Part shown: one piece after another, positions 1-64,000 of the stretch | How the letters are laid out: each line of letters starts with the position of its first letter | Numbering within the stretch: the first letter of the stretch is position 1 | Origin: an uncultured Gammaproteobacteria bacterium | Lineage (GTDB): Bacteria; Patescibacteriota; Microgenomatia; Daviesbacterales; UBA10151 | Assembly (NCBI GenBank): GCA_964405655.1 | Contig: CAYOOO010000004.1 | Location: 9,013 to 73,012 of the forward strand | Reading direction: 5' to 3' | DNA length: 64,000 nucleotides | Translations under genes and position numbers: made by a program | The notes under the pieces: model-generated | Database searches by the model: none | Seen by the model: only the letters and a program-made list of their open reading frames with translations | What the model was told of the DNA's origin: nothing

Positions 1-822
1 TTTCTACCTAATGGGAATATTGCCGTTATTGTTAGAGAGAAGACTCCTCCGGAGATAGCTACAAGAATCCAAGGCGGGGTATCTAATACAGAGTTTAAGG
101 GAGATATTTATTCTGATGCTATCTTAGAGCTTAATAGGCAAAATCAAGTGGTTTGGGAGTGGCATGCAGATGAGTATTTAGATCCTGATCTAGATAAACT
201 TGGTCCTCTAGATACCAGAGACCAATGGACTCATGCTAACTCAGTTGAGTATTTAGAGAAAGATCCTATTTCAGGCCAACAAGCTTATCTAATCAGCCTT
301 AGAGAGATAGATACAGTTATGATTATTGGAAAAAAGGATAAGCAGATCATTTGGAGGTCTCCTAAAGGTATGTTTTCTCATCAGCATGATCCAAGTCTTT
401 TGAAAAACGGTAACATTTTAGTTTTTGATAATGGTCTTTATAGTGAACCTAATCCTAAACCAAGACTTTTTAGTAGAGTTGTTGAGGTTGATCCTAAGAC
501 CAACCAGATAGTTTGGCAATTTGATGGCGGTACTGGAAATCAAAAGGTCTTATTTTTCTCTGCAGTAGCTGGTGGAGCTCAAAAACTACCTAGCGGTAAT
601 ATCCTGATTACAGAAAGCACTAAAGGAAGGTTGCTTGAGATTACTCCAGATAAAAAACTGGTATGGGATTTTATTAATCCTTATACAGCTATTTCTTATG
701 GTAGCGTTGAAAACAATTTGTTATTTAAAGCTAGAAGATACTCAGTTGATGAGATCAACTGGCCTGAAAAATTGAGCCCACCTATATCTACGAAAGCGAA
801 GTTCTGCGAATCTATCAGATGA
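1..822 (+). CDS. Arylsulfotransferase (ASST)-family beta-propeller protein, 3' part. Frame 1 is open from base 1, so the N-terminus lies upstream of the window.
   Basis: The in-frame translation from nt 1 has no stop (FLPNGNIAVIV...VVWEWHADEY). Motifs HDPSLLKNGNILVFDNG and THANSVEY are typical of ASST/PQQ-like propellers. The stop overlaps the next start (ATGA). Confidence 0.5.
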   Translation, partial: FLPNGNIAVIVREKTPPEIATRIQGGVSNTEFKGDIYSDAILELNRQNQVVWEWHADEYLDPDLDKLGPLDTRDQWTHANSVEYLEKDPISGQQAYLISLREIDTVMIIGKKDKQIIWRSPKGMFSHQHDPSLLKNGNILVFDNGLYSEPNPKPRLFSRVVEVDPKTNQIVWQFDGGTGNQKVLFFSAVAGGAQKLPSGNILITESTKGRLLEITPDKKLVWDFINPYTAISYGSVENNLLFKARRYSVDEINWPEKLSPPISTKAKFCESIR

Positions 823-2324
823 AGCGGCGATTTTCTTGGGAATTTTTAATCTTTATATTAGTATTTATCATTTACTCTCTTTCTAATATAGGTGGTTTAA
901 ACAGTGGAGATCAGGAAAACTATGCTCTAACTAAAGCTTTAGTTGAGAAACAAACTGTTTTTATTGATGATTTTAAACAGTTTACCTTCGACAGAGATTA
1001 TGCTGTTACACCCAGCGGTCACTTAGCAACTAATCGGGCTCCAGGCTTAAGTTTACTTGCCACTCCCTTTTATCTTATAGGAAAGTTACTGGAAAACTAT
1101 TCTTTTCTCCCCTACCTAGGTCTTAACCGAGGAATAAACCAAGAGAGTATTCTACAAACATGGACCTATACATCAGCGATCTTTTTTGTAGCCAGTAGTT
1201 TAAGTTTGTTATTTTTACTTCTTAAGAAATTATCAACTCCAAACTGGTTATCGATTATTACTGTATTTAGTCTAGCCTTTGCTACATTAAACTGGAAATA
1301 TTCAGTATCTTTTTACAGACATCCGCTCATTGGAATGAGTCTTTGTTTAGCAAATTTACTAATTTTATTTTTTTACTCATATAAAACTAAAAGAAATTTT
1401 TTTCTTGCTCTAGCGGCAGTTTTTTTAGGTATTAGTTTAATCGGTGACTACCTAAGTTTAATACCAATATCTTTAATAAGTATTTTATTAGTAACTCTTG
1501 AGCGGAAAGTTTCAACTTTAAAATTTTATTTCTTAGCTTTAATTCCATTTTTGGTTATTGCTATGTTTTATAATTCAGTTACTTTTGGCAAACCACTAGT
1601 TGATCCTCATCAATATTCAGGCTACTTTAGATTTGAAACTAAAATTGAGGACAACTTCAAAACCCCTCTTTTATGGGGAGTTTATTTAAACCTCTTTAGC
1701 TTTGGTCGGATTCCACCTCAAGCTATCAATTGGGCGCTTAATAATAAAGAAGTCTACAACAAATACAAAACTTATGAAGCAACTATAGTCCCATTTAAAG
1801 GAATTTTTGTTCAGACTCCGATACTTTTCTTCGCTGTTTGGGGATGGTTTGTTTTTTTTCAAAGCCAAAAAAAGAGGGGTTTGAAAAAAACCTACATTTT
1901 ATTTCCTTTACTTACCTTCCTAAGCTTATTTATTATATTTTCTACTTACACACTATTTTGGGCACCAACTATGTATGATACTAGACATCTTTTAGTCTTA
2001 GTTCCAATCTTACTGTTGGGGTTAATCTTCCTAAAAGATTCTTTAAATAATAGATATATAAGGCTACTATTTATCTTAGCTTTAGTTATTTCAGTTTATT
2101 TTGCGTTTGAGAGTCAAATTAGCAATTTTTCTCCTAACTATACTGGTCGCTATAGATATGATATTTCTCAACTGATAGAACACATCTCTCAAGGAAAAAT
2201 ATCTTTTGCTCTTTTAAATATATTCCCCAATATCTTTAATCTTCCTATGTTGCTTTTGGTTGGTTCTTTTCTTTACCTAGCCCTAGTTAGACCCTTGATA
2301 AATTTTTTAAACAGAAAAATTTAA
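819..2324 (+). CDS. Polytopic integral membrane protein, possible GT-C-fold glycosyltransferase
   Basis: 501 aa with more than 10 predicted hydrophobic helices and a loop after the first helix (DRDYAVTPSGHLATNRAPGLSLLATPFY). Start is ATGA-coupled to the upstream gene. Confidence 0.4.
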   Translation: MKRRFSWEFLIFILVFIIYSLSNIGGLNSGDQENYALTKALVEKQTVFIDDFKQFTFDRDYAVTPSGHLATNRAPGLSLLATPFYLIGKLLENYSFLPYLGLNRGINQESILQTWTYTSAIFFVASSLSLLFLLLKKLSTPNWLSIITVFSLAFATLNWKYSVSFYRHPLIGMSLCLANLLILFFYSYKTKRNFFLALAAVFLGISLIGDYLSLIPISLISILLVTLERKVSTLKFYFLALIPFLVIAMFYNSVTFGKPLVDPHQYSGYFRFETKIEDNFKTPLLWGVYLNLFSFGRIPPQAINWALNNKEVYNKYKTYEATIVPFKGIFVQTPILFFAVWGWFVFFQSQKKRGLKKTYILFPLLTFLSLFIIFSTYTLFWAPTMYDTRHLLVLVPILLLGLIFLKDSLNNRYIRLLFILALVISVYFAFESQISNFSPNYTGRYRYDISQLIEHISQGKISFALLNIFPNIFNLPMLLLVGSFLYLALVRPLINFLNRKI

Positions 2325-2371
2325 GCTGCGATTGACAAATAGTTAAATTTTCATTATCTTATCAAACCACT

Positions 2372-3736
2372 ATGTCTTTAGTTGAAGCACAAGCAATCAC
2401 AGAATCTTTACAAACCAGTCAACCAACCCATCTAAATAGAAGAGGATTCTTAAGACAAGCTTTATATGCCACAAAACTTTTAGGGCTGGGTACTTTAGCG
2501 GCTGCTTGCTCGCCGCTGGAAAGATTAACAGCACCTGCTCAGAAAACTCCCAGAGAATTAAAAATACTGATGACTACTGCTACAATTCCTGGAGTTAACG
2601 AATGGATTGAAATTTGGTCTAAAAGATGGGGTTTAGATAACAAGATTGTGGTAGATTTTGTCTGGATGGGTCCATCACAGATGCAAGATGGAATTAAAGT
2701 TGATGGAGTAAGAAAAGAATTTGACATAGTTACTCCAACCAGAGCAGGCTATGCTTATAGGTTCGGTGAACAATTTGCAGATTTAGATCAACTGGCAGAT
2801 GAGTTGGGAAATAAGTTTGGGGGATGGATAGACCAAGCACCAAATATCGCCCAGGTTAATGGCCGATGGAAGGTAATTCCTCTTTACTACTCTCCTTGGG
2901 CAGTACTTTTTAAAAAAGATTTGTTCGGCAAAGTAGGAGCTTCACCAGATACAACCTGGGAAAGTTTAATCAGTGCAGGTAAATTACTAAAAGATACGGG
3001 CCTGCCACAAGTTGGCATCCCAACCAGTGCCAATTCAAATGATGCTAATATCAGCTGGAATTCTTTTCTTCTTGCATATGGCGCAAGCTTTATCTCTCAG
3101 GACGGGAAAACCGTCACAATTAACTCCGAGCAAACCAGACAGGCCTTAACAGCAGGGATCGAGTTGATCGACTGCTTACCGTTTAATGCTTCGCTTTGGA
3201 ACGATGATGCCAACAATCTGCTCTTTGTTAAAGGAGATTTGGCCTGGATACATAACACTATTGGTTTATTTAGAGCTTTGCAAAAAAACACTCCTGAGGA
3301 AGCTAAGAAAATTGGTGTAGCTCTACCTCCTCAGGGACCAGCTGGCAGATTTACCTCAGCCTCAGCAATCCAATTTGCTGTAGAAAAGGCTGCTAAGCAA
3401 CCTGAAGCGGCCAGAGCCTTTATTAGAGATTTTACTTCGGGTTTTGGACCTATTTTTGAAGTCAGCCAAGGCAATATCTTACCATTTTTAAAAGGAATGT
3501 ATAATCAGCCTCTAGATTTTATTAGGTCAGACCCTGCTATTTCCTCTTTACTAGGCATAGAGCAATATTTGTTTTTCCCAGGCTATCCAGGGCCAACCAA
3601 TATTGCTGCAGCTGAAGTAGAAGGTTACTCAGTTATCCCCAAAATGTTCCAAACTGCTTATGAGACTCAAGATATTGAAAAAGCAATTGCAGCAGCTGAA
3701 AAAGAGTTAAGAGCTATTTATGCTAAAGTTAGATAA
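2372..3736 (+). CDS. Extracellular solute-binding protein (ABC-type, family 1-like) with Tat-type signal, possibly lipoprotein
   Basis: N-terminus NRRGFLRQALYATKLLGLGTLAAACSP is a twin-arginine motif plus h-region plus Cys. The size (454 aa) and mixed alpha/beta composition fit a substrate-binding protein. Confidence 0.45.
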   Translation: MSLVEAQAITESLQTSQPTHLNRRGFLRQALYATKLLGLGTLAAACSPLERLTAPAQKTPRELKILMTTATIPGVNEWIEIWSKRWGLDNKIVVDFVWMGPSQMQDGIKVDGVRKEFDIVTPTRAGYAYRFGEQFADLDQLADELGNKFGGWIDQAPNIAQVNGRWKVIPLYYSPWAVLFKKDLFGKVGASPDTTWESLISAGKLLKDTGLPQVGIPTSANSNDANISWNSFLLAYGASFISQDGKTVTINSEQTRQALTAGIELIDCLPFNASLWNDDANNLLFVKGDLAWIHNTIGLFRALQKNTPEEAKKIGVALPPQGPAGRFTSASAIQFAVEKAAKQPEAARAFIRDFTSGFGPIFEVSQGNILPFLKGMYNQPLDFIRSDPAISSLLGIEQYLFFPGYPGPTNIAAAEVEGYSVIPKMFQTAYETQDIEKAIAAAEKELRAIYAKVR

Positions 3737-3754
3737 AACTAGCAACAAACCTTT

Positions 3755-4735
3755 ATGAAGGTTTTAGTCACAGGTGGAAGAGGTAGGATTAGCAGTGGCA
3801 TAATCAAAAGACTGTCAGAAACTCGAAATTATCAGATCTATGCAACTTCCCGCCCTTCTTCTCCACCTCCTAACAAGCAGTGGAGTAAGTATGCCAGGTT
3901 TCTAAGGGTTGATTTAACAAATCAGATTCAGACTGAAAAGTTATTTAAGCTTAAGTTTGATGCAGTTGTTCATCTAGCAGGCTTGGTTAAAACAGTAGAT
4001 TATTTCCAAGACAAACCAGCAACAGTTCTTTTAAACAATCTTAAAATTGATACCAATGTTTTTAGTCAAATTCAAAAAGCTAAAGTAAAAAGGATTATCT
4101 TCCTATCTACTATTAATTTGTTTCACCCATTAAAGATTAAATATTTTAAAGGAGGAGAGATCAAAAAGATTCCAGTACCTGAAGATGGTTATGATTTTTC
4201 AAAACTGACTGGTGAAATCCTCTGTAAGACAGTTGCCAAAGAACTTGGAATAGAATATGTGATTTTGCGGCCAATGGGTCACCTGTATGGCCCTAGCTAT
4301 CCACCTGAAACTAAAAATCCCCCCATAGAAGAGATTAGGAAATCTCAGATAACTTATCTGATTCACCAGATGCTTAAAGGTAAGTCTCCTCTTGAGGCTA
4401 AGGGTAATCCTGACCAAAAAAGGACTTGGGTACATATTTATGATTTAGCAGATGCAGTTACTTTAGCTTTAGAGAAAAAATCTGCTAAAAATGGGGATTT
4501 TTACATTGGCTCAAATGAATCTGTTTCCCTAAGAGAGATTGCCAAGAAACTTTATAAGATTATTTTTCTAAATCAAAAGAGACAGGTTGAGTTTGGCAGA
4601 AGCACTTACTTTAGAACAGTTAATTTTAAAGTTGATTATTTATACACAAAAAGAGTTTTGGGCTGGGAGGCAAAATATAATGTTAAAAATTCACTTCCAG
4701 AGTTAGTTGAATGGATAAGAAAATATTTTATTTAA
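3755..4735 (+). CDS. NAD-dependent epimerase/dehydratase family (SDR) protein
   Basis: N-terminal Rossmann motif MKVLVTGGRGRISSGII. Length is 326 aa. A YxxxK-like motif (YDFSKLTGE) is present. Confidence 0.55.
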   Translation: MKVLVTGGRGRISSGIIKRLSETRNYQIYATSRPSSPPPNKQWSKYARFLRVDLTNQIQTEKLFKLKFDAVVHLAGLVKTVDYFQDKPATVLLNNLKIDTNVFSQIQKAKVKRIIFLSTINLFHPLKIKYFKGGEIKKIPVPEDGYDFSKLTGEILCKTVAKELGIEYVILRPMGHLYGPSYPPETKNPPIEEIRKSQITYLIHQMLKGKSPLEAKGNPDQKRTWVHIYDLADAVTLALEKKSAKNGDFYIGSNESVSLREIAKKLYKIIFLNQKRQVEFGRSTYFRTVNFKVDYLYTKRVLGWEAKYNVKNSLPELVEWIRKYFI

Positions 4736-5993
4736 TATGACTAATTATCAGGCTATCTTTACCTTCTGAAGCGATCAAATTTTTATCAACAAAACTGATT
4801 TTTAGTGGTAAAAAAATTCCCTCTTCCACTAGTTTTGATAAATTAACAGTTGGAGAAAGAAAGAGCGAATCTGAAACTATTTTTTGTATTTGTTTTTTTA
4901 GCACCTCTTTATCCTTTTTAGATAAAAATCTTACCTTGGAAATTAACTTAAGCTCAAGCAGTGGCAGGATTTTATTTTGATGGACAAGCTCAAAAACATG
5001 AAGTTGAAAGTCAGGCTCTATTAAACTCTTTAGCTTTAAAAGAGCTTGCTCGAGCAACTTCGGATGAATGACACCACCTGATAATTTAACAAAATCCCTG
5101 GCTATTCTTCCTAAAAACTCAAATATTAGATCCTGTCCGCAAGGACATCTTTCTAAAAAAAGAGTTGCCTGGCTGCCTGTTCTATATCTGATCAGAGGAA
5201 AGGCACTTTTTTTCAAAGTTGTCAAAACCAGTTCCCCCTCTACTACCTCTGGGTAAAAACTTGGGAAAAAATGATAATACCTGGCAGGTCTTTTTGAGAG
5301 AAACTTGCAGCGGTAACCAAATGTGTTGGTTTCGGCAGCTCCACAATAAAAATTAAAATAAGCATTTGGGAAATTTTTTTTAAAATAGGCTAATCTGAGC
5401 TCTGAAGTGTACTCGCCAGTCAGAGTTATAAAGCTAATTTTTGCTAGGTTATAACTAGATTTGAGATGTGGGGTAAAAAAATAAAGCAAGCTGGGAGATG
5501 TCTCAATCCCATCTATCTTAGCTACTGAAGCAATCCTAGCAGACAAACTTAAATTATTAATATCTCCAATGGTTTTTAGCGGTGGTTTTAAAATAGCCTC
5601 TTTATAAACATACCATCTCAGTTGAAGTTGGTAAGGATTTAGTAGATAAAGCAGATTTTTAATCTTGCTATATCTTAGAATATCTAGGTGAATCTTCCGG
5701 GTAATAGAATCAGCTTCATCAAGAAAAACTACTAAAGGGCTATTGGTAGTTGTACCTGAGCTAATTTTAACAATCTGGATTTTATCAGCTGGCACAAATA
5801 GCCTTTCAAAAGGGCTTGACTTATCAATTTCCTCTCTTAAAAGATATGGTAGCTGTCTGAACTCTTCTAATTTAAGCTTTGAAAGGTTTGATGGGAGTAT
5901 ATGTTTTTGGTATTTGAGTCTATAGAAGCTGGAGTATTTGTTATTTAAAGCAAATTCCAAAACACTTTTTAGCTTAGTGAGTTGGGTTATCAT
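4728..5993 (-). CDS. Adenylate-forming enzyme, PaaK/CapK (phenylacetate-CoA ligase-like) family
   Basis: P-loop-like motif KISSGTTTNSPLVVF and a C-terminal region with RCPCGQ. The size and motif order resemble CapK/F390-synthetase-like ligases, which are common in polysaccharide loci. Confidence 0.45.
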   Translation of the reverse strand: MITQLTKLKSVLEFALNNKYSSFYRLKYQKHILPSNLSKLKLEEFRQLPYLLREEIDKSSPFERLFVPADKIQIVKISSGTTTNSPLVVFLDEADSITRKIHLDILRYSKIKNLLYLLNPYQLQLRWYVYKEAILKPPLKTIGDINNLSLSARIASVAKIDGIETSPSLLYFFTPHLKSSYNLAKISFITLTGEYTSELRLAYFKKNFPNAYFNFYCGAAETNTFGYRCKFLSKRPARYYHFFPSFYPEVVEGELVLTTLKKSAFPLIRYRTGSQATLFLERCPCGQDLIFEFLGRIARDFVKLSGGVIHPKLLEQALLKLKSLIEPDFQLHVFELVHQNKILPLLELKLISKVRFLSKKDKEVLKKQIQKIVSDSLFLSPTVNLSKLVEEGIFLPLKISFVDKNLIASEGKDSLIISHIK

Positions 5994-7699
5994 AATTTTT
6001 TAAGATAAAGATCATAGATCATTAGTTCCTGTCTTGGATACCATGTTTTAATGTCGCTATCCGAATATTTATTTTTGGCCTGGCTGTATTCCATGTAGTT
6101 ACTCTCTTCAGATACAGCATTCTTAACCAGCCTTTTATCCATATATTCTGGTAGATTCTTCTCTTTCCAGACAAAAGGAGAAAAAGACAGATAAGTTAGG
6201 CTGTAAGCTGATCTTAATCCATAGATATAATAACTGTCATAGTGGTAATCACCAGTCACTCCCCTCAGTCCCATGCTTAGAAAGTCATGGTTTAAATTAT
6301 TCAAAAGAGAACTGAGATTGGTTATCTTTCCTTTTATTAGAAGATGCATCTTCAGAAACTTATCTGCTTGGTCTGCTAAATTAGTACCATAACTATTTAA
6401 AATTTTATAAGTAGCTAAGTAATAAGAGGTTAATGCTTCCAAATTGTCTTCGTTGGGATAGTTATAGAAGTTCTCTTCTACCTCTAGACCTTTATTGATT
6501 AACTCACTTAACTTCTGAGTCTTCTTAAAATCAAGATTTTTAAGCTGTTTAAATAGCATTGGTTTTTCCTTGACAACCCGATCAATAGTTGCCAGGATAG
6601 TTTGATAACTTAAATCAGGACACATATAAGTATTTGTTTCTGTTTGGTGTTGCCAAGATAGTCCTTGATCAATAAGCAGCTTATCAGCAGGAACTTGTAA
6701 ATTAAGTCTTCTATAAAAGCTTAAGTTAATTAGTTTAGGCTGTTCAGCTTCCTGAATTTTTTCAATCGGTAGTCTATTATTTAAATTTGTAATATACAAA
6801 AAATTCATCTTTTTGGAAAAGCTGTCTCCAAACCCCCAACAGGCTGACTTTACTCCATAAGGGCCTTTTAAGGTAAAAATTTTAAATTCAGGACCGAATA
6901 ATATATCTGGGGGTAAGGCTGTAGGTGGAGTAAGTTTTGAAAGTCTTAGATCAGCCACTGAACCAAATTGCTTGGAAGGGACTCTACAGCCTCTTTTACC
7001 TTTTAGACAATCCTCTCTTCTGTTTATCTCCTGACTTAAAGCTTGGACATTTTTTTTGATGGTCTCTAAATCTTTCTTGACAGTTTGAGGAGTTAGAGCA
7101 ATATTTATAAAAACATAAGGTCTTTCTAAATATTTTTCTTTAGGAGCTTGGTCTATTGACTCTGATAGTTTGTCGATTGATTGTTGGTATTTTAAAATGG
7201 TTTTTTTATAATAATCTACTAGATCCTTAGCTGATTGATCTGATGGATTTTCTAAAAAAAGATTGGTCTGACGGCCTACATTAACAACTTCGAGTAAAAA
7301 ATCTGTAGGAAAAACTTTTTCCCTTAATAGATTTTCTTTTAGGACAAAATTTTGAGTCTGATCTAAAGAGCGGATAGATTCTTCAAGTTTTTTCAGTTCA
7401 TTGTCATCAATGGTTGGAATAAAAAGCGGGTCTTCTTTTATTAAGATATAAAATGAAGCTAAATTTATGACTTTAAGGTAGTTTTTGTCAAAAGAGCTAA
7501 CCCGTCCTTTTTCCAAACTGTATTGCCTATCCCCAATTTTAAGTGAGCTAATATTTAAATCTCTCAGGCTGTAAAGGTTACTAAGAAAGTGTAACAGCAG
7601 AAGCGAGAAGATAACTAAGCCTAATATAAGGATCTTAACAATTATCTTCTTTATGCCAATTTGAGATAATTTGTCATTACTACTGGAAGTATTTTCCAT
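5990..7699 (-). CDS. N-terminally membrane-anchored hypothetical protein with a large extracytoplasmic domain
   Basis: 569 aa with a single N-terminal TM (IIVKILILGLVIFSLLLLHFL). Overlaps the downstream gene by 4 bp. No recognised catalytic motif. Confidence 0.35.
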   Translation of the reverse strand: MENTSSSNDKLSQIGIKKIIVKILILGLVIFSLLLLHFLSNLYSLRDLNISSLKIGDRQYSLEKGRVSSFDKNYLKVINLASFYILIKEDPLFIPTIDDNELKKLEESIRSLDQTQNFVLKENLLREKVFPTDFLLEVVNVGRQTNLFLENPSDQSAKDLVDYYKKTILKYQQSIDKLSESIDQAPKEKYLERPYVFINIALTPQTVKKDLETIKKNVQALSQEINRREDCLKGKRGCRVPSKQFGSVADLRLSKLTPPTALPPDILFGPEFKIFTLKGPYGVKSACWGFGDSFSKKMNFLYITNLNNRLPIEKIQEAEQPKLINLSFYRRLNLQVPADKLLIDQGLSWQHQTETNTYMCPDLSYQTILATIDRVVKEKPMLFKQLKNLDFKKTQKLSELINKGLEVEENFYNYPNEDNLEALTSYYLATYKILNSYGTNLADQADKFLKMHLLIKGKITNLSSLLNNLNHDFLSMGLRGVTGDYHYDSYYIYGLRSAYSLTYLSFSPFVWKEKNLPEYMDKRLVKNAVSEESNYMEYSQAKNKYSDSDIKTWYPRQELMIYDLYLKKL

Positions 7700-7711
7700 T
7701 AAAGCTGGTGA

Positions 7712-8005
7712 TCAGAAGATTACTGCACAACCAGCAAAAAGGCAAGAGTTCTCATTGTCTTCCTGCAAAGCAGAGGAAAGTAGCGAGCTATCTTTTTTAA
7801 CTTCTTTAGGAGTCAAGCTGCAGTCAATGGCTTCATCTGCGCTTTTACTGCTTTGGTCAGACAATTTTAGAGGATCACTAGATTTATTGATAGAATAGAA
7901 ACCTAACCAACCTATTAAGCCTAGCCAAAACAGGAAAAATAATTTTATCGCTATGGATTGATCTTTCATCCTACCCATTTTAAAATCACTAAAATTAAAT
8001 ATCAA
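7712..8005 (-). CDS. Small membrane protein, hypothetical
   Basis: 97 aa with one TM (IKLFFLFWLGLIGWLGFYS), sitting immediately upstream in the operon of the 569-aa gene. Confidence 0.3.
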   Translation of the reverse strand: MIFNFSDFKMGRMKDQSIAIKLFFLFWLGLIGWLGFYSINKSSDPLKLSDQSSKSADEAIDCSLTPKEVKKDSSLLSSALQEDNENSCLFAGCAVIF

Positions 8006-8026
8006 GTATATTATTCTGATAATTAG

Positions 8027-8097
8027 TGGACCTGCCGGGAATTGAACCCGGACCCCAGCAATGCGAATGCTGTGTTGTGCCGTTCAACTACAGGCCC
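8027..8097 (-). tRNA. tRNA-Ala (anticodon CGC)
   Basis: The reverse complement folds as a 71-nt cloverleaf: acceptor GGGCCTG/CAGGTCC with a G3:U70 pair, D-stem GTTG/CAAC, anticodon stem CAGCA/TGCTG with loop TTCGCAT, T-stem CCGGG/CCCGG with loop TTCAATT. No CCA is encoded. Confidence 0.8.
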
Positions 8098-8187
8098 ATC
8101 GCAGGAAACTTCAATACTGGTAGTTGCGTAGCAACCTATAAAGTTTCCGAGATCGCTTGCTCCGGCGAAGCCGGAGACAAGGGCAGA

Positions 8188-8736
8188 CTAACTGTTATTT
8201 TGATCTTTAGGTAAACTCTTTGTTTCTTGAGTTGAATCAATTTTTTCAGATTGCTGCTTAACCCCAACTACCATATCTACCACCTCTTCTACAATTACTG
8301 TCTCTAGCGCTTTTGATTGAAAAACTAAAGAGTTATTGTTTAGTCCTGATGGGGGTTCCAGCTTCAACTCTACCTCCTCAGCAGAAACCTTTTCAGCTTG
8401 GTTTATCTGATAACCCATGGCCAGATTCTCAGAAGCTTGCATACCAGCTATTTTTTGATCTGGGTAGAAGGCTTGAACTGTTTGAACTCTTTCAATTTGG
8501 TAACCATGGCCCCTATTTAAACCATGAGCTATATCCTGAGGATTCATCCCAGCTTTGTTGTAGGCTTCTAAAGTTACCTGAGTTTGACCAAAATCATGTT
8601 CAGCAATACCTCTAACTATCTTAATATCAACGATCCTATTAACCGGGCTTTGAGGCAAAGCGACATCTCCACCTTGAGCTTCCTCTAACAATTGAGTTGA
8701 ACTAGTAATTTGATTTGGTTGGTCATCATCAGACAT
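8188..8736 (-). CDS. Hypothetical acidic protein
   Basis: 182-aa ORF with coding-like composition, lying between the two tRNA-Ala genes. No motif recognised. Confidence 0.3.
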   Translation of the reverse strand: MSDDDQPNQITSSTQLLEEAQGGDVALPQSPVNRIVDIKIVRGIAEHDFGQTQVTLEAYNKAGMNPQDIAHGLNRGHGYQIERVQTVQAFYPDQKIAGMQASENLAMGYQINQAEKVSAEEVELKLEPPSGLNNNSLVFQSKALETVIVEEVVDMVVGVKQQSEKIDSTQETKSLPKDQNNS

Positions 8737-8744
8737 AGTCCCTC

Positions 8745-9356
8745 CTATTCTAGAAGAAGAATTTGTTTACCATTTGCTAATAGTCGTAAGTAGGAAGCAT
8801 TGGCAATTTTACCACCTTCTCTTTTAGAACCATAGTCTAGCTTACCAAGATGATAAAGCAAGTTATACATCAATCCTCCATGGCAGGAAACAAGTATATC
8901 CTGATTTAAGTACAAAGGTGCAGTCTGATTAATAAACTCCAAAAGTCTATTCAAGCTGTCTTCTTCACTTTCCATCTCTCCACTCTCTTCTTTAAATTTA
9001 AATTGTTCTTTAGGTGGAAGCTGATTAAAAAAATCATAGAAGGAGAGTTTATCGGTCCCCTGAAACCGACCAAAATGGCGCTCTCTCAAAAGTGGTGTAA
9101 GAGTAAGCGGAAGGACATCACTCTGACCTTCAAGAATTATCTCTGCTGTTTCTCTGGCTCTTTTTAAATCTGAAGAGAAGGCTGCCTTAAAGTCAACAGC
9201 TTGAAGAAGCTGTCCAGTTTTCTTGGCTTGCTCTCTACCTGATTCTGTTAAGGGAGAATCTAACTGACCAGCGATTAGACCGGCTAAGTTAAGTTCGCTT
9301 TCTCCATGTCTGACTATATAGAATCTGCAATAAGAAGCTACGTTTGATTCAACCAC
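8745..9356 (-). CDS. Histidine phosphatase family protein (phosphoglycerate mutase-like)
   Basis: RHGESELN catalytic motif near the N-terminus (FYIVRHGESELNLAG), then TESGREQA. Length is 203 aa. Confidence 0.7.
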   Translation of the reverse strand: MVESNVASYCRFYIVRHGESELNLAGLIAGQLDSPLTESGREQAKKTGQLLQAVDFKAAFSSDLKRARETAEIILEGQSDVLPLTLTPLLRERHFGRFQGTDKLSFYDFFNQLPPKEQFKFKEESGEMESEEDSLNRLLEFINQTAPLYLNQDILVSCHGGLMYNLLYHLGKLDYGSKREGGKIANASYLRLLANGKQILLLE

Positions 9357-9360
9357 TGTG

Positions 9361-9432
9361 TGGACCGGAAGAGATTCGAACTCTCAACCCCCTCCATGCC
9401 ATGGAGGTGCGCTACCGTTACGCTACCGGCCC
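9361..9432 (-). tRNA. tRNA-Ala (anticodon GGC)
   Basis: The reverse complement folds as a 72-nt cloverleaf: acceptor GGGCCGG/CCGGTCC with G3:U70, anticodon stem CCTCC/GGAGG with loop ATGGCAT, T-loop TTCGAAT. Confidence 0.8.
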
Positions 9433-9460
9433 ATTTTGAAGGTATTATACTAAAAGAAAG

Positions 9461-10396
9461 TTATCTTGTCTTAGAAAAGTAGTCAAAAACTTCCTTAGAA
9501 ATATCTGCTAAAAGCTCAACTGCCTCATCCTCATACTTAACATTACTACTCATAAGAACAATTAAATAAGGCTCATTATCCAAAAAAACAATCCCTGCAT
9601 CATGTCTCAGTTTAGATAGTTCAGCAGTTTTATGGGCAATTTTAATATCTTTGGGTAGTTTAGCGGGAATACGATTGTTAAGCCGAGAACTAGATAAAAG
9701 TTCTATTAATTTTTCAGAGGTTTTTTCTGAAACAATTTCTTTTTTGTATAACTTCTCAAAAAAGAGTGTAATATCTGAGGCGTTGGTTGAGATCGGGTCC
9801 TTGATAGTAGTTGACTCTGCGCCAATCATATTAGCCTGCTTTTGAATATTATCCCAGCCTACTTTTTCTGCCAGTAGAATAGACGCATAATTATCTGAAA
9901 GGGTTGCTACACGGGTTAAAGCATCTGATACTGAGTAACTAATTTCATCTCCTTCACTACTGTCATAACCAAACTCCTCAAAACCTAACACATCTTTAAG
10001 ATGGTTTATGGAGGAAGTTAAAACCTGATCCTCTCTAAGTTTTCCCTCTTCAACCTGTTTAAGTGTTGCTGCCATCAGAAAAAGCTTATAAAGCGAGCCT
10101 GAAGGTAGGACCTTTTTTTCATTTAGCGAGTAATGGAGCTTTGATCCTGAACTTAATCCTTTTACAACTATTGCATATTCCCCCACTTGACCATCTAGTT
10201 TTTGTCTGATAATTCTGGCGAGTTTTGGATCTTGAAAGTTAAAACTAAAGGATTTTGAGAAATCAAAAAAACCAACCAGCCCAAGTCTGCCTGCTGATTT
10301 AGGCAGCAGATTAAACTCTAAAAGCAGTTTTGAATAGATTACAAAGTTGATTACTAAAAGCACAGCAATAGTTGCAACTTGAGCAGAGTGTTTCAT
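9461..10396 (-). CDS. Class A beta-lactamase-like serine hydrolase
   Basis: SxxK (SLYK), SDN (TLSDNYAS) and KTx (HKTAE) motifs in canonical order and spacing. N-terminal signal/anchor. Confidence 0.5.
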   Translation of the reverse strand: MKHSAQVATIAVLLVINFVIYSKLLLEFNLLPKSAGRLGLVGFFDFSKSFSFNFQDPKLARIIRQKLDGQVGEYAIVVKGLSSGSKLHYSLNEKKVLPSGSLYKLFLMAATLKQVEEGKLREDQVLTSSINHLKDVLGFEEFGYDSSEGDEISYSVSDALTRVATLSDNYASILLAEKVGWDNIQKQANMIGAESTTIKDPISTNASDITLFFEKLYKKEIVSEKTSEKLIELLSSSRLNNRIPAKLPKDIKIAHKTAELSKLRHDAGIVFLDNEPYLIVLMSSNVKYEDEAVELLADISKEVFDYFSKTR

Positions 10397-10462
10397 CTTA
10401 AGCAGTCTTAATTATATTACTAGAATTACTTGAGAATGACCAAGGGGTTAACAGCAATGTCT

Positions 10463-11590
10463 TTACTTTAAGATTGCTAATGGATTTACAGCTATGTCCT
10501 TATAGTGAACTTCAAAGTGTAAATGAGTACCTGTAGAGCGGCCAGAGGAGCCCATTTGACCGATGGCTTGACCCTGGGAAACAGTTTGACCATTTGAAAC
10601 ATAGATATTTGATAAATGAGCATAAAGGGTTCTGTAACCATTGCCATGGTCGATGACTACCCTATTTCCATAACCATAGTTATCAGGCCAACCAGCCACT
10701 ACTACTGTTCCACTATCTGCTGCTACTATTGTTGGAGCAGACTTATTAGGAATATCTATCCCAGGATGATACCAGGAGAAATACTGCGAGAGACCCCCGC
10801 TGGTAGGCCAAATAAAACTGCCACCACCTGGGGCACTAAAGGCAGGTGAAGTTGGTCCTTGAGCTAAGTATTGAGGCTGGGGTCTTCTAGAGGGTGGGGC
10901 TTTGACTTCAGGAGGAACACCATCCGGAACAATTAAAACTTGACCTACTTTTAGTTTAAAATCATCAGGAATATCGTTAAATGGAAAATCTACAATTCCT
11001 TGAGATTCAGCAGAATATTTTTTGGCTACAGATTCTAAAGTATCACCTTCTTTCACTGTGTGAGCTACGCCTGATACAGGCAGAATCTTGAGTTTTTGCC
11101 CAGGTTTTATATTGTTAACTGACTGCAGGTTATTTGCCCATTTTAATGTTTCAATTGAGATATTAAATTTTTGAGCAATTTCAGAAGCTGTTTCACCGCT
11201 TTTTACTTCATATTCAATAATTTCAGAGCGGGGTTTTTGAGACACTAAGGTTTGTAAGTCTTGTAGAGAATTAACACTAACCCCTGATGCATAAGGATCA
11301 AAAGTTTGAATCAACCTTGGATCCTGTCCGCCAATCCCTGGAAAAGATGAGGAAAGAACCGATTCACCTCCAAATACCCCCGAGGTGAGTATTCCTATAG
11401 AGGCTAAGCCAACCATAGAAGTATGCCAGACGCTCTTTTGAAACTTACCTCGCTTCAACATCAAAAGCTCAACGGAAATGTTCTTAAACTGTTCAAACTT
11501 GTAGACAATTCTTTTTGTCTTACGGGAATGGTAGATAACTAAGAATTTAAAAAGAGACTTGAAGTCATCTGCGACGGAATTCACAACCAA
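10463..11590 (-). CDS. LysM-domain peptidase M23 (peptidoglycan endopeptidase)
   Basis: Two LysM-like segments (YEVKSGETASEIAQKF, HTVKEGDTLESVAKKY) and a C-terminal M23 signature HPGIDI...HLHFEV. Confidence 0.75.
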   Translation of the reverse strand: MVVNSVADDFKSLFKFLVIYHSRKTKRIVYKFEQFKNISVELLMLKRGKFQKSVWHTSMVGLASIGILTSGVFGGESVLSSSFPGIGGQDPRLIQTFDPYASGVSVNSLQDLQTLVSQKPRSEIIEYEVKSGETASEIAQKFNISIETLKWANNLQSVNNIKPGQKLKILPVSGVAHTVKEGDTLESVAKKYSAESQGIVDFPFNDIPDDFKLKVGQVLIVPDGVPPEVKAPPSRRPQPQYLAQGPTSPAFSAPGGGSFIWPTSGGLSQYFSWYHPGIDIPNKSAPTIVAADSGTVVVAGWPDNYGYGNRVVIDHGNGYRTLYAHLSNIYVSNGQTVSQGQAIGQMGSSGRSTGTHLHFEVHYKDIAVNPLAILK

Positions 11591-11671
11591 CTATTTTAAC
11601 AGATTAATTCCAGGGGCTGTCAAATTTTACTTCCCCGCCAATGGCGTGAGGCAAGGTTCTTTGAAAGGTCC

Positions 11672-12958
11672 TTACTTGACGTCTTTGAGCGAAGTTAAGA
11701 ACTCTAAATTATTATCAGTTTTAGAAAGTCTTTCTAAAAAGACCTCTGTTCTTTCTGAATCATTTAAGATACCGAGCATTCTTCTCATGATCACTATCTG
11801 TTTGTAAAGTTCCTCAGGGAAAAGCAACTGCTCTTGTCTGGTACTTGAGGCTTCTATATCAATTGCGGGATAGGTTCTTCTCTCAGCCAGACCCCTATCC
11901 AGATGAAGCTCCATATTGCCAGTACCTTTAAATTCCTCATAAATCAAATCATCCATTCTGGAACCAGTATCAACTAAAGCTGTACCAATAATAGTTAGCG
12001 ATCCACCTTCTTCACAGTTTCTGGCTGCCCCAAAAAAGTGCTTAGGAGGATATAAAGCAACAGGATCAAAACCACCTGAAAGTGTTCTGCCAGAGGGTGG
12101 AACTACTAAGTTATAAGCCCGGCCCAATCTGGTGATAGAATCCAGTAGGATAACTACATCTTTCCCCTCTTCTACCAGTCGTTTTGCCCTTTCTAGGGCT
12201 ATTTCTGCAGCTCTGGTCTGATTTTCTGCTGGTTCATCAAAGTTAGAGGCAATTACATCTCCTTTAATACTTCTTGAGATATCAGTTACCTCCTCAGGTC
12301 TTTCCCCTACTAAAACTGCCATTAAGATTACATCAGGGTGATTTTTAGCAATGCCTGAGGCAATATCTTTTAAGATAGTAGTTTTACCAGCCTTGGGAGG
12401 AGAAACTACTAAACCTCTTTGACCAAAACCAATTGGGGCTACTAGATCAATTACTCTTTGAGAGAGAGGGTGCTTACCAGTCTCCAATTTAATCTGTTTG
12501 TTAGGATAGATCGCTGTTAGATCTTCAAACTTAACCCTTTTAACCCTACCGCCGTTTTCAGAAACTAGCTTCTCAGCATCTTTACCATTAACAGTTTTTA
12601 CCTGAAGCAGACCAAAGTAACGCTCGTTTTCTTTAGGTTGCCTGGCTCCGCCTTCAATAAAATCTCCCTCTCTTAAGTTGAATCGTCTAATCTGGCTAGC
12701 TGAGATGTAAACATCTCTATCTGATGGGATAAATTTTGGTCTTAAGAACCCATGCCCTTCAGGCATAATATCCAAATAGCCTGCTACTTCCTCAGTCGGT
12801 ACATCTCTCATCTGCTCGGTTGGTCTCCTGTATCTAGGTACTTGATCTCCACTATCTTCTGATTCTGATCTTTGTCCCACTAGATCCTCAGCCTCCAAGG
12901 TTTTAGTGCTATCTGTATCTGAAGAAGTTTTAGGTTTAAACGAGCGTGTATTTGCCAT
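11672..12958 (-). CDS. rho: Transcription termination factor Rho
   Basis: Near-identical core to known Rho: PEGHGFLR, ASQIRRFNLREGD, Walker A GQRGLVVSPPKAGKTT, RPEEVT, GGSLTIIGTALVDTGSRMD, EFKGTGNMELHLDR. The N-terminal ~45 aa is a Ser/Asp/Glu-rich disordered segment instead of the usual helix bundle. Confidence 0.9.
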   Translation of the reverse strand: MANTRSFKPKTSSDTDSTKTLEAEDLVGQRSESEDSGDQVPRYRRPTEQMRDVPTEEVAGYLDIMPEGHGFLRPKFIPSDRDVYISASQIRRFNLREGDFIEGGARQPKENERYFGLLQVKTVNGKDAEKLVSENGGRVKRVKFEDLTAIYPNKQIKLETGKHPLSQRVIDLVAPIGFGQRGLVVSPPKAGKTTILKDIASGIAKNHPDVILMAVLVGERPEEVTDISRSIKGDVIASNFDEPAENQTRAAEIALERAKRLVEEGKDVVILLDSITRLGRAYNLVVPPSGRTLSGGFDPVALYPPKHFFGAARNCEEGGSLTIIGTALVDTGSRMDDLIYEEFKGTGNMELHLDRGLAERRTYPAIDIEASSTRQEQLLFPEELYKQIVIMRRMLGILNDSERTEVFLERLSKTDNNLEFLTSLKDVK

Positions 12959-13117
12959 AGTTTTGGAATATTAAAAAGTAAAGATTAAAAACATCTAGAA
13001 AATTTAACTATTTTTGAATTTTGTTCTGTCTATTTTGATTTTTGATATTTTACCTTTTGATCGTGATTTGGGAAAACGTTAGAGGTTTAACGTAGCCTAA
13101 TTGAACCATACCATCTC

Positions 13118-14314
13118 TTACCTGTCAAGAGCGAACTGTCTCTCTTCCCAAATGAAATTGGCAGTGAAAGAATCTTTGTCTAACCTACCAAATTTTCTTA
13201 ACCTCAAACCAAGAGGCAGTAATCCTCCAAGTAAGGCACCGGCAAAAGGTAAACCAGTTTTAGGAAGTTCTTGAACCTTAGTATCGCCAGCTGCCATGAC
13301 TACTCTTGGTTGAGCTTGAGTTGTCACTACTCTCTCTACAGGAACCTCTCTAACTGTTTCCCTGACAACAGGGATCTCTCTTATCACGGTTTCCGGTGAA
13401 GGCTGGGGGAAATTAATTGTTTGTTCTTGACGTTGGCTATTTCTTATATTATTGGTGACTGAAGCAGAACTTCTGCTTGAGCTCGAACTATTACTTGAGG
13501 AGCTAGCTCTTCCACCCTCTGCCCTGACATCAATATTGATAGGTTGTGACTGTGGAAAAGGACCACTACCAGCTCTCTCTGCTTGCTGAGGTCTTGATGG
13601 TTGAGTTGGCTGTGATGGTTGTCCTGGAAATGGACCTGAACCAGGCTGTGGGCCAGCTTGTGGTCTTGGTGGAACAGGTGAGGTCTGAGATGAACCCCTG
13701 CCTGGGAAATCAAAGTCGCCTCCAGCTGGACCAGAACCTCCTGGAAATGGACCTGAACCAGGCTGTGGGCCACCATCAGCTGTTTGATTCCACCAATCTG
13801 TAGTGGGTTCAGTTTGGCCTTGGAAAAAATCAGAGGCCTCATCACCTGCTGTTTGATTCCACCAATCTGTAGTTGGATTTTGCTCACCCTGGAAGAAATC
13901 AGAGGCTGTGTTTTCCCACTGATTATCTTGTGGGCCAGTATCTGCTCCTTGATAGTCTATTGGTGGTTGCCAATCCCAGGTTGAACCTGCCGGTTGGTCA
14001 CCATCAGCTGTTTGATTCCACCAATCTGTAGTGGGTCCTTGGGTTGACTGAGAAAAATCTGAACCTGTATTTTCCCATTGATTATCTTGCGGACCTGTAT
14101 CTGCTCCTGTATACCAGTTATTACCGCTGTTACTATCAGTTGGATTCCACCAATCATCTTCTTGGGCATGAGCTGAGGTAGGTCCTTTTTGAAGAAAACC
14201 CCCAATAAGAGCTTGCTGAGTTCCAAAAGTTAGCATTAGGATAGTTAAACCAACTAAAAAGTAGTTTTTGAATCTTTTCCAATATAGACTAGTAAGAAGA
14301 GTTCTGAAGTTCAT
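13118..14314 (-). CDS. Secreted repeat-containing surface protein with LPKTG-type C-terminal sorting signal
   Basis: N-terminal signal/TM, 4-5 repeats of TDWWNQTA(D/G), a Pro/Gly/Ser/Gln-rich linker, then VQELPKTG + hydrophobic LPFAGALLGGLLPLGL + RLRKFGR. Confidence 0.6.
   Translation of the reverse strand: MNFRTLLTSLYWKRFKNYFLVGLTILMLTFGTQQALIGGFLQKGPTSAHAQEDDWWNPTDSNSGNNWYTGADTGPQDNQWENTGSDFSQSTQGPTTDWWNQTADGDQPAGSTWDWQPPIDYQGADTGPQDNQWENTASDFFQGEQNPTTDWWNQTAGDEASDFFQGQTEPTTDWWNQTADGGPQPGSGPFPGGSGPAGGDFDFPGRGSSQTSPVPPRPQAGPQPGSGPFPGQPSQPTQPSRPQQAERAGSGPFPQSQPINIDVRAEGGRASSSSNSSSSSRSSASVTNNIRNSQRQEQTINFPQPSPETVIREIPVVRETVREVPVERVVTTQAQPRVVMAAGDTKVQELPKTGLPFAGALLGGLLPLGLRLRKFGRLDKDSFTANFIWEERQFALDR
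13620..14170. repeat. Intragenic tandem DNA repeats (coding repeats of the LPKTG protein)
   Basis: Near-identical blocks ggaaatggacctgaaccaggctgtgggcca (13626 and 13743) and ccatcagctgtttgattccaccaatctgtagtgggt (13772, about 13848, 14001). Confidence 0.7.
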
Positions 14315-14362
14315 ATGTTTTTAGCTCCTTTAAGTTAAGAGTTACCAATCGCGGTTTTTCTC

Positions 14363-15421
14363 TTAAGGGTAATAAGGAGGGGTAGCCCTTCTTCGTCTGA
14401 TAAAAGCCCAAACGGCTGCACCAGCCGCAGCAACGGCTGCTACACCAGCGGCAACCCAAGCCCAACCAGGAATTTCTGGACCTCTACCTGTACCTCCTCC
14501 TGGAGGAGTAACAGTTGGTGTTGGTCTGGCTGGCATACCCAGTTCTTGAGCGCGCTTATTAGCAGCGTCTCTTAGAGCCTGAGTAGCTGCAGAAGGTGTA
14601 GCCTCTGCTGGAGGATTTGATTTTAATGGGGTCATACCTTTAGGAGCTTGCTCAGGTTTAACAGGTTGATCCTTAGGATGAATAACCTCTGCTACATTGG
14701 TTTTCTTTGCACACTCCATAGGATTCAGCTTGGCGTTATAACCATTATCTAAAGACTCAACGCTAGCACCTTCTAAGTGTCGGCCGTCAGCACTATTAGC
14801 TTTGGCCATAACTTGAACTATTTCCCCTCCAGAGCTCATTTCCACTCCATGACCTTGTGGGTTACTGACAAAGGTCAATCCTCTGGTAGAGCCTACTTTT
14901 CTGTAAACTGTTTTTCCACCCTCTTGAGATTGTTTATAAACATCAACATCCATTGGGAAGCTGACAAATGCTCTTCTCCAATTACCATTAACTCTATATT
15001 CAAGCTGTAAAGGACATTGCTCTTTAAAATTTAATGGGGCTCTAGTGGGGGCTGCAGTTGGAGCAGCTGGTTGTTTAGCAGCTTGAGCTGAAACAGTATC
15101 AGGTGATCCTAAGAATAAAGCAGCTAGTCCTGCAGCAGCAACAGAAGTCCCTGCAACTCTGGCAAATCTGCCTCTGCTTTGTCTTCTTCTAATAGATATC
15201 GGAGTTGGTTCTGAGGCATGAGCAGCAACTATTACACTGCCTGATATAACATCATCTAATACTTGGGCAAATTTTTGTTCTGGGGTTAAAGCTTGATAAG
15301 CCCTTTCTGCAACACGGGCATCCCAAGGTTGTAGTTCTGTCTCTGTTATTGGTTGTGCGGCTGTTCTTTCGGTCATATGATTTTGACTGCAAATTATACT
15401 ATGAGATATCTTAAAAGTCAA
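14363..15421 (-). CDS. Hypothetical protein with C-terminal PEIPG + TM + RRRR anchor; compositionally GC-rich
   Basis: 352 aa. An internal RRRQSRGRFARVAGTSVAAAGLAALFLG segment is Tat- or TM-like. C-terminus GPEIPGWAWVAAGVAAVAAAGAAVWAFIRRRR. Ala/Pro-rich; the DNA is visibly GC-richer than its surroundings. Confidence 0.5.
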   Translation of the reverse strand: MTFKISHSIICSQNHMTERTAAQPITETELQPWDARVAERAYQALTPEQKFAQVLDDVISGSVIVAAHASEPTPISIRRRQSRGRFARVAGTSVAAAGLAALFLGSPDTVSAQAAKQPAAPTAAPTRAPLNFKEQCPLQLEYRVNGNWRRAFVSFPMDVDVYKQSQEGGKTVYRKVGSTRGLTFVSNPQGHGVEMSSGGEIVQVMAKANSADGRHLEGASVESLDNGYNAKLNPMECAKKTNVAEVIHPKDQPVKPEQAPKGMTPLKSNPPAEATPSAATQALRDAANKRAQELGMPARPTPTVTPPGGGTGRGPEIPGWAWVAAGVAAVAAAGAAVWAFIRRRRATPPYYP

Positions 15422-15608
15422 ATTAGAGCTATGTAAGAAAAATCTCTAATCTGATTTTCAATCAGTACAGTATTATAGGTCCTTTTTATATAATTGTCAA
15501 TGGTCTATTTTAGCTTCATTTTCTTCTATATATTATTATGCTATGAGAAATTTTCAACAATTACTATAGAAAAGCAAAATTACTAGAGGATATATATAAA
15601 TGTAGTTT

Positions 15609-15617
15609 TGTGGATAA
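15609..15617 (+). promoter_or_regulatory. Perfect DnaA-box consensus 9-mer TGTGGATAA (complement TTATCCACA)
   Basis: Exact match to the DnaA box consensus inside a ~900-bp AT-rich non-coding region. Part of a 12-mer TTTGTGGATAAC that is repeated at 16316. Confidence 0.4.
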
Positions 15618-15767
15618 CCTATCAGTAGTGGTGGAAAAGTAGCAAGATAAACCTCTTATACATAAAATCTAATGGGAAAGTATAAAGCTTAACCGGACTA
15701 TTTCGTAGAAAAACTTATTGTAAAAGACTGAAGTGATATCTGAATCTGTCCGAAAACTGATGACCAA

Positions 15768-15806
15768 CATTGGAGACTAGTCCCTGCCCTAGACTAGTCT
15801 CCAATG
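15768..15806. repeat. Perfect inverted repeat (14-bp arms, 11-nt spacer)
   Basis: cattggagactagt / ccctgccctag / actagtctccaatg. Confidence 0.8.
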
Positions 15807-15858
15807 TCAATCACCAATCCAAGCCACTAATTCCTCCAATAAAATTACCTCTTGACAA

Positions 15859-15883
15859 GATCTAGAATTTATGAAATTCTAGA
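15859..15883. promoter_or_regulatory. Perfect 11-3-11 palindrome (operator-like), 2 bp downstream of a TTGACA hexamer
   Basis: atctagaattt-atg-aaattctagat. TTGACA lies at 15851-15856. Confidence 0.5.
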
Positions 15884-15886
15884 TAG

Positions 15887-15924
15887 TGAAAATATGATTT
15901 TTTCTGCTCTAAAATCATATTTTC
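15887..15924. repeat. Perfect inverted repeat (14-bp AT-rich arms, 10-nt spacer)
   Basis: gaaaatatgatttt / tttctgctct / aaaatcatattttc. Confidence 0.7.
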
Positions 15925-15930
15925 GTAATT

Positions 15931-15985
15931 AATAAAAAGGGCATTGCTATTCGAGTCCGTCTGCGGTAGTAATGCTCTTTTTTGT
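15931..15985. terminator. Putative bidirectional intrinsic terminator
   Basis: Stem gcattgcta...tagtaatgc (8 of 9 bp paired) followed by tcttttttg on the + strand. On the - strand the same hairpin is followed by cctttttatt. It abuts the stop of the 15988..16197 ORF. Confidence 0.5.
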
Positions 15986-15987
15986 GC

Positions 15988-16197
15988 TTAATTTCTGACC
16001 ATCAATATTAATCTTTGATCAGCATTGGAAAAAATCTTCTTAACTTGAGCATCTGCATCAGTAGCTGAAGCTCTAGCTACTTTTCTGCTCTCTCGTCTTC
16101 TACTGTCTTTTTTAAGGTTTAAATTAATCATTTTTGGGTTCTCTGAAAACATAGCATAACAAAAACTATTTGTCAAGATTTTAAAAACCCATAGCAT
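15988..16197 (-). CDS. Possible small basic protein (69 aa), uncertain
   Basis: ORF ending exactly at the terminator hairpin. Basic, with no homology recognised; could be non-coding. Confidence 0.2.
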   Translation of the reverse strand: MLWVFKILTNSFCYAMFSENPKMINLNLKKDSRRRESRKVARASATDADAQVKKIFSNADQRLILMVRN

Positions 16198-16317
16198 AAA
16201 CTAACAGTTTTTTTCTATAACCTAGAGTATTATAAAGAGGATATCAGGCTCAATTTAGACTGCTACAACAATCTAAATACGAAGGATATTTTCGCTTTTG
16301 CACAAATAAAAAAGCTT

Positions 16318-16326
16318 TGTGGATAA
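16318..16326 (+). promoter_or_regulatory. Second perfect DnaA-box consensus 9-mer TGTGGATAA
   Basis: Exact 9-mer in the same orientation as the first, 2 bp from the end of the 16329..17156 gene. Confidence 0.4.
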
Positions 16327-16328
16327 CT

Positions 16329-17156
16329 TTAAAAAGGTTCTGCTGAGTTAAAAGCCATATAATTGGCAGCTTCTGGATCTAACTCTCTTAAGACCCTGTC
16401 TAGATTTTCATTATCTGGCCGAAATCTTTCTTCAAAGCTTGGTCTGTAGGCTGAAATGCTGGTTCGGCCATTCACCCAAGCCCAAGAAACAGGCTTAAAA
16501 ATATTTACTTCAAACTGACCAGTTGCGCGATTAAACCTACGAAGGCCTCCATACCAGTTGGGCGCGTATTGAACTACTATTCCTGCTCCAGCTGCCAAAT
16601 TTGCTGCTACTTGAGCACTGTTAGTATAGTAGTAAGGAAAATCTCCTGAATGTTTGAGTGCTAATATCCCTACCCTAACAGGAGTAAACCTAAAAGGAGC
16701 TGGTTCCGAAGCTGCAGCGTTACCAACTGGAGCACAATAACCTTCAGAGGCTACTCTCTGCGGATCACCACCATAAGTATTAATAATATAATTAGCAATA
16801 TAAGCAGCCTCTTCTTGCAAATGGGTTCTGCCTCCAGTCAGGCGGTCATGCCACCAGGCTGCTTGTCCATCAGCATGAAGTTGAGGTTGTCCCCCATAGC
16901 CAAAGTGAGAAAACCACCAAGGAGGAAGCCATAAGTCTCTTCCTACCACCATAGCTGATTGAGCTCGAACAACAACTGGTCTGGTAGCTTCCCTGCCTAA
17001 AGCTGCAGCTAAAGCTAGCGTACCTGCTACTCTAACTAATCTTTCAGCTGCCTGTCTTCTAGGGGTTTTATCTGAAGAAAATCCTTGGGCCAATTCAATT
17101 AACATAATTAATTTGGAAATTATAACACTATGGGTCTTTAGTGTCAAAGAGAACAC
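16329..17156 (-). CDS. Hypothetical exported protein (Tat-like signal), GC-rich composition
   Basis: 275 aa with a PRRQAAERLVRVAGTLALAAALG signal-like segment. Trp/Tyr/Gly-rich mature part. GC-richer codon usage than its neighbours. Confidence 0.45.
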   Translation of the reverse strand: MFSLTLKTHSVIISKLIMLIELAQGFSSDKTPRRQAAERLVRVAGTLALAAALGREATRPVVVRAQSAMVVGRDLWLPPWWFSHFGYGGQPQLHADGQAAWWHDRLTGGRTHLQEEAAYIANYIINTYGGDPQRVASEGYCAPVGNAAASEPAPFRFTPVRVGILALKHSGDFPYYYTNSAQVAANLAAGAGIVVQYAPNWYGGLRRFNRATGQFEVNIFKPVSWAWVNGRTSISAYRPSFEERFRPDNENLDRVLRELDPEAANYMAFNSAEPF

Positions 17157-17158
17157 CT

Positions 17159-17434
17159 TTACCCGTTACAAACAGGACACATTCCTTTATTAAACTTAAG
17201 AGAAAATATAGCTAAGAAAACTGAAAATACAGAGTTAACTAAGATTCCTGCGCTAATAATAAAAGTTGGGTAAGATAATATAATATTTTGGGTATTAGCG
17301 CCTGGCTTGTAAAACATCACTCCCAAAAGCGCTAAGAAAACACCAAGAGTTATCTTGACTATCCGATCCATAAGTGTCATAAGGATAGTTATTAAATAGT
17401 GATAAAGATCATGTTTTTTCCTAACAAAAGGCAT
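17159..17434 (-). CDS. Small membrane protein with C-terminal CPVCNG
   Basis: 91 aa with 2-3 TM helices, immediately upstream (2-bp gap) of the 275-aa gene. Confidence 0.3.
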   Translation of the reverse strand: MPFVRKKHDLYHYLITILMTLMDRIVKITLGVFLALLGVMFYKPGANTQNIILSYPTFIISAGILVNSVFSVFLAIFSLKFNKGMCPVCNG

Positions 17435-17476
17435 ATCTTTTAAAAGCAGTATTTATACTAATATACTAAACAGAAA

Positions 17477-18310
17477 TTGGGTTTAGAAAGAGATAGGTTC
17501 TTTCAGATGAGAAGTCCTTTAGTATCGGTCATTTTACCAGTCTATCAGCAGGAAAAAACAATTGCTTACGACTTACTTAAAGTTAAGCAGGTTTTGGATA
17601 AGTTGCGGTATCAAACTGAACTAATTTGTGTGGTGGATGGCCAAGTTGACCAAAGCTACTCTCGGGCTCAAAAGGTGGCTAAGAAATATAAAAATATTAA
17701 GGTAGTTGGCTATGACACCAACAAAGGTAAAGGCTATGCTGTTAGGTTTGGGATAGCCAAATCAAAAGGAGAGATCATCGGCTTTATTGATGCCGGGATG
17801 GATCTAAATCCCAATGGCTTATCTATGCTTTTGGAACATTTTGAGTGGTACAAAGCAGATATTATTATTGGATCAAAAAGACATCCAGTCTCTAAAGTTA
17901 AATACCCTTGGCAAAGAAGAGTACTCTCACTTGGCTATCAACTCCTAACCAGAATTCTGTTTGGTCTTAAGATTAGGGATACCCAAGTTGGGATGAAGTT
18001 TTTTAGAAGAGAGGTCTTGGAAAAAATCTTACCAAGACTACTGGTAAAAACATATGCCTTTGATATTGAAATTCTGGCTGTTTCCCATAGTCTAGGCTAT
18101 AAAAGGATCTTTGAAGCACCAGTTGAACTCAACTTTAGAAAAGCTACCTCTTCAATTACAACTCAGAAATATTTAAGGATTCTTTTTCATATGCTTTGGG
18201 ATACCCTAGCTGTTTTTTATAGATTAAAGATCCTGGGCTACTATTCCAATAAAAACCATAGACGCTGGAGATTTGACCCCGAGCTTAATTTTAGAGTTAA
18301 TACAGGTTAA
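17477..18310 (+). CDS. GT2 glycosyltransferase, polyprenol-phosphate sugar synthase (DPM1/GtrB-like)
   Basis: N-terminal VSVILPVYQQEKTI and DxD-containing (VVDGQVD, FIDAG) GT-A fold. The C-terminal hydrophobic tail is typical of GtrB-like enzymes. Confidence 0.65.
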   Translation: MGLERDRFFQMRSPLVSVILPVYQQEKTIAYDLLKVKQVLDKLRYQTELICVVDGQVDQSYSRAQKVAKKYKNIKVVGYDTNKGKGYAVRFGIAKSKGEIIGFIDAGMDLNPNGLSMLLEHFEWYKADIIIGSKRHPVSKVKYPWQRRVLSLGYQLLTRILFGLKIRDTQVGMKFFRREVLEKILPRLLVKTYAFDIEILAVSHSLGYKRIFEAPVELNFRKATSSITTQKYLRILFHMLWDTLAVFYRLKILGYYSNKNHRRWRFDPELNFRVNTG

Positions 18311-19445
18311 GACTTTTATGCGCATCCTAGTTTTATCATGGAAAGACACTAAACATCCTCTTTCAGGTGGCGCTGAACAAGTAATGCACCAACATATGAA
18401 AAGTTGGGCTCAGGCAGGACACCAAGTTTATCTTTTCTCTTCTAACTTCTATCAGGCAAAAAGATCAGAAAAAATTGAACACGTTCAAATAATCCGTCAA
18501 GGGTCGCAAGTCTTGGGTGTCCATTTAGCTGGAATACTTTATTATCTAAAGCATCGCAATCAGTTTGATTTAGTAGTAGATCAGTTTCACGGATTGCCAT
18601 TTTTTACACCATTATATGTAAAGAAACCAAAGCTGGCTATAATTCAGGAGACTGCTAGAGAGGTTTGGTTCTTAAATTTTTTACCTTGGCCTCTAAACTG
18701 GATAGTAGGACTGATTGGTTTTTTAACTGAACCTTTAATCTTTAAGCTCTACAGAAACGTGACCTTCATGACGGCCTCTGAATCAACCTATAATGATTTA
18801 ATCAAATTGGGTATATCTCCGAAAAAAATTATTATTGTGCCTCATGGTCTTAAGGGTATAAATAGACAGCTCAATCTTAAAAGACCTAAAACTCCAACTA
18901 TTAGCTACTTAGGAACACTCTCCAAAGATAAAGGCATTGAGGACGCATTAGATTGTTTTGAGATCTTAAATAAAACAGGTAATTTTAATTATTGGGTAAT
19001 TGGCAAGAGTGAAACAGCCTCATATACTAAAAGGATTGAAAAAATGGCACAAAAATTAGGGCTTATAAACAAAGTTAAATTTTGGGGTTATGTCTCAGAC
19101 AAGATGAAGTATAAATTGCTGTCTAAATCACATCTACTAATAAATCCCTCTGTTCGTGAGGGTTGGGGTTTGGTTAATCTAGAAGCAAACCTGGTAGGAA
19201 CCCCAGTGGTAGCCTACAACTCTCCTGGTTTAGTTGATTCCGTCAAAGATAATGTTACAGGGATAATTTGTCAAAAGAATACTCCTCAACAGCTTGCAGA
19301 AAAAGTCACAGAGATATTAAACAATAAAGCTAGATACTCTAAACTACAAAAAGGAGCATATCTTTGGGGTAAGAAACACTCCTCCTGGAATAAATCTCAA
19401 AAATCAAGCTTAAAATTAATAGAAAGAGTTGCTTATGCCCGCTAG
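18273..19445 (+). CDS. GT4 (group 1) glycosyltransferase
   Basis: EX7E-type motif REGWGLVNLEANLVGTPVVA in the C-terminal half. Length is 390 aa. Confidence 0.7.
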   Translation: MTPSLILELIQVKTFMRILVLSWKDTKHPLSGGAEQVMHQHMKSWAQAGHQVYLFSSNFYQAKRSEKIEHVQIIRQGSQVLGVHLAGILYYLKHRNQFDLVVDQFHGLPFFTPLYVKKPKLAIIQETAREVWFLNFLPWPLNWIVGLIGFLTEPLIFKLYRNVTFMTASESTYNDLIKLGISPKKIIIVPHGLKGINRQLNLKRPKTPTISYLGTLSKDKGIEDALDCFEILNKTGNFNYWVIGKSETASYTKRIEKMAQKLGLINKVKFWGYVSDKMKYKLLSKSHLLINPSVREGWGLVNLEANLVGTPVVAYNSPGLVDSVKDNVTGIICQKNTPQQLAEKVTEILNNKARYSKLQKGAYLWGKKHSSWNKSQKSSLKLIERVAYAR

Positions 19446-20244
19446 CCCTTCTTTATCTATCATCATACCGACTAGAAATGAGCAGAAAAACATTCTAAGG
19501 TGCTTGGCCTCAGTTAAAAGACAAAAGTATTCGGGAAGGATTGAAACTATTGTAGTTGACAGTAACTCTTCTGATCAAACAGCTAAAATTGCCCGCAGAT
19601 TGGCTACAAAAGTTATTTTAGGAGGATTTGAAAGGTCAGAACAGCGCAATATTGGCGCCAAGGCATCAGTGGGCCAGTACTTAGTTTTTATTGATGCTGA
19701 CATGAAACTAAGCACACCCGAGCTTTTAGCTGAGGCTACAAAAATTGCTAGTCAGGGTAAATTTATTATCGCTTTCCCTGAGCAATCTGTTGGATCAAAT
19801 TTTTGGGAAAAATCAATTGCCCTGGAAAGAAATCTCTACAAACATGAGCAAGTCATTACAGCAGCCAGGGTTTATCCTAGAAAACTATTTTTTGATCTGG
19901 GGGGGTTTGATGAAAAGTTAGTGGCTGGAGAGGATTGGGATTTATCAATCAATGCGCAAAAACTGGGCTACAAGCTCATCTATACCAAAAGAGAAATTTT
20001 GCACTATGAACATATTAGTTCTTTAGGCTCTTTTCTTAGGAAGAAAAACTATTATGTCCGAAATATCTCATTATTTAAAAATAAACATCCTGAAGAGTTT
20101 ACCTTGAAATCCAGCCTAAAAATAAGGTTAGGTATTTTTTTAAAAAACTGGACTTTATTTCTGAGGGATCCCCTACATTCCTTGGGCTTTCTTTTCTTAA
20201 AGACCCTTGTCTGGTACGATTGGAAAAAATCAGAAAACGCTTAA
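19429..20244 (+). CDS. GT2 glycosyltransferase
   Basis: LSIIIPTRNEQKNI N-terminus; DADM and ED motifs (FIDADMK). Confidence 0.7.
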   Translation: MLMPASPSLSIIIPTRNEQKNILRCLASVKRQKYSGRIETIVVDSNSSDQTAKIARRLATKVILGGFERSEQRNIGAKASVGQYLVFIDADMKLSTPELLAEATKIASQGKFIIAFPEQSVGSNFWEKSIALERNLYKHEQVITAARVYPRKLFFDLGGFDEKLVAGEDWDLSINAQKLGYKLIYTKREILHYEHISSLGSFLRKKNYYVRNISLFKNKHPEEFTLKSSLKIRLGIFLKNWTLFLRDPLHSLGFLFLKTLVWYDWKKSENA

Positions 20245-21167
20245 TGAAAACTAAGTTACCAACTGTTTCAATCATTATCCCGACAATGAATAGGAAAGAC
20301 TCACTGCTTAGGACTTTAAGATCTATTAGTTTCTTAAAGTACCCTCAAAAAAGATATGATGTAGTGATTATTAATAACGCCTCTTCTGACGGTACATCTA
20401 AGCTAGTAAGGAAAAATTATCCAAAATTTAAACTGATCGAAAACAGCCACAATGTTGGCTTTGCCCCAGCTTTAAACCAGGGGATAAAAAATAGTAAAGG
20501 GCAATTTGTCTTTATTACAAACGATGATGTAATCTTTCATAAAGATTGCCTAACTGAGCTAATAAATTTAATACAAACAGATAAAAAAATCGGTGTAGTT
20601 GGCGGAAAGATGTTTTTTCAGGATCAGCCTGAGATTATGGCTTTACCTGGCTTTAAGGTTAACTTATGGCTAGGTTATTTCCCCTATGATTATAGGGGAG
20701 CAGATCAGGTTAGAGAGACCGACATAACTACCGGCGGATGTACATTAATTAGACGGTCGATTCTAAATAAATCGGGAATGTATGATGATGGTTTCTTCTT
20801 CTGCGGCGAAGATTATGATTTTTGCTTTAGAGTCAGATTAGCTGGTTTTAAAATATTATATTGTCCTAAAGCTATTGTTTGGCATGGATTTTTAAGCTCA
20901 GCTAAAGCTACAGACAACTTTAATCAGCTTTTTGCCCATTATCGAGGCAAATTTAAATTTATGCTAATTCACGCTTCAATTTTACAAATATTAACCTTTT
21001 TACCTATCCAGTTATTTTTTGGACCATTTTTTAGTTATCTTCAATCTCGGAAAAAAACTTTACTGCCGATGATAAAAGCTCTAATCTGGAACATAGTAAA
21101 CTTGCCAGCCACTTTTAAGGCCAGAGGAAAGGTTAGTAAACTGCGCTTAGGTTATCCATATGTCTAA
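20220..21167 (+). CDS. GT2 glycosyltransferase with C-terminal TM tail
   Basis: VSIIIPTMNRKDSL...TNDDVIF. C-terminal ILQILTFLPIQLFFGPFF helix shared with the paralogs at 24077 and 26029. Confidence 0.7.
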   Translation: MEKIRKRLMKTKLPTVSIIIPTMNRKDSLLRTLRSISFLKYPQKRYDVVIINNASSDGTSKLVRKNYPKFKLIENSHNVGFAPALNQGIKNSKGQFVFITNDDVIFHKDCLTELINLIQTDKKIGVVGGKMFFQDQPEIMALPGFKVNLWLGYFPYDYRGADQVRETDITTGGCTLIRRSILNKSGMYDDGFFFCGEDYDFCFRVRLAGFKILYCPKAIVWHGFLSSAKATDNFNQLFAHYRGKFKFMLIHASILQILTFLPIQLFFGPFFSYLQSRKKTLLPMIKALIWNIVNLPATFKARGKVSKLRLGYPYV

Positions 21168-21927
21168 TTTATACGGTGAACGTTATGTTCCTGGTCAAAA
21201 AGACGACCCATTTTTTTTGGAGCATATCCAAAGATACCAATTCTCAAAACCATTTATCAAAAATAAAAAGGTTTTAGATTTAGGCTGTGGTACGGGTTAT
21301 GGCAGTTTTGAATTAATAAATTTAGGTGCAAAACAAGTTTATGCAGTTGATATTGACAAACAAGCTATCAGTTTTGCTAAACGTCATTTTCAAGCTAAGA
21401 ACCTCTTTTTTCAACAAGCTAGCGCTACCTCCCTACTTTTTCCAGATCAAAGCTTTGAGATAGTTGTTTCCTTTGAAGTAATTGAGCATATTAAAGATTA
21501 CCAAAGCTATTTAAAAGAAGTTTTTAGGGTCTTGAAATCTCAAGGTATCTTCATTTTTTCTACTCCTAATAAAGAGCAATATAGAAAAGGTACATCAGCT
21601 TACCACTTTAAGGAGTTCAGTGCTCAAGAGCTTAAGAAACTGCTGCCTAAGGCTGGCTTTAAAGTTAGACTCTTTGGGCAATTTTTTGGAAATAAAGAAT
21701 TTAGACAAGCGCAATCAACCTATTTCAAAAGATACCAAATCTTAACATTAGGAGGCAAAAAAACTTTGAAAAAAATGCTAAATCTATTTTCGCCTCAATT
21801 TAAGGCTTCAATTTATAAAGCTTTCTTCAAAGTTGCTCCTGCAATCAGCCCAGATCAGATATACATTAAGAAGGGTGGACTTGATCAAGCTCTAACTTTA
21901 ATTGGGGTTTGTCAAAAGATTAATTAA
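21160..21927 (+). CDS. Class I SAM-dependent methyltransferase
   Basis: Motif I VLDLGCGTGYGS, then the post-I acidic residue (AVDID) and motif II region (VVSFEVIEHI). Confidence 0.75.
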   Translation: MSNLYGERYVPGQKDDPFFLEHIQRYQFSKPFIKNKKVLDLGCGTGYGSFELINLGAKQVYAVDIDKQAISFAKRHFQAKNLFFQQASATSLLFPDQSFEIVVSFEVIEHIKDYQSYLKEVFRVLKSQGIFIFSTPNKEQYRKGTSAYHFKEFSAQELKKLLPKAGFKVRLFGQFFGNKEFRQAQSTYFKRYQILTLGGKKTLKKMLNLFSPQFKASIYKAFFKVAPAISPDQIYIKKGGLDQALTLIGVCQKIN

Positions 21928-23047
21928 GTCTTAGGACCTTAAGATAAACTGCTTTAAGCCTCTCACGAGCAATATTTACCTCAAAAAGCTTAAGAAACCT
22001 TTTCCTTGCTTCTTTCCCCATCTTTCTTCTGATATCTGATCTAGTAATTAAAATCTCCAAAGTTTTATAAAGCTGGCTAGTATTATTTGGTTTTATAACA
22101 AAACCAGTTTTTTGATCCTCCACTAGCTCAGACAAAGCATAAACTGAGCTTACAATGGTAGGAATACCAAAAGATTGAGCCTCAAGCACCACCAGTCCAA
22201 ACCCTTCTGCCTTGGGAGGCACTAAAACAAAGATATCAGCTTGAGGATAATATCTAGTTAGTAAAGTTTTATAATCAACATAATCTTGATGGGTTATCAA
22301 AGGATTTGAAATATCTAGGTAACTTGGCACAGGCCCAAGTATTGTTAACCTAAGATTTGTATATAACTTGATAAGTTTATTAAAGGCCTGAAGTAAAATA
22401 AGCCCTCCCTTTCGCTCAAACCAAACCCCAGCAAATAAAATATTAATATTTCTCTTCTTAGTCTTTTTTTGTTTGAACCTGGTTTTTGGTATTCCTGGAT
22501 AGATTACTTCTATTTTTTTAGGATCTGCACCCAATTTTTGATGTACATCTTTGGCAAACTTTGAAAAAACGAGTAGCTTTTGAGCATGTTTTATGTTTAA
22601 TTCCTGATCATAAATCCCAAATATTCTACTTATTAGACCCCTAATAAAGTAGTTGATTTTAATTCTCCAGTTTGGCCAACCCAAATAGTCTTTCAAAAAA
22701 AGTGAATTTGAAGAGCTATCACTTAAAATAACTGGTGGTTTAATTTTGCCATCTAGTTTCAGGCTGTAAGCATGGCTATGTATCAAATCGTATTTCCTCT
22801 TTAACTTAAGACAGATAAAACCTGCTCCAAGAGGCAAAATCCTCAGTTTCATTAGAATAGACAGTCTGGATTGCCAGGCTGTATATTCAATTTCCCCTTT
22901 TTCCAAAGCATCTTTAAAGTGAATATATTCAACACCTTGGGGCGGGTATTTTAATAAAATTTGGGTATAAGTATTTTCGCCTCCCATCAGATTTTTTAAA
23001 TCTCCTGGTACTCTAGGATCAATCGGGCTAATAAGAAGCACTCTCAT
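21920..23047 (-). CDS. GT4 (group 1) glycosyltransferase
   Basis: EGFGLVVLEAQSFGIPTIVS motif. Length is 375 aa. Confidence 0.7.
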   Translation of the reverse strand: MRVLLISPIDPRVPGDLKNLMGGENTYTQILLKYPPQGVEYIHFKDALEKGEIEYTAWQSRLSILMKLRILPLGAGFICLKLKRKYDLIHSHAYSLKLDGKIKPPVILSDSSSNSLFLKDYLGWPNWRIKINYFIRGLISRIFGIYDQELNIKHAQKLLVFSKFAKDVHQKLGADPKKIEVIYPGIPKTRFKQKKTKKRNINILFAGVWFERKGGLILLQAFNKLIKLYTNLRLTILGPVPSYLDISNPLITHQDYVDYKTLLTRYYPQADIFVLVPPKAEGFGLVVLEAQSFGIPTIVSSVYALSELVEDQKTGFVIKPNNTSQLYKTLEILITRSDIRRKMGKEARKRFLKLFEVNIARERLKAVYLKVLRLN

Positions 23048-23154
23048 ATTTTTTGTATACCTAATTTAATATTTTATGTTATATACTCGTCTGGCTCGAG
23101 TTTGCAACTTTAAAATTTACAAATTAGAGCATTTTAGGTATAAATTATTGCACC

Positions 23155-24087
23155 ATGGATCTTCAAACAAAACAAGCAAAAACTATCATGATGACAGGAG
23201 CAAGTTCGCTTCTAGGGAGAGGGATCATTAGATCTTTACCAGATAACTACCAGTTAGTTGCCTGTTATCGTAATCATAAAATCCCAGTCACTGCAAGGGT
23301 TAAAGCATACAAATTGGATATATCTAATAACTACCAGACGGAAAAAGCACTGGAGAAGATAAAACCAGATCTGTTGATTCATGCAGCAGCCCTAAGTAAC
23401 GTAGATTACTGTGAGTCACACCAGAACGAAGCTTGGATGACTAATGTTCAGAGTACTTTTAAGTTAGTTAGATTATGCGAGCAATCAGATATTCCAATCA
23501 TTTTTATTTCTACCAATGCTGTATTTGATGGTAAAAAAGAAGTCTACAAGGAAGATGACCAGGTTAGTCCTCTTAATTTTTATGGTCAAACAAAAGCTGA
23601 AGGTGAAAAAATTGTCCGTAAAAGTCAAGTACCATGGATTATTTTACGGCTGATTACTATGTATGGCTGGCAGCCAGAAAACGCCCGTCTAAATCCTGTG
23701 ACTTGGGTATTAAGTGAACTCGAAGCCAAACATTCTATTAAAGTAGTAGACGATGTTTGGCTAAATCCACTTTATTATCTTGACGGGGGTCAGGTCATCT
23801 GGAAGTTAATAGATAGCCAGGCTGAAGGAATTTGGCATGTAGCAGGTAGTGAAACTTTAAGCAGATACGACTGGGCTAAAAAAACTGCCCAAATTTTTCA
23901 ACTAGATTCAAGTTTAATCTCCCCCACCTCCAGTTCCTTTTTTTCAGGCAAAATAGCCCCAAGACCTCATAGAACTATTTATTCAACTTGGAAGTTGAAT
24001 AATAAGCTAGGTTATCAAACCAAAAATATTTCTGAAGGACTTATGGCAATGTTAATGGAAAAAAAACTACCTCACGATGTACCCTAA
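23155..24087 (+). CDS. RmlD-like (dTDP-4-dehydrorhamnose reductase family) SDR sugar-nucleotide reductase/epimerase
   Basis: IMMTGASSLLGRGI Rossmann motif, YGQTKAEGE (YxxxK). ~310 aa, with no extended C-terminus. Confidence 0.55.
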   Translation: MDLQTKQAKTIMMTGASSLLGRGIIRSLPDNYQLVACYRNHKIPVTARVKAYKLDISNNYQTEKALEKIKPDLLIHAAALSNVDYCESHQNEAWMTNVQSTFKLVRLCEQSDIPIIFISTNAVFDGKKEVYKEDDQVSPLNFYGQTKAEGEKIVRKSQVPWIILRLITMYGWQPENARLNPVTWVLSELEAKHSIKVVDDVWLNPLYYLDGGQVIWKLIDSQAEGIWHVAGSETLSRYDWAKKTAQIFQLDSSLISPTSSSFFSGKIAPRPHRTIYSTWKLNNKLGYQTKNISEGLMAMLMEKKLPHDVP

Positions 24088-24982
24088 AGTAGCGATTATT
24101 GCCATAAACTATAACGGTAAAGAGCTAATTAATGAATTTTTAAATTCTACCAAAAAGCTCAAATACCCAAAAAGTAAGATCCAAATAATTGTCATCGATA
24201 ATCACTCAACTGATGGGTCAAACACGTTAATTAATAAATATTATCCCAGTGTTAAATTAATCCGATTAGAAGATAACATCGGATATGGTCCGGCAGCAAA
24301 TATCGGGATCAAAAGGTCTTCAGGCAACTATCTATTTATAGCCAATAACGACCTGCTCTTTCATCCAAACAGCATAAAAATATTGGTTAAATACATCCAA
24401 AAACACCCGGAAATCGGGATTTTAGGCGGGAAAATAATCTCAAGCACAGATCATACAAAAATTGCCTCCGGTTACCAAACATTTAACTATTATACCGGCC
24501 AAATCGATATAGGTTCGAAAGATATAGCAAGAATCACCAAAGTCCAGTGGGTACAAGGCTGCGCAATGCTAATTCCCCGATCAGTTTTTAAGGAAGTGGG
24601 CTTGTTTGATGAGAATTTTTCTAAAATTTATTTTGAAGATTTGGACTTGTGTAAAAGGGTCCAGGAAGCGGGCTTTAAAACAGTAATCAACCCAAACTCT
24701 ATTTTTTACCATTACCAGTCATATACTATGGACAAGGTGGTAAACCTATCTACAAAATGGTTTTTTTGGCACAAGAATAAGATTCAGTACGTTATCAAGC
24801 ATGCTAACATACTTCAAATCTTGACTGTAATTATTCTCCAAGGATTTTTTAGCCTTTACTGGACTATAATCAAAAACCAACCTAGCTTAACTACTTTTGT
24901 CAAAGCATTAGATTGGAACATTCGGCATTTTTCTATCATCAGATATAGGAATAATACTGATTTTAAAGTAAAAAAATTATAA
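24077..24982 (+). CDS. GT2 glycosyltransferase with C-terminal TM tail
   Basis: VAIIAINYNGKELI...ANNDLLF...FEDLDLC. C-terminal ILQILTVIILQGFFSLYW tail. Confidence 0.7.
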   Translation: MYPKVAIIAINYNGKELINEFLNSTKKLKYPKSKIQIIVIDNHSTDGSNTLINKYYPSVKLIRLEDNIGYGPAANIGIKRSSGNYLFIANNDLLFHPNSIKILVKYIQKHPEIGILGGKIISSTDHTKIASGYQTFNYYTGQIDIGSKDIARITKVQWVQGCAMLIPRSVFKEVGLFDENFSKIYFEDLDLCKRVQEAGFKTVINPNSIFYHYQSYTMDKVVNLSTKWFFWHKNKIQYVIKHANILQILTVIILQGFFSLYWTIIKNQPSLTTFVKALDWNIRHFSIIRYRNNTDFKVKKL

Positions 24983-25000
24983 TCATTAAACCTAAACAAT

Positions 25001-26029
25001 ATGTACAAACAACCCCAGAAAGCTAAAATCGGTGAGATTCAATTCAGACAGAAACTCACTCTTCAACACCTTGGGGAAGCTACTTCCTTCAAAGGAGCAC
25101 CAAACGCTAGGCAGATACTACAACTGCTCAAAGAAAGAGTAAAAAACAGTACAAAAATATTTAATGAATTGATTAATAAAAAGATTACCCTCTCTCCCTT
25201 TTTGGAAATTGGGGCGGAAAAGGGTCAAAGGTCAGCTTTACTAGTCTCAAAATTTAATGCTCAAGGATTCGCTCTAGATCTGTCATTTGAAAGTTTGAGT
25301 GCAACAAAAATATTCGCTAAAAAGTTGCGGTTAATTAAACTGCCTATTTTAATCTGTGCAGATGCTGAAAATTTACCATTTGCAGATAGCTCAATACCAT
25401 TTGTCTTTGCTTTTGAAACTCTTCATCATTTTCCTAAACCAGATTTAGCAATTGCTGAGATGAAAAGGGTCTGTTCTCCAGGTGGGCATGTTTACTTCTC
25501 AGAGGAACCAATTAGCCAAAGGTTTAATCTGACAATTTGGCGAAGAGATTACAACTTAAATTTAGTAGAGAAATTACTGAAACTCCTATTAATCTTACCA
25601 TTTCTGTCTAGGCTTGGCGGCGTTGAGAATAAATACGGAGTCTTAGAAAATGACTTCCCTATTTCGACCTGGCAAAAAGCTCTAGCTATATTCGAGAAAC
25701 CAGATGTCACCGTTGAACCTGTTTTCTGGGGTCCAAAATCGACCTTTATCACCCGCAATCAGTCTTGGCCGATTAATCTACTGACCCGTATTTTAATTGA
25801 GCTTGAGGGGGGCGGAATCACTCTCCTTGCAAAAATGGAAGGTAATTTACCAAAATCTAAAAAAGATATATTCGTATCTTTACGATGCCCGGTATGCAAA
25901 AAATCCGGCTTAAATAAATTTAGCTCAAGCTTGGTATGCCAAAGGTGCAAAGTTAATTATCCGATTAAAGATGAAGTTTTAATATTGCTACCGCCCCCGG
26001 AGCGAAAAAAACTTTATCCTAAATTCTGA
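25001..26029 (+). CDS. SAM-dependent methyltransferase with C-terminal Trm112-like zinc-ribbon
   Basis: LEIGAEKGQRS (motif I-like), FAFETLHHFP, PGGHVYFSE. C-terminal CPVCKK...CQRCK CxxC pair. Confidence 0.5.
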   Translation: MYKQPQKAKIGEIQFRQKLTLQHLGEATSFKGAPNARQILQLLKERVKNSTKIFNELINKKITLSPFLEIGAEKGQRSALLVSKFNAQGFALDLSFESLSATKIFAKKLRLIKLPILICADAENLPFADSSIPFVFAFETLHHFPKPDLAIAEMKRVCSPGGHVYFSEEPISQRFNLTIWRRDYNLNLVEKLLKLLLILPFLSRLGGVENKYGVLENDFPISTWQKALAIFEKPDVTVEPVFWGPKSTFITRNQSWPINLLTRILIELEGGGITLLAKMEGNLPKSKKDIFVSLRCPVCKKSGLNKFSSSLVCQRCKVNYPIKDEVLILLPPPERKKLYPKF

Positions 26030-26874
26030 TGTGGCCAAAACTTACCATTATATTTCCAACCTATAACAATTGGCAGCTAACGCTTAGAACCCTAAAATCC
26101 GTTGGACAAATTAATTATCCAAAAAGTCAGCTTGAGATTATTATCATAGATAATAACTCCAAAGATAATACTGCTAAAAATATTAAAAAGTTATTTCCTA
26201 ACATAATACTTCTCTCTCAAAAATCAAACCTGGGTTTTGCTAAAGCGATTAATATTGCCTCCAAGGCAGCTACTGGGGAATACTTATTTATTACCAACAA
26301 TGATGTTTCCTTCAAAAAAACATATCTAGCTAGATTACTTAGTTTTGCCATTAATACCCCAAAACTGGGTGTTTGCGGAGGCAAGATTGTCACAGAATCT
26401 CTGAACGGAAAATATTTTGATGGAGCAGTCAATGTCTCCCATTCGACTTCAGGACTAAAAAGACTTGAAAACTATCACAAAACTCAGGAGGTTGATTATA
26501 TAAGCGGAGCGGGAATGTTGGTAAAAAAGGATATTTTTGAAAAAGTTAAAGGATTTGATACAAAGTTCCAGTTTTATTTTGAGGATTTGGATTTTTGCTT
26601 TAGGGTTAAAAAACTGGGCTATCAGATTATCTATTTTCCTCAAGCGACTATGTATCATAAACAATCTTCTACAGCCTCAACTATGCCACTAAAGTGGCAG
26701 AATGATGTTTGGATTCAAGGAAAGATGCTTGTCATTAAAAAACATTTTAGGTTTTGGGTGATACCATTTATTATTTTGCTTAAAAGCTTATTTTACTTGT
26801 ACATTTTAGTAAAAAGGCGTCAGAATCGCTTTGGTTCTTTACTTCGAGCCATTACTAAAGTATTTTTAGCCTAA
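26029..26874 (+). CDS. GT2 glycosyltransferase with C-terminal TM tail
   Basis: LTIIFPTYNNWQLT...TNNDVSF...FEDLDFC. Paralog of the GT2s at 20220 and 24077. Confidence 0.7.
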   Translation: MWPKLTIIFPTYNNWQLTLRTLKSVGQINYPKSQLEIIIIDNNSKDNTAKNIKKLFPNIILLSQKSNLGFAKAINIASKAATGEYLFITNNDVSFKKTYLARLLSFAINTPKLGVCGGKIVTESLNGKYFDGAVNVSHSTSGLKRLENYHKTQEVDYISGAGMLVKKDIFEKVKGFDTKFQFYFEDLDFCFRVKKLGYQIIYFPQATMYHKQSSTASTMPLKWQNDVWIQGKMLVIKKHFRFWVIPFIILLKSLFYLYILVKRRQNRFGSLLRAITKVFLA

Positions 26875-26876
26875 AT

Positions 26877-28313
26877 ATGCTCAGGCTTCCTACACTAATT
26901 GTTGTTTTTGCCTTTACTATCAGGATTTTATATGCGCTTTATTCACATGATTTTTGGTTAGACGAAGCCTTTAATTTCTTTATCTCTCAAAATGAACCCA
27001 AAACTATTATTTATGCTTTATCTTTTGATAACTGGCCACCTCTTTATTCACTCTTTATGCACTACTGGCAAAAGATTTCAGAAAATTACTTCTGGCTGAG
27101 ACTACCCTCGGTTATATTCGGATCTCTGCTGTTAATAATTATCTATCAAACTTCTAAAAAGTTATTTAATGTTAGTATTGCCTTAGCTGCAATCCTTCTT
27201 GCCTCAGTCTCACCTGCTCTTGTCTACTTTTCAGCTGAAAACCGACCGTATTCACTATTTACACTCCTTACCAGTTTGACAGTTTTACTGTTCTTAAGGT
27301 TAAGAGATAAAGAGTCATTTATAAACTATTTGCTTTTTGTCATCTCTGCAATTTTGACAATTTATACCCACTACTTTGGTCTTTTATTGATTTTGGCACT
27401 AATTGCCTCCTCGAAATTTACCTCTTTTTTAAAGCTAAAGTTCGAGAATATTTTTTCTGCCTTAGCAATAATTATTTTAGCCTCAAGTCCATGGTGGTTT
27501 TATAGTTACTTAAAACCTCATCCAGAGTGTCTTTGTTTACCACCGTTACCGGCGATACTGGCTACTTTCGGTTTTTTTGCAATTGGAGGTAGCGGATTGA
27601 TTAATTTAAAGCATTTTTTCCAAGTTCAAACTCCACTCTTTATTAAGTTGTTTTTAGGTGTATTTATTGCGATATCCACTTTTCTTTTTTTTAGAGGGCT
27701 AAAAAAATTATCAAATAGAAAAGTCCTGTGGCTTTACTTAATTATCTTTTCTTCAATATTATTGATCTTAGTTTTATCTCTCTTTTTTAATATTTTTTCA
27801 GTCAGAAGCTTGATTTTTCTTATTCCGATCTACTTAATTGTAATCGCCATAGCTCTTGACAAGATGGGTAAATTTATTTATCTAAACTTAAGATTTAGAT
27901 TATTATCAATATACTTTGTTACTTTACTAATCATCTTGATAATAACTGTCCAAAGACCATTTTTTAACTTAGAGCCACTTAAGCAGATGTCTGACAAATT
28001 ATCCCAGCTAGACCGACCTCAAACTGCTATCATCCATGCAAATATCTACACCTATTTGCCTGCAAAGTACTACTACCCTACCTCTCGCCAGTCTGTTTTA
28101 AAACCATCTCTGCCTGAGCAATTGTCACATTCACTTAATATCCAAATTCTTGATCAAAAAGTATTGAAAGAAAGCTCACAAATAGTCTTGGTATATGCAA
28201 ATGACCGTTATGATAAACAAAGCTTTGATAATCTTAGAACTATCCTAGTAAATATTAAACATAAATCCGCGAAACATTCTTTGGGAAAGATAAACCTAGA
28301 AATATTTGAATAA
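26877..28313 (+). CDS. GT-C fold membrane glycosyltransferase (ArnT/PMT_2-like)
   Basis: First loop has FWLDEAFNF (a DE motif after TM1). More than 10 TM helices over 478 aa. Confidence 0.55.
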   Translation: MLRLPTLIVVFAFTIRILYALYSHDFWLDEAFNFFISQNEPKTIIYALSFDNWPPLYSLFMHYWQKISENYFWLRLPSVIFGSLLLIIIYQTSKKLFNVSIALAAILLASVSPALVYFSAENRPYSLFTLLTSLTVLLFLRLRDKESFINYLLFVISAILTIYTHYFGLLLILALIASSKFTSFLKLKFENIFSALAIIILASSPWWFYSYLKPHPECLCLPPLPAILATFGFFAIGGSGLINLKHFFQVQTPLFIKLFLGVFIAISTFLFFRGLKKLSNRKVLWLYLIIFSSILLILVLSLFFNIFSVRSLIFLIPIYLIVIAIALDKMGKFIYLNLRFRLLSIYFVTLLIILIITVQRPFFNLEPLKQMSDKLSQLDRPQTAIIHANIYTYLPAKYYYPTSRQSVLKPSLPEQLSHSLNIQILDQKVLKESSQIVLVYANDRYDKQSFDNLRTILVNIKHKSAKHSLGKINLEIFE

Positions 28314-30655
28314 TGAATAAGCGTAATAAAAAAATTGCAATTTTAATAGACCAATTTGTGCTTGGAGGAGTCCAAAAAGCTGCTTTCTTTGAGGCTTTTC
28401 TTTTAAATAAAATTGGTACTAAAGCTAAAATATTAATTTTGATGAGAAGCGGTTTTCAGACAAAGTTCACCGATTACTTCCCTAAAACAAAGTTCAAGTT
28501 TTTATCTGATCATTACCCTAAAATATTTAAAAAATCCATTAAATTTCCGATCTTCTCATTCTTTTCAACGCTCCATTTGCTGGGACCCTTTCTTGCTCCG
28601 CAGGTCGTCAAACCAAAAGATTTCAATATAATCATTGCTCACGGAACCACCACTTGTTTAACAGCTCTGGCGCTCTGGAAGAAACACCGTATTCCATACA
28701 TTGCAGTTATTCATGATCCGATGGAGTACATCTTAAAAAAAGTCTATTTTAATACTCCTCTTAGGTACTTTTTTTGGTTAATATCCCCGATACTTTTTTA
28801 CCTTGAAAAGCAAATTATTAAAAATGCAAAGACCGTAATTGTTGACTCAGAAAAACACTCATCATTTATTCAAAAAAATTATGGAATCAACCCAGAAGTA
28901 TTAACTCTTGGTGCACAACCACTTCTTAGATTGCCAAAGGTCAGAAAAAACTATTTAGTCGCCTCCTCCAGATGGGAATTAGGCAAAAATCCTCAGCTAC
29001 TTTTAGAAATAATGAAATTTTTACCAAATAATAAGCTTTTAATCGTTGGTAACTGGACAAACCCTTCTGATTTATCAGAGTTTAAGCAAAAAATAAAAGA
29101 AAGTAGCTTGGAAAAAAGAGTAATTATCAAAAAAGATGTACCACCAAAACAACTTACCAGAATATACTCTGAAGCCTTGGTCTGGATTCACCCTAATGTT
29201 GAGGCATTTGGGTTGGGAGGATTTGAAGCAGCCTCATGCGGATGTCCGGTAATTATGCCAAAAGGAAGTGGCCTCAATCAAATCTTGAAAAATGGGGTTG
29301 ACGGCTTTTTCCCGGATCAGGTAACTATCGAAGACTTTTTAAAACCTGTTAAATATCTCATATCACATCCTGATATTGCTAAAACCATGGGTTTGCACGC
29401 CTGGAATACTATCAAAAACGGCTTATCTTGGCAAAATCATGTCAAGCAGCTTGAAGGACTAATCAGCTTCTCATTAAATAAAGTAGAGGTGGTTGCTTTG
29501 GAAACTGGACATGCTCAAGGAACTGTTATCTCAGGAGGAGACAAGCTGCTTGAAGAAATGTCTGTCTATTTTTCGCATAATATTGATCTAACTGTAATCA
29601 TCCCAAAAATTGCTGCTTGGCATTGGAGAAGGAGACAAGCTCACATTATTACTCTAAAAGAGACTATTTTTGATAATAACCCTTCCCCTTTTCCAGTTTT
29701 TACAACTTATATTATTCGCATTCTGTCAACCATTAAATTATTAATCAAATTGCAGCCAAAACAAATTCTTTATTCCTCAACAAATGTTTTTCCAGATGTT
29801 ATTCCAGCCTATCTTTTTAAACTGATGAACCCAAAAGTTCGTTGGTTCGCTAGAATTCATCATCTGACACCTCCTCCTCACAAAAGACCTGGAAATTTTT
29901 TAATTAATACCGCTTCTTACTTGCTACAAGAAATATCCCTGGTTGCTCTAAAATATAAGGCAGATCTAGTTGCAGCTCTAAACCCTATGCTAAGAGTTGA
30001 TTTATTGAAAATCGGCTTTAGAAAGGAAAAATTGGTTGTAGTCACTGCCGGAATAAAAAGCAGAAATTTTAAGAAATCCTCCAAACTAGTCTCAAAACCC
30101 TATGATGGAGTATTTTTAGGTAGAATGCACCCTTCTAAAGGAATTCTAGATTTAATTCCAATTTGGAGCTCTGTTTGTAAAATATTACCAGAGGCTAAAT
30201 TGGTAATTATCGGACAGTCAAATCCGGCTATAACCCAATCCTTATATAAACAAGCAAGTGAATATAATTTCCTAAAGAAAAATGTTCAAATTCTTGGACC
30301 CCTGTCAGATAATAAGGTTCAAGAATATTTAACCCGTTCAAAACTTTTTTACTTCACTGATCATGAAGCTGGATTTGGACTTGCTGGACTGGAGGCTATG
30401 TCACTTGGGCTACCTGTCATCGGTTGGGACATCGGAATCTTAGGAAATGTCTTTAAAAAAGGTTTTATCAAAATTAAGCCCTTTGATTACAACCAGTTTG
30501 CCTTAAAAACAGTTGAACTTCTGCAAAATAACTCTAAGCTAGGATATTTATCAAAACAAGCAATCATCGAAAGCAAAGAACACGACTGGAAAAAAGTAGC
30601 TGTTGGATTTGAATCTCTGTTGTATAAGCTAGCGTCAAATAGTGTGCATAAATGA
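28313..30655 (+). CDS. Fused double GT4 glycosyltransferase (two group-1 GT domains)
   Basis: Two separate EX7E-like motifs: EAFGLGGFEAASCGCPVIM at about residue 300 and AGFGLAGLEAMSLGLPVIGWD at about residue 690. Total length 780 aa. Confidence 0.6.
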   Translation: MNKRNKKIAILIDQFVLGGVQKAAFFEAFLLNKIGTKAKILILMRSGFQTKFTDYFPKTKFKFLSDHYPKIFKKSIKFPIFSFFSTLHLLGPFLAPQVVKPKDFNIIIAHGTTTCLTALALWKKHRIPYIAVIHDPMEYILKKVYFNTPLRYFFWLISPILFYLEKQIIKNAKTVIVDSEKHSSFIQKNYGINPEVLTLGAQPLLRLPKVRKNYLVASSRWELGKNPQLLLEIMKFLPNNKLLIVGNWTNPSDLSEFKQKIKESSLEKRVIIKKDVPPKQLTRIYSEALVWIHPNVEAFGLGGFEAASCGCPVIMPKGSGLNQILKNGVDGFFPDQVTIEDFLKPVKYLISHPDIAKTMGLHAWNTIKNGLSWQNHVKQLEGLISFSLNKVEVVALETGHAQGTVISGGDKLLEEMSVYFSHNIDLTVIIPKIAAWHWRRRQAHIITLKETIFDNNPSPFPVFTTYIIRILSTIKLLIKLQPKQILYSSTNVFPDVIPAYLFKLMNPKVRWFARIHHLTPPPHKRPGNFLINTASYLLQEISLVALKYKADLVAALNPMLRVDLLKIGFRKEKLVVVTAGIKSRNFKKSSKLVSKPYDGVFLGRMHPSKGILDLIPIWSSVCKILPEAKLVIIGQSNPAITQSLYKQASEYNFLKKNVQILGPLSDNKVQEYLTRSKLFYFTDHEAGFGLAGLEAMSLGLPVIGWDIGILGNVFKKGFIKIKPFDYNQFALKTVELLQNNSKLGYLSKQAIIESKEHDWKKVAVGFESLLYKLASNSVHK

Positions 30656-31815
30656 ACAGGGGAAAAAAAATATCAATTGCTATCTTAACTGAAGTTTTAA
30701 ACACTCATTCAGGCTCAAGAGCTCCAATTGAACTATCTCTTGCCCTAAACAAACTAAACTCTAAAAAAATCGAGCTTTATCTAGTGTGTTTCAGTTACAA
30801 ACTAGATAAGAAGCTTAAGAAAAAATTAGAGTCTCAGAATATAAAAATATTTATTTTAAGAGTTAATAACTTATCTTTTCTATCAAAACTCAAAGCCAGC
30901 CTTAAGCTTTTTGAAATATTTAAAAAAAATTCAATTGATACTATCTTATTCCATGGTTCACTACCGATGTTTTTGATTGCCAGAGTGTTTAAAAAGCCGA
31001 TTATTACTACTTACTATGGAACACAATTTAATGCTTTTGAGGAAAAGTTCTTACCTAACGAAAAGATCTCTCTTTTCCAGAAATTAATAAATCAGTTAGG
31101 AAACTTAGCAATATATGTCTTTCAAGCAGTACCAGTACTTTTATCCAACAAGGTGGTAACCATGACTAAATATGGTAGCGATGAATGCTATAAATTATTT
31201 AGAAGGAAAGTCGGTTTTATATATCAGGGTGCTGATTCAGATAGTTTAAGATCATTAAAATCAAAAGTCGTCAATAAAAATTCTCAAATTACCTTTATCT
31301 CAGTCAGCCGTATTACACCATACAAGGGTTTCCATATTTTAATCAAAGCATTTAATGGTCTACAGCCAAATAAAATAAAAAGAAGACTTATTATTGTTGG
31401 TTCGTCTGTACGCAAAAGATATTTAGATTATTTAAAAGCGTTAGGAGATAAAAATGTTTATTTTTTTACTGATATATCTGATAAAAAATTAATAACTCTT
31501 TATTCCAAATCAAATATTTACATAGGTGCTGACAGATATCTTTTTTTTGGTCTACCACCCTTAGAGGCTGCGAAGTTTGGAATTCCATCAATTCTGATGG
31601 ACTACTGTTCAGCAAGAGAGATAGTAGAAAATAACGAGACTGGATTTGTTGTAAATTCTGATTCAGAGTTACGAAATAGAATGACAGAACTAGCAACAAA
31701 TGTAAAACTTAGACTAAGCATGGGTTTTGCTGCAAAAGAACGCACACAAAAATTATTCAGGTGGGAAGAAACAGCCAAAAAATACTACAGCCTGATTAAA
31801 AATCTTAATTCTTAA
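30652..31815 (+). CDS. GT4 (group 1) glycosyltransferase
   Basis: FFGLPPLEAAKFGIPSILMD motif. Length is 387 aa. Confidence 0.65.
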   Translation: MNRGKKISIAILTEVLNTHSGSRAPIELSLALNKLNSKKIELYLVCFSYKLDKKLKKKLESQNIKIFILRVNNLSFLSKLKASLKLFEIFKKNSIDTILFHGSLPMFLIARVFKKPIITTYYGTQFNAFEEKFLPNEKISLFQKLINQLGNLAIYVFQAVPVLLSNKVVTMTKYGSDECYKLFRRKVGFIYQGADSDSLRSLKSKVVNKNSQITFISVSRITPYKGFHILIKAFNGLQPNKIKRRLIIVGSSVRKRYLDYLKALGDKNVYFFTDISDKKLITLYSKSNIYIGADRYLFFGLPPLEAAKFGIPSILMDYCSAREIVENNETGFVVNSDSELRNRMTELATNVKLRLSMGFAAKERTQKLFRWEETAKKYYSLIKNLNS

Positions 31816-32494
31816 ATCCCACTATAAATAAAGTCCCACAAAATTGTAAAATTGGGCAGAAGATAGGCTTAATTGTACTTCTAATACCAACCTTACTTAA
31901 AAGGTTCCTTAATCTTGGTGATGGAGGGAAACCAAAGGAAAAACATCCTTGAATCCTGATATCTTTAAACCCAACTCTTTGAAATGATTCTTTCCAAAAT
32001 TTTGCGCCCTTAACATTTATGTGGGTCGGATCATATGGTAATAATACTTTCCCTAGTATAGTACCCTCTAGATCCCCATTAGGGGTTGAGGCTAAGAATA
32101 TCCCTCCCTTATTTAATACCCTAAAAGCCTCAGCAATTACAAAATCTGAGTTCTGAGTATGTTCTAGCAGGTCAAAAGCAGTTACTGCATCCAATAAACT
32201 ACCTTTAAATGGCCACCTATCCTTAGACACATCTACAATTTTGACAGTAGCTTTGGTTCTCTTTCTTGCCTGAGATACAGCATAATCAGAAATTTCCAGA
32301 CCGAAGGTTTCGATATTTGCCTGGTCACAGAAACTTAAAAACTCACCAAGCGCGCAACCAACGTCCAGAATACTGCCTATCTGTTTTTTTCTTGATAACA
32401 GAAACTTGAGATGATATTTTAAGATCTGCTCTCGCTCATTGCTTTCTAACTTATAAAAGTCATCAAAATACTTTTTTCCGTAGCTATTCCCCAT
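31805..32494 (-). CDS. Class I SAM-dependent methyltransferase
   Basis: ILDVGCALGEF motif I and LASTPNGD (motif post-II). Length is 229 aa. Confidence 0.7.
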   Translation of the reverse strand: MGNSYGKKYFDDFYKLESNEREQILKYHLKFLLSRKKQIGSILDVGCALGEFLSFCDQANIETFGLEISDYAVSQARKRTKATVKIVDVSKDRWPFKGSLLDAVTAFDLLEHTQNSDFVIAEAFRVLNKGGIFLASTPNGDLEGTILGKVLLPYDPTHINVKGAKFWKESFQRVGFKDIRIQGCFSFGFPPSPRLRNLLSKVGIRSTIKPIFCPILQFCGTLFIVGFKN

Positions 32495-35400
32495 CTTCTT
32501 TTTGCCACCAAGTTGAGGCTTTTTTATGAATTAACCTTAATCCCTTCTTTGATAATCGAACAATCAGAAATCCCCTAAACAAGATTAAGTCAATTAGAAT
32601 TAAAATCGTTGCCAAAGAGATCAAATGATATATTTTCCATCTGATACCACCAACAAATTCAAATTTGACTTCTTTAGGTTTAACATCTTGAGAGAAAGGA
32701 ACATACATATAACCCGGGTAAGTAGGTCCAGCTTTGTATAGAGTCAAGCTCTTGCCACTCTCAGATTTTGCTTTCCAGCTGTCATAAAGCTCTTCTTTAA
32801 ATAGCACTCCTCTACTTCCTGCTGAATCTACTTCTCTTTTCTCAGGAGATATGAATCTATAGTTGAAATTACCAATTTTCTTTTCTGAAATATCGACTCC
32901 GGAAAAAAGCATATTAATCAAAAATTTAGTTTCTTCCTCGTTATAATCCCGGATTGCATGATATGGTAAATTAAACCCGGTCCAAATTAGATTACCTGAT
33001 CCGATATCGATTGAAGCAGCCACAACCTTGCCGTTGTTTTTTAAGATAACTTTTGCTTCTGATTGAACAGCGCTATCGCTATCTGGGTGTGAAACATTCC
33101 AAGGTTTTCCGTCAAAATCTAAAGGAGAAAACTTGTCAAAAGATATCCCTTTAGTTAGATTACTATCTGCAGTTTCGACTTTCCAATCTCGCCCAATATT
33201 ATTTCTGATAGTATGTTTAATTGGTAAGATATCGGGTAAATTACTGCTGGCAGCTTCTTTTCCTTCAGGTCCGGTATCAATGTAGATCCGCCCGCCTTTC
33301 TCTAGATACTTTGACAGTGTCCCCCAGGCTTTTGATTTATTTTTATAATCATAGCGGTACAGTATCACCTTATCAAACTTCCTTAGCTCGCCCAGGCTAT
33401 AATCATCGATAAAATTTGATTTTGTAGCAATTACAATCTTTTGGCTATTTAAATTGCGCATGCCGATAAAACGGTAGATTGTGTCATAAGCGACTGCATC
33501 CCCAATTAGTAATATCGGACTAGCATTATTGGGTGCCAGTATTGGCGAAACCAATTCAGGTTTAACACGGTAATATTTTAGTGTCTGGGTTAAATCAGGA
33601 AAGAACTTTCCTATTTCTTCTGGTTTCGGACCATAACGCCTAATTACTCCTAATGATTTTACCTCTTCCTCTTCTGCTACATAATCTTTGGTTGTGACAT
33701 GTTCTGCCAATACTGAGGGCGAGCTGCTGGCATAATTTCCTAAATAGTAATATACGGAATTCCAATCAAGAAGAAATTTGGTATTTTCATAAGCCACGTT
33801 TTCAGGAGTTTTCCAGTCAATAATCAGTGAGGCTTTGGCATCCTTGCCTGATGGCCCCATCAAAGAGTCTAGCCAGAATAGTCCCCATCTTTGAAGGGTG
33901 TTAACCGGAGGGTCTACATAGCCTCTTGCCAAAGGCATATCATATAGCATTGGCCACCATAAATTAACCGTGGCATCAACTGTATAAAGTCTTTTATTCT
34001 TGTCGTTTGGATCTATAAACTTAGGGGTCAATTTTTGAGCTATTTCCTTCATTTCAGCATCGGAAGTTTTAACATTCAAAATATCAGGATATGGACTAGA
34101 TGCTGTGGATAATAAATCTATCCGGGCGATTAAAGCCTTGGTTAAACCCGGTGTAAAATATAAATATCCAAAAACTATAAAAAATACATTTGCCACAACT
34201 AGAGTTGTCCAGGAAGTTATCTTGAAAAATTTAACCTCACTAAACCTGTTAAAAGCTAGCGATATTTGTCCCCAAAATACTGCTGCTAAAGAAGCAGCAG
34301 CCACCGGTATAGGCCAAAAGGCTTTGTACCAACCAGTAATGAATAGATCTATGCCTCTTGAAAACAAAAATATCGTGATAAACTGATAAATCAAAAAAAT
34401 TGCAAAAGGCAAGACACACAATATACTTCTTAAACGATGCTTGCGGAATATGATTGTGACAACAAAGCAAAGAGCAAATATCCCTACCAAATACCAAATT
34501 AACTGCTGCGTATCATTTAATACATAATTGAATTGGTCATGGCTCCATTTAATAATATTGGCGGCAGTTGATCCTTCTACCGGACCGCTTTCTAATGTAT
34601 GGCGATTTATTAACGAATTAGAAAATATTGAACCAACCTTTCCTAGATAGGAAAAAAGTGTGGCAGGTAGTGTGCTGCTAAAATTTGATAAAACTCCAGG
34701 CAGACCAACTAAAAACCAAAGTACAACAAAGACAATCAAATTTTTGATTCTTTGACCGAATTTTAATCCTTCCCTACCGCTGTAAAAGAGTAAAATCAGG
34801 ATGCTTAAAGGAATAATAACGTTTAAAAAAGCTTGCGGGTGTCCCAATAACCCGAGTCCAGCTGCAATACTGGCCAAATATAACCATCTCTTTTTATATG
34901 TATTCAAAAATCTGATTAGTAAGAAACCAACTAACGGGTAGAAGGCTTGGGTAGACCAGAAAGGAATACCGCCAGCCCAAACTAAGGCCCGATACAAATT
35001 TACAGATAAAATAGTCGCAATAGTTAAAACCAAAGACAAACCAGCGTTAAAAGAAAGCTCCTTGTAGAAAAAATAGCAAGAGATGGCAAAGATCAGTAAA
35101 AAGAACACAGCAAAATGCATCACTCCTTGAATTAGTCCAAACTTTTCTATAAAGGGAATCATCCCTAAAAAATACAACGATGGATAATCTAAAGAGAATG
35201 GTTGTCCTCCAAACCAAAAATGTTTCCAGGCAAAGGGCCTTAAGAAATCATGCCACTTGATCATGTAACTGGTATAAGTTGCAGATAAAAATAAATCTAT
35301 TCCTCTGACTGGATTTTTTGTTAGATACCAGCTGATAACAGGTTCTAAAGTTTTATAAACTATTCCCGCTGCAGCAATATTTATCAGTCCGCTGACTGAG

Positions 35401-35561
35401 AATAAAATCCATCTGAGTATTCTTATATGGATTTTTTCTTCTTTTTTAACTAGCTTCAAAACGTCACCAGATAGTTTCTCAACATCTTCCTGAATTTTTG
35501 CTTCATTTAGTTTTAGAGAGTCAGTAGTATTACTCATCTTCTTTCTGCCACCATTTACCAA
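32484..35561 (-). CDS. Giant polytopic membrane protein (GT-C-like N-terminal TM domain + large extracytoplasmic domain + C-terminal TM)
   Basis: 1025 aa. About 13 TM helices in the first ~450 aa, then a soluble domain with WWPMLYDMPLARGY, and a final TM (LISLATILILIDLILF). Paralog of the adjacent 973-aa gene. Confidence 0.5.
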   Translation of the reverse strand: MVNGGRKKMSNTTDSLKLNEAKIQEDVEKLSGDVLKLVKKEEKIHIRILRWILFSVSGLINIAAAGIVYKTLEPVISWYLTKNPVRGIDLFLSATYTSYMIKWHDFLRPFAWKHFWFGGQPFSLDYPSLYFLGMIPFIEKFGLIQGVMHFAVFFLLIFAISCYFFYKELSFNAGLSLVLTIATILSVNLYRALVWAGGIPFWSTQAFYPLVGFLLIRFLNTYKKRWLYLASIAAGLGLLGHPQAFLNVIIPLSILILLFYSGREGLKFGQRIKNLIVFVVLWFLVGLPGVLSNFSSTLPATLFSYLGKVGSIFSNSLINRHTLESGPVEGSTAANIIKWSHDQFNYVLNDTQQLIWYLVGIFALCFVVTIIFRKHRLRSILCVLPFAIFLIYQFITIFLFSRGIDLFITGWYKAFWPIPVAAASLAAVFWGQISLAFNRFSEVKFFKITSWTTLVVANVFFIVFGYLYFTPGLTKALIARIDLLSTASSPYPDILNVKTSDAEMKEIAQKLTPKFIDPNDKNKRLYTVDATVNLWWPMLYDMPLARGYVDPPVNTLQRWGLFWLDSLMGPSGKDAKASLIIDWKTPENVAYENTKFLLDWNSVYYYLGNYASSSPSVLAEHVTTKDYVAEEEEVKSLGVIRRYGPKPEEIGKFFPDLTQTLKYYRVKPELVSPILAPNNASPILLIGDAVAYDTIYRFIGMRNLNSQKIVIATKSNFIDDYSLGELRKFDKVILYRYDYKNKSKAWGTLSKYLEKGGRIYIDTGPEGKEAASSNLPDILPIKHTIRNNIGRDWKVETADSNLTKGISFDKFSPLDFDGKPWNVSHPDSDSAVQSEAKVILKNNGKVVAASIDIGSGNLIWTGFNLPYHAIRDYNEEETKFLINMLFSGVDISEKKIGNFNYRFISPEKREVDSAGSRGVLFKEELYDSWKAKSESGKSLTLYKAGPTYPGYMYVPFSQDVKPKEVKFEFVGGIRWKIYHLISLATILILIDLILFRGFLIVRLSKKGLRLIHKKASTWWQKEDGE

Positions 35562-38451
35562 TATTAAAGCTAAGCTTATTTAGCTTCTTAAAGAATACTA
35601 ACCTCATAATCCTGCCTCCTAATAAGTAATCTAATATCAGAATTAAGATTACTGATGTTAAGATTGAATAAAGCAGCGTAAAGGTATCTCCTTTGTAGTT
35701 GAATTCAACCTCAACTGGTTTATCTCGAAGCTGTGTCGGAATCGGAACGTACATAAATCCTGGACCCGTTGGGCCCGCAGCTAGGATTTTTTGACTTTGA
35801 CCATTAATCTTAGCGGTCCAGACTGGCCAAAATTCTTGCCTTAACAGCACTGCTTTGGCATTTTGTGTTTTGATCTTAATCTTGCGGTTGCTGATAAATT
35901 GGGCTTGCGAGGGCGGAGGATCATTTTTTTCCAGCGGAACTAACTGAGCGATTAATGACCTGACAAATTCTCCTTCCTTGATTGATTTATAGACATTGGC
36001 ATGATAGAACAGGTTCATTCCACTCCAAATTACTTTGCCACCCTCAAAAGATCCACTAACAATCAAGGGTGTATTACCGGTTTTTAGTATAACCTCAGTA
36101 TTATTCTTTAAATTCGTTGGTAGTGAAAAGTTCCACTCTTTACCATCTATAACTGGTGGTCCAAAATCTTTTAAATCCCAGCTTGTCCCCAACTCCTCCC
36201 TCTTTGTGCCTTCTATTGGGAAAAAATTCGGCAGGTGAGTATTTTTAGTTTGGAAAACATCACTGCCTGTTTCTACAAAAACTTTGCCACCTTTTTTGAG
36301 ATACTTTTCTATTTTACCCCACCCTGAATTATTATCTCCATCTTTATATCCGTATAATATGACAGCATCCAAATTAAGATTTTCTAAATTAGGAATTTTT
36401 GCAAGTGAGGGGGAAAGCCAGACTGTAACAAGTTTCTGTGAGTTTGTATTAGTTATGGCTAAGCTTCTGTTAAAAGTTTCAAAGCTACTAAACGAGCCGA
36501 TCATGCCAACAACCGAGGCGTTGGTAGCTGATGCAACTGGTGAAGCCAAACCCTCTTTGAATTTATAAAATTTCAGCGCATCGCTATCATCATTAATCCA
36601 TTCCATTTTGCCATCTTTGGTATCGTAAACCTTAACTCTTCCGGCGATAGGAGTTTGCTCTTCTTTTTCAAAAATATTTTTATCCTCGAGTAAGAAGCTG
36701 GATGGCGGGTTGAAAGAGTCACTCCTCTCGTGACCACCTTCGAAAAAGCCTATTGAGAACCAATCAATTAAATATAGCGCGTTGTTTTTAGCAATATCTT
36801 TGGGGTACTTGAAATCATCAACAATCGGATCCCTGCCCTGATTTGAAGCTAAAGCAATATCAGTCCAAAAAAATGACCCTGCCATACCTGAGCCAATTGG
36901 AGAATCGGTATAACCTCTAAACAGTGGCATCTCATAAAAAGTCGGCCACCAAATATTGACTTTCTGGTCAGCGCTATACAGACGGTATTGGTAATCTCGT
37001 ACTGGAAGCCAGGCTGGAACTAGTTTTTGGCTTAATCCTTCAAATTCCTTGCGGTCCTTAAACGGCTTACTAAGTAAGCCAGGGTAAACTCCAGATTTTT
37101 CCCTGAACCTGACAGTATCTAACTGTCTATCAGTAAAATCTTCCAGGGGTTGCTGTTTACTCCAATAAAAATATCCTGATGCCAAAATTACAGCTGTGAA
37201 TGCTATTGCCAGAATACTTTTTGCAGCTAAACTATCAAGGAGGCCGGTCCGCTCTATTAAAGAAGCCCAAAACATCCGGTATCCATAAGCAACACATGCT
37301 CCAAATGCCAAAGGCATTGCCCAAAAAGCTCGATACCATCCTCCCTGAAAGAAAGGTATTCCTATAGAAAGTCCGTAAATTGACAAAAAGGCAAACCCCA
37401 AAAACATTAAAAAAGGGAGCGCACCCAATACTCTAAATCTTTTCTTTGCTATAACTAAACCAATAACCATTAAAGCAATTGCTACTGCAAAAAACGCAAA
37501 AAATATTTCATTTACTTCAACTAAAAACCTCCAAAACTCTTGTCTGTTATAGGCTGCGATTGCTTTAATGGTTTCAATCGGAGTAGTACTGGTAACTGCG
37601 GAACCATAATCAGGATTACTGACAGATCCTGAAAATCTAGTTAGGACAGCATTAATTTGATTTAGAATAAATTTGGGTAATAACAGAATATTCTGTCCAA
37701 AAAATTGTTGTAGCTGAACATAGGATGTTAGGACAACTAAGCCAAGAAAAATTCCTAGGTCTAAAAGCCTTCTTTTAATTGTCGCCTTAATTTTTTCAAA
37801 GTAGCCAAAAGCAATAATTAGAAAAGCAAATAATAAGATGTGTGAAATCAATATCTGCGGGTGAGCCAATGTAGAAAGTCCTGCGACCGCAGCAGAAAGC
37901 ACTAAAAATTTTCTGGTAGTGCTTTGAGTATACAAAACTAAAAAAGCAATCGAAAGCGGTAAAAATGTCATTGTTCCAACATATTGCAAGTTACCTCCCC
38001 AAATAATCGGACCCCAACTGGCTCTGGAATATATACTAAAAAGCGCCAAAACCAAAGATAATGCTTTATTTCTGGAAATGACCCAGAATAAAAAGTAACT
38101 GCTTAGACCAAAAGAAAATAGAGATAGCACAGAATATATTAGAGTTGCTTGTTGAACACCAAAATATGGTACTAATAAAGCATTCAGGTAAAAATGGAGG
38201 GACGGGTAATCGTATGCATACGGATACCCAGCCCAATTAATTGGTTTATAACCTAAGTAACGAGCATCGAAATGACGGGAATAATATGCTACGTTAGATA
38301 CCATGTTATAAAAGTCGACTCCGAGAATAACAGGATGATTGATGTACCAATTAGAAATAGGTAAAAATAGAAATACAAGTAGTGCAATAGCAGATACATG
38401 AGTTGTCAAATGAAATAGAACGCTTGCTACTACTTGTGATAATCTTTTCAT
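35530..38451 (-). CDS. Giant polytopic membrane protein, tandem paralog of 32484..35561
   Basis: 973 aa with the same architecture. Shared motifs: WWPTFYEMPLFRGY, GFMYVP, C-terminal KWWQKEDE (versus WWQKEDGE in the paralog). Confidence 0.5.
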   Translation of the reverse strand: MKRLSQVVASVLFHLTTHVSAIALLVFLFLPISNWYINHPVILGVDFYNMVSNVAYYSRHFDARYLGYKPINWAGYPYAYDYPSLHFYLNALLVPYFGVQQATLIYSVLSLFSFGLSSYFLFWVISRNKALSLVLALFSIYSRASWGPIIWGGNLQYVGTMTFLPLSIAFLVLYTQSTTRKFLVLSAAVAGLSTLAHPQILISHILLFAFLIIAFGYFEKIKATIKRRLLDLGIFLGLVVLTSYVQLQQFFGQNILLLPKFILNQINAVLTRFSGSVSNPDYGSAVTSTTPIETIKAIAAYNRQEFWRFLVEVNEIFFAFFAVAIALMVIGLVIAKKRFRVLGALPFLMFLGFAFLSIYGLSIGIPFFQGGWYRAFWAMPLAFGACVAYGYRMFWASLIERTGLLDSLAAKSILAIAFTAVILASGYFYWSKQQPLEDFTDRQLDTVRFREKSGVYPGLLSKPFKDRKEFEGLSQKLVPAWLPVRDYQYRLYSADQKVNIWWPTFYEMPLFRGYTDSPIGSGMAGSFFWTDIALASNQGRDPIVDDFKYPKDIAKNNALYLIDWFSIGFFEGGHERSDSFNPPSSFLLEDKNIFEKEEQTPIAGRVKVYDTKDGKMEWINDDSDALKFYKFKEGLASPVASATNASVVGMIGSFSSFETFNRSLAITNTNSQKLVTVWLSPSLAKIPNLENLNLDAVILYGYKDGDNNSGWGKIEKYLKKGGKVFVETGSDVFQTKNTHLPNFFPIEGTKREELGTSWDLKDFGPPVIDGKEWNFSLPTNLKNNTEVILKTGNTPLIVSGSFEGGKVIWSGMNLFYHANVYKSIKEGEFVRSLIAQLVPLEKNDPPPSQAQFISNRKIKIKTQNAKAVLLRQEFWPVWTAKINGQSQKILAAGPTGPGFMYVPIPTQLRDKPVEVEFNYKGDTFTLLYSILTSVILILILDYLLGGRIMRLVFFKKLNKLSFNIGKWWQKEDE

Positions 38452-38557
38452 CAGACAGAATTAATTAAATAATTGTTTTGATAGATTTTCCTCTTCAGTT
38501 GTTATACCATAACAAGATCAAATCTTAAGAGTCAAGTTATATTAATCAGGCTATAGA

Positions 38558-39256
38558 ATGAAGCTTTCTATAATAATTCCGGTTTATAACGAAGAACAAA
38601 CCGTTGGTCAGGTCATATCGAAAATCAGCAAGTTAGAGTTAGGTAAAATTACTAAAGAAATTATTGTTGTTGACGATGCTTCTACAGACAAAAGTAAAAG
38701 CATAATTAATGAACAAAAAAAATTAAATCCCAATACACTTAAGGTCTATATCTCTATAATTAACCTGGGAAAAGGAGCGGCAGTTCGCTTTGGTTTAAAG
38801 TATGCAACTGGGGATATAATCATTATTCAGGATGCGGATTTAGAATTAAATCCAGCGGAATATCCCAAATTGATATCACCAATTATTGAAAATCAAGCTG
38901 ATGTAGTTTATGGCAGCAGGTTTAAGGGTTTTAAAAATGAAAATATTCCTCTTAGAACAATCCTGGCAAATAAATTTCTGGTCATTTTAACTAATATTTT
39001 GTTTAAGGGTCATTTAACAGATATGGAAACCGCTTATAAAGTTTTTAAAAGCTCTATAATAAAAGATGTCAACTTACGCTGTGTCGAATTCGATTTCGAA
39101 GCAGAAGTCACAGCCAAAATTCTTAAGGGTGGGTATAAAATAGTCGAAATTCCGATTGAATATAAACCACGAACTCCGAAAGAGGGTAAGAAAATGACTT
39201 GGCGGCATGGCATTGAGGCGATTTATACATTATTTAAATATCGTTTTTTTGATTAG
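38558..39256 (+). CDS. GT2 polyprenol-phosphate glycosyltransferase (DPM1/ArnC-like)
   Basis: LSIIIPVYNEEQTV...VVDDASTD...IIIQDADLE (DxD). Short (232 aa) soluble GT-A typical of Und-P/Dol-P sugar synthases. Confidence 0.7.
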   Translation: MKLSIIIPVYNEEQTVGQVISKISKLELGKITKEIIVVDDASTDKSKSIINEQKKLNPNTLKVYISIINLGKGAAVRFGLKYATGDIIIIQDADLELNPAEYPKLISPIIENQADVVYGSRFKGFKNENIPLRTILANKFLVILTNILFKGHLTDMETAYKVFKSSIIKDVNLRCVEFDFEAEVTAKILKGGYKIVEIPIEYKPRTPKEGKKMTWRHGIEAIYTLFKYRFFD

Positions 39257-40495
39257 TAAATTATTTATTATCAAAAGATAGATCGATGTAGCTGCAAAAA
39301 ATAAGCTTCTAGCTAGATTTTGAAGATCTATACCAGGCTTCTGCTGGGGATTTATCATATAAGATGGTGTAAAAGTTTGAGTTACTTGAGGTGTAACATT
39401 CTGGAACAAACCTAAGGTCTTAAGGGGAATAAATAAACCAACTGAAAGATCCGCTGAGGAAAACATGAGAATTATCAACCAGCAGCCAAATAAAATAGCT
39501 GGCAAATAAAAGTTCTTCAACTTACTTAAAACCAGCTCAATAACTATAAATGGAGTAACCCACAAAAACCACTGAACATGGATCTTAATTAGGCTAAACA
39601 AAATCAGTAATGTGCTTAAATAACCTTGCCAAAGCTTAACTGTTTGAGCCTTAAAAAAGAAGAACAGGTAATACATTAGAAGAATAGTAATTACAGGAAA
39701 GATCACAAAGTCTTCAGCAAGAAAAATCTTACTTTCTAAAATTCTTAAATTATAAGGAGAAAATAGGACCATCTGCTCAAAACCAGCAGAATTTAAAAAA
39801 GGCCAAATAGTGAATACTATTGGGGCTAAACCTAAAAATAGATAATAAATTTTATTCCAATTATTTTTAACTGGGATTAGAAGCATTAAAGGCAAAAAGA
39901 GCAAACCAAAAAATTTATATGCTCCGCCTACCCCAATTGCCAAACAGGCAAGCGCCAATCTTTTTCTACTGGCAAGATATAGTCCTAAAACTGCAAAAAA
40001 AGTGGGGATTAAGTCCAAATTCCCCAAGGCCAAAAGATAATAAGATAATGGGTTGAACAGCCAAAGAAGTAAAGCAAGTCTCTTTTGAACAAGGCTCTTA
40101 AAATATTTCCAAATTAAATATCCTGTTCCTAAATCAAAAAATAAATATATGAGCTTGTACCAGAATATATGCCAGATAACGTCCGTTCGATTATAAATTC
40201 CAAATAGGTTATTAGTCATACTGTCCAAAAAGCTTTGACTTGTAAATGGACTAATTATCTTTGTCCAGATTGCAAAAGTATATAAAGTTAACGGCGGATA
40301 TGGGAAAAAGGAAGTGGTAAAACTTTTAACTAAATTATGATCTTTAGGCAGTGATAAGTAAAAATCATAGATATTAAATATTCCCTTATCTGCAAATAAG
40401 TGGGAGGCGATGACTATATCCCATAAATCTGAATGAGCTGTAATAGACAGCAAAATAACTTTTAAAACTATTGCAAATATAATTGCTTTTTTCAT
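39230..40495 (-). CDS. Polytopic membrane protein, GT-C-like (possible mannosyltransferase-type)
   Basis: 421 aa, with more than 10 TM helices. Confidence 0.4.
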   Translation of the reverse strand: MKKAIIFAIVLKVILLSITAHSDLWDIVIASHLFADKGIFNIYDFYLSLPKDHNLVKSFTTSFFPYPPLTLYTFAIWTKIISPFTSQSFLDSMTNNLFGIYNRTDVIWHIFWYKLIYLFFDLGTGYLIWKYFKSLVQKRLALLLWLFNPLSYYLLALGNLDLIPTFFAVLGLYLASRKRLALACLAIGVGGAYKFFGLLFLPLMLLIPVKNNWNKIYYLFLGLAPIVFTIWPFLNSAGFEQMVLFSPYNLRILESKIFLAEDFVIFPVITILLMYYLFFFFKAQTVKLWQGYLSTLLILFSLIKIHVQWFLWVTPFIVIELVLSKLKNFYLPAILFGCWLIILMFSSADLSVGLFIPLKTLGLFQNVTPQVTQTFTPSYMINPQQKPGIDLQNLARSLFFAATSIYLLIINNLLIKKTIFK

Positions 40496-40496
40496 C

Positions 40497-41366
40497 TTAT
40501 GAATTCCTGGCTATGAGCCCAATACTTCCGACTGGGAATGGAATTTTAAAATCAAGCCAGTTTGGAAACCTTAAGTATCTTAAATAGGCAAATTTTCTAC
40601 CACCATAAGCGATAGTCAAGGTAATCAGTTGTTTAAGCGAATACCAGCGAATATCATCAGAATAAAAATCTATATCCTTGAAGTTAGACTTTAACAGAGC
40701 AATTTTAAGAGCCTTTTCGTTCCAGAAGGTTAAATGCTCCTGATGTTTATAAGAAAACCAGTTATTCTTTAATAATTTTTTCCACAAGCTTTCTGAGTTT
40801 GGGGTAGTTATTAACACTATCCCATTTGGTCTTAAAATTCTAGATAAATTTTTAAGAAAAGTTATTGGATATTTTATATGTTCAATTGTTTGGAATAAGA
40901 CAACAGCATCATAGTTTTTCTCTTTAAGAGAAACATCTCCGACCTCCCCAATTAATACTTTTACTTGATATCTTTTCCAAGCCATTTTTTTTGCTGATTT
41001 ATTTATATCTATGCCCAAAACTTGGTAATTATTTTTCCGAGCCAAATGTAAAAATACGCCTATACCACAACCCACTTCTATTAGTCTCCCCCTATTGGGA
41101 AGATATTTATTTAATCTTCTTAATTGGTCACTAAAATAAACTTCAAAGGAGCTTAGAAACAAATCATAATCTGGGTAACCTTTAGTCAGGCTTTCTTTTT
41201 GACTAAAGTAATCTCTTGTATAGATTTTCTTAATCTGCTGATCACTAGGAAGAGAATCTCTCCACTCTAAATGGCAGTTTTGACAGACTTTAATTTTCTC
41301 TTTATTAGTAAGATTTTTTGTCAAAATCTTACTCCCCTCACAAACAATACACTGACTATTCTTCAC
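40497..41366 (-). CDS. SAM-dependent methyltransferase with N-terminal zinc-ribbon
   Basis: CIVCEGSKI...CQNCHLEW, then LIEVGCGIGVF motif I and FQTIEHI. Confidence 0.7.
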   Translation of the reverse strand: MKNSQCIVCEGSKILTKNLTNKEKIKVCQNCHLEWRDSLPSDQQIKKIYTRDYFSQKESLTKGYPDYDLFLSSFEVYFSDQLRRLNKYLPNRGRLIEVGCGIGVFLHLARKNNYQVLGIDINKSAKKMAWKRYQVKVLIGEVGDVSLKEKNYDAVVLFQTIEHIKYPITFLKNLSRILRPNGIVLITTPNSESLWKKLLKNNWFSYKHQEHLTFWNEKALKIALLKSNFKDIDFYSDDIRWYSLKQLITLTIAYGGRKFAYLRYLRFPNWLDFKIPFPVGSIGLIARNS

Positions 41367-43063
41367 TTCTCCTCCTGCTTTAGCTGATAAATACTGATAA
41401 CTGGCCCAAATTGAATATCTTTTAAAAACTTAACTTTATCTAAAGCTTGATAGTCAACTCTCCATCCATGAGGATCATTATCAAAAACAAATGTCGGAGT
41501 AAACTGATTAACTAAAAGGTAATTTTTATTAAGTGAGCTCAAAAAAGTTTTATCAAAGCCTTGATTATCTCTATGAGCCCAGCTTGAGACTATTAAATAT
41601 TCTACCCCTTGAACTTGATAAGAGTCTGTATCAACAATTTTTTGATTGCTGGTTTGGTCCAAAGTTGGCACTCCTATCAGATCATAACCAACCTTATCCT
41701 GACTTACTTCTAGTGTTGCCAGTAAATTTTGGGCAGGTAAGCCTAAACTTTGAGCTTGATTGTAAAGCGCTAAAAGTCTGAACTTACTTAAAACTAGTGG
41801 CGGGCCTTCAAAAGATGGAACGCTATCCCCGACCGCTCCCTCAACTACTATTTTGGAATTTGCAGGTATATTTTTTTCAATCCAGTTCTTTGAAATAGTC
41901 CTGGTATCTGGTTGGGAGATCAAAAAGTCAAACTTTAAGGTTCTTATTAAGTTATTACTGCTTATTAGAATAATTATTATGAGTATTAGATAAAAGTTTT
42001 TAACGATTCGCCAAAGAAAGACTGCTGAAGTTAAAGATAAAAAGGGTATCATCGCCACAGCCCATCTGGGAAAATTACCTCCAGCTAAAATAATTCCCAA
42101 GAAAATAGTTAAAACTGAAAATGAAGCTATAAACGCTTTTTTCCCTAGTTTACCTGAGATACTAGTGATTAAAGCTAACAGGTAAATAAATGAACTACTC
42201 AAACCAAAGGCTGGGAAAAGCTGATCTTTAATATAGCCAAACCAGACCGGCTGATAATTTAGGCTTGGCCCAATCATTCTATGCTTCAAAACTAAGTCAA
42301 TGTTAGATTGTATGAATCTTTGGCTGTCTAAAATAATATAGGGATTAGTAGCTATATAAGCTAGAATAGACAAAACCAGTACGCCAATTAACTCTTTTAT
42401 GTTTATTTTTTTAAAAAAATACAGTAATAGAACAATCAAACTAATGGGAAAGTAGATAATTTTAGTTGAGACAGCCAAACCTAAAGATATTCCTAAAAAA
42501 ATTAATGAACGTTTCCTTTCTTTGACTGTTTCAAAGACTTTTAGAACAAAATAAAAAGTTACCAGCAAGAATAATGAAGATAGTGTCTCTTCTTTTATAT
42601 AATGAGATTCTTTAGTAAATAAAAAACTGGAAGATAACAAAAACAGGGCTGTTAAAGCAGTCTTTTGGCCGAAAAAACGGTTTCCAATCACTAGAACCAG
42701 ACTGGCACAACCTAAGCTTACTAAAAGTGAAAAAATCCTTCCCAGGATTATAAAAATGGTTGGGTCTGAAAGATAAGCCACATAGAAACTAAAAGGAGAG
42801 TGATAAATCCCCAAGATCAAGCCTAAAATATATTGAATAAAAAAAACGGGAATTAGAAGGTATGAAAGTAAGATCGGGTGAAGGTAGGTATCAGGCTTAA
42901 GAAAGTTGGAAGCTGCATAAAAGGCTGAATAGATTAGCTTGCCCTCATCAGGGTGATAGATAAAAGGCAAACCAAAATTAATCCCCCATATTCTGGAGAT
43001 TAAAAACCAAAAAAATATGGCCAATATAACTTTGTTAATTTTGAACCTGTGTAATTTGACCAT
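41363..43063 (-). CDS. GT-C fold glycosyltransferase, PMT_2/ArnT (family 39-like)
   Basis: GLPFIYHPDEGKLIY first-loop motif (YHPDE), characteristic of the dolichyl-/undecaprenyl-phosphate-sugar-dependent GT-C family. Length is 566 aa. Confidence 0.55.
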   Translation of the reverse strand: MVKLHRFKINKVILAIFFWFLISRIWGINFGLPFIYHPDEGKLIYSAFYAASNFLKPDTYLHPILLSYLLIPVFFIQYILGLILGIYHSPFSFYVAYLSDPTIFIILGRIFSLLVSLGCASLVLVIGNRFFGQKTALTALFLLSSSFLFTKESHYIKEETLSSLFLLVTFYFVLKVFETVKERKRSLIFLGISLGLAVSTKIIYFPISLIVLLLYFFKKINIKELIGVLVLSILAYIATNPYIILDSQRFIQSNIDLVLKHRMIGPSLNYQPVWFGYIKDQLFPAFGLSSSFIYLLALITSISGKLGKKAFIASFSVLTIFLGIILAGGNFPRWAVAMIPFLSLTSAVFLWRIVKNFYLILIIIILISSNNLIRTLKFDFLISQPDTRTISKNWIEKNIPANSKIVVEGAVGDSVPSFEGPPLVLSKFRLLALYNQAQSLGLPAQNLLATLEVSQDKVGYDLIGVPTLDQTSNQKIVDTDSYQVQGVEYLIVSSWAHRDNQGFDKTFLSSLNKNYLLVNQFTPTFVFDNDPHGWRVDYQALDKVKFLKDIQFGPVISIYQLKQEEK

Positions 43064-44576
43064 TTTTATAAATTAAAATCAGATCTTTTGAGGAAACAAA
43101 ATCTGATAGAAAATCCACTGTTAGAGTATTTTTGTCTAAAAGTCTGGCTGTAAAATATTCATTACTAACCACTGCTTGTCCATTTGAGTTGATCTGAGGA
43201 TGAAAGAGTACAAAACCAGATTCGCTTTCTAAGCTTAAACTGCGAGCATTCAAAAAACTGTAACTTGAGCTTACTCCAACTGGACTTGGTGTTAAGATAA
43301 TCTGGCTTAAAAGTTCTTGTCCTACCATAAACTCGACTGCTTCCTTAAGGTGAGTCCTGTAGATAATGGCCCCGTTAATACTATCTGGAATGTTAATCAG
43401 AAAAACTCTATCTATAGTCCTTGGCATATCTTTTAAAAGTAATAATAGTTGGTCAGCTATCTGCTTGGAATAAAGACCAGCTATTTTCCAGTTGTAATTC
43501 TGATTGTAAATATAGAAGGAACTTAATAATACATAGCAAGAAATAGCCATCCAAAAAAATACACGCAATGTTTTCTTGTATTTTTGTAGATGGAAACTAG
43601 CTAATTTTATTATTAAAAAAGAAAGCATGATGGAAATAAACACGCCTGGTAGATAAAGTTGTCGAAGTTGTGTTGGTGTATTGGCTGTCGGCAAAAAAGA
43701 AATCCCGATGAGGAGATAAAGCAATAAAGATATTGATTTGAGTGAGAATTTTCCTAAAAACAACAGTCCAAGAAACCCAACTAAATAAATTACAAATACA
43801 TTGGAAAGAGCAATAATTTTCAGATGAGGTGCAAGCGAGTAAGGATTTAAAGTGCCTAAGGCTAAAAATCTTAAAAGGAAGTAAAAGAGAAATACTAATA
43901 TCAAGCTTAAAAAGATATGTCTGTATTTCAAAAGTAACTTACTTATTACTTTCTTTTTGTCTAAAATTAAGACTATAACCAGAGAAGCTACGGGAAAAGT
44001 AACAGCAGATTCCTTGCTAAATAAAGCCAGAAGAAAAAGGATCCAGGTAACTAAAAGCCACAACTTTTTCTTCGATTCGACGTACTGTATTAGAGTAATT
44101 AAAGCAGCTAGATAAAAAGTAGTAACTAGCAAATCATATCTGCCTCCGACGCTCCAGGCTATTGCTTCAGTCTGGAAAGGAAAGATGGTAAAAAGTAAGC
44201 TTGAAGTAGCAGCCAAAAAAACATTTTTTTTAAATAGTAAATATACAAATAAGCTAACTAAGGCTATGTTAATAAGATGAAAAATTAAACTTGTTAAATG
44301 AAAAATTACAGGTGTCATTCCTAACAAAACAGTATCTAGCCAAACCGTCCAACCTACCATGGGTCTAAAGTAAGGCGGTAAAGAGATGCCTGCAAGATCT
44401 GGAGGTAGAAATAAGCGAAAAGAGTTGATTAAATCCAAACCTCTTACCCTAGTCCACCATTCATAGTCTTCTCCTACAAAATAAGCATCTAAAATTCGCT
44501 GGTATAAAAATACTGCCACTAAACAAGATGCAACGACACATAAGAGTAGGTTTCTTTTTTTAGCTGAATCCACCAT
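43035..44576 (-). CDS. Polytopic membrane protein, GT-C-like
   Basis: 513 aa with more than 10 TM helices and an acidic first loop (FVGEDYEWW). Confidence 0.4.
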   Translation of the reverse strand: MVDSAKKRNLLLCVVASCLVAVFLYQRILDAYFVGEDYEWWTRVRGLDLINSFRLFLPPDLAGISLPPYFRPMVGWTVWLDTVLLGMTPVIFHLTSLIFHLINIALVSLFVYLLFKKNVFLAATSSLLFTIFPFQTEAIAWSVGGRYDLLVTTFYLAALITLIQYVESKKKLWLLVTWILFLLALFSKESAVTFPVASLVIVLILDKKKVISKLLLKYRHIFLSLILVFLFYFLLRFLALGTLNPYSLAPHLKIIALSNVFVIYLVGFLGLLFLGKFSLKSISLLLYLLIGISFLPTANTPTQLRQLYLPGVFISIMLSFLIIKLASFHLQKYKKTLRVFFWMAISCYVLLSSFYIYNQNYNWKIAGLYSKQIADQLLLLLKDMPRTIDRVFLINIPDSINGAIIYRTHLKEAVEFMVGQELLSQIILTPSPVGVSSSYSFLNARSLSLESESGFVLFHPQINSNGQAVVSNEYFTARLLDKNTLTVDFLSDFVSSKDLILIYKNGQITQVQN

Positions 44577-45444
44577 CCCAGATATATTTGTCAGTAGAAG
44601 AGTTTGGTGACTTAGGACTTACTTTAAAAAAACCTCTAATAATCTTATATATTTGAATAGGCAAAAATAAGACCGGATTTAGGATTGGATGTTTAAATAG
44701 AAGTCTGTTAAACCAGTAGCGCCAGAGAAAGCTTTTACTGGCATATTTTTTTAATAATTCAAAAGTTTCTTCGCTGATCTCTTTTGATTTAGTAAATATT
44801 ATATTGTTATTGTGTAATCTGGCATAAAAAAGTTTAATTCGGCAAAATCTGACTACACAGTGACTGGCGATACATAAAGCTAGAAAAGAAGTATCCGAAA
44901 TCCAAGTAAGCGGTAACAAGCCTACTCTGGCTAAAATGCTTTTTCTAAAAATCATACCGATGCCAGCTCCACCATAGTTAAATAGATCTTCAACCTTGCT
45001 TCCATAATTTGTCCCAATCGGAGGATATAAAATTATTCTACTTTTGTTATCTAAATTATAAAAAACGCCTCCACAGACTAATACATCCACTTCTGGATGA
45101 CTTTCTAAAATATCAATTGCTTTCTCTAAACTTTTAGGGTAGATAAGGTCATCATCAGATAAAGGCTTAATATATTTACCATGGGAGACTAGTATGGCTT
45201 TATTGGTAGCATGGGTTGGACTGATATCTGGTTCAGAAATAAATAAGTCTATGAAATCAGAATTATTTCTAATAATTTGCAGACTATTATCAGCTGATCC
45301 TCCATCAACTACAATAAGCTCGTCATTTTTCTTTTTATATTGTTTTATATTTTTAAGTGCTTGATTTAAGGCTTTTGCCCGATTTTTGGTGGCAAGAATA
45401 AATGTGACCCTCTTTTTGAGTTTGCCTTCAAAACTATAATCCAT
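44560..45444 (-). CDS. GT2 glycosyltransferase
   Basis: VTFILATKNRAKAL...VVDGGSADNS...SDDDLIY (DxD). Confidence 0.65.
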   Translation of the reverse strand: MDYSFEGKLKKRVTFILATKNRAKALNQALKNIKQYKKKNDELIVVDGGSADNSLQIIRNNSDFIDLFISEPDISPTHATNKAILVSHGKYIKPLSDDDLIYPKSLEKAIDILESHPEVDVLVCGGVFYNLDNKSRIILYPPIGTNYGSKVEDLFNYGGAGIGMIFRKSILARVGLLPLTWISDTSFLALCIASHCVVRFCRIKLFYARLHNNNIIFTKSKEISEETFELLKKYASKSFLWRYWFNRLLFKHPILNPVLFLPIQIYKIIRGFFKVSPKSPNSSTDKYIWDGGFS

Positions 45445-45446
45445 AC

Positions 45447-46598
45447 TTAAAATAACTGGCGATATAATTGTTCAATTTTACTCCCTATAATATTCGAATT
45501 GTATCTACTCCTAGATCTGATAAAGGCTTTTTTTGCCAGTTCGGATCTTAAAGATTTACTATCTATCAACTTACTCATTTTCTTGACTAAATCTTGACCA
45601 TTTCCCTCCTGAAAAAATAAACCACAACTGCCCACTACCTCTCGAGTAACTTCAGTATCAGAAACAATGATAGGTAGACCAGACGCCATTGCTTCAACCA
45701 AAACCATCCCATATTGCTCTTCCCAGTCTTCTTGGCGTTCACTTGCTAGTATAAAAATATCTGCCAAGTTATATACTTCTGGCATCTTAGAGTATGGCAA
45801 TAAACCTAAGAAGTGAACATGATCACCAAGACCTAGCCTATTAGCTAGCTCCTTGAGTCTATTTTCTATTGCACCCTGACCTGCTAAGATCAATTTAAAG
45901 TCTACCTTGTACTTGGGTAAAGCAGCAACTGCCTTTATTAAGGTTTTAAATCCCTTTGCTTCAACCATCCTACCAATAGATAAAAGGACGGTCTGATCAC
46001 TATTTATTTTAAGCCTTCTTCTTAGCTTAGGGATGCCATTTATATCGGGTTTAAAAAGGTTTAAATCTACTCCCATGGGAATTAATTTAACTTTACTAGG
46101 ATCAGCTCCCTCGGCTATTAAAGTATTTTTGGCTTTGGTTGTCGGAACAACAAAACAATCAACACCTCTTATTACTTTTGCTTTAATATTAATTTGCTGT
46201 CTATAACTTTCATGACTTTTGGGAATAGTCTCCCAGACTGTGGCGACAACTTTTTTTATCATCCCCTTCTCTTTAGCTTTGACTGCCTGCCAGCTATAAC
46301 CATTATAAACTTCTGCAACATGGGCTATATCAAAGCCTTTGATAGATTTTTCCAGATTTATCAGAAATAAAGGACTTCCCAAGATTTGATATAAAAACTC
46401 TATTCCCAAAGGTATTTTACTAGCTATCTCGCCTAAGCAATGTAGATACCTTATGGGAATTTTTAACTCATCAGTTGCTAAGCTAGATTTAACCCCTTTT
46501 GACCCAATTGCCAGGATCTTGTTTTTTGCTCCAAGAGATTGGTAATTTACCATTTCCCACTTATTTAAAGAAGGCCCTCTGATAATTGCAATTTTCAT
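45447..46598 (-). CDS. GT4 (group 1) glycosyltransferase
   Basis: EQYGMVLVEAMASGLPIIVSD motif. Confidence 0.7.
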   Translation of the reverse strand: MKIAIIRGPSLNKWEMVNYQSLGAKNKILAIGSKGVKSSLATDELKIPIRYLHCLGEIASKIPLGIEFLYQILGSPLFLINLEKSIKGFDIAHVAEVYNGYSWQAVKAKEKGMIKKVVATVWETIPKSHESYRQQINIKAKVIRGVDCFVVPTTKAKNTLIAEGADPSKVKLIPMGVDLNLFKPDINGIPKLRRRLKINSDQTVLLSIGRMVEAKGFKTLIKAVAALPKYKVDFKLILAGQGAIENRLKELANRLGLGDHVHFLGLLPYSKMPEVYNLADIFILASERQEDWEEQYGMVLVEAMASGLPIIVSDTEVTREVVGSCGLFFQEGNGQDLVKKMSKLIDSKSLRSELAKKAFIRSRSRYNSNIIGSKIEQLYRQLF

Positions 46599-46603
46599 AT
46601 CTT

Positions 46604-48166
46604 TTAACTGCCCTTTTTAGAAAAAATCTTATTTGATAAGTAATTTAGGGTGATGCTTCTAACCAAAACTAAATCTTTAATTATCTCTTTTTTCATGAAA
46701 ATATATATCAGTAGAGTGTATAAAAATAATCCAAATAGTAGAAAAGCTAACAAACTGATAAGGTTGTCTACTTTATATAAACTTTTCAAGACCAAGATGC
46801 TCAAACCAGTTAAAATAGACAGAATAAGTGGTGGAATAAAGATTCTCAAATAACTAAATGTAAAATATCTGTAAACTCTAGATAGAGTGACAAAAGTGCT
46901 TATGGATACGATCACCATTGCCAAATTAACACCCCAAAATCCAAATATCATCACCAGAGGAACTGTTAAAATCCATTGTAATATCGAGACAATCAAGTAG
47001 AAGTTACGATAATATTTAACTTCTCCCAGTGCTAAGAGTGTATTGACAACTAAAGCATTAATGGCTGTCAAACTGGTTTGGATAATGGCTAAATTTAAAG
47101 ATGTCAAACCATCTAACCAGCGTTGACCATAGATAAATCTTGTTACTTCAGAGGATAATACTAATACTAATGATGAAAGTCCAAACGTAGATATTAAAAT
47201 AATCTGCATAAATTTGCTAAATATCTTCTCTGCTAATTTAAGATTATGTTGCAACCTTGACATCAGAGGAAAAACTATTTGGTCAATAATAGATGCCAAG
47301 ATTGACGGAACTGCAGCTACTCCCCCAGCCCAGGTAATAAGTCCAACTGCTTCTGCTCCACTTAAGTGACCTGGTCCTGGAAATCGGCCAATAAAAACTG
47401 CGATAATTGCACCATTGAATAGTCCAACAATTGTGGTGAGTTGAAAAGAAAGTCCAAGTTTGAAAATTGACTTAAGCTTATTAAAATTAAAGCTAAATCC
47501 GAAAGGCCATGGGTAAAGAAGATAGTAAACTAATAATTGAACGATCTTGCTTAAAGTATAGGCATAGACAAAGCTCGCTGTTCCTAATCCCCAAATTGCA
47601 AATAGAATCGTTGAATACTGAGTGGTGAATAAACCTGTAACCTCACCAATAACACTTCTTCTGTATAGGAGGTGTCTCTCTAGTAGGTTGGGTGAGATAG
47701 AATTTAAATTGCCAATTATATTGGCAAAGACTAAAATCCTTAACCATCCTACTGCTTGCTTTTCTAACTCTCCCCCATAGAAAGATAAGATCAAAGGACT
47801 TAAACTCCAGATAAGCGCTCCAATAAGCAAAGCTAAGAATAAATGAATCCACCAAATGCTTCGCAGAAGAACCTTGTCAGGCTCTTCTTTCATTTGGATA
47901 ATTACTCTCCCTAACCCTAAATCTGCAAAAACCCAAAAAAAGGTTAAAGTAAATTGAATTATGGCAAACATTCCAAAATCTTGAGGAAAAAGTATTCTAA
48001 CTAGAATTAGGTTAGAAAGAGTTATTATTGCTTGATTAACAAATTTTTTAAAAACCAGCCAGCTAAGACTGGTTAGAATTAATTTTTTTACCTTCTTTTT
48101 AGAGTCAAAGTTCCAGATTAATACTAAATTATTCTCTTCTAATTGACCCTGAGAGTTATTTGCCAT
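46604..48166 (-). CDS. wzx: Wzx-type oligosaccharide flippase (MOP/polysaccharide biosynthesis protein family)
   Basis: 520 aa with about 14 TM helices. The N-terminal segment SWLVFKKFVNQAIITLSNLILVRILFPQDFGMFAI is typical of Wzx/RfbX. Confidence 0.55.
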   Translation of the reverse strand: MANNSQGQLEENNLVLIWNFDSKKKVKKLILTSLSWLVFKKFVNQAIITLSNLILVRILFPQDFGMFAIIQFTLTFFWVFADLGLGRVIIQMKEEPDKVLLRSIWWIHLFLALLIGALIWSLSPLILSFYGGELEKQAVGWLRILVFANIIGNLNSISPNLLERHLLYRRSVIGEVTGLFTTQYSTILFAIWGLGTASFVYAYTLSKIVQLLVYYLLYPWPFGFSFNFNKLKSIFKLGLSFQLTTIVGLFNGAIIAVFIGRFPGPGHLSGAEAVGLITWAGGVAAVPSILASIIDQIVFPLMSRLQHNLKLAEKIFSKFMQIILISTFGLSSLVLVLSSEVTRFIYGQRWLDGLTSLNLAIIQTSLTAINALVVNTLLALGEVKYYRNFYLIVSILQWILTVPLVMIFGFWGVNLAMVIVSISTFVTLSRVYRYFTFSYLRIFIPPLILSILTGLSILVLKSLYKVDNLISLLAFLLFGLFLYTLLIYIFMKKEIIKDLVLVRSITLNYLSNKIFSKKGS

Positions 48167-48212
48167 ATCTTTTTCCTTTACAAACTAGTCTGTCTATGTA
48201 AAATTAGCTTAG

Positions 48213-48995
48213 ATGAATAGACCTAATAACATTCCATCAATTTCAGCTGTTATTATAACTAAAAACGAGCAAGAGGTAATTGAGGATTGTTTAAAAAGTA
48301 TTGCTTGGGTGGATGAAATCATTTTGGTTGATGACTTTAGCAGTGATGATACTGTCAAAATCGCCAAAAAATATACTAGAAATGTATTTCTCCACAAGCT
48401 TCAAACACTGGGAAAACAAAAACAATTTGCCTTAGATAAAGCCAGGGGTGATTGGATCATAATGCTTGATGCTGATGAGAGAATTGCTGAGAGTTTAAAA
48501 AAAGAGGTAATTGAGGCAGTTAGCAAGGGTAACTTTGATGCCTATAATGTTTATTTTCATCAATTTTTTTTAGGTCAACCTTTAGTTCCTACTCTTTCAG
48601 GAGGTCATCCCAGGATTTTTAAAAGGGGTCTTGGGAAAATCATTCCTGATGCAATCCACGAAAAGATAGTCATAAATGGGAGTATTGGCCAACTAAAAAC
48701 GCCCATTATCCATCTCTCCCACCGGAGCCTTTCTCAGCTAATCAGTAAGTTTAACCACTTTACAGATAAGGAGGCTAAAATTATGTTTGAACACGGTTCA
48801 AGAGTAGGTAAACTTACAATAATCAGTTCTTTAATTCATAATTTCTGGATCCGCCAAAAAGTCTACCAAGATTACAAATCAGGAATCAGAGGCCTGGTTT
48901 TGACGTCTCTTTTTTTAATTTATCATTTTCTAAAGTGGATCAAGATCTGGGAGTTACAAACTCTGGTAAAAGATGGAAAAAAGAGAAATCACTAA
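48213..48995 (+). CDS. GT2 glycosyltransferase
   Basis: ISAVIITKNEQEVIEDCL...ILVDDFSSDDT...MLDADE. Confidence 0.7.
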   Translation: MNRPNNIPSISAVIITKNEQEVIEDCLKSIAWVDEIILVDDFSSDDTVKIAKKYTRNVFLHKLQTLGKQKQFALDKARGDWIIMLDADERIAESLKKEVIEAVSKGNFDAYNVYFHQFFLGQPLVPTLSGGHPRIFKRGLGKIIPDAIHEKIVINGSIGQLKTPIIHLSHRSLSQLISKFNHFTDKEAKIMFEHGSRVGKLTIISSLIHNFWIRQKVYQDYKSGIRGLVLTSLFLIYHFLKWIKIWELQTLVKDGKKRNH

Positions 48996-49678
48996 GCGGT
49001 TTTTTGGCAAACAAATAAAAACTGGAAAGCTAACCCTTCAGGCCAAAGGCCAGAGATATGATATTCTAACTTTTTAAACCAATTAAATTCTCCTATAAGG
49101 GGATGAATCACCTTCATAAATAAAGGCAGTTGCGTAAAACCACCTGTATAATCGAACTTCACAACCTTTAGTCCTCCCTTCTTTATTAAATCCAGGGCTG
49201 TTTGTTTGGTGAAAAATCTGAGGTGAGTTTTGTCCATAATCCCCCAGTCAGTATACTCAAAGCGTCCCAGTAAATGGGATAACCTATTTGTCAGAAAAGC
49301 TATATTGGGAACAGAGATAATAATTTTTCCTCTCTTATCTAAGAGATTTGACAGATTAAGCAAAGTATCCTCTGGGTTTTTAAAATGTTCCAGGACATCT
49401 GCTAGCAGAATCCTGTTAAATCTTAGTTTTTTTATTTTTCTAAAAATAATTTTACTTTCTATATCGCCAACATAAACTTTCTGGCAGTATCTTAAGGCTT
49501 TTTTTGCTTCTGATGGATCGATTTCAACTGCAGTAACAATATTTCCTTTCTTTTGAAGCTTTTTAGATATGTAGCCGCTGGCGCAACCAACTTCGAGAAT
49601 TTTTTGGTTAGAGCCAATCTCAGCTAGAATTTTAGAGTGAATTCCATACTGGTCAGAGTTAAACCTATATTTACTCAT
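48992..49678 (-). CDS. Class I SAM-dependent methyltransferase
   Basis: ILEVGCASGYIS motif I, ADVLEHF, ISVPN. Confidence 0.7.
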   Translation of the reverse strand: MSKYRFNSDQYGIHSKILAEIGSNQKILEVGCASGYISKKLQKKGNIVTAVEIDPSEAKKALRYCQKVYVGDIESKIIFRKIKKLRFNRILLADVLEHFKNPEDTLLNLSNLLDKRGKIIISVPNIAFLTNRLSHLLGRFEYTDWGIMDKTHLRFFTKQTALDLIKKGGLKVVKFDYTGGFTQLPLFMKVIHPLIGEFNWFKKLEYHISGLWPEGLAFQFLFVCQKTA

Positions 49679-49729
49679 GAATATTTTTCTTGAATTATGA
49701 ATTTAGATTTTGTTATATAGTTAATTTTA

Positions 49730-51103
49730 ATGGGAAACCGGACTGCTAAATTTTTGCGCATCCTCGGGCTTATTCTATCACTTGTTAGTATAGGGACTTT
49801 TATTTGGTTTTTTAATATAAGCAGAGCGACTAACCCAGAAATTAAACTACTCATTTTATCTTTAGGAATTATAATCAACTTTGCTACCATAATCTGTCTT
49901 CTAAAACTAAGTTTGCTTAAGCGTTTTCAATCGATTCTTTTTATTTACCTCTTCATAGTCACCTTTTATCTTATTGTTGAAACTCCATTATCATGGATTA
50001 GCTGGGTGGCTGGATGGGATAGTAGCTGCTGGCTTTTTGAGGATTCAGGTAAAACAATCAGATTCGATCCAATATTCGGTTACAGATTAGAAAAACAGCC
50101 TTCAAGATATGCCAGGATCACCAAACATTACTTAGAGTATGTCGGAATTCAAAAAGGAAATAACTTAGGTTTTCCGGATGATAGTCAATTTGAACCAAGA
50201 AAAGATCGGGTTGGCTTAAAAAGAATTGTCGTATTTGGTGACTCGTTTACTTCAGCCCAATATATTGCTGAAAATTGGCCTCAGCATAGTGAAATTTTAC
50301 TTCAAAACCAAGGATATCAGGTTGAGCTGATGAATTTTTCTCAGGAAGGTATTGGTCTTGCTAACTGGTGGAGAACATTAACTGAGGTTATAGAAAAAGA
50401 CAACTACGAAATCGACGGTATTATCTTTGCTGTTTTCAGAGGGGATCTAAAGAGAAAATTTGTTTTTGCCACCCATCAAAATAATCCTCATCCTTTATCA
50501 GGTCACTTAGATAGATGGCTACCAACCTACTACCCAGCTACTTTAGCAGAGGCAAAAAAGGCTATGAAACCTCTCAGCGAAGCAGTCATTGTCGATTCTA
50601 GTGTTTTTGATAAGGCAATTGGGACTACTCATTGTCCTTTTCAGGTTTCTCAAAAATTCAAACCTTATCTTATGGAAAAAGTGAATATTCAACTTGACCT
50701 AATGCTTCATAATTTTAATAAGGCCAGCGTCAATACTGTTAATAGTAATTTAAGCTACCAGGAAGCTTCAGATCGGCAGAGAATCATCGCCTCAATCAAA
50801 GACTTTCTTACCAAAAAAGGTCTGTCAAGTTTAGTTGTATATATACCTTCAAGAGAAGAAGAGACAAATAAGGCCAGCTCCTACTCGCCTGCTGAATTTG
50901 ACGATACTAAAAAATTTAGTCAAATTCTCGGCTCCTCATTTATAGATGGTAGGGAGCTTTATGCTAAAATGTCAAAAAAAGAGATTAAAAATAGCTTTTT
51001 CCCCTATGATGGTCACTGGAATCAGCTTGGATCAAACCATTTTGCAGATTACATAAGCAGACAGATACCTAATGTTTTCTCTTTAACCAAAGAGTCTAAA
51101 TAG
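49730..51103 (+). CDS. Membrane-anchored SGNH/GDSL-family hydrolase (probable glycan O-acyl esterase/transferase)
   Basis: N-terminal TMs, GDS block IVVFGDSFTSAQY, and a C-terminal DGHWN (DxxH catalytic dyad). Confidence 0.55.
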   Translation: MGNRTAKFLRILGLILSLVSIGTFIWFFNISRATNPEIKLLILSLGIIINFATIICLLKLSLLKRFQSILFIYLFIVTFYLIVETPLSWISWVAGWDSSCWLFEDSGKTIRFDPIFGYRLEKQPSRYARITKHYLEYVGIQKGNNLGFPDDSQFEPRKDRVGLKRIVVFGDSFTSAQYIAENWPQHSEILLQNQGYQVELMNFSQEGIGLANWWRTLTEVIEKDNYEIDGIIFAVFRGDLKRKFVFATHQNNPHPLSGHLDRWLPTYYPATLAEAKKAMKPLSEAVIVDSSVFDKAIGTTHCPFQVSQKFKPYLMEKVNIQLDLMLHNFNKASVNTVNSNLSYQEASDRQRIIASIKDFLTKKGLSSLVVYIPSREEETNKASSYSPAEFDDTKKFSQILGSSFIDGRELYAKMSKKEIKNSFFPYDGHWNQLGSNHFADYISRQIPNVFSLTKESK

Positions 51104-51111
51104 AAAAGCTT

Positions 51112-51297
51112 ATGCTAAAAAACATTGGTCAAGTAGCGGGATTTTTATCTGGTATATTTTTTATGTCTACTGTTTGGTTTCTAATCTTAAGATTATCTGG
51201 ACGCATCCCTCAAGACTTTGGATACTTTCAAGTTTTGATAATTGTAATTTTGGTGGTAATCTCTGGATTAACTTTAACAAAATATCTAAATGGTTAA
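51112..51297 (+). CDS. Small two-TM membrane protein
   Basis: 61 aa, hydrophobic. Overlaps the next small gene by 8 bp. Confidence 0.3.
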   Translation: MLKNIGQVAGFLSGIFFMSTVWFLILRLSGRIPQDFGYFQVLIIVILVVISGLTLTKYLNG

Positions 51298-51541
51298 ACT
51301 AAAGCTTTTTTTTCAAGGATTTAAATTAGGATTATTAGAATTTAGTCAGTCATTAAATGTAATTTTAAATTCAGCTTTACTGTTTGTAGTTTATTTTGCA
51401 GTCATAGGTACAACAGCAATTATTGCTAAGATTTTGGGTAAACATTTCTTGCAGCTAAAATTCTCCAAAAAAACAAAAAGCTATTGGATTGATTTAGATT
51501 TGGATAAAAAACCTTTAGATCAATATCTCAAGCAATTTTAG
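51290..51541 (+). CDS. SxtJ-like small membrane protein (carbamoyltransferase-associated)
   Basis: 83 aa with one central TM. Small SxtJ-like proteins are commonly encoded directly upstream of NodU/CmcH carbamoyltransferases. Confidence 0.4.
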   Translation: MVKLKLFFQGFKLGLLEFSQSLNVILNSALLFVVYFAVIGTTAIIAKILGKHFLQLKFSKKTKSYWIDLDLDKKPLDQYLKQF

Positions 51542-51549
51542 CATACTAA

Positions 51550-53307
51550 ATGTATATTTTAGGAATCTCCTGTTTTTATCACGACTCGTCAGCAGCTTTG
51601 CTTAAAGACAGTGTGATTATTGCTGCAGCAGCACAAGAGAGGTTCTCACGGATCAAACACGATACATCTTTTCCCACCGATGCTATCAATTTTTGTCTTA
51701 AGCAGGCTGGAATTACCATCGAGGAAATAAATTATATCGGTTTTTACGAGAAACCTCTTTTAAAATTAGAAAGAATACTATATCAACATCTCGAAATGTT
51801 TCCTCTGAGTTTAAAAACTTTTTTGTCATCTATGCCCTCTATTTTAAGCCAAAAATTGGCAGTAGTCAGTCTGATAAAAAAAAGGCTGGGATTTAAAAAA
51901 GCTGTCTTTTTTATTGAACATCATCTAGCTCATGCTGCCAGCTCATACCTACCCTCCTCTTTCAACAAAGCAGCTATAGTTACTTGTGATGGTGTGGGAG
52001 AATCGACAACCACCAGTTTTGGGATAGGGTCTGGAAATGACATTAAACTACTTAAACAAATAACCTTTCCTCACTCATTAGGTCTTTTGTATTCAACTAT
52101 TACTGCTTATTTAGGTTTTAGTGTCAATAATTCGGAATATAAGGTTATGGGACTTTCCGCTTATGGGGATAATAACTCAAAAACTAATAAATACTACAAA
52201 AAACTTAAACAAATAATTGATATAAAAAGTGATGGTAGTTACCACTTAGATATGGATTATTTGAATTATCACTTCAGTGACAAAATGCCTTCAAAAAAAC
52301 TTTGTCAATTGCTTGGCGGACCTGTTAGGAAGCCACTTGACCAAATAACTAACCGTCACCAAGATATTGCTGCAGCTGCCCAATTAATGCTTGAAGAGGT
52401 TTTAACAAAAATTTTCCAGTTTGTCCAAAAAACTACAGGTGAGGAGAATGTGGTTTTTGCAGGAGGAGTAGCATTAAATAGCGTCTTCAATAGCAAGATT
52501 CTGAGTAAAACCAAGTTTAAAAATATTTGGATTAGCCCTGATCCTGGAGACGGAGGAGGTAGCGTTGGAGTATGTTGTTATATCTACAATACCATTTTAG
52601 GCAAAAAAAGAATTACTCTTGATAGTGCTTATCTAGGCCCTAAATTTTCTTCAAAAGAGATAGAAAGATTTTTACTTAAAAACAAAATAGTGTTTAAAAA
52701 ATTTAGAAACAAAAAGCAGCTGATAGAAAGATGCGCAAGACTTATATTTGAAGATAAAATCCTTGGCTGGTTTCAGGGTCAGATGGAATGGGGCCCTAGA
52801 GCACTTGGAGCGAGGAGTATTTTATCAAATCCTTGTAATCCAAATATAAAAGAAATACTAAACACAAAAGTTAAGCATCGGGAAAAATTCAGACCATTTG
52901 CACCAGTTGTTTGTCAAGATGACACTAAGCTATACTTTGAAACTGGCTCAGATACTTCAAAGCTGAGCGATTTTATGTTGACGGTTTATCCGATTAAGAA
53001 AATTTGGCGCAAAAAAGTTCCAGGCGTAACCCATATTGATGGTAGTGGCAGGCTACAAACTATTAAAAGAGCTCAAAATCCCCTTTTTTATGACCTGATA
53101 AAAAGATTCGGTCAGCTTTCAGGGGTCTCTATGCTAATAAATACCTCATTTAATATTCGTGGTGAACCAATAGTTTGTACACCTTTGGATGCTTACAAAT
53201 GCTTGATGGGAACAGGGATTGATTATTTAATTATGGGTGAGTTTTTGGTAAAAAGAGATGATAACTCAAAAGATTTTTGGGATAGTGAAAAATATGCAAA
53301 GGACTAA
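51550..53307 (+). CDS. Carbamoyltransferase, NodU/NolO/CmcH family
   Basis: N-terminus MYILGISCFYHDSSAALLKDSVIIAAAAQERFSRIKHD is the conserved Kae1/YgjD-like fold of carbamoyltransferases. Length is 585 aa. The C-terminal domain has GGVALNS and GPRALGARS. Confidence 0.85.
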   Translation: MYILGISCFYHDSSAALLKDSVIIAAAAQERFSRIKHDTSFPTDAINFCLKQAGITIEEINYIGFYEKPLLKLERILYQHLEMFPLSLKTFLSSMPSILSQKLAVVSLIKKRLGFKKAVFFIEHHLAHAASSYLPSSFNKAAIVTCDGVGESTTTSFGIGSGNDIKLLKQITFPHSLGLLYSTITAYLGFSVNNSEYKVMGLSAYGDNNSKTNKYYKKLKQIIDIKSDGSYHLDMDYLNYHFSDKMPSKKLCQLLGGPVRKPLDQITNRHQDIAAAAQLMLEEVLTKIFQFVQKTTGEENVVFAGGVALNSVFNSKILSKTKFKNIWISPDPGDGGGSVGVCCYIYNTILGKKRITLDSAYLGPKFSSKEIERFLLKNKIVFKKFRNKKQLIERCARLIFEDKILGWFQGQMEWGPRALGARSILSNPCNPNIKEILNTKVKHREKFRPFAPVVCQDDTKLYFETGSDTSKLSDFMLTVYPIKKIWRKKVPGVTHIDGSGRLQTIKRAQNPLFYDLIKRFGQLSGVSMLINTSFNIRGEPIVCTPLDAYKCLMGTGIDYLIMGEFLVKRDDNSKDFWDSEKYAKD

Positions 53308-53464
53308 CAACAGACCAATTTTACTAGAAATCTTTGCTTTTCTAAGGGAAAGGAGGTCAGTGTGGCTTATTCCGGCAATTATCTTCTTAATATTAGCAGC
53401 TGTTCTTATTATAGTAGGATCTAGCACAGCTACAGTTTCTCCATTTCTTTATCCAATTTTCTAA
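53294..53464 (+). CDS. DUF5989-like small membrane protein (SxtK-like; start at internal Met)
   Basis: MQRTNNRPILLEIFAFLRERRSVWLIPAIIFLILAAVLIIV matches the conserved pattern of the small protein that follows carbamoyltransferases. Confidence 0.5.
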   Translation: MQRTNNRPILLEIFAFLRERRSVWLIPAIIFLILAAVLIIVGSSTATVSPFLYPIF

Positions 53465-53523
53465 ATCTTAAATAACAGATAGCGTATTATTAGATGCTTT
53501 GATATATTTTGATATTCAAAGTA

Positions 53524-55650
53524 TTATTTATTATGTAAGCTGTTCTGTTTTAATTTAGAAATAATCTTATTACCAAACAAAGGATATGAGAGGAAAAGAC
53601 CTAGGGTTAAAAAGCTTATTAAGTAGCCCAACCAAACCTGCCAGGTAGTTGAGTGCTTAAGAATAATGTCTATTTGGCCAAACTTTTTAGGTTCAAGAAG
53701 GATAAAACCTAACGGGTCCTTGGAAACCCTAGCTGAAACTTTATTGGCTTTATCATAAGCGCTCCAGCCTGAGTCAGCTGTCATCTGGACGAGGATCCCT
53801 TCCCTGTTATCAATCTTGCCTGTAATCTGGTAAGTGCTGTTGTTAATGACTTTAAAATCTAATTGATTTGGGCTGGAATTTTCCAGCCAATTAATATACC
53901 TTAAAATTCTTTCCTTATCGTCAGCCTTAACAGGAACCTTAATATTCTTAATTTGATCTAGATTGATTGATTTAGATAGGGATTCCTTTTTTAAGGGAAT
54001 CTGATAAATAATATCTGCACCCAGCTTGTCTTTGACAGGATAATTCTCAAAGCGTTCAAAGTTTTTAGTATCATGGTAAAGCTCAGTCGAGCCTGGAGTA
54101 GTTATAACAGCATATTTGGCATTGATTATTCTTAGCCAAGCATCAGCGATTTCTGGGCTTTTACCATTGGTTAACTGATAATAGATATGGTCTGGCCATC
54201 TATTAGTTGAGGCCTGATAAAGACCACCTCTTAACTGCCAGATATTACTAAACCAGTTTAAATAAAATCCATAGTTTCCAGATATAAAAACTCTCTCCCC
54301 TTTTGATAGGTCAACATCTTCTTTCAAGGCTTGGGCTACTTTAAATTCAGAAGTTTTTTCTAAATCAACCACTTCTGAGGCTGCTTGATTTGCGGTTTTA
54401 ACAAAGGGTTTGATATAAGTTGAAGAGAAGACTAAAAATACTATTACCAAAGCCCAAGTAAAAATATTAGCCATCTTCCATTTCCTCTCTAAAAGTCTAG
54501 AAATCATTCCTACAAATATACCAATCAAGAGGGCCATACTAAGATCAACCTCAGCGTTATACCTTAAAGCCTGAGGCAAAAGTTCTATTCTATAAGCAGA
54601 CTCATCTGGAGGAGCTGACAAGTAATAGGTTGCCACAACAGTAAACATCAGCAAAAACCAGACTAGGCTGGAGGCTAAACCAAAGTCTTTGATAAAGCGG
54701 CGGATTAGTATAAAAGCTATGAAAATAGCCACAAAGCCTGCTATCCATCCCCAAGGAAACGAAGAGATTAAGATATTACTTGTACCTCCACCTTCTCTAA
54801 AAAAGGTTGATAAAAAAGTTAAGTTATACCAAAAAGAGATTAGGCCTAAAGAAGCAACTCCGGCCAGAATAAAAAGTAGTAAGTTTTTGCTGCGGTTTGT
54901 ATCTGACTGACAAAATTTAACAAAAGCCATCGAAGCCATCAAAAGAATCGTGGCAAATAGACCAATCGCATTCGTTAGACCAACCAAACCAACAAAGATG
55001 GCTGTTAAAAACAGATTAACTCTTTTGGGCTTTTCTAAAAATCTGGCAAAAAAGAGTCCAGCTATTGGAATAAAAATTAGCGAAAACAGGTGAGGTCCTT
55101 CTCCCCATCGAACCAGAATAGTAAATCTTCTGGGATCCCAGAAATCTGCTGAAAACCTATCTTGAGCGACTTCTCCACTTTCTAGAATAAAGTAGAAGAT
55201 AGTTGGCAAGACTGAATATAAAACACCTGCTACTACTCCTCCAATTAGTCTTTTTGATAGCTGCCAAGCCAAAAAAAAGAGCGAAACTGGGCCAACAATA
55301 TAGGCAAAGCCAGTTAAGTTGCGGTAAGCCTCCCAAAGCTCGAAGCCCCAAAATTTATGCAGCATTGCCTCAAGAACTGGCAAAAGCGGCGTATAAAAAA
55401 CATGGAAAGGAAATCCTAGATACCAAAAAGGAGCCCAGGATGATCCACCAACTGGCAGACCAAAATCCACCAAAAATCTGCCCATTGAGACATAGGAAAC
55501 CTCGATTGAGCCTATATTAGCTGGTCCATTTTTTCCCAGCCAGCCTGAGATCATCTGGTAATTTAACCAATAGAGAAAAATCACAACTAAGATCGCAGAG
55601 ACAAAAGTTATGAGGACGCTTAAAACCTTCTTTTTAGAAAATTGTGGCAT
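53524..55650 (-). CDS. Polytopic membrane protein with C-terminal extracytoplasmic domain (same family as the giant paralogs)
   Basis: 708 aa. N-terminal ~12 TM, then NWFSNIWQLRGGLY, the counterpart of the W..PL.RGY motif of 32484/35530. C-terminal TM. Confidence 0.45.
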   Translation of the reverse strand: MPQFSKKKVLSVLITFVSAILVVIFLYWLNYQMISGWLGKNGPANIGSIEVSYVSMGRFLVDFGLPVGGSSWAPFWYLGFPFHVFYTPLLPVLEAMLHKFWGFELWEAYRNLTGFAYIVGPVSLFFLAWQLSKRLIGGVVAGVLYSVLPTIFYFILESGEVAQDRFSADFWDPRRFTILVRWGEGPHLFSLIFIPIAGLFFARFLEKPKRVNLFLTAIFVGLVGLTNAIGLFATILLMASMAFVKFCQSDTNRSKNLLLFILAGVASLGLISFWYNLTFLSTFFREGGGTSNILISSFPWGWIAGFVAIFIAFILIRRFIKDFGLASSLVWFLLMFTVVATYYLSAPPDESAYRIELLPQALRYNAEVDLSMALLIGIFVGMISRLLERKWKMANIFTWALVIVFLVFSSTYIKPFVKTANQAASEVVDLEKTSEFKVAQALKEDVDLSKGERVFISGNYGFYLNWFSNIWQLRGGLYQASTNRWPDHIYYQLTNGKSPEIADAWLRIINAKYAVITTPGSTELYHDTKNFERFENYPVKDKLGADIIYQIPLKKESLSKSINLDQIKNIKVPVKADDKERILRYINWLENSSPNQLDFKVINNSTYQITGKIDNREGILVQMTADSGWSAYDKANKVSARVSKDPLGFILLEPKKFGQIDIILKHSTTWQVWLGYLISFLTLGLFLSYPLFGNKIISKLKQNSLHNK

Positions 55651-56100
55651 TCAGCTAAGTATCTTCTCATCAATCATAGCAAATAACATAAAAGAAATAA
55701 TCAGCGTAATCACCAACCCAAATGGGTCAAATAACCCAATATAGTTTCGCATTGGGACAAAAAAACTTTTAAAGACAAAAACGGATAGCAGCGTGGCTAT
55801 AAAGATTAGTAAGGCCAACAACACTTTTAAGAAAAAGTCAACCTTTTCTGAGTTGGTTTTTTTAAGAGCGTAACCCTGATTTATGAGATAGCTTTTGAGA
55901 ATCTGTCCCGCTGGTCCTTTTTCCTTAAGAAGATAGGAACAAGCAACGCACTTTTCAGTAGAAGTTAACTGATGCTCAATCTGTTTGACATGACTAGTAT
56001 CCTCAGACTTTAAAGCTTCAAACAGATCTATTAAATGGCTTTGACAGATATATAAACCCTTACCAGACGGGCTCTTCACTTCTTTTTCTTTTCTGCTCAT
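55651..56100 (-). CDS. Small membrane protein with N-terminal Cys/His cluster
   Basis: 149 aa. N-terminus has CQSH...CVAC, followed by two TM helices. Confidence 0.3.
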   Translation of the reverse strand: MSRKEKEVKSPSGKGLYICQSHLIDLFEALKSEDTSHVKQIEHQLTSTEKCVACSYLLKEKGPAGQILKSYLINQGYALKKTNSEKVDFFLKVLLALLIFIATLLSVFVFKSFFVPMRNYIGLFDPFGLVITLIISFMLFAMIDEKILS

Positions 56101-56137
56101 AACGTTTTATGTAATTAAAAATTGGGAAGAACTAAAG

Positions 56138-57598
56138 CTAGCTTACCCTCTCCTCAGGCTGTTTGATATTGGCAATCCTGGGAAACAGGAAGATAATTAT
56201 CAAAAAATAGATCAGGGTGGCTAAAGATAGGCTTTGAGCTACAGTAACAAAGGTCCTATCAGGACTTTGTGGTCTGGCTATACCACCAACTCCTAAAGCT
56301 TTTTGAACTAAAATTGGTGCCTCACTGACTTCTTTTTGGGCAGCCTTAACACTAAAGTAGCTACTCATTCCCAGCATTACAATCAGAGCAGTTGAGATTA
56401 GGATCAGGAATGAGAAGATAACTGTACTTTTGAGCCTAATCAAATAGTTTTTAATCAGAAACTGAGAAAGAGGAGTAAATAAGACTGCTACTGCAAAAGA
56501 GGTAGCTACAGAAAGTTCGATTAGATATCTTTCAGCAGTAAAAATCCCAGTCACTCTAAGGTTTTTACTAATCCAATAGAGGCCAAGATAGATCGATAGC
56601 ATGACAATTCCTAGGAAAAATGGCTGGAGTTTAACCCGGCGGTCAAAAATTAGATACAGAAGCGTTCCGACAACTGGAACCAGTGGTATAGTTATTGGCA
56701 AAGAACGAAGCAAACCATTTATTGCGAATTCAACATGTTTTAAGCTCATAATAGTCTGTAAGTTTGAGGGTAGATACCAAAAAAGAGAAAGCCCAAAGGC
56801 TGAAGCTACGACAAAGATTAGCCTGATAATTTTAACTTTTAAGTTTCCTTGAAAAATGCCAGCCACTGTCAGTATCAAATAAAGTATCATCAAGTTAAAT
56901 GTAGCAAAGGGGGAGATAATTGCTATTGCAGCAGTTCCTAAGGCTGTAGCAATACCAGCTGTAGATAAACCAGAGGATAAGAAAGACTGTAAACCTATTA
57001 AAAGCAGCGGAATAAAGGAGAAAGCTAAGGCATGAGCACCGTCGCCATTTAAGATTGCCCCAATCAAAGGTAATCCTTGTTTTAAAAAAGGATTTGGCAG
57101 GACAAATAGCAAAGTCGCCAAAAAAGCAATTGAATCATGTTTTAAAACATTTCTTCGAACAAACAGATAGAAGCTTAAAGGGGCTGTAGATAAAGCTAAG
57201 ACCGTCAGGACTAAGAAAAATTGGTACCTTGTCAATATATTCAACCCTTCAAGAAAATTAGATACCATCATCAAAGCTTGAGATGAGGCGAAAGCTGGAG
57301 TTAAGTTAAGCTGAAAAATGGGCATAACGAAAAAGAGATTAAGTACATAAATAGTTACTAAGAAGACCAGGCTGACTATGTTTAGATCTCCTCCCTCACT
57401 CCAAAGAAAGTTTTTCTCAATATTATTGGCAAAACTGGTATTACCAAGTCTATTGGAAAAACGAATACCTCTTTTTAGATCAGTTGTTAGATCTGGTTCT
57501 AAATTTTCAGGATTTGAACTATTATTTTGTTCAATCAGCTTAGGATCAGATACAGTTTGATCTTCCTTGACAGGAAGCGTTTTGGGCAGTTTTTTCAT
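56138..57598 (-). CDS. Polytopic integral membrane protein, hypothetical
   Basis: 486 aa with more than 10 TM helices and an N-terminal polar region. Confidence 0.35.
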   Translation of the reverse strand: MKKLPKTLPVKEDQTVSDPKLIEQNNSSNPENLEPDLTTDLKRGIRFSNRLGNTSFANNIEKNFLWSEGGDLNIVSLVFLVTIYVLNLFFVMPIFQLNLTPAFASSQALMMVSNFLEGLNILTRYQFFLVLTVLALSTAPLSFYLFVRRNVLKHDSIAFLATLLFVLPNPFLKQGLPLIGAILNGDGAHALAFSFIPLLLIGLQSFLSSGLSTAGIATALGTAAIAIISPFATFNLMILYLILTVAGIFQGNLKVKIIRLIFVVASAFGLSLFWYLPSNLQTIMSLKHVEFAINGLLRSLPITIPLVPVVGTLLYLIFDRRVKLQPFFLGIVMLSIYLGLYWISKNLRVTGIFTAERYLIELSVATSFAVAVLFTPLSQFLIKNYLIRLKSTVIFSFLILISTALIVMLGMSSYFSVKAAQKEVSEAPILVQKALGVGGIARPQSPDRTFVTVAQSLSLATLIYFLIIIFLFPRIANIKQPEERVS

Positions 57599-57658
57599 AA
57601 ATTTGAAGCTTACAACTAATCTTAGTCATATATTTTAGGAAATATCAATAGGTTATTT

Positions 57659-59491
57659 TCAATAGTCTTCTGTATCAACAGAGCTCTTTCTTAAAATTTT
57701 TGTTAACAAAGGATAGAAATAATCATAAAAAACAAATACAACAAACAATATCAAAAACAAAAACATGAGTGGTATTAACCAACTAACTCTAAAAAGCTGA
57801 AATTTTAATAAATAGTTTTGTTTTCCAGTTTGCTTGGGAATCAAAACCATATTACCAAGGCTATCTGAAGTAAGCTTGCCTTGACCAGATACAATATCCC
57901 AACCTGGATGGTAGGTTATAGCTAGAGAAATAATCTTACTTTTATCCAAATCTGCCTCAATCTCAATCTGGTTTGGTCTAAGAACTACCTGGTGCAAATT
58001 ATCTTTCAATTTTGATACATACTGATTTACCCTAATATTATCTGATCCATCTTTAGGAGGCTTTAAATTTAATAAACTTTTATCAGCAATCCTGACTAAG
58101 TTACCAGAGTCTAACTTAAATATAAAATCTCCTTGCTTATTACCAATAGTTTGCCAGTTTTTAAACTTATCAATAAATCTAAAATCTTTAAAATATTCCC
58201 TAGATTCTTCTTGATTAACCAAGATAAAATTTGTTCCTAAGGCTTCGAGCCACTTTTTAGATAGATCTCCATCTGCTTCTTCCCTGATTTGATAGGCAGC
58301 ATGACGCCAAAAAGGATGAACTGAAGCCTCATCCACTCCCCCTCTGAGCTGCATTAGATTTAATTTAGAATTTAGCCAAAATACAGCTGAACCTGAAGTA
58401 AATATCCGCTGATTAGCAGGCACATCTTTCAATAAACCCAGGATATCTTTCTGATAGGTTAAGTTTTTTGAATCTGTCCAAGTTTTAAATATTTGAAAAT
58501 AGATTAAAACTGACAGCCCAAAAACTAAAACCAAAGCTAATAAGCCCCATTTTTTAACTCTGTCCTTAGCAAAAAAACTAGATAAAATTAGTGCTAACCC
58601 AAACTGGATCTCGCTTGTAAAACTAATCCAATCTATCAAAAAATCAGGATCAGAAATAAATCTAAATAGGCTTAAGAACCCGAAAGCAGTTAGAAAGAAA
58701 AGACTAAATTTTGATAGAAAAGAAAGCTTGATCTTTTTTAGCTTGACTACCCACAAGGCAATTATTATTGGTAATAGGTTAAAAAGGAATGAAAAAATCA
58801 GTTTGATTAAAGAAAAAAGTGGCTTCCCACTCAAGGAAGGATTTTTTAAGATAGCCCACCAAACCTCGCTAGTATACCAAAAAGAGATAGTAACTAAGGC
58901 TAAACAAATTAGTAAAATTATTTTAAAAATTAGATATACTCTTAGGGATTTTTTAACTTCTATAGTTAGAAAAAGGCAGATTAAACCTATCAAAATAGTC
59001 AATAATGACGAAATATTAATTAATACAGCAAATACTACTAAAATATATAAATATAGATCATTTTTTAAGTTATTTTTAGTTAAAAAGTTACAAAATTGAT
59101 AAAAAATCCAGATAGAAACTGATAAAGCTATCATTTGCAAACCACTAGAAAAACTAAGCAAAAAGTAGCTTAAAGGAAGGGTTAAAAACAACACTTGTGC
59201 TAGTATTGATTGTCTTTTTTCTGCTCCTAACCTTTTTGTTAACTTGTATACTCCCAAACTTCCAAAGATTACAGCCAAAAACATCAAAATAAAATAGCCT
59301 GTGGTTGTATCAAGTCTTAATAAGCTTTTAAAAATCCATAAACTAATTGGTATAACTGGTCCAATTAAAAAGTTAAAGGGATTGCCAAGGTACCAGTTGG
59401 GATACCAGCTGAAGTCGGGAAAATTTTTAATAAAGAAGTCTGATAAAGCAATTACCGAGGGTATTAAGGATGTTTGGGGAATATTAAGCAT
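57659..59491 (-). CDS. Polytopic membrane protein, paralog of 53524..55650
   Basis: 610 aa. FWLNSKLNLMQLRGGVDEAS motif. C-terminal TM LIPLMFLFLILFVVFVF. Confidence 0.45.
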   Translation of the reverse strand: MLNIPQTSLIPSVIALSDFFIKNFPDFSWYPNWYLGNPFNFLIGPVIPISLWIFKSLLRLDTTTGYFILMFLAVIFGSLGVYKLTKRLGAEKRQSILAQVLFLTLPLSYFLLSFSSGLQMIALSVSIWIFYQFCNFLTKNNLKNDLYLYILVVFAVLINISSLLTILIGLICLFLTIEVKKSLRVYLIFKIILLICLALVTISFWYTSEVWWAILKNPSLSGKPLFSLIKLIFSFLFNLLPIIIALWVVKLKKIKLSFLSKFSLFFLTAFGFLSLFRFISDPDFLIDWISFTSEIQFGLALILSSFFAKDRVKKWGLLALVLVFGLSVLIYFQIFKTWTDSKNLTYQKDILGLLKDVPANQRIFTSGSAVFWLNSKLNLMQLRGGVDEASVHPFWRHAAYQIREEADGDLSKKWLEALGTNFILVNQEESREYFKDFRFIDKFKNWQTIGNKQGDFIFKLDSGNLVRIADKSLLNLKPPKDGSDNIRVNQYVSKLKDNLHQVVLRPNQIEIEADLDKSKIISLAITYHPGWDIVSGQGKLTSDSLGNMVLIPKQTGKQNYLLKFQLFRVSWLIPLMFLFLILFVVFVFYDYFYPLLTKILRKSSVDTEDY

Positions 59492-60089
59492 TGAACTTCG
59501 CCTCTTCTAAGTTTTTCTTCTCTTCCAGAACAAATGAGTAGCTGAACCACCAAAATAGGAACAACCAACCTACTATAGCCAGCGTTGACCCCCAATCATG
59601 AAAGATAATCCCAACTCTTTGTCCGAAAAAATAGGCTATTAGTACTACAACTACTATTCTTATAAGATTAATAAGAAAGGTGCCTAAAAGCCCAATCAGC
59701 CAGGCCTTGACCTTAGAAATATTAGTGTATTTTTCGCCTTGAAAACCTATCCAGCCTGTCATGATAAAAAACAGCAGCGACTGCCAGCCAATACAGTTCC
59801 AAGCCAGCTCAATTAGAAAAGGACTTTTACCTGAGTTAATCGCTAAATACTCCCCGACTACCTCAGGTTTAAAACCAAGCGGGTAAAGTATCACGCCAAC
59901 CATTCTGATCTCCCAGGGAACAACAATGTTTTGAATAACTTTATAGTAATCAAGCCTAATAACCATTCTGGTTAAAAGATCATTAAATGTATTCATAAAA
60001 GGCAAAATAACCAGCATCAAAACCAGGATTAAAAAGATATAGAGGAAAGTCTGTTTTTGATTATTAGCTTTTACTAGTCTTTTTTCCAT
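59484..60089 (-). CDS. Exosortase/archaeosortase-family-like intramembrane protein (candidate sorting transpeptidase)
   Basis: 201 aa with about 6 TM helices. Membrane-embedded AWNCIGWQSL (a C-x-G-x-x-S-L block like the catalytic Cys block) and, 45 residues later, FLINLIRIVVV (N-x-x-R-I, like the conserved Asn/Arg block). Confidence 0.4.
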   Translation of the reverse strand: MEKRLVKANNQKQTFLYIFLILVLMLVILPFMNTFNDLLTRMVIRLDYYKVIQNIVVPWEIRMVGVILYPLGFKPEVVGEYLAINSGKSPFLIELAWNCIGWQSLLFFIMTGWIGFQGEKYTNISKVKAWLIGLLGTFLINLIRIVVVVLIAYFFGQRVGIIFHDWGSTLAIVGWLFLFWWFSYSFVLEEKKNLEEAKFNA

Positions 60090-60092
60090 ATT

Positions 60093-60953
60093 TTAAGGTT
60101 TTGAAAGAGTTAGATCTTCGATTGGACCAATAAAAATACTGTTATTTTTTCTGGTGGCAATTCGCTCAGGATTCGTCTCAACCTTTAAAACTCCGTTAAT
60201 AAAGATCTTCTTGACCCTCTTCTCACCTGTAAAATCCCAGGTCAGGGTAACCTCGAATGTTTTACCCTGATAATCTGATCCTAAATCTGCATCCGGTTCC
60301 GGATCATCTGATCCTGAATGACCGTTATTATCATAGGTATCAAAAACTAAAAGTCTCCCTGAACCTGCAATAATAAATGCACCCCTGTTATCAGAGTTAT
60401 TATAGCTTGCCAAAACCAAGGTTCTATCTTTATCCCCTCCCTCAATAGGCCAATCAGCTTTAACGCTAAATTTAATAGTGCCTTGTTTAATATTAAACAT
60501 TTCATTCCCGCTGTAGGCTTTCAAATTACCAATATCCTTAATACCAAATAACTGAATCTGCTCCCGACGAGGCTGGAAATCATCCGGGACTGTAAAGTTA
60601 TTAGCTAGGCTTTGGGATAGTTCAGATTGCTCTTCTTTTTTAACGCCACCTTGATTGTTTTGGACAGAAGAAGATGGTCTAGGGGTTGATTTTGCTGATG
60701 AATCGGTTGCACTCTTGGCTGAGGAGGTACTGTTTGGTAGATTTTGACCCTTATCTAATAATTGACTGTCTAAGAATTCTCTTGGGACTGACGGGTTTTT
60801 AATTCCTAATAAAACTCCAACAAAAACTATTATTGCCATTATATCAATCACCATCAAAAGTCTCTTAATTTTTTTGGAAGTCAAAAAGTTAGCTTTTTGA
60901 TAGTTTAAATTAGGTTTTTGATGTTTAAAATGTTTTTGGCTAAAATTTGTCAT
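60093..60953 (-). CDS. N-terminally anchored extracytoplasmic protein with Ser/Thr-rich linker
   Basis: 286 aa. TM MVIDIMAIIVFVGVLLGI, then a low-complexity STSSAKSATDSSAKSTPRPSSS linker and a beta-rich domain. Confidence 0.35.
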   Translation of the reverse strand: MTNFSQKHFKHQKPNLNYQKANFLTSKKIKRLLMVIDIMAIIVFVGVLLGIKNPSVPREFLDSQLLDKGQNLPNSTSSAKSATDSSAKSTPRPSSSVQNNQGGVKKEEQSELSQSLANNFTVPDDFQPRREQIQLFGIKDIGNLKAYSGNEMFNIKQGTIKFSVKADWPIEGGDKDRTLVLASYNNSDNRGAFIIAGSGRLLVFDTYDNNGHSGSDDPEPDADLGSDYQGKTFEVTLTWDFTGEKRVKKIFINGVLKVETNPERIATRKNNSIFIGPIEDLTLSKP

Positions 60954-63900
60954 AATCTTTTACTCTCCCTTAATTTCTTTAGTAAGCCTGGTAAAAACGG
61001 CACCAGAAGCACCAAAACCAAGGTTTTTTCTGGCAAAGTACCAAACTCAAAGTTAGACCCCTGCCTAAGTACCACACCGATCTGGCTAGTCCCGTAGCCA
61101 GACAGAGGCCCTGAGATATTACCTAAATCTCCGGCCGTAAATTTATAAGAGTATGTTGATCCCCAAGAGATTGAGCTGGCAGCGCTGTCAATAAAATAGG
61201 CCTGCTCACTGGTATCCATAATTCCATGGGCATAGATCCTGGTATTTTGAGAATCATAAGTTAGGGAAACCTGGGTTAGGTTAGTCTGGCTGGTAAAAGG
61301 GGCTGTTAAACTGGTAACTGAAGGGAAGGCATTGGTGGTTGTGACATCGGCAAATTGAACAGTTGGTACTCCGGCGCTATCTGTATCGTAATAAGCAAAT
61401 TTACAATCTGTACTGCTTGGACAATAGACTGCTCCTTTAAATCTGGGGCCGGGCATGGCTTGAACTGATCCAGAAGAACAGCCGGCATTATCGCAATCTA
61501 CAAAATTAAGTCCGTAGTCATTGATATCTGAAATATAGGTTAATTTGCAATCAGTGGCAGACGAACAATACATCGAGACAGAGGGGTAATTATTGACATC
61601 TTGCTTAGCACTATTTGGCCCATCATCAATATCTCCAGCCGTACTATCAATCGTTGTAACAGAATCAGTTGCAGAACAAGTAGTCGTGCTGGTAGAGCAA
61701 TCTATAAAGAAAACATCGCTAGTACTGGGATCATTATAGACAATTTTGCAGTCAGAGGAAGCAAAACACTTGATTGACATAGCCACTGAGTTATCTACCC
61801 CTCCAACAGACGCATCCAAGGTTGTGCTTGTGCCTGTTGAGCAGCCAGCATTACCGCAGTCCCTAAAAATTAAATCCGAACTAGCCTGAGTGTGCCAGAC
61901 TAATTTGCAGTCAGTTACTCCCAAGTTACAATCCATCGAGACAAAAACTCTAGCAGCGCCGGCGTTCCCATCAACGTCAGTTGTGGCATTAGGCACGCTG
62001 CAAGATCCATCATTGCAATCAAGGAAGGTGACATCATTTGTGACAGGATCATTATATAAAACCCGGCAATCTGTACTTCCGCCTGTACAATCAACATCAC
62101 TATGGGAAGTATCAGCCGCCCCTCCTAAATCACTATCAAGCGTGCTGGTAGCGTCTGTAGTCGAACAAGCTGAATTTGAACAATCAATCATTTTTAGTAA
62201 AGGGGTGGCTGTATCCATGTCATCACCATAGACAACTTTGCAGTCTGTGCTTGAGACGCACCAGATTGAGGGATTGGCAGCATCAGAAGAATCACCAATA
62301 TCAGAATCTAGCGTTGTGGTAGTGCCTGTTGAACAAGTTGCATCATCACAATCCCTAAAAATCAGCTTAGGGGCGGTTGTGTCCAAATCATCTGTATAAA
62401 CAAACTTACAGTCAGTAGCTGACACGCAGTACATATCAATATCTGATAAACCATCATAACCAATTGCTCCTGTATCGCTGTCGATTGAGGTCTCGGTAAA
62501 ATCAGTTGTGCAGCATTTATAAAAATTGGTCGAGGTTGTGCCTGAGACTGATAAAACCCAGACAGTTGTTCCATCGGTGGTGACAGAGTAAACATTATCT
62601 GTCACTGAGGCGATGGTTAGATTGTTAGTTGTCCAATCAACTGTTCTGGCATTTAACTCAGAGTAAGATAGATCTCCGTCCTGAAAAACCATCCCAACTC
62701 TGGAAGCACCATCAATGTTTATTACCACTGGCCGATCACTGGCTGTTAGACCATTACCAAAGGTAATCAGAGAGGTGGTGACAGCAGTAGAAGTACAAGT
62801 TCCGTCAAGTCCAGTCACATAATTGACTCCAACAGAGGTTCCTGTTGAGGTATCAGAGTAAGCCATCACTGCAGTCCTCCCATCCACAGCTACCACACTA
62901 GGCATATAGGTTGTGCCCAGCGAGGATGCGACAATAGTACATTTTGTACCTAAGGCATCTGAAGCAGCTAAATCAATTATCTTGCCCTCAATACCAGTAG
63001 TGGTTGTCGAGTCCTGCCAAACAGCAACTATGCTTGAAGCGTTATAGGAGACCGAAATGTTATTATTATCTGCATCTGCTGAATCAATATCAACAGCTGC
63101 TGCCCAGCTCGAGCCACCATTAGTAGATTTTTTATAAGAAACGCTTTGACCGTCAGCATAAAAGGCATACCAGTTAATTGTCCCTGAAAGATCTGTGTAA
63201 TAAATCTTCATCGAGATATAGTCAACAGAGGCGGTATTTGTTCCCTTAGTCCCTGAGGTATCTCGATAGGAAAATCCAATTCCAAAATTGGCATTAGTCA
63301 CATCTGATCTGCTCAAACTCACCCCCCAAAGCTGTTTGTTGCCTCCATAGGTGATAGTAGCCTCAGTTGTAGGTATAGCTGCGTTAGTACTTTTATCATC
63401 GCCAACTAACCTTCCCGCCTTGTATAGCCTGATAGAATTCTCCTGTAAACCAGCTGCAGCTGCTTTCCTCTCGACATTGACCTCGATACCATCAATTACC
63501 GCAGTCGATGGTATAGTGGAGAAATCAAAGTTAGTCACCTTAAGATAGCCTGATGTGTATTGACCGGCAGTAGTGACCACGGCTGTTGCATAAGTATTAT
63601 TACTAGATATAGCGTTAGAGGGATTGGTCCAAGAGACGTACCCGATAGTTCGATCGCTCTCAAAACTAGCTCCGGCAATATGTCCAACTGTACCTGTAGA
63701 AGAAGAGACTGCTACCACCTTCCTTTGCATGCTGCCATAGCTAGTTTCCCCCTCAGTAATTCCGCCTGAAACTATGACTGTTGGGTCAATCACGATTGGA
63801 AATTCTCTCTTGCTTTCTTTTAACCATTCTAAGGCTTTCCTATTGATATGCTTTGTTAGCTTATAACCAAGCTGCTGTTTTTCCATAGTGATAGAAAGAT

Positions 63901-64000
63901 CATTATTTTTAACTTGTTTGGCATCTTGGGCAAAAGGAGCGGCATATTTGAAAATCTCTTGACCATCTTCGGTAAAGATCCCGAAGGTATCAGGCCTATC
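60950..64000 (-). CDS. Large surface protein with tandem four-cysteine repeats and a C-terminal LPEKT-TM-basic sorting-signal-like tail (5' end outside window)
   Basis: The reading frame stays open upstream of the first ATG (63886) to the window edge. There are about 7 repeats of C-x4-DCK-x15-18-DC-x4-C. C-terminus is TLPEKTLVLVLLVPFLPGLLKKLRESKRL. Confidence 0.6.
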   Translation of the reverse strand, partial: DRPDTFGIFTEDGQEIFKYAAPFAQDAKQVKNNDLSITMEKQQLGYKLTKHINRKALEWLKESKREFPIVIDPTVIVSGGITEGETSYGSMQRKVVAVSSSTGTVGHIAGASFESDRTIGYVSWTNPSNAISSNNTYATAVVTTAGQYTSGYLKVTNFDFSTIPSTAVIDGIEVNVERKAAAAGLQENSIRLYKAGRLVGDDKSTNAAIPTTEATITYGGNKQLWGVSLSRSDVTNANFGIGFSYRDTSGTKGTNTASVDYISMKIYYTDLSGTINWYAFYADGQSVSYKKSTNGGSSWAAAVDIDSADADNNNISVSYNASSIVAVWQDSTTTTGIEGKIIDLAASDALGTKCTIVASSLGTTYMPSVVAVDGRTAVMAYSDTSTGTSVGVNYVTGLDGTCTSTAVTTSLITFGNGLTASDRPVVINIDGASRVGMVFQDGDLSYSELNARTVDWTTNNLTIASVTDNVYSVTTDGTTVWVLSVSGTTSTNFYKCCTTDFTETSIDSDTGAIGYDGLSDIDMYCVSATDCKFVYTDDLDTTAPKLIFRDCDDATCSTGTTTTLDSDIGDSSDAANPSIWCVSSTDCKVVYGDDMDTATPLLKMIDCSNSACSTTDATSTLDSDLGGAADTSHSDVDCTGGSTDCRVLYNDPVTNDVTFLDCNDGSCSVPNATTDVDGNAGAARVFVSMDCNLGVTDCKLVWHTQASSDLIFRDCGNAGCSTGTSTTLDASVGGVDNSVAMSIKCFASSDCKIVYNDPSTSDVFFIDCSTSTTTCSATDSVTTIDSTAGDIDDGPNSAKQDVNNYPSVSMYCSSATDCKLTYISDINDYGLNFVDCDNAGCSSGSVQAMPGPRFKGAVYCPSSTDCKFAYYDTDSAGVPTVQFADVTTTNAFPSVTSLTAPFTSQTNLTQVSLTYDSQNTRIYAHGIMDTSEQAYFIDSAASSISWGSTYSYKFTAGDLGNISGPLSGYGTSQIGVVLRQGSNFEFGTLPEKTLVLVLLVPFLPGLLKKLRESKRL

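Follow-up and report, generated by a model that had tools for sequence, protein, structure and literature searches.

The canonical LPXTG sorting signal, which is represented by the models TIGR01167 and PF00746 and of which protein A of Staphylococcus aureus and the M protein of Streptococcus pyogenes are examples, consists of a signal peptide followed, toward the C terminus, by the LPxTG pentapeptide, a membrane helix, and a basic cluster. Haft and colleagues have described further C-terminal sorting domains that are lineage specific, namely, PEP-CTERM with exosortase, PGF-CTERM with archaeosortase, and GlyGly-CTERM with rhombosortase. In staphylococci and streptococci, YSIRK-G/S signal peptides pair with LPXTG anchors, and in Streptococcus gordonii the C-terminal peptide that sortase cleaves from LPXTG adhesins (“C-pep”) is reportedly sensed. 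Classical sortase substrates are not known to combine a strongly conserved membrane helix with a cytoplasmic motif, nor is a conserved cytoplasmic sequence motif known to be involved in the C-pep system.

Here, we describe a gene of Candidatus Daviesbacteria, from an ultra-small bacterium of groundwater that has not been cultivated, whose product carries an LPKTG motif and runs on past the basic cluster into a conserved C-terminal tail. The gene lies in a 64-kb stretch of DNA, which we call the window. In the literature on CPR bacteria and Daviesbacteria, we found only general statements about LPKTG or sortase.

Anatomy of the LPKTG protein

The gene is a minus-strand open reading frame (ORF) of 398 codons for amino acids at 13118..14314 (read from the sequence; all parts of the gene given below are on the same strand), and a Shine-Dalgarno sequence, AAAGGAG (14325..14331), can be read 10 nt 5′ of its ATG. 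A second assembly of the same species (GCA_016176395.1, Candidatus Daviesbacteria bacterium; Patescibacteria group, Microgenomates group, Ca. Daviesiibacteriota) encodes a homolog of the same length, MBI2021333.1 (HYS93_00415), that is identical at 397 of 398 positions, with one D-to-N change and an equal repeat count. The product has the makeup of a secreted surface protein whose C terminus forms an LPKTG sorting domain, and the elements listed in an earlier note on this DNA (signal peptide, Trp-rich repeats, Pro/Gly spacer, LPKTG, membrane segment, and RLRKFGR) are all present in the ORF.

On the basis of hydropathy and an AlphaFold2 (AF2) helix at amino acids (aa) 3 to 42, the protein is predicted to begin with a long signal peptide, aa 1 to 50 (14165..14314), in which a hydrophobic h-region (aa 19 to 41) is followed by QKGP (aa 42 to 45) and then by TSAHA|QE, where the −3/−1 rule predicts cleavage by signal peptidase after AHA50. 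The next segment, aa 51 to 182 (13769..14164), is an acidic, Trp-rich repeat region. DWWN occurs four times (aa 54, 97, 150, and 173) and DNQWEN occurs twice (aa 77 and 130), within a composite unit of ~35 aa that can be written GADTGPQDNQWENTxSDFxQxxQxPTTDWWNQTA; Trp accounts for 15 of the 398 residues of the whole protein. There follow a Pro/Gly/Gln-rich spacer (aa 183 to 257; 13544..13768) that contains GPQPGSGPFPG twice and GSGPFPQ once, a low-complexity Ser/Asn-rich block (aa 258 to 300; 13415..13543) with a similar block in many family members, and a pre-anchor segment (aa 301 to 349; 13268..13414) with (V/I)RE(V/I)P repeats and, ahead of LPKTG, the motif P-x-VV-x-x-AG. This motif recurs in homologs (its conserved columns in the alignment described below are P7, V9, and V10), and the segment is likely to be the part of the protein that spans the wall.

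The LPKTG pentapeptide itself occupies aa 350 to 354 (13253..13267) and starts 49 residues from the C-terminal end; a sortase would presumably cut it between T353 and G354. Directly after it, hydropathy peaks over aa 354 to 372, and hydropathy, AF2, and the invariant positions P356, P367, and G369 together place a membrane helix at aa 355 to 370 (13205..13252). The helix is followed by the basic stop-transfer cluster RLRKFGR (aa 371 to 377; 13184..13204), for which the family consensus is RLRKFG. The protein then continues for 21 residues, LDKDSFTANFIWEERQFALDR, made up of a linker (aa 378 to 384; 13163..13183) whose length differs among family members, the conserved tail motif ANFIWEERQF (aa 385 to 394; 13133..13162), and the last residues of the ORF. 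By the positive-inside rule, the tail would be cytoplasmic.

At the DNA level, the repeats are less uniform than the near-identical blocks that the earlier note had reported. A 17-nt core is present in three exact copies and a 34-nt block in two (13622-13655 and 13739-13772); the larger units of 67 nt and 116 nt are just 76 to 79% identical, and Tandem Repeats Finder reported no array. The wording was thus too strong, because only the short cores are identical. The idea that copy number varies between strains likewise found no support, since the two assemblies compared above have the same number of repeats; it is between species that the number differs. The relative P0002, which is 32% identical to the query, has the same repeat module in another copy number with the Trp positions kept, and P0053 has a variant, STDWYN, of the repeat motif.

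Aromatic-rich repeats are typical of glycan binders, and the Trp-rich repeats might accordingly fold into a carbohydrate- or cell-wall-binding module that would make the protein a glycan-binding adhesin. The conservation of the module and of its Trp positions in P0002 and the STDWYN variant in P0053 speak for this possibility, which is compatible with the explanation that we favor. Against it, the homology of the repeats to carbohydrate-binding domains that had been raised earlier was not borne out: the repeat region had no Pfam, NCBIfam, or PHROG match and none better than E = 1.3 among PDB sequences. The units are, moreover, short, acidic, and of low complexity, and a single-sequence AF2 run returned helices only at aa 3 to 42 and 355 to 375, leaving the repeats without secondary structure and with a pLDDT of <50 across aa 47 to 350. 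With regard to the repeats of known wall and glycan binders (CW_binding_1, WxL, SLH, and LysM types), neither a profile match nor a folded repeat domain was found with Pfam, NCBIfam, PDB, and AF2. Carbohydrate binding is a guess on our part, and an unlikely one. The features of sortase-assembled pilins were also sought, and the protein had no match to a folded Ig-like domain of the CnaB/DUF11 type. The passenger is predicted by modeling to be intrinsically disordered.

A C-terminal sorting domain with a conserved tail

A database search returned 14 relatives, all of which share both termini with the query, and apart from that of P0002 their passengers are unrelated to it. The C terminus, whose lack of conservation in homologs the earlier note had named as an argument against its own reading, proved to be the most conserved part of the protein. 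In an alignment of the last 66 to 76 residues of the homologs (A1), L-P-K-T-G, P27 (P356), P38 (P367), and G40 (G369) are invariant, and W60, E62, and R63 are each present in at least 90% of the sequences. We made a profile of the last ~67 residues from A1 and searched it against 1.84 billion cluster representatives; it matched 400 of them with E ≤ 0.001, of which 321 reached E ≤ 1e-10, and each of the 150 matches listed spans the profile and lies at the very C terminus.

In the 158 members examined, the pentapeptide is LPKTG in 133, LPRTG in 12, and LPSTG in 3; in a set of 125 members, its P, T, and G do not vary. The tail has the consensus [AP]-N-[YSF]-[IL]-W-[EQ]-[ED]-R-[QE]-[FL]-K in the same 158 sequences, with W-x-x-[RK] in 148 of them, and its Trp lies 25 to 43 residues (median, 40) past the L of LPxTG. 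The family proteins end a median of 5 residues past the tail motif and 37 to 57 residues (median, 48.5) past the L of LPxTG. We therefore regard the extension as a conserved part of the signal and one that defines it. The earlier note had remarked that the ORF unusually continues ~25 codons beyond the basic tail; the extension is there, at 21 residues, but it is no oddity of this gene, given that its motif marks a family of ~400 cluster representatives. Across ~650 kb of related loci, every occurrence of the tail motif is accompanied by LPxTG.

What precedes the anchor is diverse. The passengers of 125 members are mostly unannotated, with a few DUF11 matches and single matches to PKD, CARDB, CHRD, and collagen, all domains of a surface type. 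At the N terminus, 41 of 127 full-length members, this protein included, have in common a long and unusual signal peptide with the motif [QK][KR]GP-x4-A, laid out as a hydrophobic core, ~10 residues, the motif, and the predicted cleavage site. The family is lineage specific and is defined by its sorting signals and not by its passengers.

Comparison with the described signals brings out both the kinship and the differences. The order of signal peptide, LPxTG, helix, and basic cluster is that of the canonical LPXTG signal, and both signals are appended to many unrelated passengers. Of the properties by which LPXTG substrates are recognized, this protein has the secretion signal, an LPxTG motif close to the C terminus, and a hydrophobic segment directly after it; it does not end in a short basic tail, since RLRKFGR is followed by 21 more residues. 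Unlike the canonical signal, that of Daviesbacteria has P-x-VV-x-x-AG conserved ahead of the pentapeptide, a conserved L-P after LPKTG, an invariant P-x-G in the helix, and the extension that ends in ANFIWEERQF, and the distance between the L of LPxTG and the C-terminal end, a median of 48.5 residues, compares with ~35 in protein A.

The C termini of protein A from S. aureus and of the M protein from S. pyogenes, used as positive controls, scored 23.3 and 28.7 bits against TIGR01167 (cutoff, 15.9) and 35.7 and 55.1 bits against PF00746 (cutoff, 20), whereas neither model matched the C terminus of the LPKTG protein, with or without its tail. At E ≤ 10, the 69-residue C terminus and the C termini of 13 relatives had no Pfam or NCBIfam match, nor did the whole protein match any model of either collection. 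The description of the protein as a textbook sortase substrate is thus correct for the motifs and does not extend to the models, which detected the controls: as far as sequence can tell, the motifs are arranged as in a sortase substrate, and the profiles place the protein outside the curated families.

The signal resembles PEP-CTERM, PGF-CTERM, and GlyGly-CTERM in that a short C-terminal signature is combined with a helix and basic residues, with conserved residues inside the helix, and in that one lineage places it on many otherwise unrelated secreted proteins. Its signature is LPxTG, however, and not PEP, PGF, or GG; none of the NCBIfam CTERM models for exosortase, archaeosortase, or rhombosortase substrates matched; and while the three known domains, as described, stop at the basic cluster, the Daviesbacteria signal adds a conserved motif in what would be the cytoplasm. 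Like YSIRK-G/S, the [QK][KR]GP-x4-A motif marks a subset of the anchored proteins by their signal peptide, so that the sorting code would have two ends. The two motifs are unrelated in sequence, and that of the Daviesbacteria proteins lies in the c-region, after the hydrophobic core and not before it.

When AF2 was given an alignment of 13 sequences, it placed helices at aa 355 to 364 and 366 to 375, with a break near P367, and a further short helix at aa 385 to 397, with modest confidence (mean pLDDT of ~73 for the last block). An amphipathic helix was considered for the tail and rejected, its hydrophobic moment being 0.17 compared with 0.32 for shuffled sequences. A short linear motif that is read by a protein partner fits the tail best, and the sequence conservation suggests that it probably binds such a partner.

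A conserved locus upstream of rho

On the same strand, the LPKTG gene is followed at a distance of 159 nt by rho and then by genes for a LysM-M23 peptidase, a class-A-like β-lactamase-fold protein, and a histidine phosphatase. On its other side, 48 nt upstream, lies the minus-strand gene 14363..15376 (an ORF that is also called in the sister assembly), which encodes an Ala-rich secreted protein of 337 aa (352 aa from a TTG) with a C-terminal membrane helix of its own followed by RRRR. The two genes are probably cotranscribed, and a perfect match to a sigma-70-type promoter, TTGACA-17-TATAAT, stands 5′ of the two-gene unit (15472..15500, minus strand; a match to the consensus only). The organism is also present in the groundwater runs SRR12113383, SRR12113424, and SRR12113430, and all three Logan contigs end near position 15955, 5′ of the two-gene unit, which may be a sign of strain heterogeneity. 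The Ala-rich protein had no Pfam, NCBIfam, or PHROG match, and it is one of three upstream genes without database matches, together with a small ORF and a gene for a 258/275-aa protein. The conserved neighbor at 16329..17156, in whose product we noted a Tat-like RR motif and a single invariant G-x-C, was examined as a candidate processing enzyme and set aside, as it had no Pfam match, no homologs beyond itself, and only patchy synteny. The remainder of the window forms an envelope-glycan island that encodes numerous GT2 and GT4 glycosyltransferases along with methyltransferases, PMT_2 proteins, a flippase, and a carbamoyltransferase; an Rfam scan of the window returned two tRNAs only.

By scanning one genome per species for [KTQ][EQ]LPKTGLP, we obtained 35 confirmed loci, or 31 after the removal of duplicates. 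The 35 are titled Daviesbacteria, Microgenomates, “Patescibacteria group,” or unnamed metagenome-assembled genomes, and 14 are titled “uncultured Gammaproteobacteria.” The last title looks like a mislabeling, because these loci share the synteny of the others and one of them has its contig in common with a Daviesbacteria-like locus. The single match from Berkelbacteria has LPKTG and lacks the tail. Among the 31 loci, rho lies no more than 10 kb from the family gene in 28, and a LysM-M23 peptidase and a TRAM/PIN-type membrane protein are near it in 24 and 22, respectively. The family gene is directly upstream of rho in the three loci that were read gene by gene (the window, L001, and L003), and loci hold one to four tandem copies. 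The locus is a positionally conserved slot for fast-diverging surface proteins.

This arrangement raises the question of the level at which the tail is conserved. The proximity of rho in 28 of 31 loci, and its position immediately downstream in the three loci just named, would suit a rho promoter, a leader, or a Rho utilization element in the 3′ end of the gene, in which case selection would act on the nucleotides. We therefore looked at codon usage in 42 non-redundant family genes. Third-position entropy is 1.0 to 1.9 bits at the conserved LPxTG and tail residues, the exceptions being K352 (0.5) and W389, which has a single codon. In the tail, four codons are used for Ala and six for Arg, and Phe, Ile, and Asn use their codons at ~1:1, so that synonymous codons are free at every conserved tail residue; selection therefore acts on the protein. 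Furthermore, upstream tandem paralogs that do not adjoin rho retain the same tail, and so do family members at loci without rho. Because synonymous codons vary and paralogs away from rho keep the tail, we consider a nucleotide-level constraint from nearby rho to be contradicted by the data and give it practically no credence.

Probable anchoring and proposed fate of the C-terminal peptide

The absence of a sortase gene from the window, as reported in the earlier note, was confirmed by several means. When all 51 ORFs of the window that are 120 aa or longer were scanned against Pfam, none matched PF04203 (Sortase); an [LIVM]xTC motif in a sortase context was not found anywhere in the 64 kb; and a phmmer search there with SrtA of S. 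aureus returned nothing. Exosortase and rhombosortase families likewise had no match among the window ORFs. No sortase was found in the 9 kb past the left end of the window in the sister assembly or at a distance of up to 10 kb from the family gene in 35 related loci (~650 kb, scanned for T[LIVM]xTC, for [LIVMFA]x[TS]C in a His/Arg context, and by phmmer with SrtA). The only weak match of the sortase scan in the related loci was a LytR_C protein, which we discarded.

Among CPR bacteria at large, a sortase family recognizable by Pfam is present in more than half of the genomes and is “near ubiquitous in Microgenomates,” and the family was also found in 1020 CPR genomes of a second data set (Meheust et al. 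2019, PMC6744442). One complete Microgenomates genome encodes a sortase too. Because of this near ubiquity and the example in a complete genome, a sortase is likely to be encoded in this genome as well.

The explanation that we favor, with a probability of about 0.68, is that the gene encodes a Sec-exported, disordered surface protein of Candidatus Daviesbacteria with sortase-type anchoring and a lineage-specific, extended sorting signal. The steps of export, anchoring, cleavage, and partner binding set out here are all inferred from the anatomy of the protein. The long N-terminal signal peptide would drive Sec export and be cut off after AHA50. The disordered passenger would then carry its acidic Trp-rich repeats distally, on a Pro/Gly/Ser-rich stalk that, with its (V/I)REVP repeats, would span the wall, while the C-terminal helix and RLRKFGR would keep the precursor bound to the membrane. 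A sortase whose gene lies in another part of the genome would cut between T353 and G354 and link the protein to peptidoglycan, leaving a 45-residue peptide, G354-R398, in the membrane. The proline-kinked helix and the cytoplasmic ANFIWEERQF may be conserved because a protein partner reads them, either in recognizing or retaining the substrate before cleavage or in handling or sensing the leftover peptide afterward. The C-pep of S. gordonii provides a precedent for a role of its own for the membrane peptide that sortase leaves behind.

The anchor might also stay uncleaved, because the conservation of both the helix and a cytoplasmic motif is atypical of classical sortase substrates. The protein would then be a type I membrane protein that keeps its LPKTG and is not processed by sortase, and the helix and ANFIWEERQF would be a permanent anchor to a cytoplasmic partner. 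The helix, with P356, P367, and G369, and the tail are as conserved as LPxTG, which is unusual for a segment that is to be discarded; no related locus has a sortase within 10 kb of the family gene; and the LPXTG-anchor hidden Markov models do not match. The second of these points is weakened by the fact that sortase genes of Gram-positive bacteria are often unlinked to the genes for their substrates. Sortase recognition, furthermore, has its signature in an invariant L-P-x-T-G that precedes helix and basic cluster by a fixed distance, an arrangement for which a plain anchor gives no obvious reason, and a sortase that is near ubiquitous in Microgenomates (PMC6744442) needs substrates. We consider an uncleaved anchor distinctly improbable and retain sortase-type anchoring as the better account.

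A bolder proposal, which we put forward tentatively and think rather unlikely, is that Daviesbacteria use a two-ended sorting code in which the QKGP-type signal peptide is matched by LPKTG, the kinked helix, and an ANFIWEERQF tail that would be read by a cytoplasmic or membrane partner. The reader might be a sensor, a specialized sortase that is partly cytoplasmic, or a protease (FtsH, for example) that requires a tail of ~20 residues in order to clear the leftover peptide. Two large membrane proteins of the window end in WWQKEDE, a similar Trp-acidic motif, which hints that such a reader may not be confined to sortase substrates. If such a code exists, the display of a fast-evolving major surface protein whose gene adjoins rho would be coupled to an intracellular step that has no counterpart in classical sortase systems.

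For this gene, the conclusion is a modest one: it encodes a surface protein that is variable and predicted to be disordered and whose locus is conserved. For CPR/Patescibacteria, a life attached to host cells is generally assumed, which would make surface proteins central to their biology, and to our knowledge almost none of these proteins have been characterized. Within one phylum, a simple sequence rule (LPKTGLP, a helix with P-x-G, a basic cluster, and [AP]N[YSF][IL]W[EQ][ED]R[QE][FL] close to the C terminus) singles out hundreds of surface proteins that could not otherwise be annotated and that the current anchor models of Pfam and NCBIfam miss. The ANFIWEERQF tail offers specialists in sortases a concrete motif, and the conservation of this presumably cytoplasmic tail suggests that sortase-type sorting in this lineage may include an extra recognition or cleanup step.

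C-terminal layout shared by two large membrane proteins and the LPKTG family

The C-terminal tails of the LPKTG proteins consist of a membrane helix, a basic cluster, a linker and a Trp-acidic motif, and we found the same layout in two large membrane proteins of the window, the neighboring paralogues at 32484..35561 (-; 1025 aa) and 35530..38451 (-; 973 aa), one of which has a PTPS_related/YfhO-like match. In both, a basic stretch comes after the last helix, and roughly 10 residues further on the protein ends in WWQKEDGE or WWQKEDE. Across the window and the related loci, 39 of 479 ORFs with a length of 100 aa or more carry such a Trp-acidic motif within their last 16 residues; 37 of these encode LPXTG proteins, and the remaining two are the paralogues.

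Genes upstream of the LPKTG gene

Within the LPKTG gene itself (13118..14314, -), the long ORFs in other frames, at 13444..13887 (-), 13546..13803 (+) and 13784..13984 (+), are shadows of a coding sequence that is repetitive and compositionally biased, and not separate genes. Lying 48 nt upstream is a gene for an Ala-rich secreted protein (14363..15421, -), which is preceded by a perfect sigma-70 consensus (15500..15472) and whose product carries a C-terminal helix of its own, with RRRR-ATPPYYP after it. In L001 and L003, the two related loci examined in detail, this slot holds genes for proteins of 312 and 360 aa without database matches; their products gave no phmmer match to the Ala-rich protein and have no detectable kinship with it, and their C-termini are unlike its own.

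Next comes a small basic ORF (15988..16197, -; about 46-69 aa, ending in LILMVRN), which had no match in a Pfam search. At least seven further, distinct loci of Daviesbacteria conserve this ORF on the upstream side of their LPKTG genes. The protein encoded at 16329..17156 (-; 258/275 aa; HYS93_00400 in a Ca. Daviesbacteria sister assembly) has a twin-arginine-like RR motif before a hydrophobic segment as well as one invariant G-x-C and a G-x-W motif. A Pfam search with it found no match, and its only database homolog is the protein itself; divergent relatives are encoded upstream of LPKTG genes at seven other loci.

The perfect DnaA-box consensus TTATCCACA occurs three times in the window, at 15609..15617, 16318..16326 and 34104..34112 (all -), against 0.63 expected, and three sites were reached in only 2 of 100 shuffles. 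The longer sequence GTTATCCACAAA is common to two of the three sites, both of which are intergenic and flank the small ORF and the gene for the 275-aa protein.

Three independent Logan assemblies of the region (L042-L044, from SRR12113430, SRR12113383 and SRR12113424) all break at about 15955, some 30 nt past the small ORF and a short way upstream of the unit formed by the two surface-protein genes. These breaks may stem from strain heterogeneity or from a hairpin-rich intergenic region.

Wider gene content and related public records

A large envelope-glycan gene island (17477..53307) encodes at least 13 GT2/GT4 glycosyltransferases, six SAM methyltransferases and three PMT_2-type proteins, together with a Polysacc_synt flippase, an AlgX-like SGNH protein, a carbamoyltransferase and an RmlD-type reductase. 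The run of seven genes at 53524..63886 (-; 708, 149, 486, 610, 201, 286 and 978 aa) gave no match in a Pfam search with any member, and several of the products look like membrane proteins.

The related loci L007, L010, L012, L013, L016-L018, L022, L023, L025-L027, L032, L036 and L039 are in public MAG records titled “uncultured Gammaproteobacteria bacterium”, which originate from binchicken and SRP co-assemblies. These loci hold the Daviesbacteria-type arrangement of TRAM/PIN, LPKTG, rho and LysM-M23 genes, and the Gammaproteobacteria titles look mislabelled.

Follow-up and report, generated by a model that had tools for sequence, protein, structure and literature searches.

A conserved tandem pair of giant membrane proteins from a Candidatus Daviesbacteria glycan locus, a divergent branch of the GT-C family PF10131

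Glycosyltransferases of the PMT type possess 11 transmembrane (TM) helices, STT3, AglB and PglB have 13, and mycobacteria encode the tandem paralogs embC-embA-embB. In OST48, a GATase1-like domain is followed by a single C-terminal TM helix and a short tail. A structure of PMTs, the Pmt1-Pmt2 complex (PDB 6p2r), joins two paralogs and is a precedent for a paired enzyme. According to an established model reviewed in PMC8035078, a GT-A lipid-sugar synthase, a flippase and a GT-C enzyme cooperate in glycosylation across the membrane, a multi-component scheme that is also described in PMC5836110. Furthermore, larger GT-C enzymes have been suggested to bear outer acceptor-binding domains, as was shown for AftD and proposed for YfhO of S. 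aureus (PMC8035078).

Here we describe two adjacent genes, A and B, located within a stretch of 64,000 nucleotides (the window) from a genome of Candidatus Daviesbacteria (CPR), together with their direct neighbours:

35530..38451, minus strand: gene B, 973 aa, with a GT-C-like membrane domain, an outer domain of ~470 aa and a C-terminal TM helix (about residues 926-948, nt 35608..35676)
32484..35561, minus strand: gene A, listed open reading frame (ORF) of 1025 aa
31805..32494, minus strand: SAM-dependent methyltransferase (Pfam Methyltransf_23, E 5.9e-19), third gene of the operon
38558..39256, plus strand: GT2 glycosyltransferase of 232 aa (PF00535, E 2e-33), divergent from B

The likely start codon of gene A is the ATG at 35537, residue 9 of the listed frame; it yields a protein of 1017 aa that corresponds to NCBI HYS93_01435 of Candidatus Daviesbacteria and leaves an overlap of 8 nt with the stop of B. 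The start of the methyltransferase in turn overlaps the stop of A by 11 nt, and B, A and the methyltransferase form one operon with B as its first gene. Scans for promoters and terminators gave counts not above shuffled expectation, with a sole well-placed promoter-like candidate at 38535..38506 in the gap between B and the GT2 gene. Inside A and B, the opposite strand harbours no ORF of at least 100 aa.

An earlier note on this DNA had taken the two adjacent genes of ~1000 aa for duplicates, and BLASTP bears this out for the ORFs found there: the products are 29 % identical over ~1010 aligned residues (E 3e-122) and colinear throughout, so that A and B are genuine full-length paralogs, with a similarity far above chance. 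Every sequence block that had been listed as shared was located by regular expression in both proteins, namely WWPMLYDMPLARGY (A residues 535-548) and WWPTFYEMPLFRGY (B residues 501-514), GYMYVP in A versus GFMYVP in B, and the final residues WWQKEDGE versus WWQKEDE. Residues that are invariant in the family are likewise retained in B by alignment. The duplication is ancient, and orthologs of B (P0025-P0031) share 52-80 % identity. A pattern-based scan of genome contigs returned five loci, and the taxonomic range can only be sketched as Daviesbacteria, Curtissbacteria and Chloroflexi. Tandems of B followed by A occur in loci L001, L002, L003 and L006, and the order B-A with overlapping genes is found in at least four other genomes; moreover, the next gene after the A-type one encodes an ortholog of the methyltransferase (52-56 % identity) in each of the loci L002, L003 and L004. 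A 978-aa ORF at 60950..63886 was considered as a third paralog and rejected (hhalign probability 0.7 %, no Pfam match).

With respect to family, the earlier note had been unable to assign the pair to any named one. In HMMER searches, however, A surpasses the gathering cut-off of the Pfam family PF10131 (33.8 versus 26.4 bits, E 1.7e-8) over a match of 75 soluble-domain residues only, while B searched alone had no match in Pfam, and we infer its membership from its paralogy to A. The name of the family, 'PTPS_related', denotes a 6-pyruvoyl-tetrahydropterin synthase-related membrane protein. In Pfam, PF10131 is placed in the GT-C clan CL0111 (PMC7801869). The family was matched by 21 of 25 relatives at E <= 1 (best 1.6e-13). 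Positions 474-621 of its profile align colinearly with the GATase1-like region in most family members, and positions 1-281, the TM part, match some distant members only (P0046 at E 4e-7, above the cut-off, and two others at about 0.003-0.005), with no match in A or B themselves. A and B are a very divergent branch of this existing family, in which B and several relatives stay below the threshold; its distinguishing features are a size of ~1000 aa, a C-terminal TM helix and a conserved tail of the form WW(x)KEDE. In public data the family comprises about 1000 clusters at 50 % identity, and some databases mislabel its members as 'glutamine amidotransferase' or 'response regulator'. Literature searches on PF10131, DUF6541 and GT-C enzymes in CPR retrieved neither a functional study nor a characterised PF10131 member, and membership therefore assigns no function. 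NCBIfam returned nothing for A or B, and searching the PDB by sequence and profile with A, B and the family profile gave no meaningful match. A match to a non-glycosyltransferase profile, named beforehand as one outcome that would count against a GT-C protein, was seen neither for A and B (Pfam, NCBIfam) nor for the 25 relatives.

The membrane domain of A and B has the GT-C helical fold. In fold searches it falls among PMT, STT3/PglB/AglB, Aft, ALG and ArnT enzymes, and its family profile aligns with a PMT_2 (GT39-like) profile at a probability of 93.4 % (E 2.5e-7, hhalign). The latter had to be built from database homologs because hhalign against single proteins was too insensitive: comparisons with individual membrane proteins encoded in the window, whether PMT_2, GT87-like or other, remained below 16 %, except for the one encoded at 53524..55650. 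The AlphaFold2 model of A (pLDDT 82.9, pTM 0.79), hydropathy and alignments delimit the following proposed parts:

34152..35423, minus strand: membrane domain with GT-C fold, A residues 47-470, 11 TM helices proposed
35295..35297, minus strand: codon for Asp89 of A (RGID), a candidate catalytic acid that lies in the first predicted outer loop (coordinates checked)
38314..38316, minus strand: codon of B Asp46 (LGVD), equivalent to A Asp89 by alignment (coordinates checked)
33534..34112, minus strand: juxtamembrane outer subdomain, A residues 484-676
32892..33533, minus strand: class I glutamine-amidotransferase-like (GATase1-like; ThuA/GIFT-like) alpha/beta domain lacking Cys, A residues 677-890
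32571..32879, minus strand: beta-sandwich including PGYMYVP, plus the C-terminal TM helix, A residues 895-997 (from model secondary structure and hydropathy)
32571..32639, minus strand: C-terminal TM helix of A, residues 975-997
32487..32570, minus strand: K/R-rich tail of A, predicted to be cytoplasmic, ending in WWQKEDGE
35533..35553, minus strand: equivalent tail of B, ending in WWQKEDE

The large soluble domain and the C-terminal TM helix had been anticipated correctly, whereas the assumed number of about 13 TM helices was not upheld, as helix positions and charges favour 11 core helices plus the C-terminal one, the same core count as in PMTs. With heuristic helix limits, the positive-inside charge pattern fits this predicted 11+1 topology, in which the N-terminus would be cytoplasmic and the soluble domain and conserved motifs would lie outside. 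These motifs, GxD, WxxxWxxGxP, WAGG, GHPQ and GGWYKAFW, are all situated in predicted outer loops of the membrane domain.

The test set in advance for the GT-C assignment was whether the first loop on the outer side bears a conserved acidic residue. A carries one as D89 and B as D46, and the position is Asp in 125 of the 131 family representatives (95 %), which share at most 50 % pairwise identity; together with the fold searches, this residue supports the GT-C reading of the earlier note. Further outer-side positions are similarly conserved in this set (G87 97 %, H241 95 %, R524 99 %, D599 98 %), and all five residues are kept in both paralog clades, but a second acidic position, D125, reaches only 56 %. 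Judged by this conservation, D89/D46 is a candidate active-site Asp. Here, too, the pair is reminiscent of Pmt1-Pmt2 and Pmt4 (GT39; PDB 6p2r, 9e61), with which it shares remote profile homology to PMT_2-type proteins and an acidic residue after TM1 in the first outer loop. Nevertheless, D89 is positioned four residues off the W-x-D-E motif of PMT_2, in a stretch where the profile alignment is of low confidence, and the motif of A and B is G-x-D instead of the D-E of PMTs. They also differ in lacking a MIR domain and matches to the PMT and PMT_2 HMMs, and in carrying the outer domain after the last core TM helix, whereas that of PMTs is inserted in a loop.

The juxtamembrane subdomain carries the top-conserved residues of the soluble part (R524, W536, P543, G547, Y548 and D599) and contains the loop WWP...MPL.RGY.D, whose first Trp varies among the 131 representatives. 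Searched alone, it finds its best matches in soluble domains of GT-C enzymes, and we propose that it is STT3/Aft-like. The subsequent GATase1-like domain displays the motifs GG(K/R)(V/I)(F/Y)(I/V)(D/E)TG and NLPYH...E877, and a true amidotransferase function was rejected because the nucleophilic Cys of the Cys-His-Glu triad is absent. Its likeness to non-catalytic GIFT/GATase1-like domains (the N-terminal domain of IFT52, OST48/Wbp1, ThuA-like proteins, STM3548) reflects a very common fold; in A and B, unlike these, the domain is fused to a putative catalytic GT-C subunit. Within the beta-sandwich region, W929 (98 %), G945 (96 %) and Y953 (92 %) are conserved among the representatives.

The pair is surrounded by a glycan locus of ~40 kb that encodes at least eight GT2 and five GT4 glycosyltransferases, four other GT-C proteins (PMT_2/GT87-like), a Wzx-type flippase, RmlD, methyltransferases and a carbamoyltransferase. 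In its combination of a polyprenyl-phosphate-type GT2, large GT-C proteins and a flippase, it resembles the systems composed of a CsbB/GtrB GT-A enzyme, a flippase and a YfhO/PMT_2 GT-C enzyme, from which it is set apart in that no GtrA-type flippase was seen and YfhO (PF09586) was matched neither by A and B nor by any of the 25 family members at E <= 1. The divergent GT2 had been described as a GT2 of the polyprenol-phosphate-sugar synthase type. It is indeed a GT2, and its best partial matches in NCBIfam are polyprenyl-phosphate glycosyltransferases (AglJ at 1e-30, PgfS, PpgS, ArnC), but these all stay far below the equivalog cut-offs, and, unlike GtrB/CsbB, it has no C-terminal TM helices. 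Relatives with 27-33 % identity lie 1.5-7 kb away in L005 and L004 only, and since the gene is not conserved beside the pair in other genomes, its assignment as donor synthase is weak. A functional link between this GT2 and the pair is plausible, with the GT2 as a possible source of a lipid-linked donor.

Taken together, we consider it fairly probable (roughly 0.6) that A and B are outward-facing GT-C glycosyltransferases that form a branch of PF10131, use polyprenyl-phosphate-linked sugar donors and act as a pair. The donor would be made at the cytoplasmic face, possibly by the divergent GT2, and then flipped across the membrane, where an outward-facing active site around the first-loop Asp (D89/D46), the conserved His (H241 in A) and other outer-loop motifs would transfer the sugar, outside the cell, onto a surface glycan or glycoprotein made by the ~40-kb locus. 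A juxtamembrane domain of the kind that follows the last TM helix in STT3/AglB/PglB and AftA/AftD would supply the conserved flexible loop with R524 and D599, while the Cys-less GATase1-like domain and the beta-sandwich, rich in conserved Trp, would probably hold the acceptor. The last TM helix may serve as an anchor of the outer domain, leaving the short basic tail in the cytoplasm. With their overlapping genes, B, A and the methyltransferase would be co-transcribed, and because of this arrangement and the retention of the B-A pair across lineages, A and B probably cooperate: they could assemble into a heteromer like Pmt1-Pmt2, or they could act one after the other and differ in their specificity for linkage or sugar. 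The heteromer idea derives from conserved gene order and overlapping genes.

Alternatively, A and B might be of the oligosaccharyltransferase or ligase type, which would not transfer single sugars from monophosphate donors but would attach a whole glycan, assembled beforehand on polyprenyl-diphosphate and carried outward by Wzx or an ABC transporter, en bloc to an S-layer protein, a pilin or a wall polymer. A and B share with STT3, AglB and PglB a globular domain behind the last core TM helix and a conserved Trp-containing loop ~50 residues past the membrane domain; the fold of the juxtamembrane domain weakly matches the C-terminal domains of STT3/AglB, including structures of the soluble domain only (3vu0, 2zag, 5aza). 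A suitable exporter is at hand with the Wzx-type flippase of this window and of L005, or with the Wzm/Wzt exporter with Wzt_C in L006, and no Wzy, WaaL or initiating phosphoglycosyltransferase is recognisable within the window. However, matches to the STT3 HMM (PF02516) are absent, as are the WWDYG, DK and MI motifs, and the Trp loop was rejected as an equivalent of WWDYG at the sequence level, given its different pattern and variable first Trp. Furthermore, the second acidic, DxD-like position is not conserved, the fold search ranks PMT and Aft enzymes, whose donors are monophosphates, just as high, and A and B additionally possess the GATase1-like domain, the beta-sandwich and the C-terminal anchor. 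We regard this alternative as unlikely.

Even less probable appears a role as processive extracytoplasmic polymerases akin to Emb and Aft proteins, which would build a homopolymeric side chain and accommodate the growing chain in the distal domains. Like AftD, AftA and AftB, A and B are giant GT-C proteins with large outer domains, their length of ~1000 aa and tandem paralogy are reminiscent of the emb genes, and the Trp residues W793, W821, W860 and W929 of the distal domains are conserved among the 131 representatives. Yet matches to the Emb/Aft Pfam families and to any of the mycobacterial sequence profiles are lacking, the distal domain is GATase1-like, in contrast to the CBM-type outer domains of Emb and AftD, and the mycobacterial enzymes belong to an unrelated lineage with an unrelated wall chemistry.

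A more speculative and quite improbable notion is that B-A constitutes a heteromeric oligosaccharyltransferase specific to CPR (and Chloroflexi), in which each chain would join an STT3-like catalytic membrane domain and juxtamembrane domain to an OST48/GIFT-like domain secured by a C-terminal anchor; OST48 similarly ends in a single TM helix and a short tail after its domain. If so, parts of the eukaryotic OST complex would have a bacterial counterpart in single-chain form, and S-layer or pilus proteins would receive the methylated, carbamoylated glycan encoded by the locus. That A and B are non-enzymatic membrane scaffolds or exporter accessories, similar to GldG/GIFT-domain proteins and merely keeping a GT-C-like membrane domain, is hardly credible, for the pair of L006 does adjoin an ABC exporter, but the first-loop Asp, H241 and the outer-loop motifs are near-invariant in about 130 relatives and both clades, a pattern that fits a preserved rather than a decayed active site.

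Established knowledge of GT-C enzymes is not overturned by the preferred reading of A and B as paired outward-facing glycosyltransferases. CPR genomes are tiny, yet ~40 kb are devoted here to a surface-glycan locus in which at least seven membrane enzymes are GT-C-like; the glycans or glycoproteins of its cell surface therefore probably matter to this bacterium. For the PF10131-type family, for which no assignment of function was found in searchable sources, the pair contributes a fold assignment that can be defended, a candidate for the catalytic Asp and a partnership conserved between genomes, which offer starting points for a first biochemistry of PF10131-type GT-C proteins and for the correction of their annotation.

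Proteins A and B are encoded next to a SAM-methyltransferase gene:

35530..38451, minus strand, protein B, long ORF of 973 aa
32484..35561, minus strand, protein A, ORF of 1025 aa counted from a TTG
31805..32494, SAM-methyltransferase gene, its start overlapped by 11 nt by the A stop

They are true paralogs, as the earlier note had claimed: BLASTP aligned them colinearly in a single stretch of ~1010 columns (29 % identity, E 3e-122), and the motifs quoted there were all retrieved at equivalent positions, namely WWPMLYDMPLARGY / WWPTFYEMPLFRGY, GYMYVP / GFMYVP, and WWQKEDGE / WWQKEDE at the C-terminus. An ORF scan detected no opposite-strand ORF of at least 100 aa inside either gene. Since A is identical to the 1017-aa NCBI entry 'hypothetical protein HYS93_01435 [Candidatus Daviesbacteria bacterium]', its true start is most likely the ATG at 35537, which leaves an overlap of 8 nt between the B stop and the A start. 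B, A, and the methyltransferase gene appear to form a single translationally coupled operon, with the GT2 gene at 38558..39256 (plus strand) transcribed divergently from it.

According to the best-supported reading, A and B would be outward-acting GT-C glycosyltransferases taking polyprenyl-phosphate-linked sugars. With a confident AlphaFold2 model of A (25-sequence alignment, mean pLDDT 82.9, pTM 0.79), Foldseek matched STT3, AglB, AftD, PglB, ArnT, and DPY19, each at a probability of 1.00. Independently of structure, the family TM domain aligned to a PMT_2 profile, derived from homologs of the GT39-like protein of the window (26877..28313), with 93.4 % probability (E 2.5e-7, 352 columns). 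The GT-C assignment, already proposed in the earlier note, is therefore well supported, and we put its probability at roughly 0.85.

Conservation was assessed in 131 full-length representatives, pairwise at most 50 % identical. The membrane-domain positions that are kept best occur in both paralog clades and include (A numbering) G87 (97 %) and D89 (95 %) in a G-x-D motif 8-17 residues after TM1, G119 (100 %) within W-x-x-x-W-x-x-G-x-P, H241 (95 %) within GHPQ, G197 (WAGG), and W416 (GGWYKAFW). D89, with its B counterpart D46, provides the acidic residue of the first outer loop to be looked for according to the earlier note; H241 corresponds to H197 of B. A topology model of 11 core TM helices plus a C-terminal helix, based on predicted helices and hydropathy, places every conserved motif outside. 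Lys/Arg number 2.2-6.5 in four of the inner segments (the C-terminal tail and the three inner loops that follow TM6) and at most about one in the two shortest inner loops; the short outer loops carry none. When aligned to the PMT_2 profile, D89 shares a loop with the W-x-D-E motif but lies 4 residues from it, within a low-confidence stretch, so that its positional equivalence to the catalytic Asp is rated as likely. A second acidic residue, D125 (DYP, noted in the CPR clade), is conserved in only 56 % of the representatives. A charged N-terminal cytoplasmic helix of ~35 residues precedes TM1 in the A clade (A residues 9-46, 35424..35537) and is lacking from the B clade; it spans 14-81 in the model, occurs also in the relatives P0003-P0006, and might offer cytoplasmic enzymes a place to dock.

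Within the soluble part, the same representatives are most conserved in the subdomain following the last core TM (484-676 of A), with R524 (99 %), P543 (95 %), G547 (93 %), Y548 (89 %), and D599 (98 %). For the WWP..MPL.RGY.D loop, pLDDT is low in the full A model and in the subdomain modelled alone, which would be compatible with its becoming ordered on contact with the membrane domain or a substrate. The equation of this loop with WWDYG was rejected at the sequence level, as the motif differs and the first Trp is variable. The GATase1-like region of A has no Cys at all, and an amidotransferase identity was therefore discarded; with its conserved NLPYH...E877 and several invariant Trp, it may represent a binding module. 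The protein closes with a beta-sandwich, followed by a TM helix and then a basic tail that terminates in WW(Q)KEDE.

Word-indexed searches returned 24 relatives for A and seven for B (860-1015 aa, none named), originating from Daviesbacteria, Curtissbacteria, or unclassified 'bacterium' MAGs. When 1.84 billion cluster representatives were searched exhaustively with a profile, 999 proteins were recovered at E ≤ 1e-3 (550 at E ≤ 1e-30); among the 150 matches listed, the majority had 870-1000 aa, the remainder being fragments of ~280-750 aa or longer proteins of 1100-2159 aa. While the earlier note could assign no named family, A scored 33.8 bits against PF10131 (PTPS_related), exceeding the gathering score of 26.4, in a match confined to residues 713-787; a Pfam search with B gave no match. 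PF10131 was matched at E ≤ 1 by 21 of 25 aligned relatives (best 1.6e-13), and the N-terminal part of its profile by the TM domain of certain distant members, one above cut-off. With its soluble part matched, and in those distant members its TM part too, the family is predicted to be a divergent, colinear branch of PF10131, which a published HHpred analysis lists as a member of the Pfam GT-C clan CL0111 with its function recorded as unknown (PMC7801869). Our literature search found no paper characterising a member. Retrievable source names were 'hypothetical protein', 'type 1 glutamine amidotransferase' (IMG), and 'response regulator', the latter two of which appear to reflect the soluble-domain fold only. 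'Response regulator' labels one of two adjacent Chloroflexi relatives (P0101 / P0102, MBI4318638.1 / MBI4318639.1; 1106 and 2159 aa), which, being 45 % identical to each other, stem from an independent tandem duplication within the family.

The B-then-A order recurs in the comparison loci L001, L002, and L003 (Curtissbacteria and one contig titled Gammaproteobacteria), where orthologs 54-80 % identical are followed by a methyltransferase gene and a convergent double-GT4/PMT_2 block, and in L006 of a more distant lineage, where the two genes overlap. The downstream gene of L006 is clearly A-type (781 versus 443 bits), and the upstream one somewhat nearer to the B clade (610/530 bits versus 465-535 bits to A-type proteins). 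By this recurrence, the duplication is older than these lineages, and the two genes have stayed together as a pair. Beside the pair, L006 encodes a Wzm/Wzt-type ABC exporter with a Wzt_C domain (2761..4888), whereas the window has a Wzx-type flippase, so that no single export route goes with the pair. L001 (CAZFVS010000009.1, titled 'uncultured Gammaproteobacteria bacterium') probably stems from a mis-binned or misclassified MAG, as its proteins are ~79-80 % identical to the Daviesbacteria locus in the same gene order. Because the pair is retained, its genes overlap, and the motifs are intact in both copies, we suggest that A and B cooperate. They might do so in successive steps or as a heteromer, for which Pmt1-Pmt2 (PDB 6p2r), among the top structural matches, is a solved precedent.

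The block 26877..32494 is syntenic with the pair in L002, L003, L004, and L006, and comprises, besides the methyltransferase gene and the PMT_2 GT-C gene:

28313..30655, fused double GT4, 780 aa
30652..31815, further GT4, in the window

This synteny across genomes suggests one putative conserved functional module larger than A and B. L004 and L005 are the only loci with relatives of the GT2 38558..39256 in the vicinity of the pair (27-33 % identity, 1.5-7 kb off); as a tentative but plausible role, this GT2 might supply the donor for A and B.

One glycan-biosynthesis island spans ~17.4 to 59.5 kb of the window, with at least eight GT2 genes, at least five GT4 genes including the 780-aa double GT4, RmlD, three PMT_2 and one GT87-like GT-C genes besides A and B, two more membrane proteins that are remote relatives of A and B, and:

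46604..48166, Wzx-type flippase
49730..51103, AlgX-like SGNH protein
51550..53307, carbamoyltransferase
starts 21160, 25001, 31805, 40497, 48992, five of at least six SAM methyltransferases

The carbamoyltransferase, the AlgX-like protein, and the methyltransferases point to a glycan with heavy methylation, carbamoylation, and possibly acetylation. At L007, the family member P0024 is likewise accompanied by a carbamoyltransferase and several methyltransferases. In the window, no protein was recognisable as an initiating phosphoglycosyltransferase, as Wzy, or as WaaL-type. Four genes towards its end are also of note:

53524..55650, minus strand, large membrane protein of 708 aa, no Pfam match; distantly related to the membrane domain of A/B (hhalign 95.6-96.9 %, ~180 columns), with Glu at the G-x-D position
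57659..59491, minus strand, large membrane protein of 610 aa, no Pfam match; shares W-x-P-x-W-Y-L-G-x-P-F with 53524..55650
59484..60089, minus strand, 201 aa, weak exosortase-like match (PF09721, E 7.7e-5, below cut-off)
60950..63886, minus strand, 978 aa, adjoining the former; no Pfam match, unrelated to A or B

Homologs of the first two adjoin an A-like gene in L005.

A and B would act in the manner of the GT-C component in multi-component transmembrane glycosylation systems, their outer domains serving as built-in acceptor-binding modules, as described for AftD and proposed for S. aureus YfhO (PMC8035078). That they decorate a glycan from monophosphate donors has, in our estimate, slightly better than even odds. 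En bloc transfer of the OST/ligase type seems unlikely to us, processive polymerisation as by Emb/Aft proteins is more doubtful still, and a non-catalytic scaffold is very improbable. The fold class itself is already known, as is PF10131 with its place in the GT-C clan, and GT-C genes are expected in CPR glycan loci. To this, the analysis adds a divergent branch of ~1000 members assigned to PF10131/GT-C by structure and profile, together with its candidate catalytic Asp, the layout of its domains, and the B-A pairing as a conserved feature.

Follow-up and report, generated by a model that had tools for sequence, protein, structure and literature searches.

A predicted polyprenol-phosphate-sugar-dependent glycosylation module in a Daviesbacteria genome

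Described systems and the layout of the locus

Glycosylation by a synthase, a flippase and a GT-C transferase is a widespread, three-component design, and a MATE-family flippase has been documented in such a system (PMC11127046). The group compared here comprises GtrA/GtrB/GtrV (Shigella, Salmonella phages), CsbB/GtcA/YfhO, GacI-L and the pentofuranose systems (PMC11127046). In the synthase/GT-C pairs GtrB/PgtC2 (S. pyogenes) and PgfS/PgfM1 (S. mutans), a GT-A/GT2 synthase and one or two GT-Cs O-glycosylate Ser/Thr-rich regions of surface proteins; glucosylation of these regions by a YfhO-family GT-C is exemplified by PgtC2, and the Pgf operon encodes the GT-A, two GT-Cs and the anchored adhesin substrates together (PMC12041528). 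In eukaryotes and Actinobacteria, DPMS or Ppm1 operates with PMT (GT39) (PMC5882110).

The window, i.e., the whole stretch of 64,000 nt that was analysed, comes from the genome of a member of the Daviesbacteria (CPR, monoderm), an unstudied lineage. All five ORFs that the earlier note had described in nt 38558–44576 were recovered with the same coordinates. A 232-aa GT2 lies on the plus strand (38558..39256), and the minus strand carries the GT-C enzymes D (421 aa, 39230..40495), E (566 aa, 41363..43063) and F (513 aa, 43035..44576), with a SAM methyltransferase between D and E (40497..41366). The GT2 was said to be followed by the three GT-Cs; they are indeed beside it, but that wording hides that they lie on the opposite strand, at the end of an operon headed by a MOP/Wzx-type flippase (46604..48166, minus strand). 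After the flippase come a cytoplasmic Leloir pair identified by Pfam, a 383-aa GT4 and an ordinary, 294-aa GT2 (44560..46598, minus strand), and then the GT-Cs and the methyltransferase. The junctions from flippase to D are 5, 2, −17, −29, −4 and 1 nt, the methyltransferase gene overlapping or abutting the genes for E and D. The 232-aa GT2 and D are convergent, and their 3′ ends share 27 bp. On its other side, the GT2 is, as described earlier, divergent from a pair of giant proteins: 106 bp separate it from the 973-aa ORF C (35530–38451), which overlaps its 1025-aa paralogue B (32484–35561), both in a minus-strand operon with a SAM methyltransferase (31805..38451). A glycan locus of about 36 kb (17.4 to 53.3 kb) encloses the D/E/F operon and holds six ordinary GT2, five GT4 and five methyltransferase genes, along with RmlD, a carbamoyltransferase and an AlgX-like protein.

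The interval 38558–44576 probably encodes the central part of a system for extracytoplasmic glycosylation that depends on polyprenol-phosphate sugars (probability about 0.75). Its ArnC/ArnT-type "three-component" logic is well supported by inference: a lipid-linked sugar made inside the cell and transferred outside, as the earlier note had proposed, fits sequence, profile, fold prediction and synteny. A familiar pathway design would now be found in a CPR lineage. As in the described three-component systems, the gene for the predicted synthase is beside GT-C genes, and the GT-C operon encodes a MOP-superfamily protein that is a candidate flippase. Unlike them, the module combines a predicted synthase free of TM helices with an embedded methyltransferase, it lacks a GtrA/SMR-type flippase, and its host is a CPR bacterium. 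In place of the single GT-C of those systems, one operon here carries at least three, and the 64 kb as a whole hold eight or more GT-C-type genes.

The predicted synthase and its neighbourhood

The 232-aa GT2 matches PF00535 (E 2e-33), and its DAD motif (D92-A93-D94) does not vary across the 31 aligned family sequences, whose mean column identity is 61%. It has no TM segment, nor any hydrophobic segment at the TM threshold, in agreement with its earlier description as a short, soluble DxD enzyme. A protein identical to it is present in NCBI under the name Candidatus Daviesbacteria. The best PDB match is the DPMS of P. furiosus (5mlz, E 2.2e-22, residues 1–227), and further matches are ArnC (about 3e-15, residues 2–210) and GtrB (4e-11). 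A control, the 294-aa GT2 of the operon, aligned with ordinary GT2s over their N-terminal halves only and matched no DPMS. Polyprenol-phosphate-sugar synthases make up five of the six top NCBIfam matches, led by AglJ (1e-30) and then PgfS, with PpgS and ArnC also among the best, although the scores are far under all equivalog cut-offs (AglJ 107 vs 325 bits, PgfS 73 vs 500, ArnC 69 vs 529). These comparisons support the assignment made in the earlier note, that of a soluble DPM1/ArnC-type enzyme predicted to be a polyprenol-phosphate-sugar synthase.

GtrB, ArnC (with two helices) and the Pyrococcus DPMS carry TM helices that this GT2 does not have. Synthases without them do occur in the DPMS/Ppm1 group, among them human DPM1 and the catalytic domain of mycobacterial Ppm1. 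Neither a GtrA-type flippase nor a DPM3/Ppm2-like partner was found in the 64-kb window, and this, with the missing helices and the sub-cut-off scores, weakens the reading of the interval as such a system.

By homology, the GT2 would load polyprenol phosphate with a hexose or hexose derivative, taken from a nucleotide sugar, on the inner side of the membrane, to which it would attach peripherally in the manner of TM-less DPM1-type enzymes. A second GT2 of this kind, a paralogue (277 aa, 17477..18310, plus strand) also without TM segments, matches DPMS 5mlz (E 1e-14, residues 9–241) and GtrB (E 5e-10), has PgfS, PpgS and ArnC as NCBIfam matches, and probably produces another lipid-linked sugar.

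The gene neighbourhood is partly conserved. In L005, a relative with a GT2 of 72% identity, the module of giant, F, GT2, D, methyltransferase and E is retained, the F orthologue adjoins the GT2, and the whole is likewise embedded among glycosyltransferase and sugar-nucleotide genes. In a second related locus (L004), the genes for the GT2 and a PMT_2 protein are divergently arranged. Neighbours in the sampled related loci include YfhO, DUF2079, PMT_2 or MOP flippases, the last directly adjoining the GT2 in three of nine. Around 66 distant GT2 loci, large polytopic proteins (at least 350 aa and at least 7 TM segments) are commoner within two genes of the GT2 (42/233) than five or more genes away (24/286; OR 2.4, Fisher p 0.0014). 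However, 40 of the 66 (60%) have no such protein within two genes, so the coupling of GT2 and GT-C is not obligatory.

That last figure, together with the absence of TM segments and the low equivalog scores, would also suit an ordinary nucleotide-sugar transferase that contributes to a soluble or lipid-PP-linked glycan and lies next to the GT-Cs incidentally. The latter would then be oligosaccharyltransferases or polymerases using PP-linked oligosaccharides, or would use other donors made elsewhere, and STT3, PglB and AglB do appear among the Foldseek matches of E. We regard this explanation as improbable. The DPMS match runs the full length of the protein and includes the post-Rossmann half, unlike that of the control; polytopic neighbours are significantly enriched and L005 keeps the module; and the sequence-level relatives of D and E (Pmt1, ArnT, PIG-M) are all monophosphate-donor enzymes.

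The GT-C enzymes, the methyltransferase and the flippase

Enzyme E, which is GT39/GT83-like, exceeds the gathering scores of both PMT_2 (35.2 > 26.1) and PMT (30.5 > 22.7) in Pfam. The YHPDE motif, assigned earlier to its first loop, occupies residues 36–40 immediately past TM1, with E40 invariant and D39 at least 90% conserved. Its family profile best matches Pmt1 in the PDB (6p25_A, E 1e-12), where the DE aligns with the FDE of Pmt1, followed by ArnT (5ezm, E 7e-11). The AlphaFold2 model (pLDDT 89) gave only GT-C folds as significant Foldseek matches, including ALG9/12, STT3/AglB/PglB, ArnT and DPY19, and the C-terminal part is an extracytoplasmic alpha/beta domain. Enzyme F also passes PMT_2 (31.9 > 26.1), and has about 9 TM segments and GEDYEW in its first loop.

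Of the earlier GT-C calls on these three enzymes, those for E and F hold in Pfam and only that for D falls short, its GT87 score of 20.2 bits being under the gathering score of 25. Within the D family, 25 of 38 members match GT87, 8 match PIG-M and 7 match PIG-U, and among PDB entries the family profile picks out GPI mannosyltransferase 1 (E 2e-10). The AlphaFold2 model of D (pLDDT 90) matches GT-C folds only, headed by PIG-U, PIG-M, ALG6, ArnT, ALG3 and PimE, at 12–15% sequence identity to the solved structures, and H21-x-D23 of the first loop is invariant. In these profile and structure matches, and in the conserved first-loop Asp, D resembles mycobacterial GT87 enzymes (PimE, Rv2181) and PIG-M, although CPR bacteria are not expected to have PIM or GPI as acceptors. 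The predicted folds and profiles support a relationship of D, E and F to users of polyprenol-monophosphate sugars (PMT, ArnT, PIG-M/GT87).

The giants B and C are 28.5% identical over their full length (E 3e-121), each with about 9 TM segments, a large outer domain and a C-terminal TM segment; YfhO-type proteins presumably have a similar overall shape, with a large outer domain after a bundle of TM helices. PF10131 (PTPS_related) is matched by 24 of 37 family members, and first-loop G44 and D46 are invariant. The earlier proposal that both are GT-C-like stands in part: hhalign links the N-terminal TM domain to the GT39-like family (probability 93%, E 3e-7), but the Pfam match of B falls inside the extracytoplasmic domain. 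They are probably GT-C-like, the profile–profile comparison being what backs the call. Two further GT-C-like proteins, the paralogues G (708 aa) and I (610 aa), lie at 53524..59491 (minus strand), where a polytopic protein of 486 aa and another of 149 aa separate them. G and I match each other (E 7e-28), and by hhalign their family matches the giants (probability 98.3%, E 2e-14) and the GT39-like family (97.2%, E 3e-11). An additional, 478-aa GT-C (26877..28313, plus strand) scores 52.5 bits with PMT_2, and has about 10 TM segments and a first-loop LDEA. An acidic first-loop motif is present in each of D, E, F and B/C, and D, E, F, probably with B/C, would use the lipid-linked donor outside the cell, going by predicted folds and motifs.

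Compared with DPMS/PMT, the GT2 has a DPMS as its closest relative of solved structure and E passes Pfam PMT, but Pfam detected in E neither PMT_4TMC nor MIR, which mark true PMTs, and E has an ArnT-like C-terminal outer domain in their place. Compared with ArnC/ArnT (GT83), both proteins match their counterparts and E shares the architecture of TM bundle and C-terminal outer domain, but there are no ArnA/B/D genes and a lipid A acceptor is not expected in a monoderm CPR cell.

The methyltransferase (40497–41366) is cytoplasmic, with no TM segment, and matches Methyltransf_23 (E 3e-29). The zinc ribbon attributed to it earlier corresponds to an N-terminal C6xxC9...C28xxC31, which is kept in three orthologues (L005, L056, L039). 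Speculatively, the enzyme probably methylates a sugar of some lipid-linked intermediate before export. The flippase at the head of the operon matches Polysacc_synt_3 (E 6e-44) and the MOP flippase family of NCBIfam. It is the sole candidate in the window for flipping the lipid-linked sugar and/or an oligosaccharide. The Agl pathway of Haloferax volcanii similarly combines lipid-phosphate-hexose synthases (AglJ/AglD), a SAM methyltransferase (AglP), a MOP flippase (AglR) and a PMT_2-type GT-C (AglS), and AglJ is the best NCBIfam match of the GT2. Unlike that pathway, the window holds no AglB/STT3 oligosaccharyltransferase, scores are under equivalog cut-offs and the host is bacterial.

Candidate acceptors

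A glycan or glycolipid made by the surrounding locus is favoured as acceptor, at roughly even odds, because the operon lies inside that locus. With about equal weight for and against, the GT-Cs would glycosylate a polysaccharide or glycolipid of the cell envelope, as side chains or extensions (Gtr/GacI-L/CsbB-YfhO-type), the acceptor being a polymer built by the Leloir transferases and exported by Wzx. A variant is stepwise extracytoplasmic mannan-like elongation, comparable to mycobacterial PIM/LM. D, E and F are translationally packed with Wzx, GT4 and ordinary GT2, in a region rich in glycan genes as is the L005 module, and the relatives of D are GT87 and PIG-M. GT87/PimE and PIG-M are mannosyltransferases with glycolipid acceptors. 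The design is also widespread (PMC11127046). Against this, the window ORFs of at least 100 aa yielded no initiating phosphoglycosyltransferase, no Wzy polymerase, no ABC exporter and no ligase, and eight or more GT-C-type genes are far above the usual need of side-chain decoration.

Anchored surface proteins rich in Ser/Thr, anchored repeat proteins having been named as likely acceptors in the earlier note, are a possible but more doubtful choice; the remaining probability goes to both kinds of acceptor or to something else. Transfer of sugar to Ser/Thr of nearby C-terminally anchored proteins (60950–64000, 60093–60953 and 13118–14314) is a tentative reading that would resemble Pgf of S. mutans or actinobacterial Ppm1/Pmt. 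The Pmt1 match of E with its aligned DE agrees with it, and the Pgf operon and the YfhO-family GT-C are precedents (PMC12041528). However, E does not carry PMT_4TMC or MIR, the matched relatives of D act on glycolipids, the candidate proteins are 9–25 kb from the interval, and D, E and F belong to a glycan-assembly operon. PgfS is the second-best NCBIfam match of the GT2, but well under its cut-off, no PgfE-type epimerase gene is adjacent, and the anchoring signals here are exosortase-type (L/V)PE-CTERM plus LPXTG, with protein glycosylation putative.

Genomic context points both ways. Next to the G/I genes is a 201-aa exosortase/archaeosortase-family protein (59484..60089, minus strand) that exceeds the TIGR04178 signature score (36.8 > 23), with archaeosortase C, a further likeness to Agl, as second match (27 bits). 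It has 17 relatives in metagenome contigs. On such contigs the giant and G/I families recur beside an exosortase-like gene and Ser/Thr-rich proteins with a shared (L/V)PE signal; in three (L092, L093, L098), G/I-like and B/C-like GT-Cs and a methyltransferase directly adjoin the exosortase-like gene, its putative substrates or both. This gives some comparative support to protein acceptors. On the other side, no D, E or F family was found in the exosortase loci, which yielded B/C and G/I only, and none of 80 GT2-related loci has an exosortase or anchored-protein homologue.

The candidate proteins, whose Ser/Thr content the earlier note had suggested checking, are Ser/Thr-rich, with 13–16 Ser/Thr in stretches of 30 residues. 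The repeat protein at 60950..64000 (minus strand; its frame is open upstream to the window edge at 64000) has 25.4% Ser plus Thr, 30 Cys and a unit of about 53 aa, containing four Cys, that is repeated in tandem at least six times, and its (L/V)PE-type C-terminal sorting signal (TLPEKT, a TM segment, then KKLRESKR) is common to neighbours of the exosortase relatives. Beside it lies a Ser-rich membrane protein of 286 aa (60093–60953). The second candidate acceptor, an LPKTG (sortase-type) protein (13118..14314, minus strand), has DWWN repeats and 15 Ser/Thr in 30 residues at position 270.

Gene organisation and conserved neighbours of the short GT2

The region between 17.4 and 53.3 kb is a single large glycan-assembly locus. 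Pfam and NCBIfam scans, which covered all window ORFs of at least 100 aa, place in it eight GT2 genes (two of them similar to dolichol-P-mannose synthases, DPMS), five GT4 genes and five SAM methyltransferase genes, together with RmlD, a carbamoyltransferase, an AlgX-like protein, one MOP/Wzx flippase and many large polytopic membrane proteins. As pointers to the identity of the sugar, the interval 38558–44576 has only RmlD and one epimerase nearby. A GtrA-type flippase, an initiating phosphoglycosyltransferase, Wzy, STT3/PglB and an ABC exporter were not found among window ORFs of at least 100 aa. The G+C content is about 35% across the window. A mobile element was considered and rejected, as the window carries the housekeeping gene Rho (11672–12958) and no mobility genes were seen.

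The gene for the 232-aa GT2 (38558–39256, plus strand) starts 106 bp from the divergent gene C (973 aa), which overlaps its paralogue B (1025 aa; both in the region 31805–38451, minus strand) and a methyltransferase gene. The 106 bp gap is not richer in promoter-like sites than shuffled sequence. The earlier note gave correct coordinates throughout the interval and described the GT2 as followed by three GT-C genes; the three are present, but lie on the minus strand and are convergent with it. They close a packed minus-strand operon in the order Wzx (46604–48166), GT4, GT2 (44560–45444), F (513 aa, 43035–44576), E (566 aa, 41363–43063), a Zn-ribbon methyltransferase (40497–41366) and D (421 aa, 39230–40495), with successive junctions of 5, 2, −17, −29, −4 and 1 nt. 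Proteins identical to the 232-aa GT2, E and D are recorded at NCBI on an 89.5-kb contig of Candidatus Daviesbacteria, a group within the Microgenomates (CPR), under the names 'glycosyltransferase family 2 protein', 'glycosyltransferase family 39 protein' and 'hypothetical protein HYS93_01420', respectively; exact copies come from three related sequencing runs only. The organism is present in the groundwater samples SRR12113384, SRR12113420 and SRR12113424.

At a locus from a different sample (L005), where the GT2 is 72% identical, an unbroken block is formed by orthologues of a giant B/C-type gene, F, the GT2, D, the Zn-ribbon methyltransferase gene and E. The GT2 gene of L004 is transcribed divergently from one for a PMT_2 protein. 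Neighbours were surveyed at 66 distant GT2 loci by ORF calling and hydropathy counts, scoring any protein with 350 or more residues and 7 or more TM segments. Of the genes no further than two positions from the GT2, 18% encode such a protein, versus 8% of those at five or more positions (odds ratio 2.4, p 0.0014), and 26 of the 66 loci have one as a neighbour. Nine neighbours checked against Pfam comprised YfhO, DUF2079, PMT_2, three MOP flippases (adjoining the GT2 in L018, L022 and L029), two proteins without a match and one unrelated protein. The enrichment, the 26 loci and the sampled neighbours together indicate that the association of a synthase with a flippase and a GT-C is recurrent, not obligatory.

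Flanking the glycan locus (49730–53307, plus strand) are genes for a NodU/CmcH-type carbamoyltransferase and for an AlgX-like SGNH domain protein whose N terminus carries TM segments, a hint that the product of the locus might be O-acylated and/or carbamoylated besides methylated. A methyltransferase gene at 25001–26029 (plus strand), inside a GT operon, encodes a C-terminal Trm112p-like zinc-ribbon (CPVC...CQRC); it is the second Zn-ribbon methyltransferase of the locus, arranged differently from that at 40497–41366.

Two predicted lipid-sugar synthases

The 232-aa protein has a GT-A catalytic domain (PF00535, E 2e-33) with a DxD motif, D92-A93-D94, that is invariant in an alignment of 31 sequences. 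Among solved structures its best match is the dolichol-P-mannose synthase of Pyrococcus (5mlz, E 2.2e-22), with residues 1–227 aligned to 23–248; this spans the whole catalytic domain, beyond the nucleotide-binding half and into the acceptor/interface-helix region. The next PDB matches are ArnC (about 3e-15, residues 2–210) and then GtrB. The other GT2 of the minus-strand operon (44560–45444), used as a control, matches over about residues 13–136 only, to the N-terminal halves of ordinary Leloir GT2s. Among the six best NCBIfam matches of the 232-aa protein, five are to enzymes that make polyprenol- or dolichol-phosphate sugars: AglJ (1e-30), PgfS, PpgS, ArnC and a halobacterial Dol-P-hexose transferase. 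All fall far below the equivalog cut-offs (107 against 325 bits for AglJ, 69–73 against 370–529 bits for PgfS, PpgS and ArnC), and the protein is orthologous to no named enzyme.

There are no TM segments in the GT2 or in 31 relatives, which are without the C-terminal TM anchor of GtrB, ArnC and the Pyrococcus DPMS, and a helical hydrophobic-moment scan singled out no membrane-binding helix in the GT2. TM-less synthases of the DPM1/GtrB/ArnC type exist, such as human DPM1 and Ppm1, so a missing anchor does not exclude synthase function. The earlier note had set its DPM1/ArnC-type assignment against a long polymer-forming glycosyltransferase with TM segments. A processive GT2 of this sort was rejected, the protein being short (232 aa), free of TM segments and matched to DPMS over its full length; the assignment therefore stands. 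Judged by these matches, the GT2 is of the DPM1/ArnC kind and a predicted polyprenol-P-sugar synthase.

The family is strongly conserved. More than 570 relatives, 40–57% identical, were found among species-level genomes, in Chloroflexota, Acidobacteriota, Planctomycetota, CPR and DPANN archaea. The GT2 relatives L007–L086 place the TM-less 230-aa family in very distant phyla and, among DPANN archaea, in Woesearchaeota. Few glycosyltransferases are this well conserved between domains of life; either horizontal spread or a core role kept by selection may lie behind it. Because the TM-less family is widespread and appears to be uncharacterised, an assay of one member would annotate many genomes.

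A TM-less paralogue of 277 aa (17477–18310, plus strand) shows the same pattern of DPMS/GtrB matches. It opens a plus-strand GT operon and carries the motif IRDTQVGMKFF. Its close orthologue in L018 (E 6e-87) is two genes away from a member of the first GT2 family, and a MOP flippase gene lies in between; this pairing of both types suggests that two different lipid-linked sugar donors may be made.

Predicted GT-C enzymes of the operon and the giant families

The earlier note's GT-C calls were borne out by Pfam for E and F; D alone stayed below threshold, and relatives of D supply the match. E scores above the gathering values for PMT_2 (35.2 bits) and PMT (PF02366, 30.5 against 22.7), and F passes that for PMT_2. 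Across a 21-sequence family alignment, residue E40 in the first loop of E never varies and D39 almost never does. A PDB search with the single E sequence gave nothing meaningful; only the family profile found matches, to yeast Pmt1 (E 1e-12, with D39/E40 aligned to the FDE of Pmt1) and to ArnT (5ezm, E 7e-11, profile positions 106–379). An AlphaFold2 model of E (pLDDT 89, pTM 0.90) had significant Foldseek matches to GT-C enzymes only, including ArnT 5f15 (TM-score 0.51), and shows a C-terminal alpha/beta outer domain at residues ~385–566. No Pfam match to the PMT C-terminal 4-TM module or to a MIR domain was found in E at E ≤ 0.01. The combination of a PMT_2-type TM core and a C-terminal outer domain resembles GT83 ArnT, but the Arn pathway context is missing, with no ArnA/B/D genes among the window ORFs. 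In its modelled GT-C fold, conserved first-loop Asp-Glu and PMT domain, E resembles PMTs.

D on its own reaches 20.2 bits against the GT87 threshold of 25. Among 38 relatives, 25 match GT87 (best E 1e-9) and eight match PIG-M, with others matching PIG-U. The D family profile matches GPI mannosyltransferase 1 (GPI-MT1) in the PDB (E 2e-10), H21 and D23 of the first loop are invariant, and an AlphaFold2 model (pLDDT 90) matches PIG-U, PIG-M, ALG6, ArnT, ALG3 and PimE.

The giants B and C are full-length paralogues (E 3e-121) in a family of 653 cluster representatives. PF10131 (PTPS_related) is matched by 24 of 37 sampled members, and in B this match falls in the outer domain, outside the TM core. 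The giant-family profile has no sequence relatives in the PDB. The N-terminal TM domain aligns with a GT39-like family (hhalign probability 93%, E 3e-7), and in the first loop, G44-x-D46, both G44 and D46 are invariant. The second pair of paralogues, G (708 aa) and I (610 aa; region 53524–59491, minus strand), aligns with the GT39-like family (97%, E 3e-11) and with the B/C family (98%, E 2e-14). A homologous TM core, together with an acidic residue in the first loop, points to a relationship of B/C and G/I to an established GT-C family. With D, E, F and a further PMT_2 protein (26877–28313), these pairs bring the predicted GT-C-type genes of the window to at least eight.

Two more polytopic proteins, of 501 aa (819–2324, plus strand) and 486 aa (56138–57598, minus strand), have about 10 TM segments each. 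Neither these nor the proteins designated C, G, H and I have Pfam matches, even at E ≤ 5. The 501-aa protein carries an acidic stretch (GDQENY) directly after TM1 and may be another GT-C; its gene is preceded by an arylsulfotransferase-like gene.

Proposed pathway, acceptors and surface anchoring

The best-supported reading of the locus is a glycosylation system of the three-component type (design described in PMC11127046), which it resembles in that synthase and GT-C are encoded together and their association is conserved. By homology, the GT2 would make a polyprenol-P-sugar inside the cell, the lipid-linked sugar would be flipped, with the MOP protein of the operon as candidate, and the GT-C enzymes would transfer the sugar outside the cell. 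This agrees with the pathway logic of the earlier note. The MOP/Wzx protein could equally flip a PP-linked oligosaccharide. Having no TM segment, the Zn-ribbon methyltransferase must act in the cytoplasm, and it is a guess that it methylates the lipid-linked sugar before export.

Evidence on the acceptor of the D/E/F operon diverges, so a glycan is given a probability of roughly one half, and a protein is rated possible, on the less probable side. The operon and locus context argue for a glycan, as do the matched relatives of D, since GT87/PimE and PIG-M act on glycolipids. Homologues of the exosortase and anchored proteins of the window are absent from 80 GT2-related loci, which also favours a glycan. 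A protein acceptor is consistent with the PMT likeness of E and with the Ser/Thr-rich anchored proteins encoded in the window. A tested precedent is the S. mutans Pgf operon, in which a GT-A, two GT-Cs and anchored adhesin substrates share one cluster, and in S. pyogenes a YfhO-family GT-C glucosylates Ser/Thr-rich regions (PMC12041528).

The exosortase/archaeosortase-family protein is 201 aa long (59484–60089; TIGR04178, 36.8 against 23). Its gene adjoins that of a Ser/Thr/Cys-rich protein of at least 978 aa, whose ORF is open to the window edge (60950–64000, minus strand). This protein has at least six 53-aa repeats with 4 Cys each and a tail of TLPEKT, a TM helix and KKLRESKR (TLPEKTLVLVLLVPFLPGLLKKLRESKRL). 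A tail of (L/V)PE-x, TM helix (PFLP) and K/R cluster is common to large Ser/Thr-rich proteins beside exosortase relatives on metagenome contigs, and was seen in the window, L088, L090, L094, L096 and L098; NCBIfam CTERM models gave no match to these tails, even at E ≤ 10. An exosortase-family enzyme beside proteins with a putative tripartite signal (short motif, TM helix, basic cluster) fits an exosortase-type sorting arrangement. The anchored proteins, which the earlier note took as the likely acceptors, are indeed rich in Ser and Thr: 25% S+T in the protein of at least 978 aa, and 13 S/T in 30 residues of a 286-aa membrane protein (60093–60953). On the contigs L092, L093 and L098, the exosortase-like gene and/or putative substrates adjoin G/I-like and B/C-like GT-Cs and a methyltransferase, a placement that speaks for protein acceptors. 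The proposal that anchored proteins are acceptors thereby gains some comparative support, and we consider such acceptors likelier for the B/C and G/I families than for the D/E/F operon.

More speculatively, and rather unlikely on present evidence, CPR of the Microgenomates group would have a dedicated surface-protein maturation system, coupling O-glycosylation of giant surface proteins to their C-terminal anchoring and fed by TM-less DPMS-like synthases. Its parts may include an archaeosortase-C-like exosortase of ~200 aa, Ser/Thr-rich substrates with an uncatalogued (L/V)PE-CTERM signal, the lineage-specific GT-C families (PTPS_related giants and G/I) and a methyltransferase. If true, it would be the bacterial equivalent of the ArtA/Agl processing of S-layer glycoproteins in archaea.

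Attachment to other cells is the way of life of Patescibacteria (CPR), and to our knowledge their surface chemistry is almost unknown; we know of no cultured member of the present lineage. A study of Saccharibacteria pili calls glycosylation processes "unexplored" (PMC11623550), and in the open-access literature no paper was found that connects CPR to GT-C enzymes, to exosortases or to polyprenol-sugar pathways. The pathway design is textbook knowledge, and NCBI already gives a generic family name to most of the genes; the predicted glycosylation system is of a known kind, in an unstudied lineage. The locus provides a concrete, testable parts list for CPR envelope glycosylation: two candidate lipid-sugar synthases, at least eight GT-Cs, one MOP flippase, five methyltransferases and candidate protein acceptors.

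A further Ser/Thr-rich anchored protein, with an LPKTG motif and a Ser-rich stretch, is encoded at 13118–14314 (minus strand). TIGR01167 gave no match to this protein, and none of the genes in the window was recognisable as a sortase. Past the TM helix and an RLRK cluster, it continues for about 25 unusual extra residues (FGRLDKDSFTANFIWEERQFALDR). It is one of several Ala/Gly/Pro-rich secreted or anchored proteins at 13–17 kb, along with those at 14363–15421 (tail 'PEIPGWAWV...RRRR') and 16329–17156. The G+C content is 0.40–0.43 at 12000–17200 and 60000–64000, against ~0.33–0.36 elsewhere in the window, and the composition of the 13–17 kb proteins looks foreign for a CPR genome.
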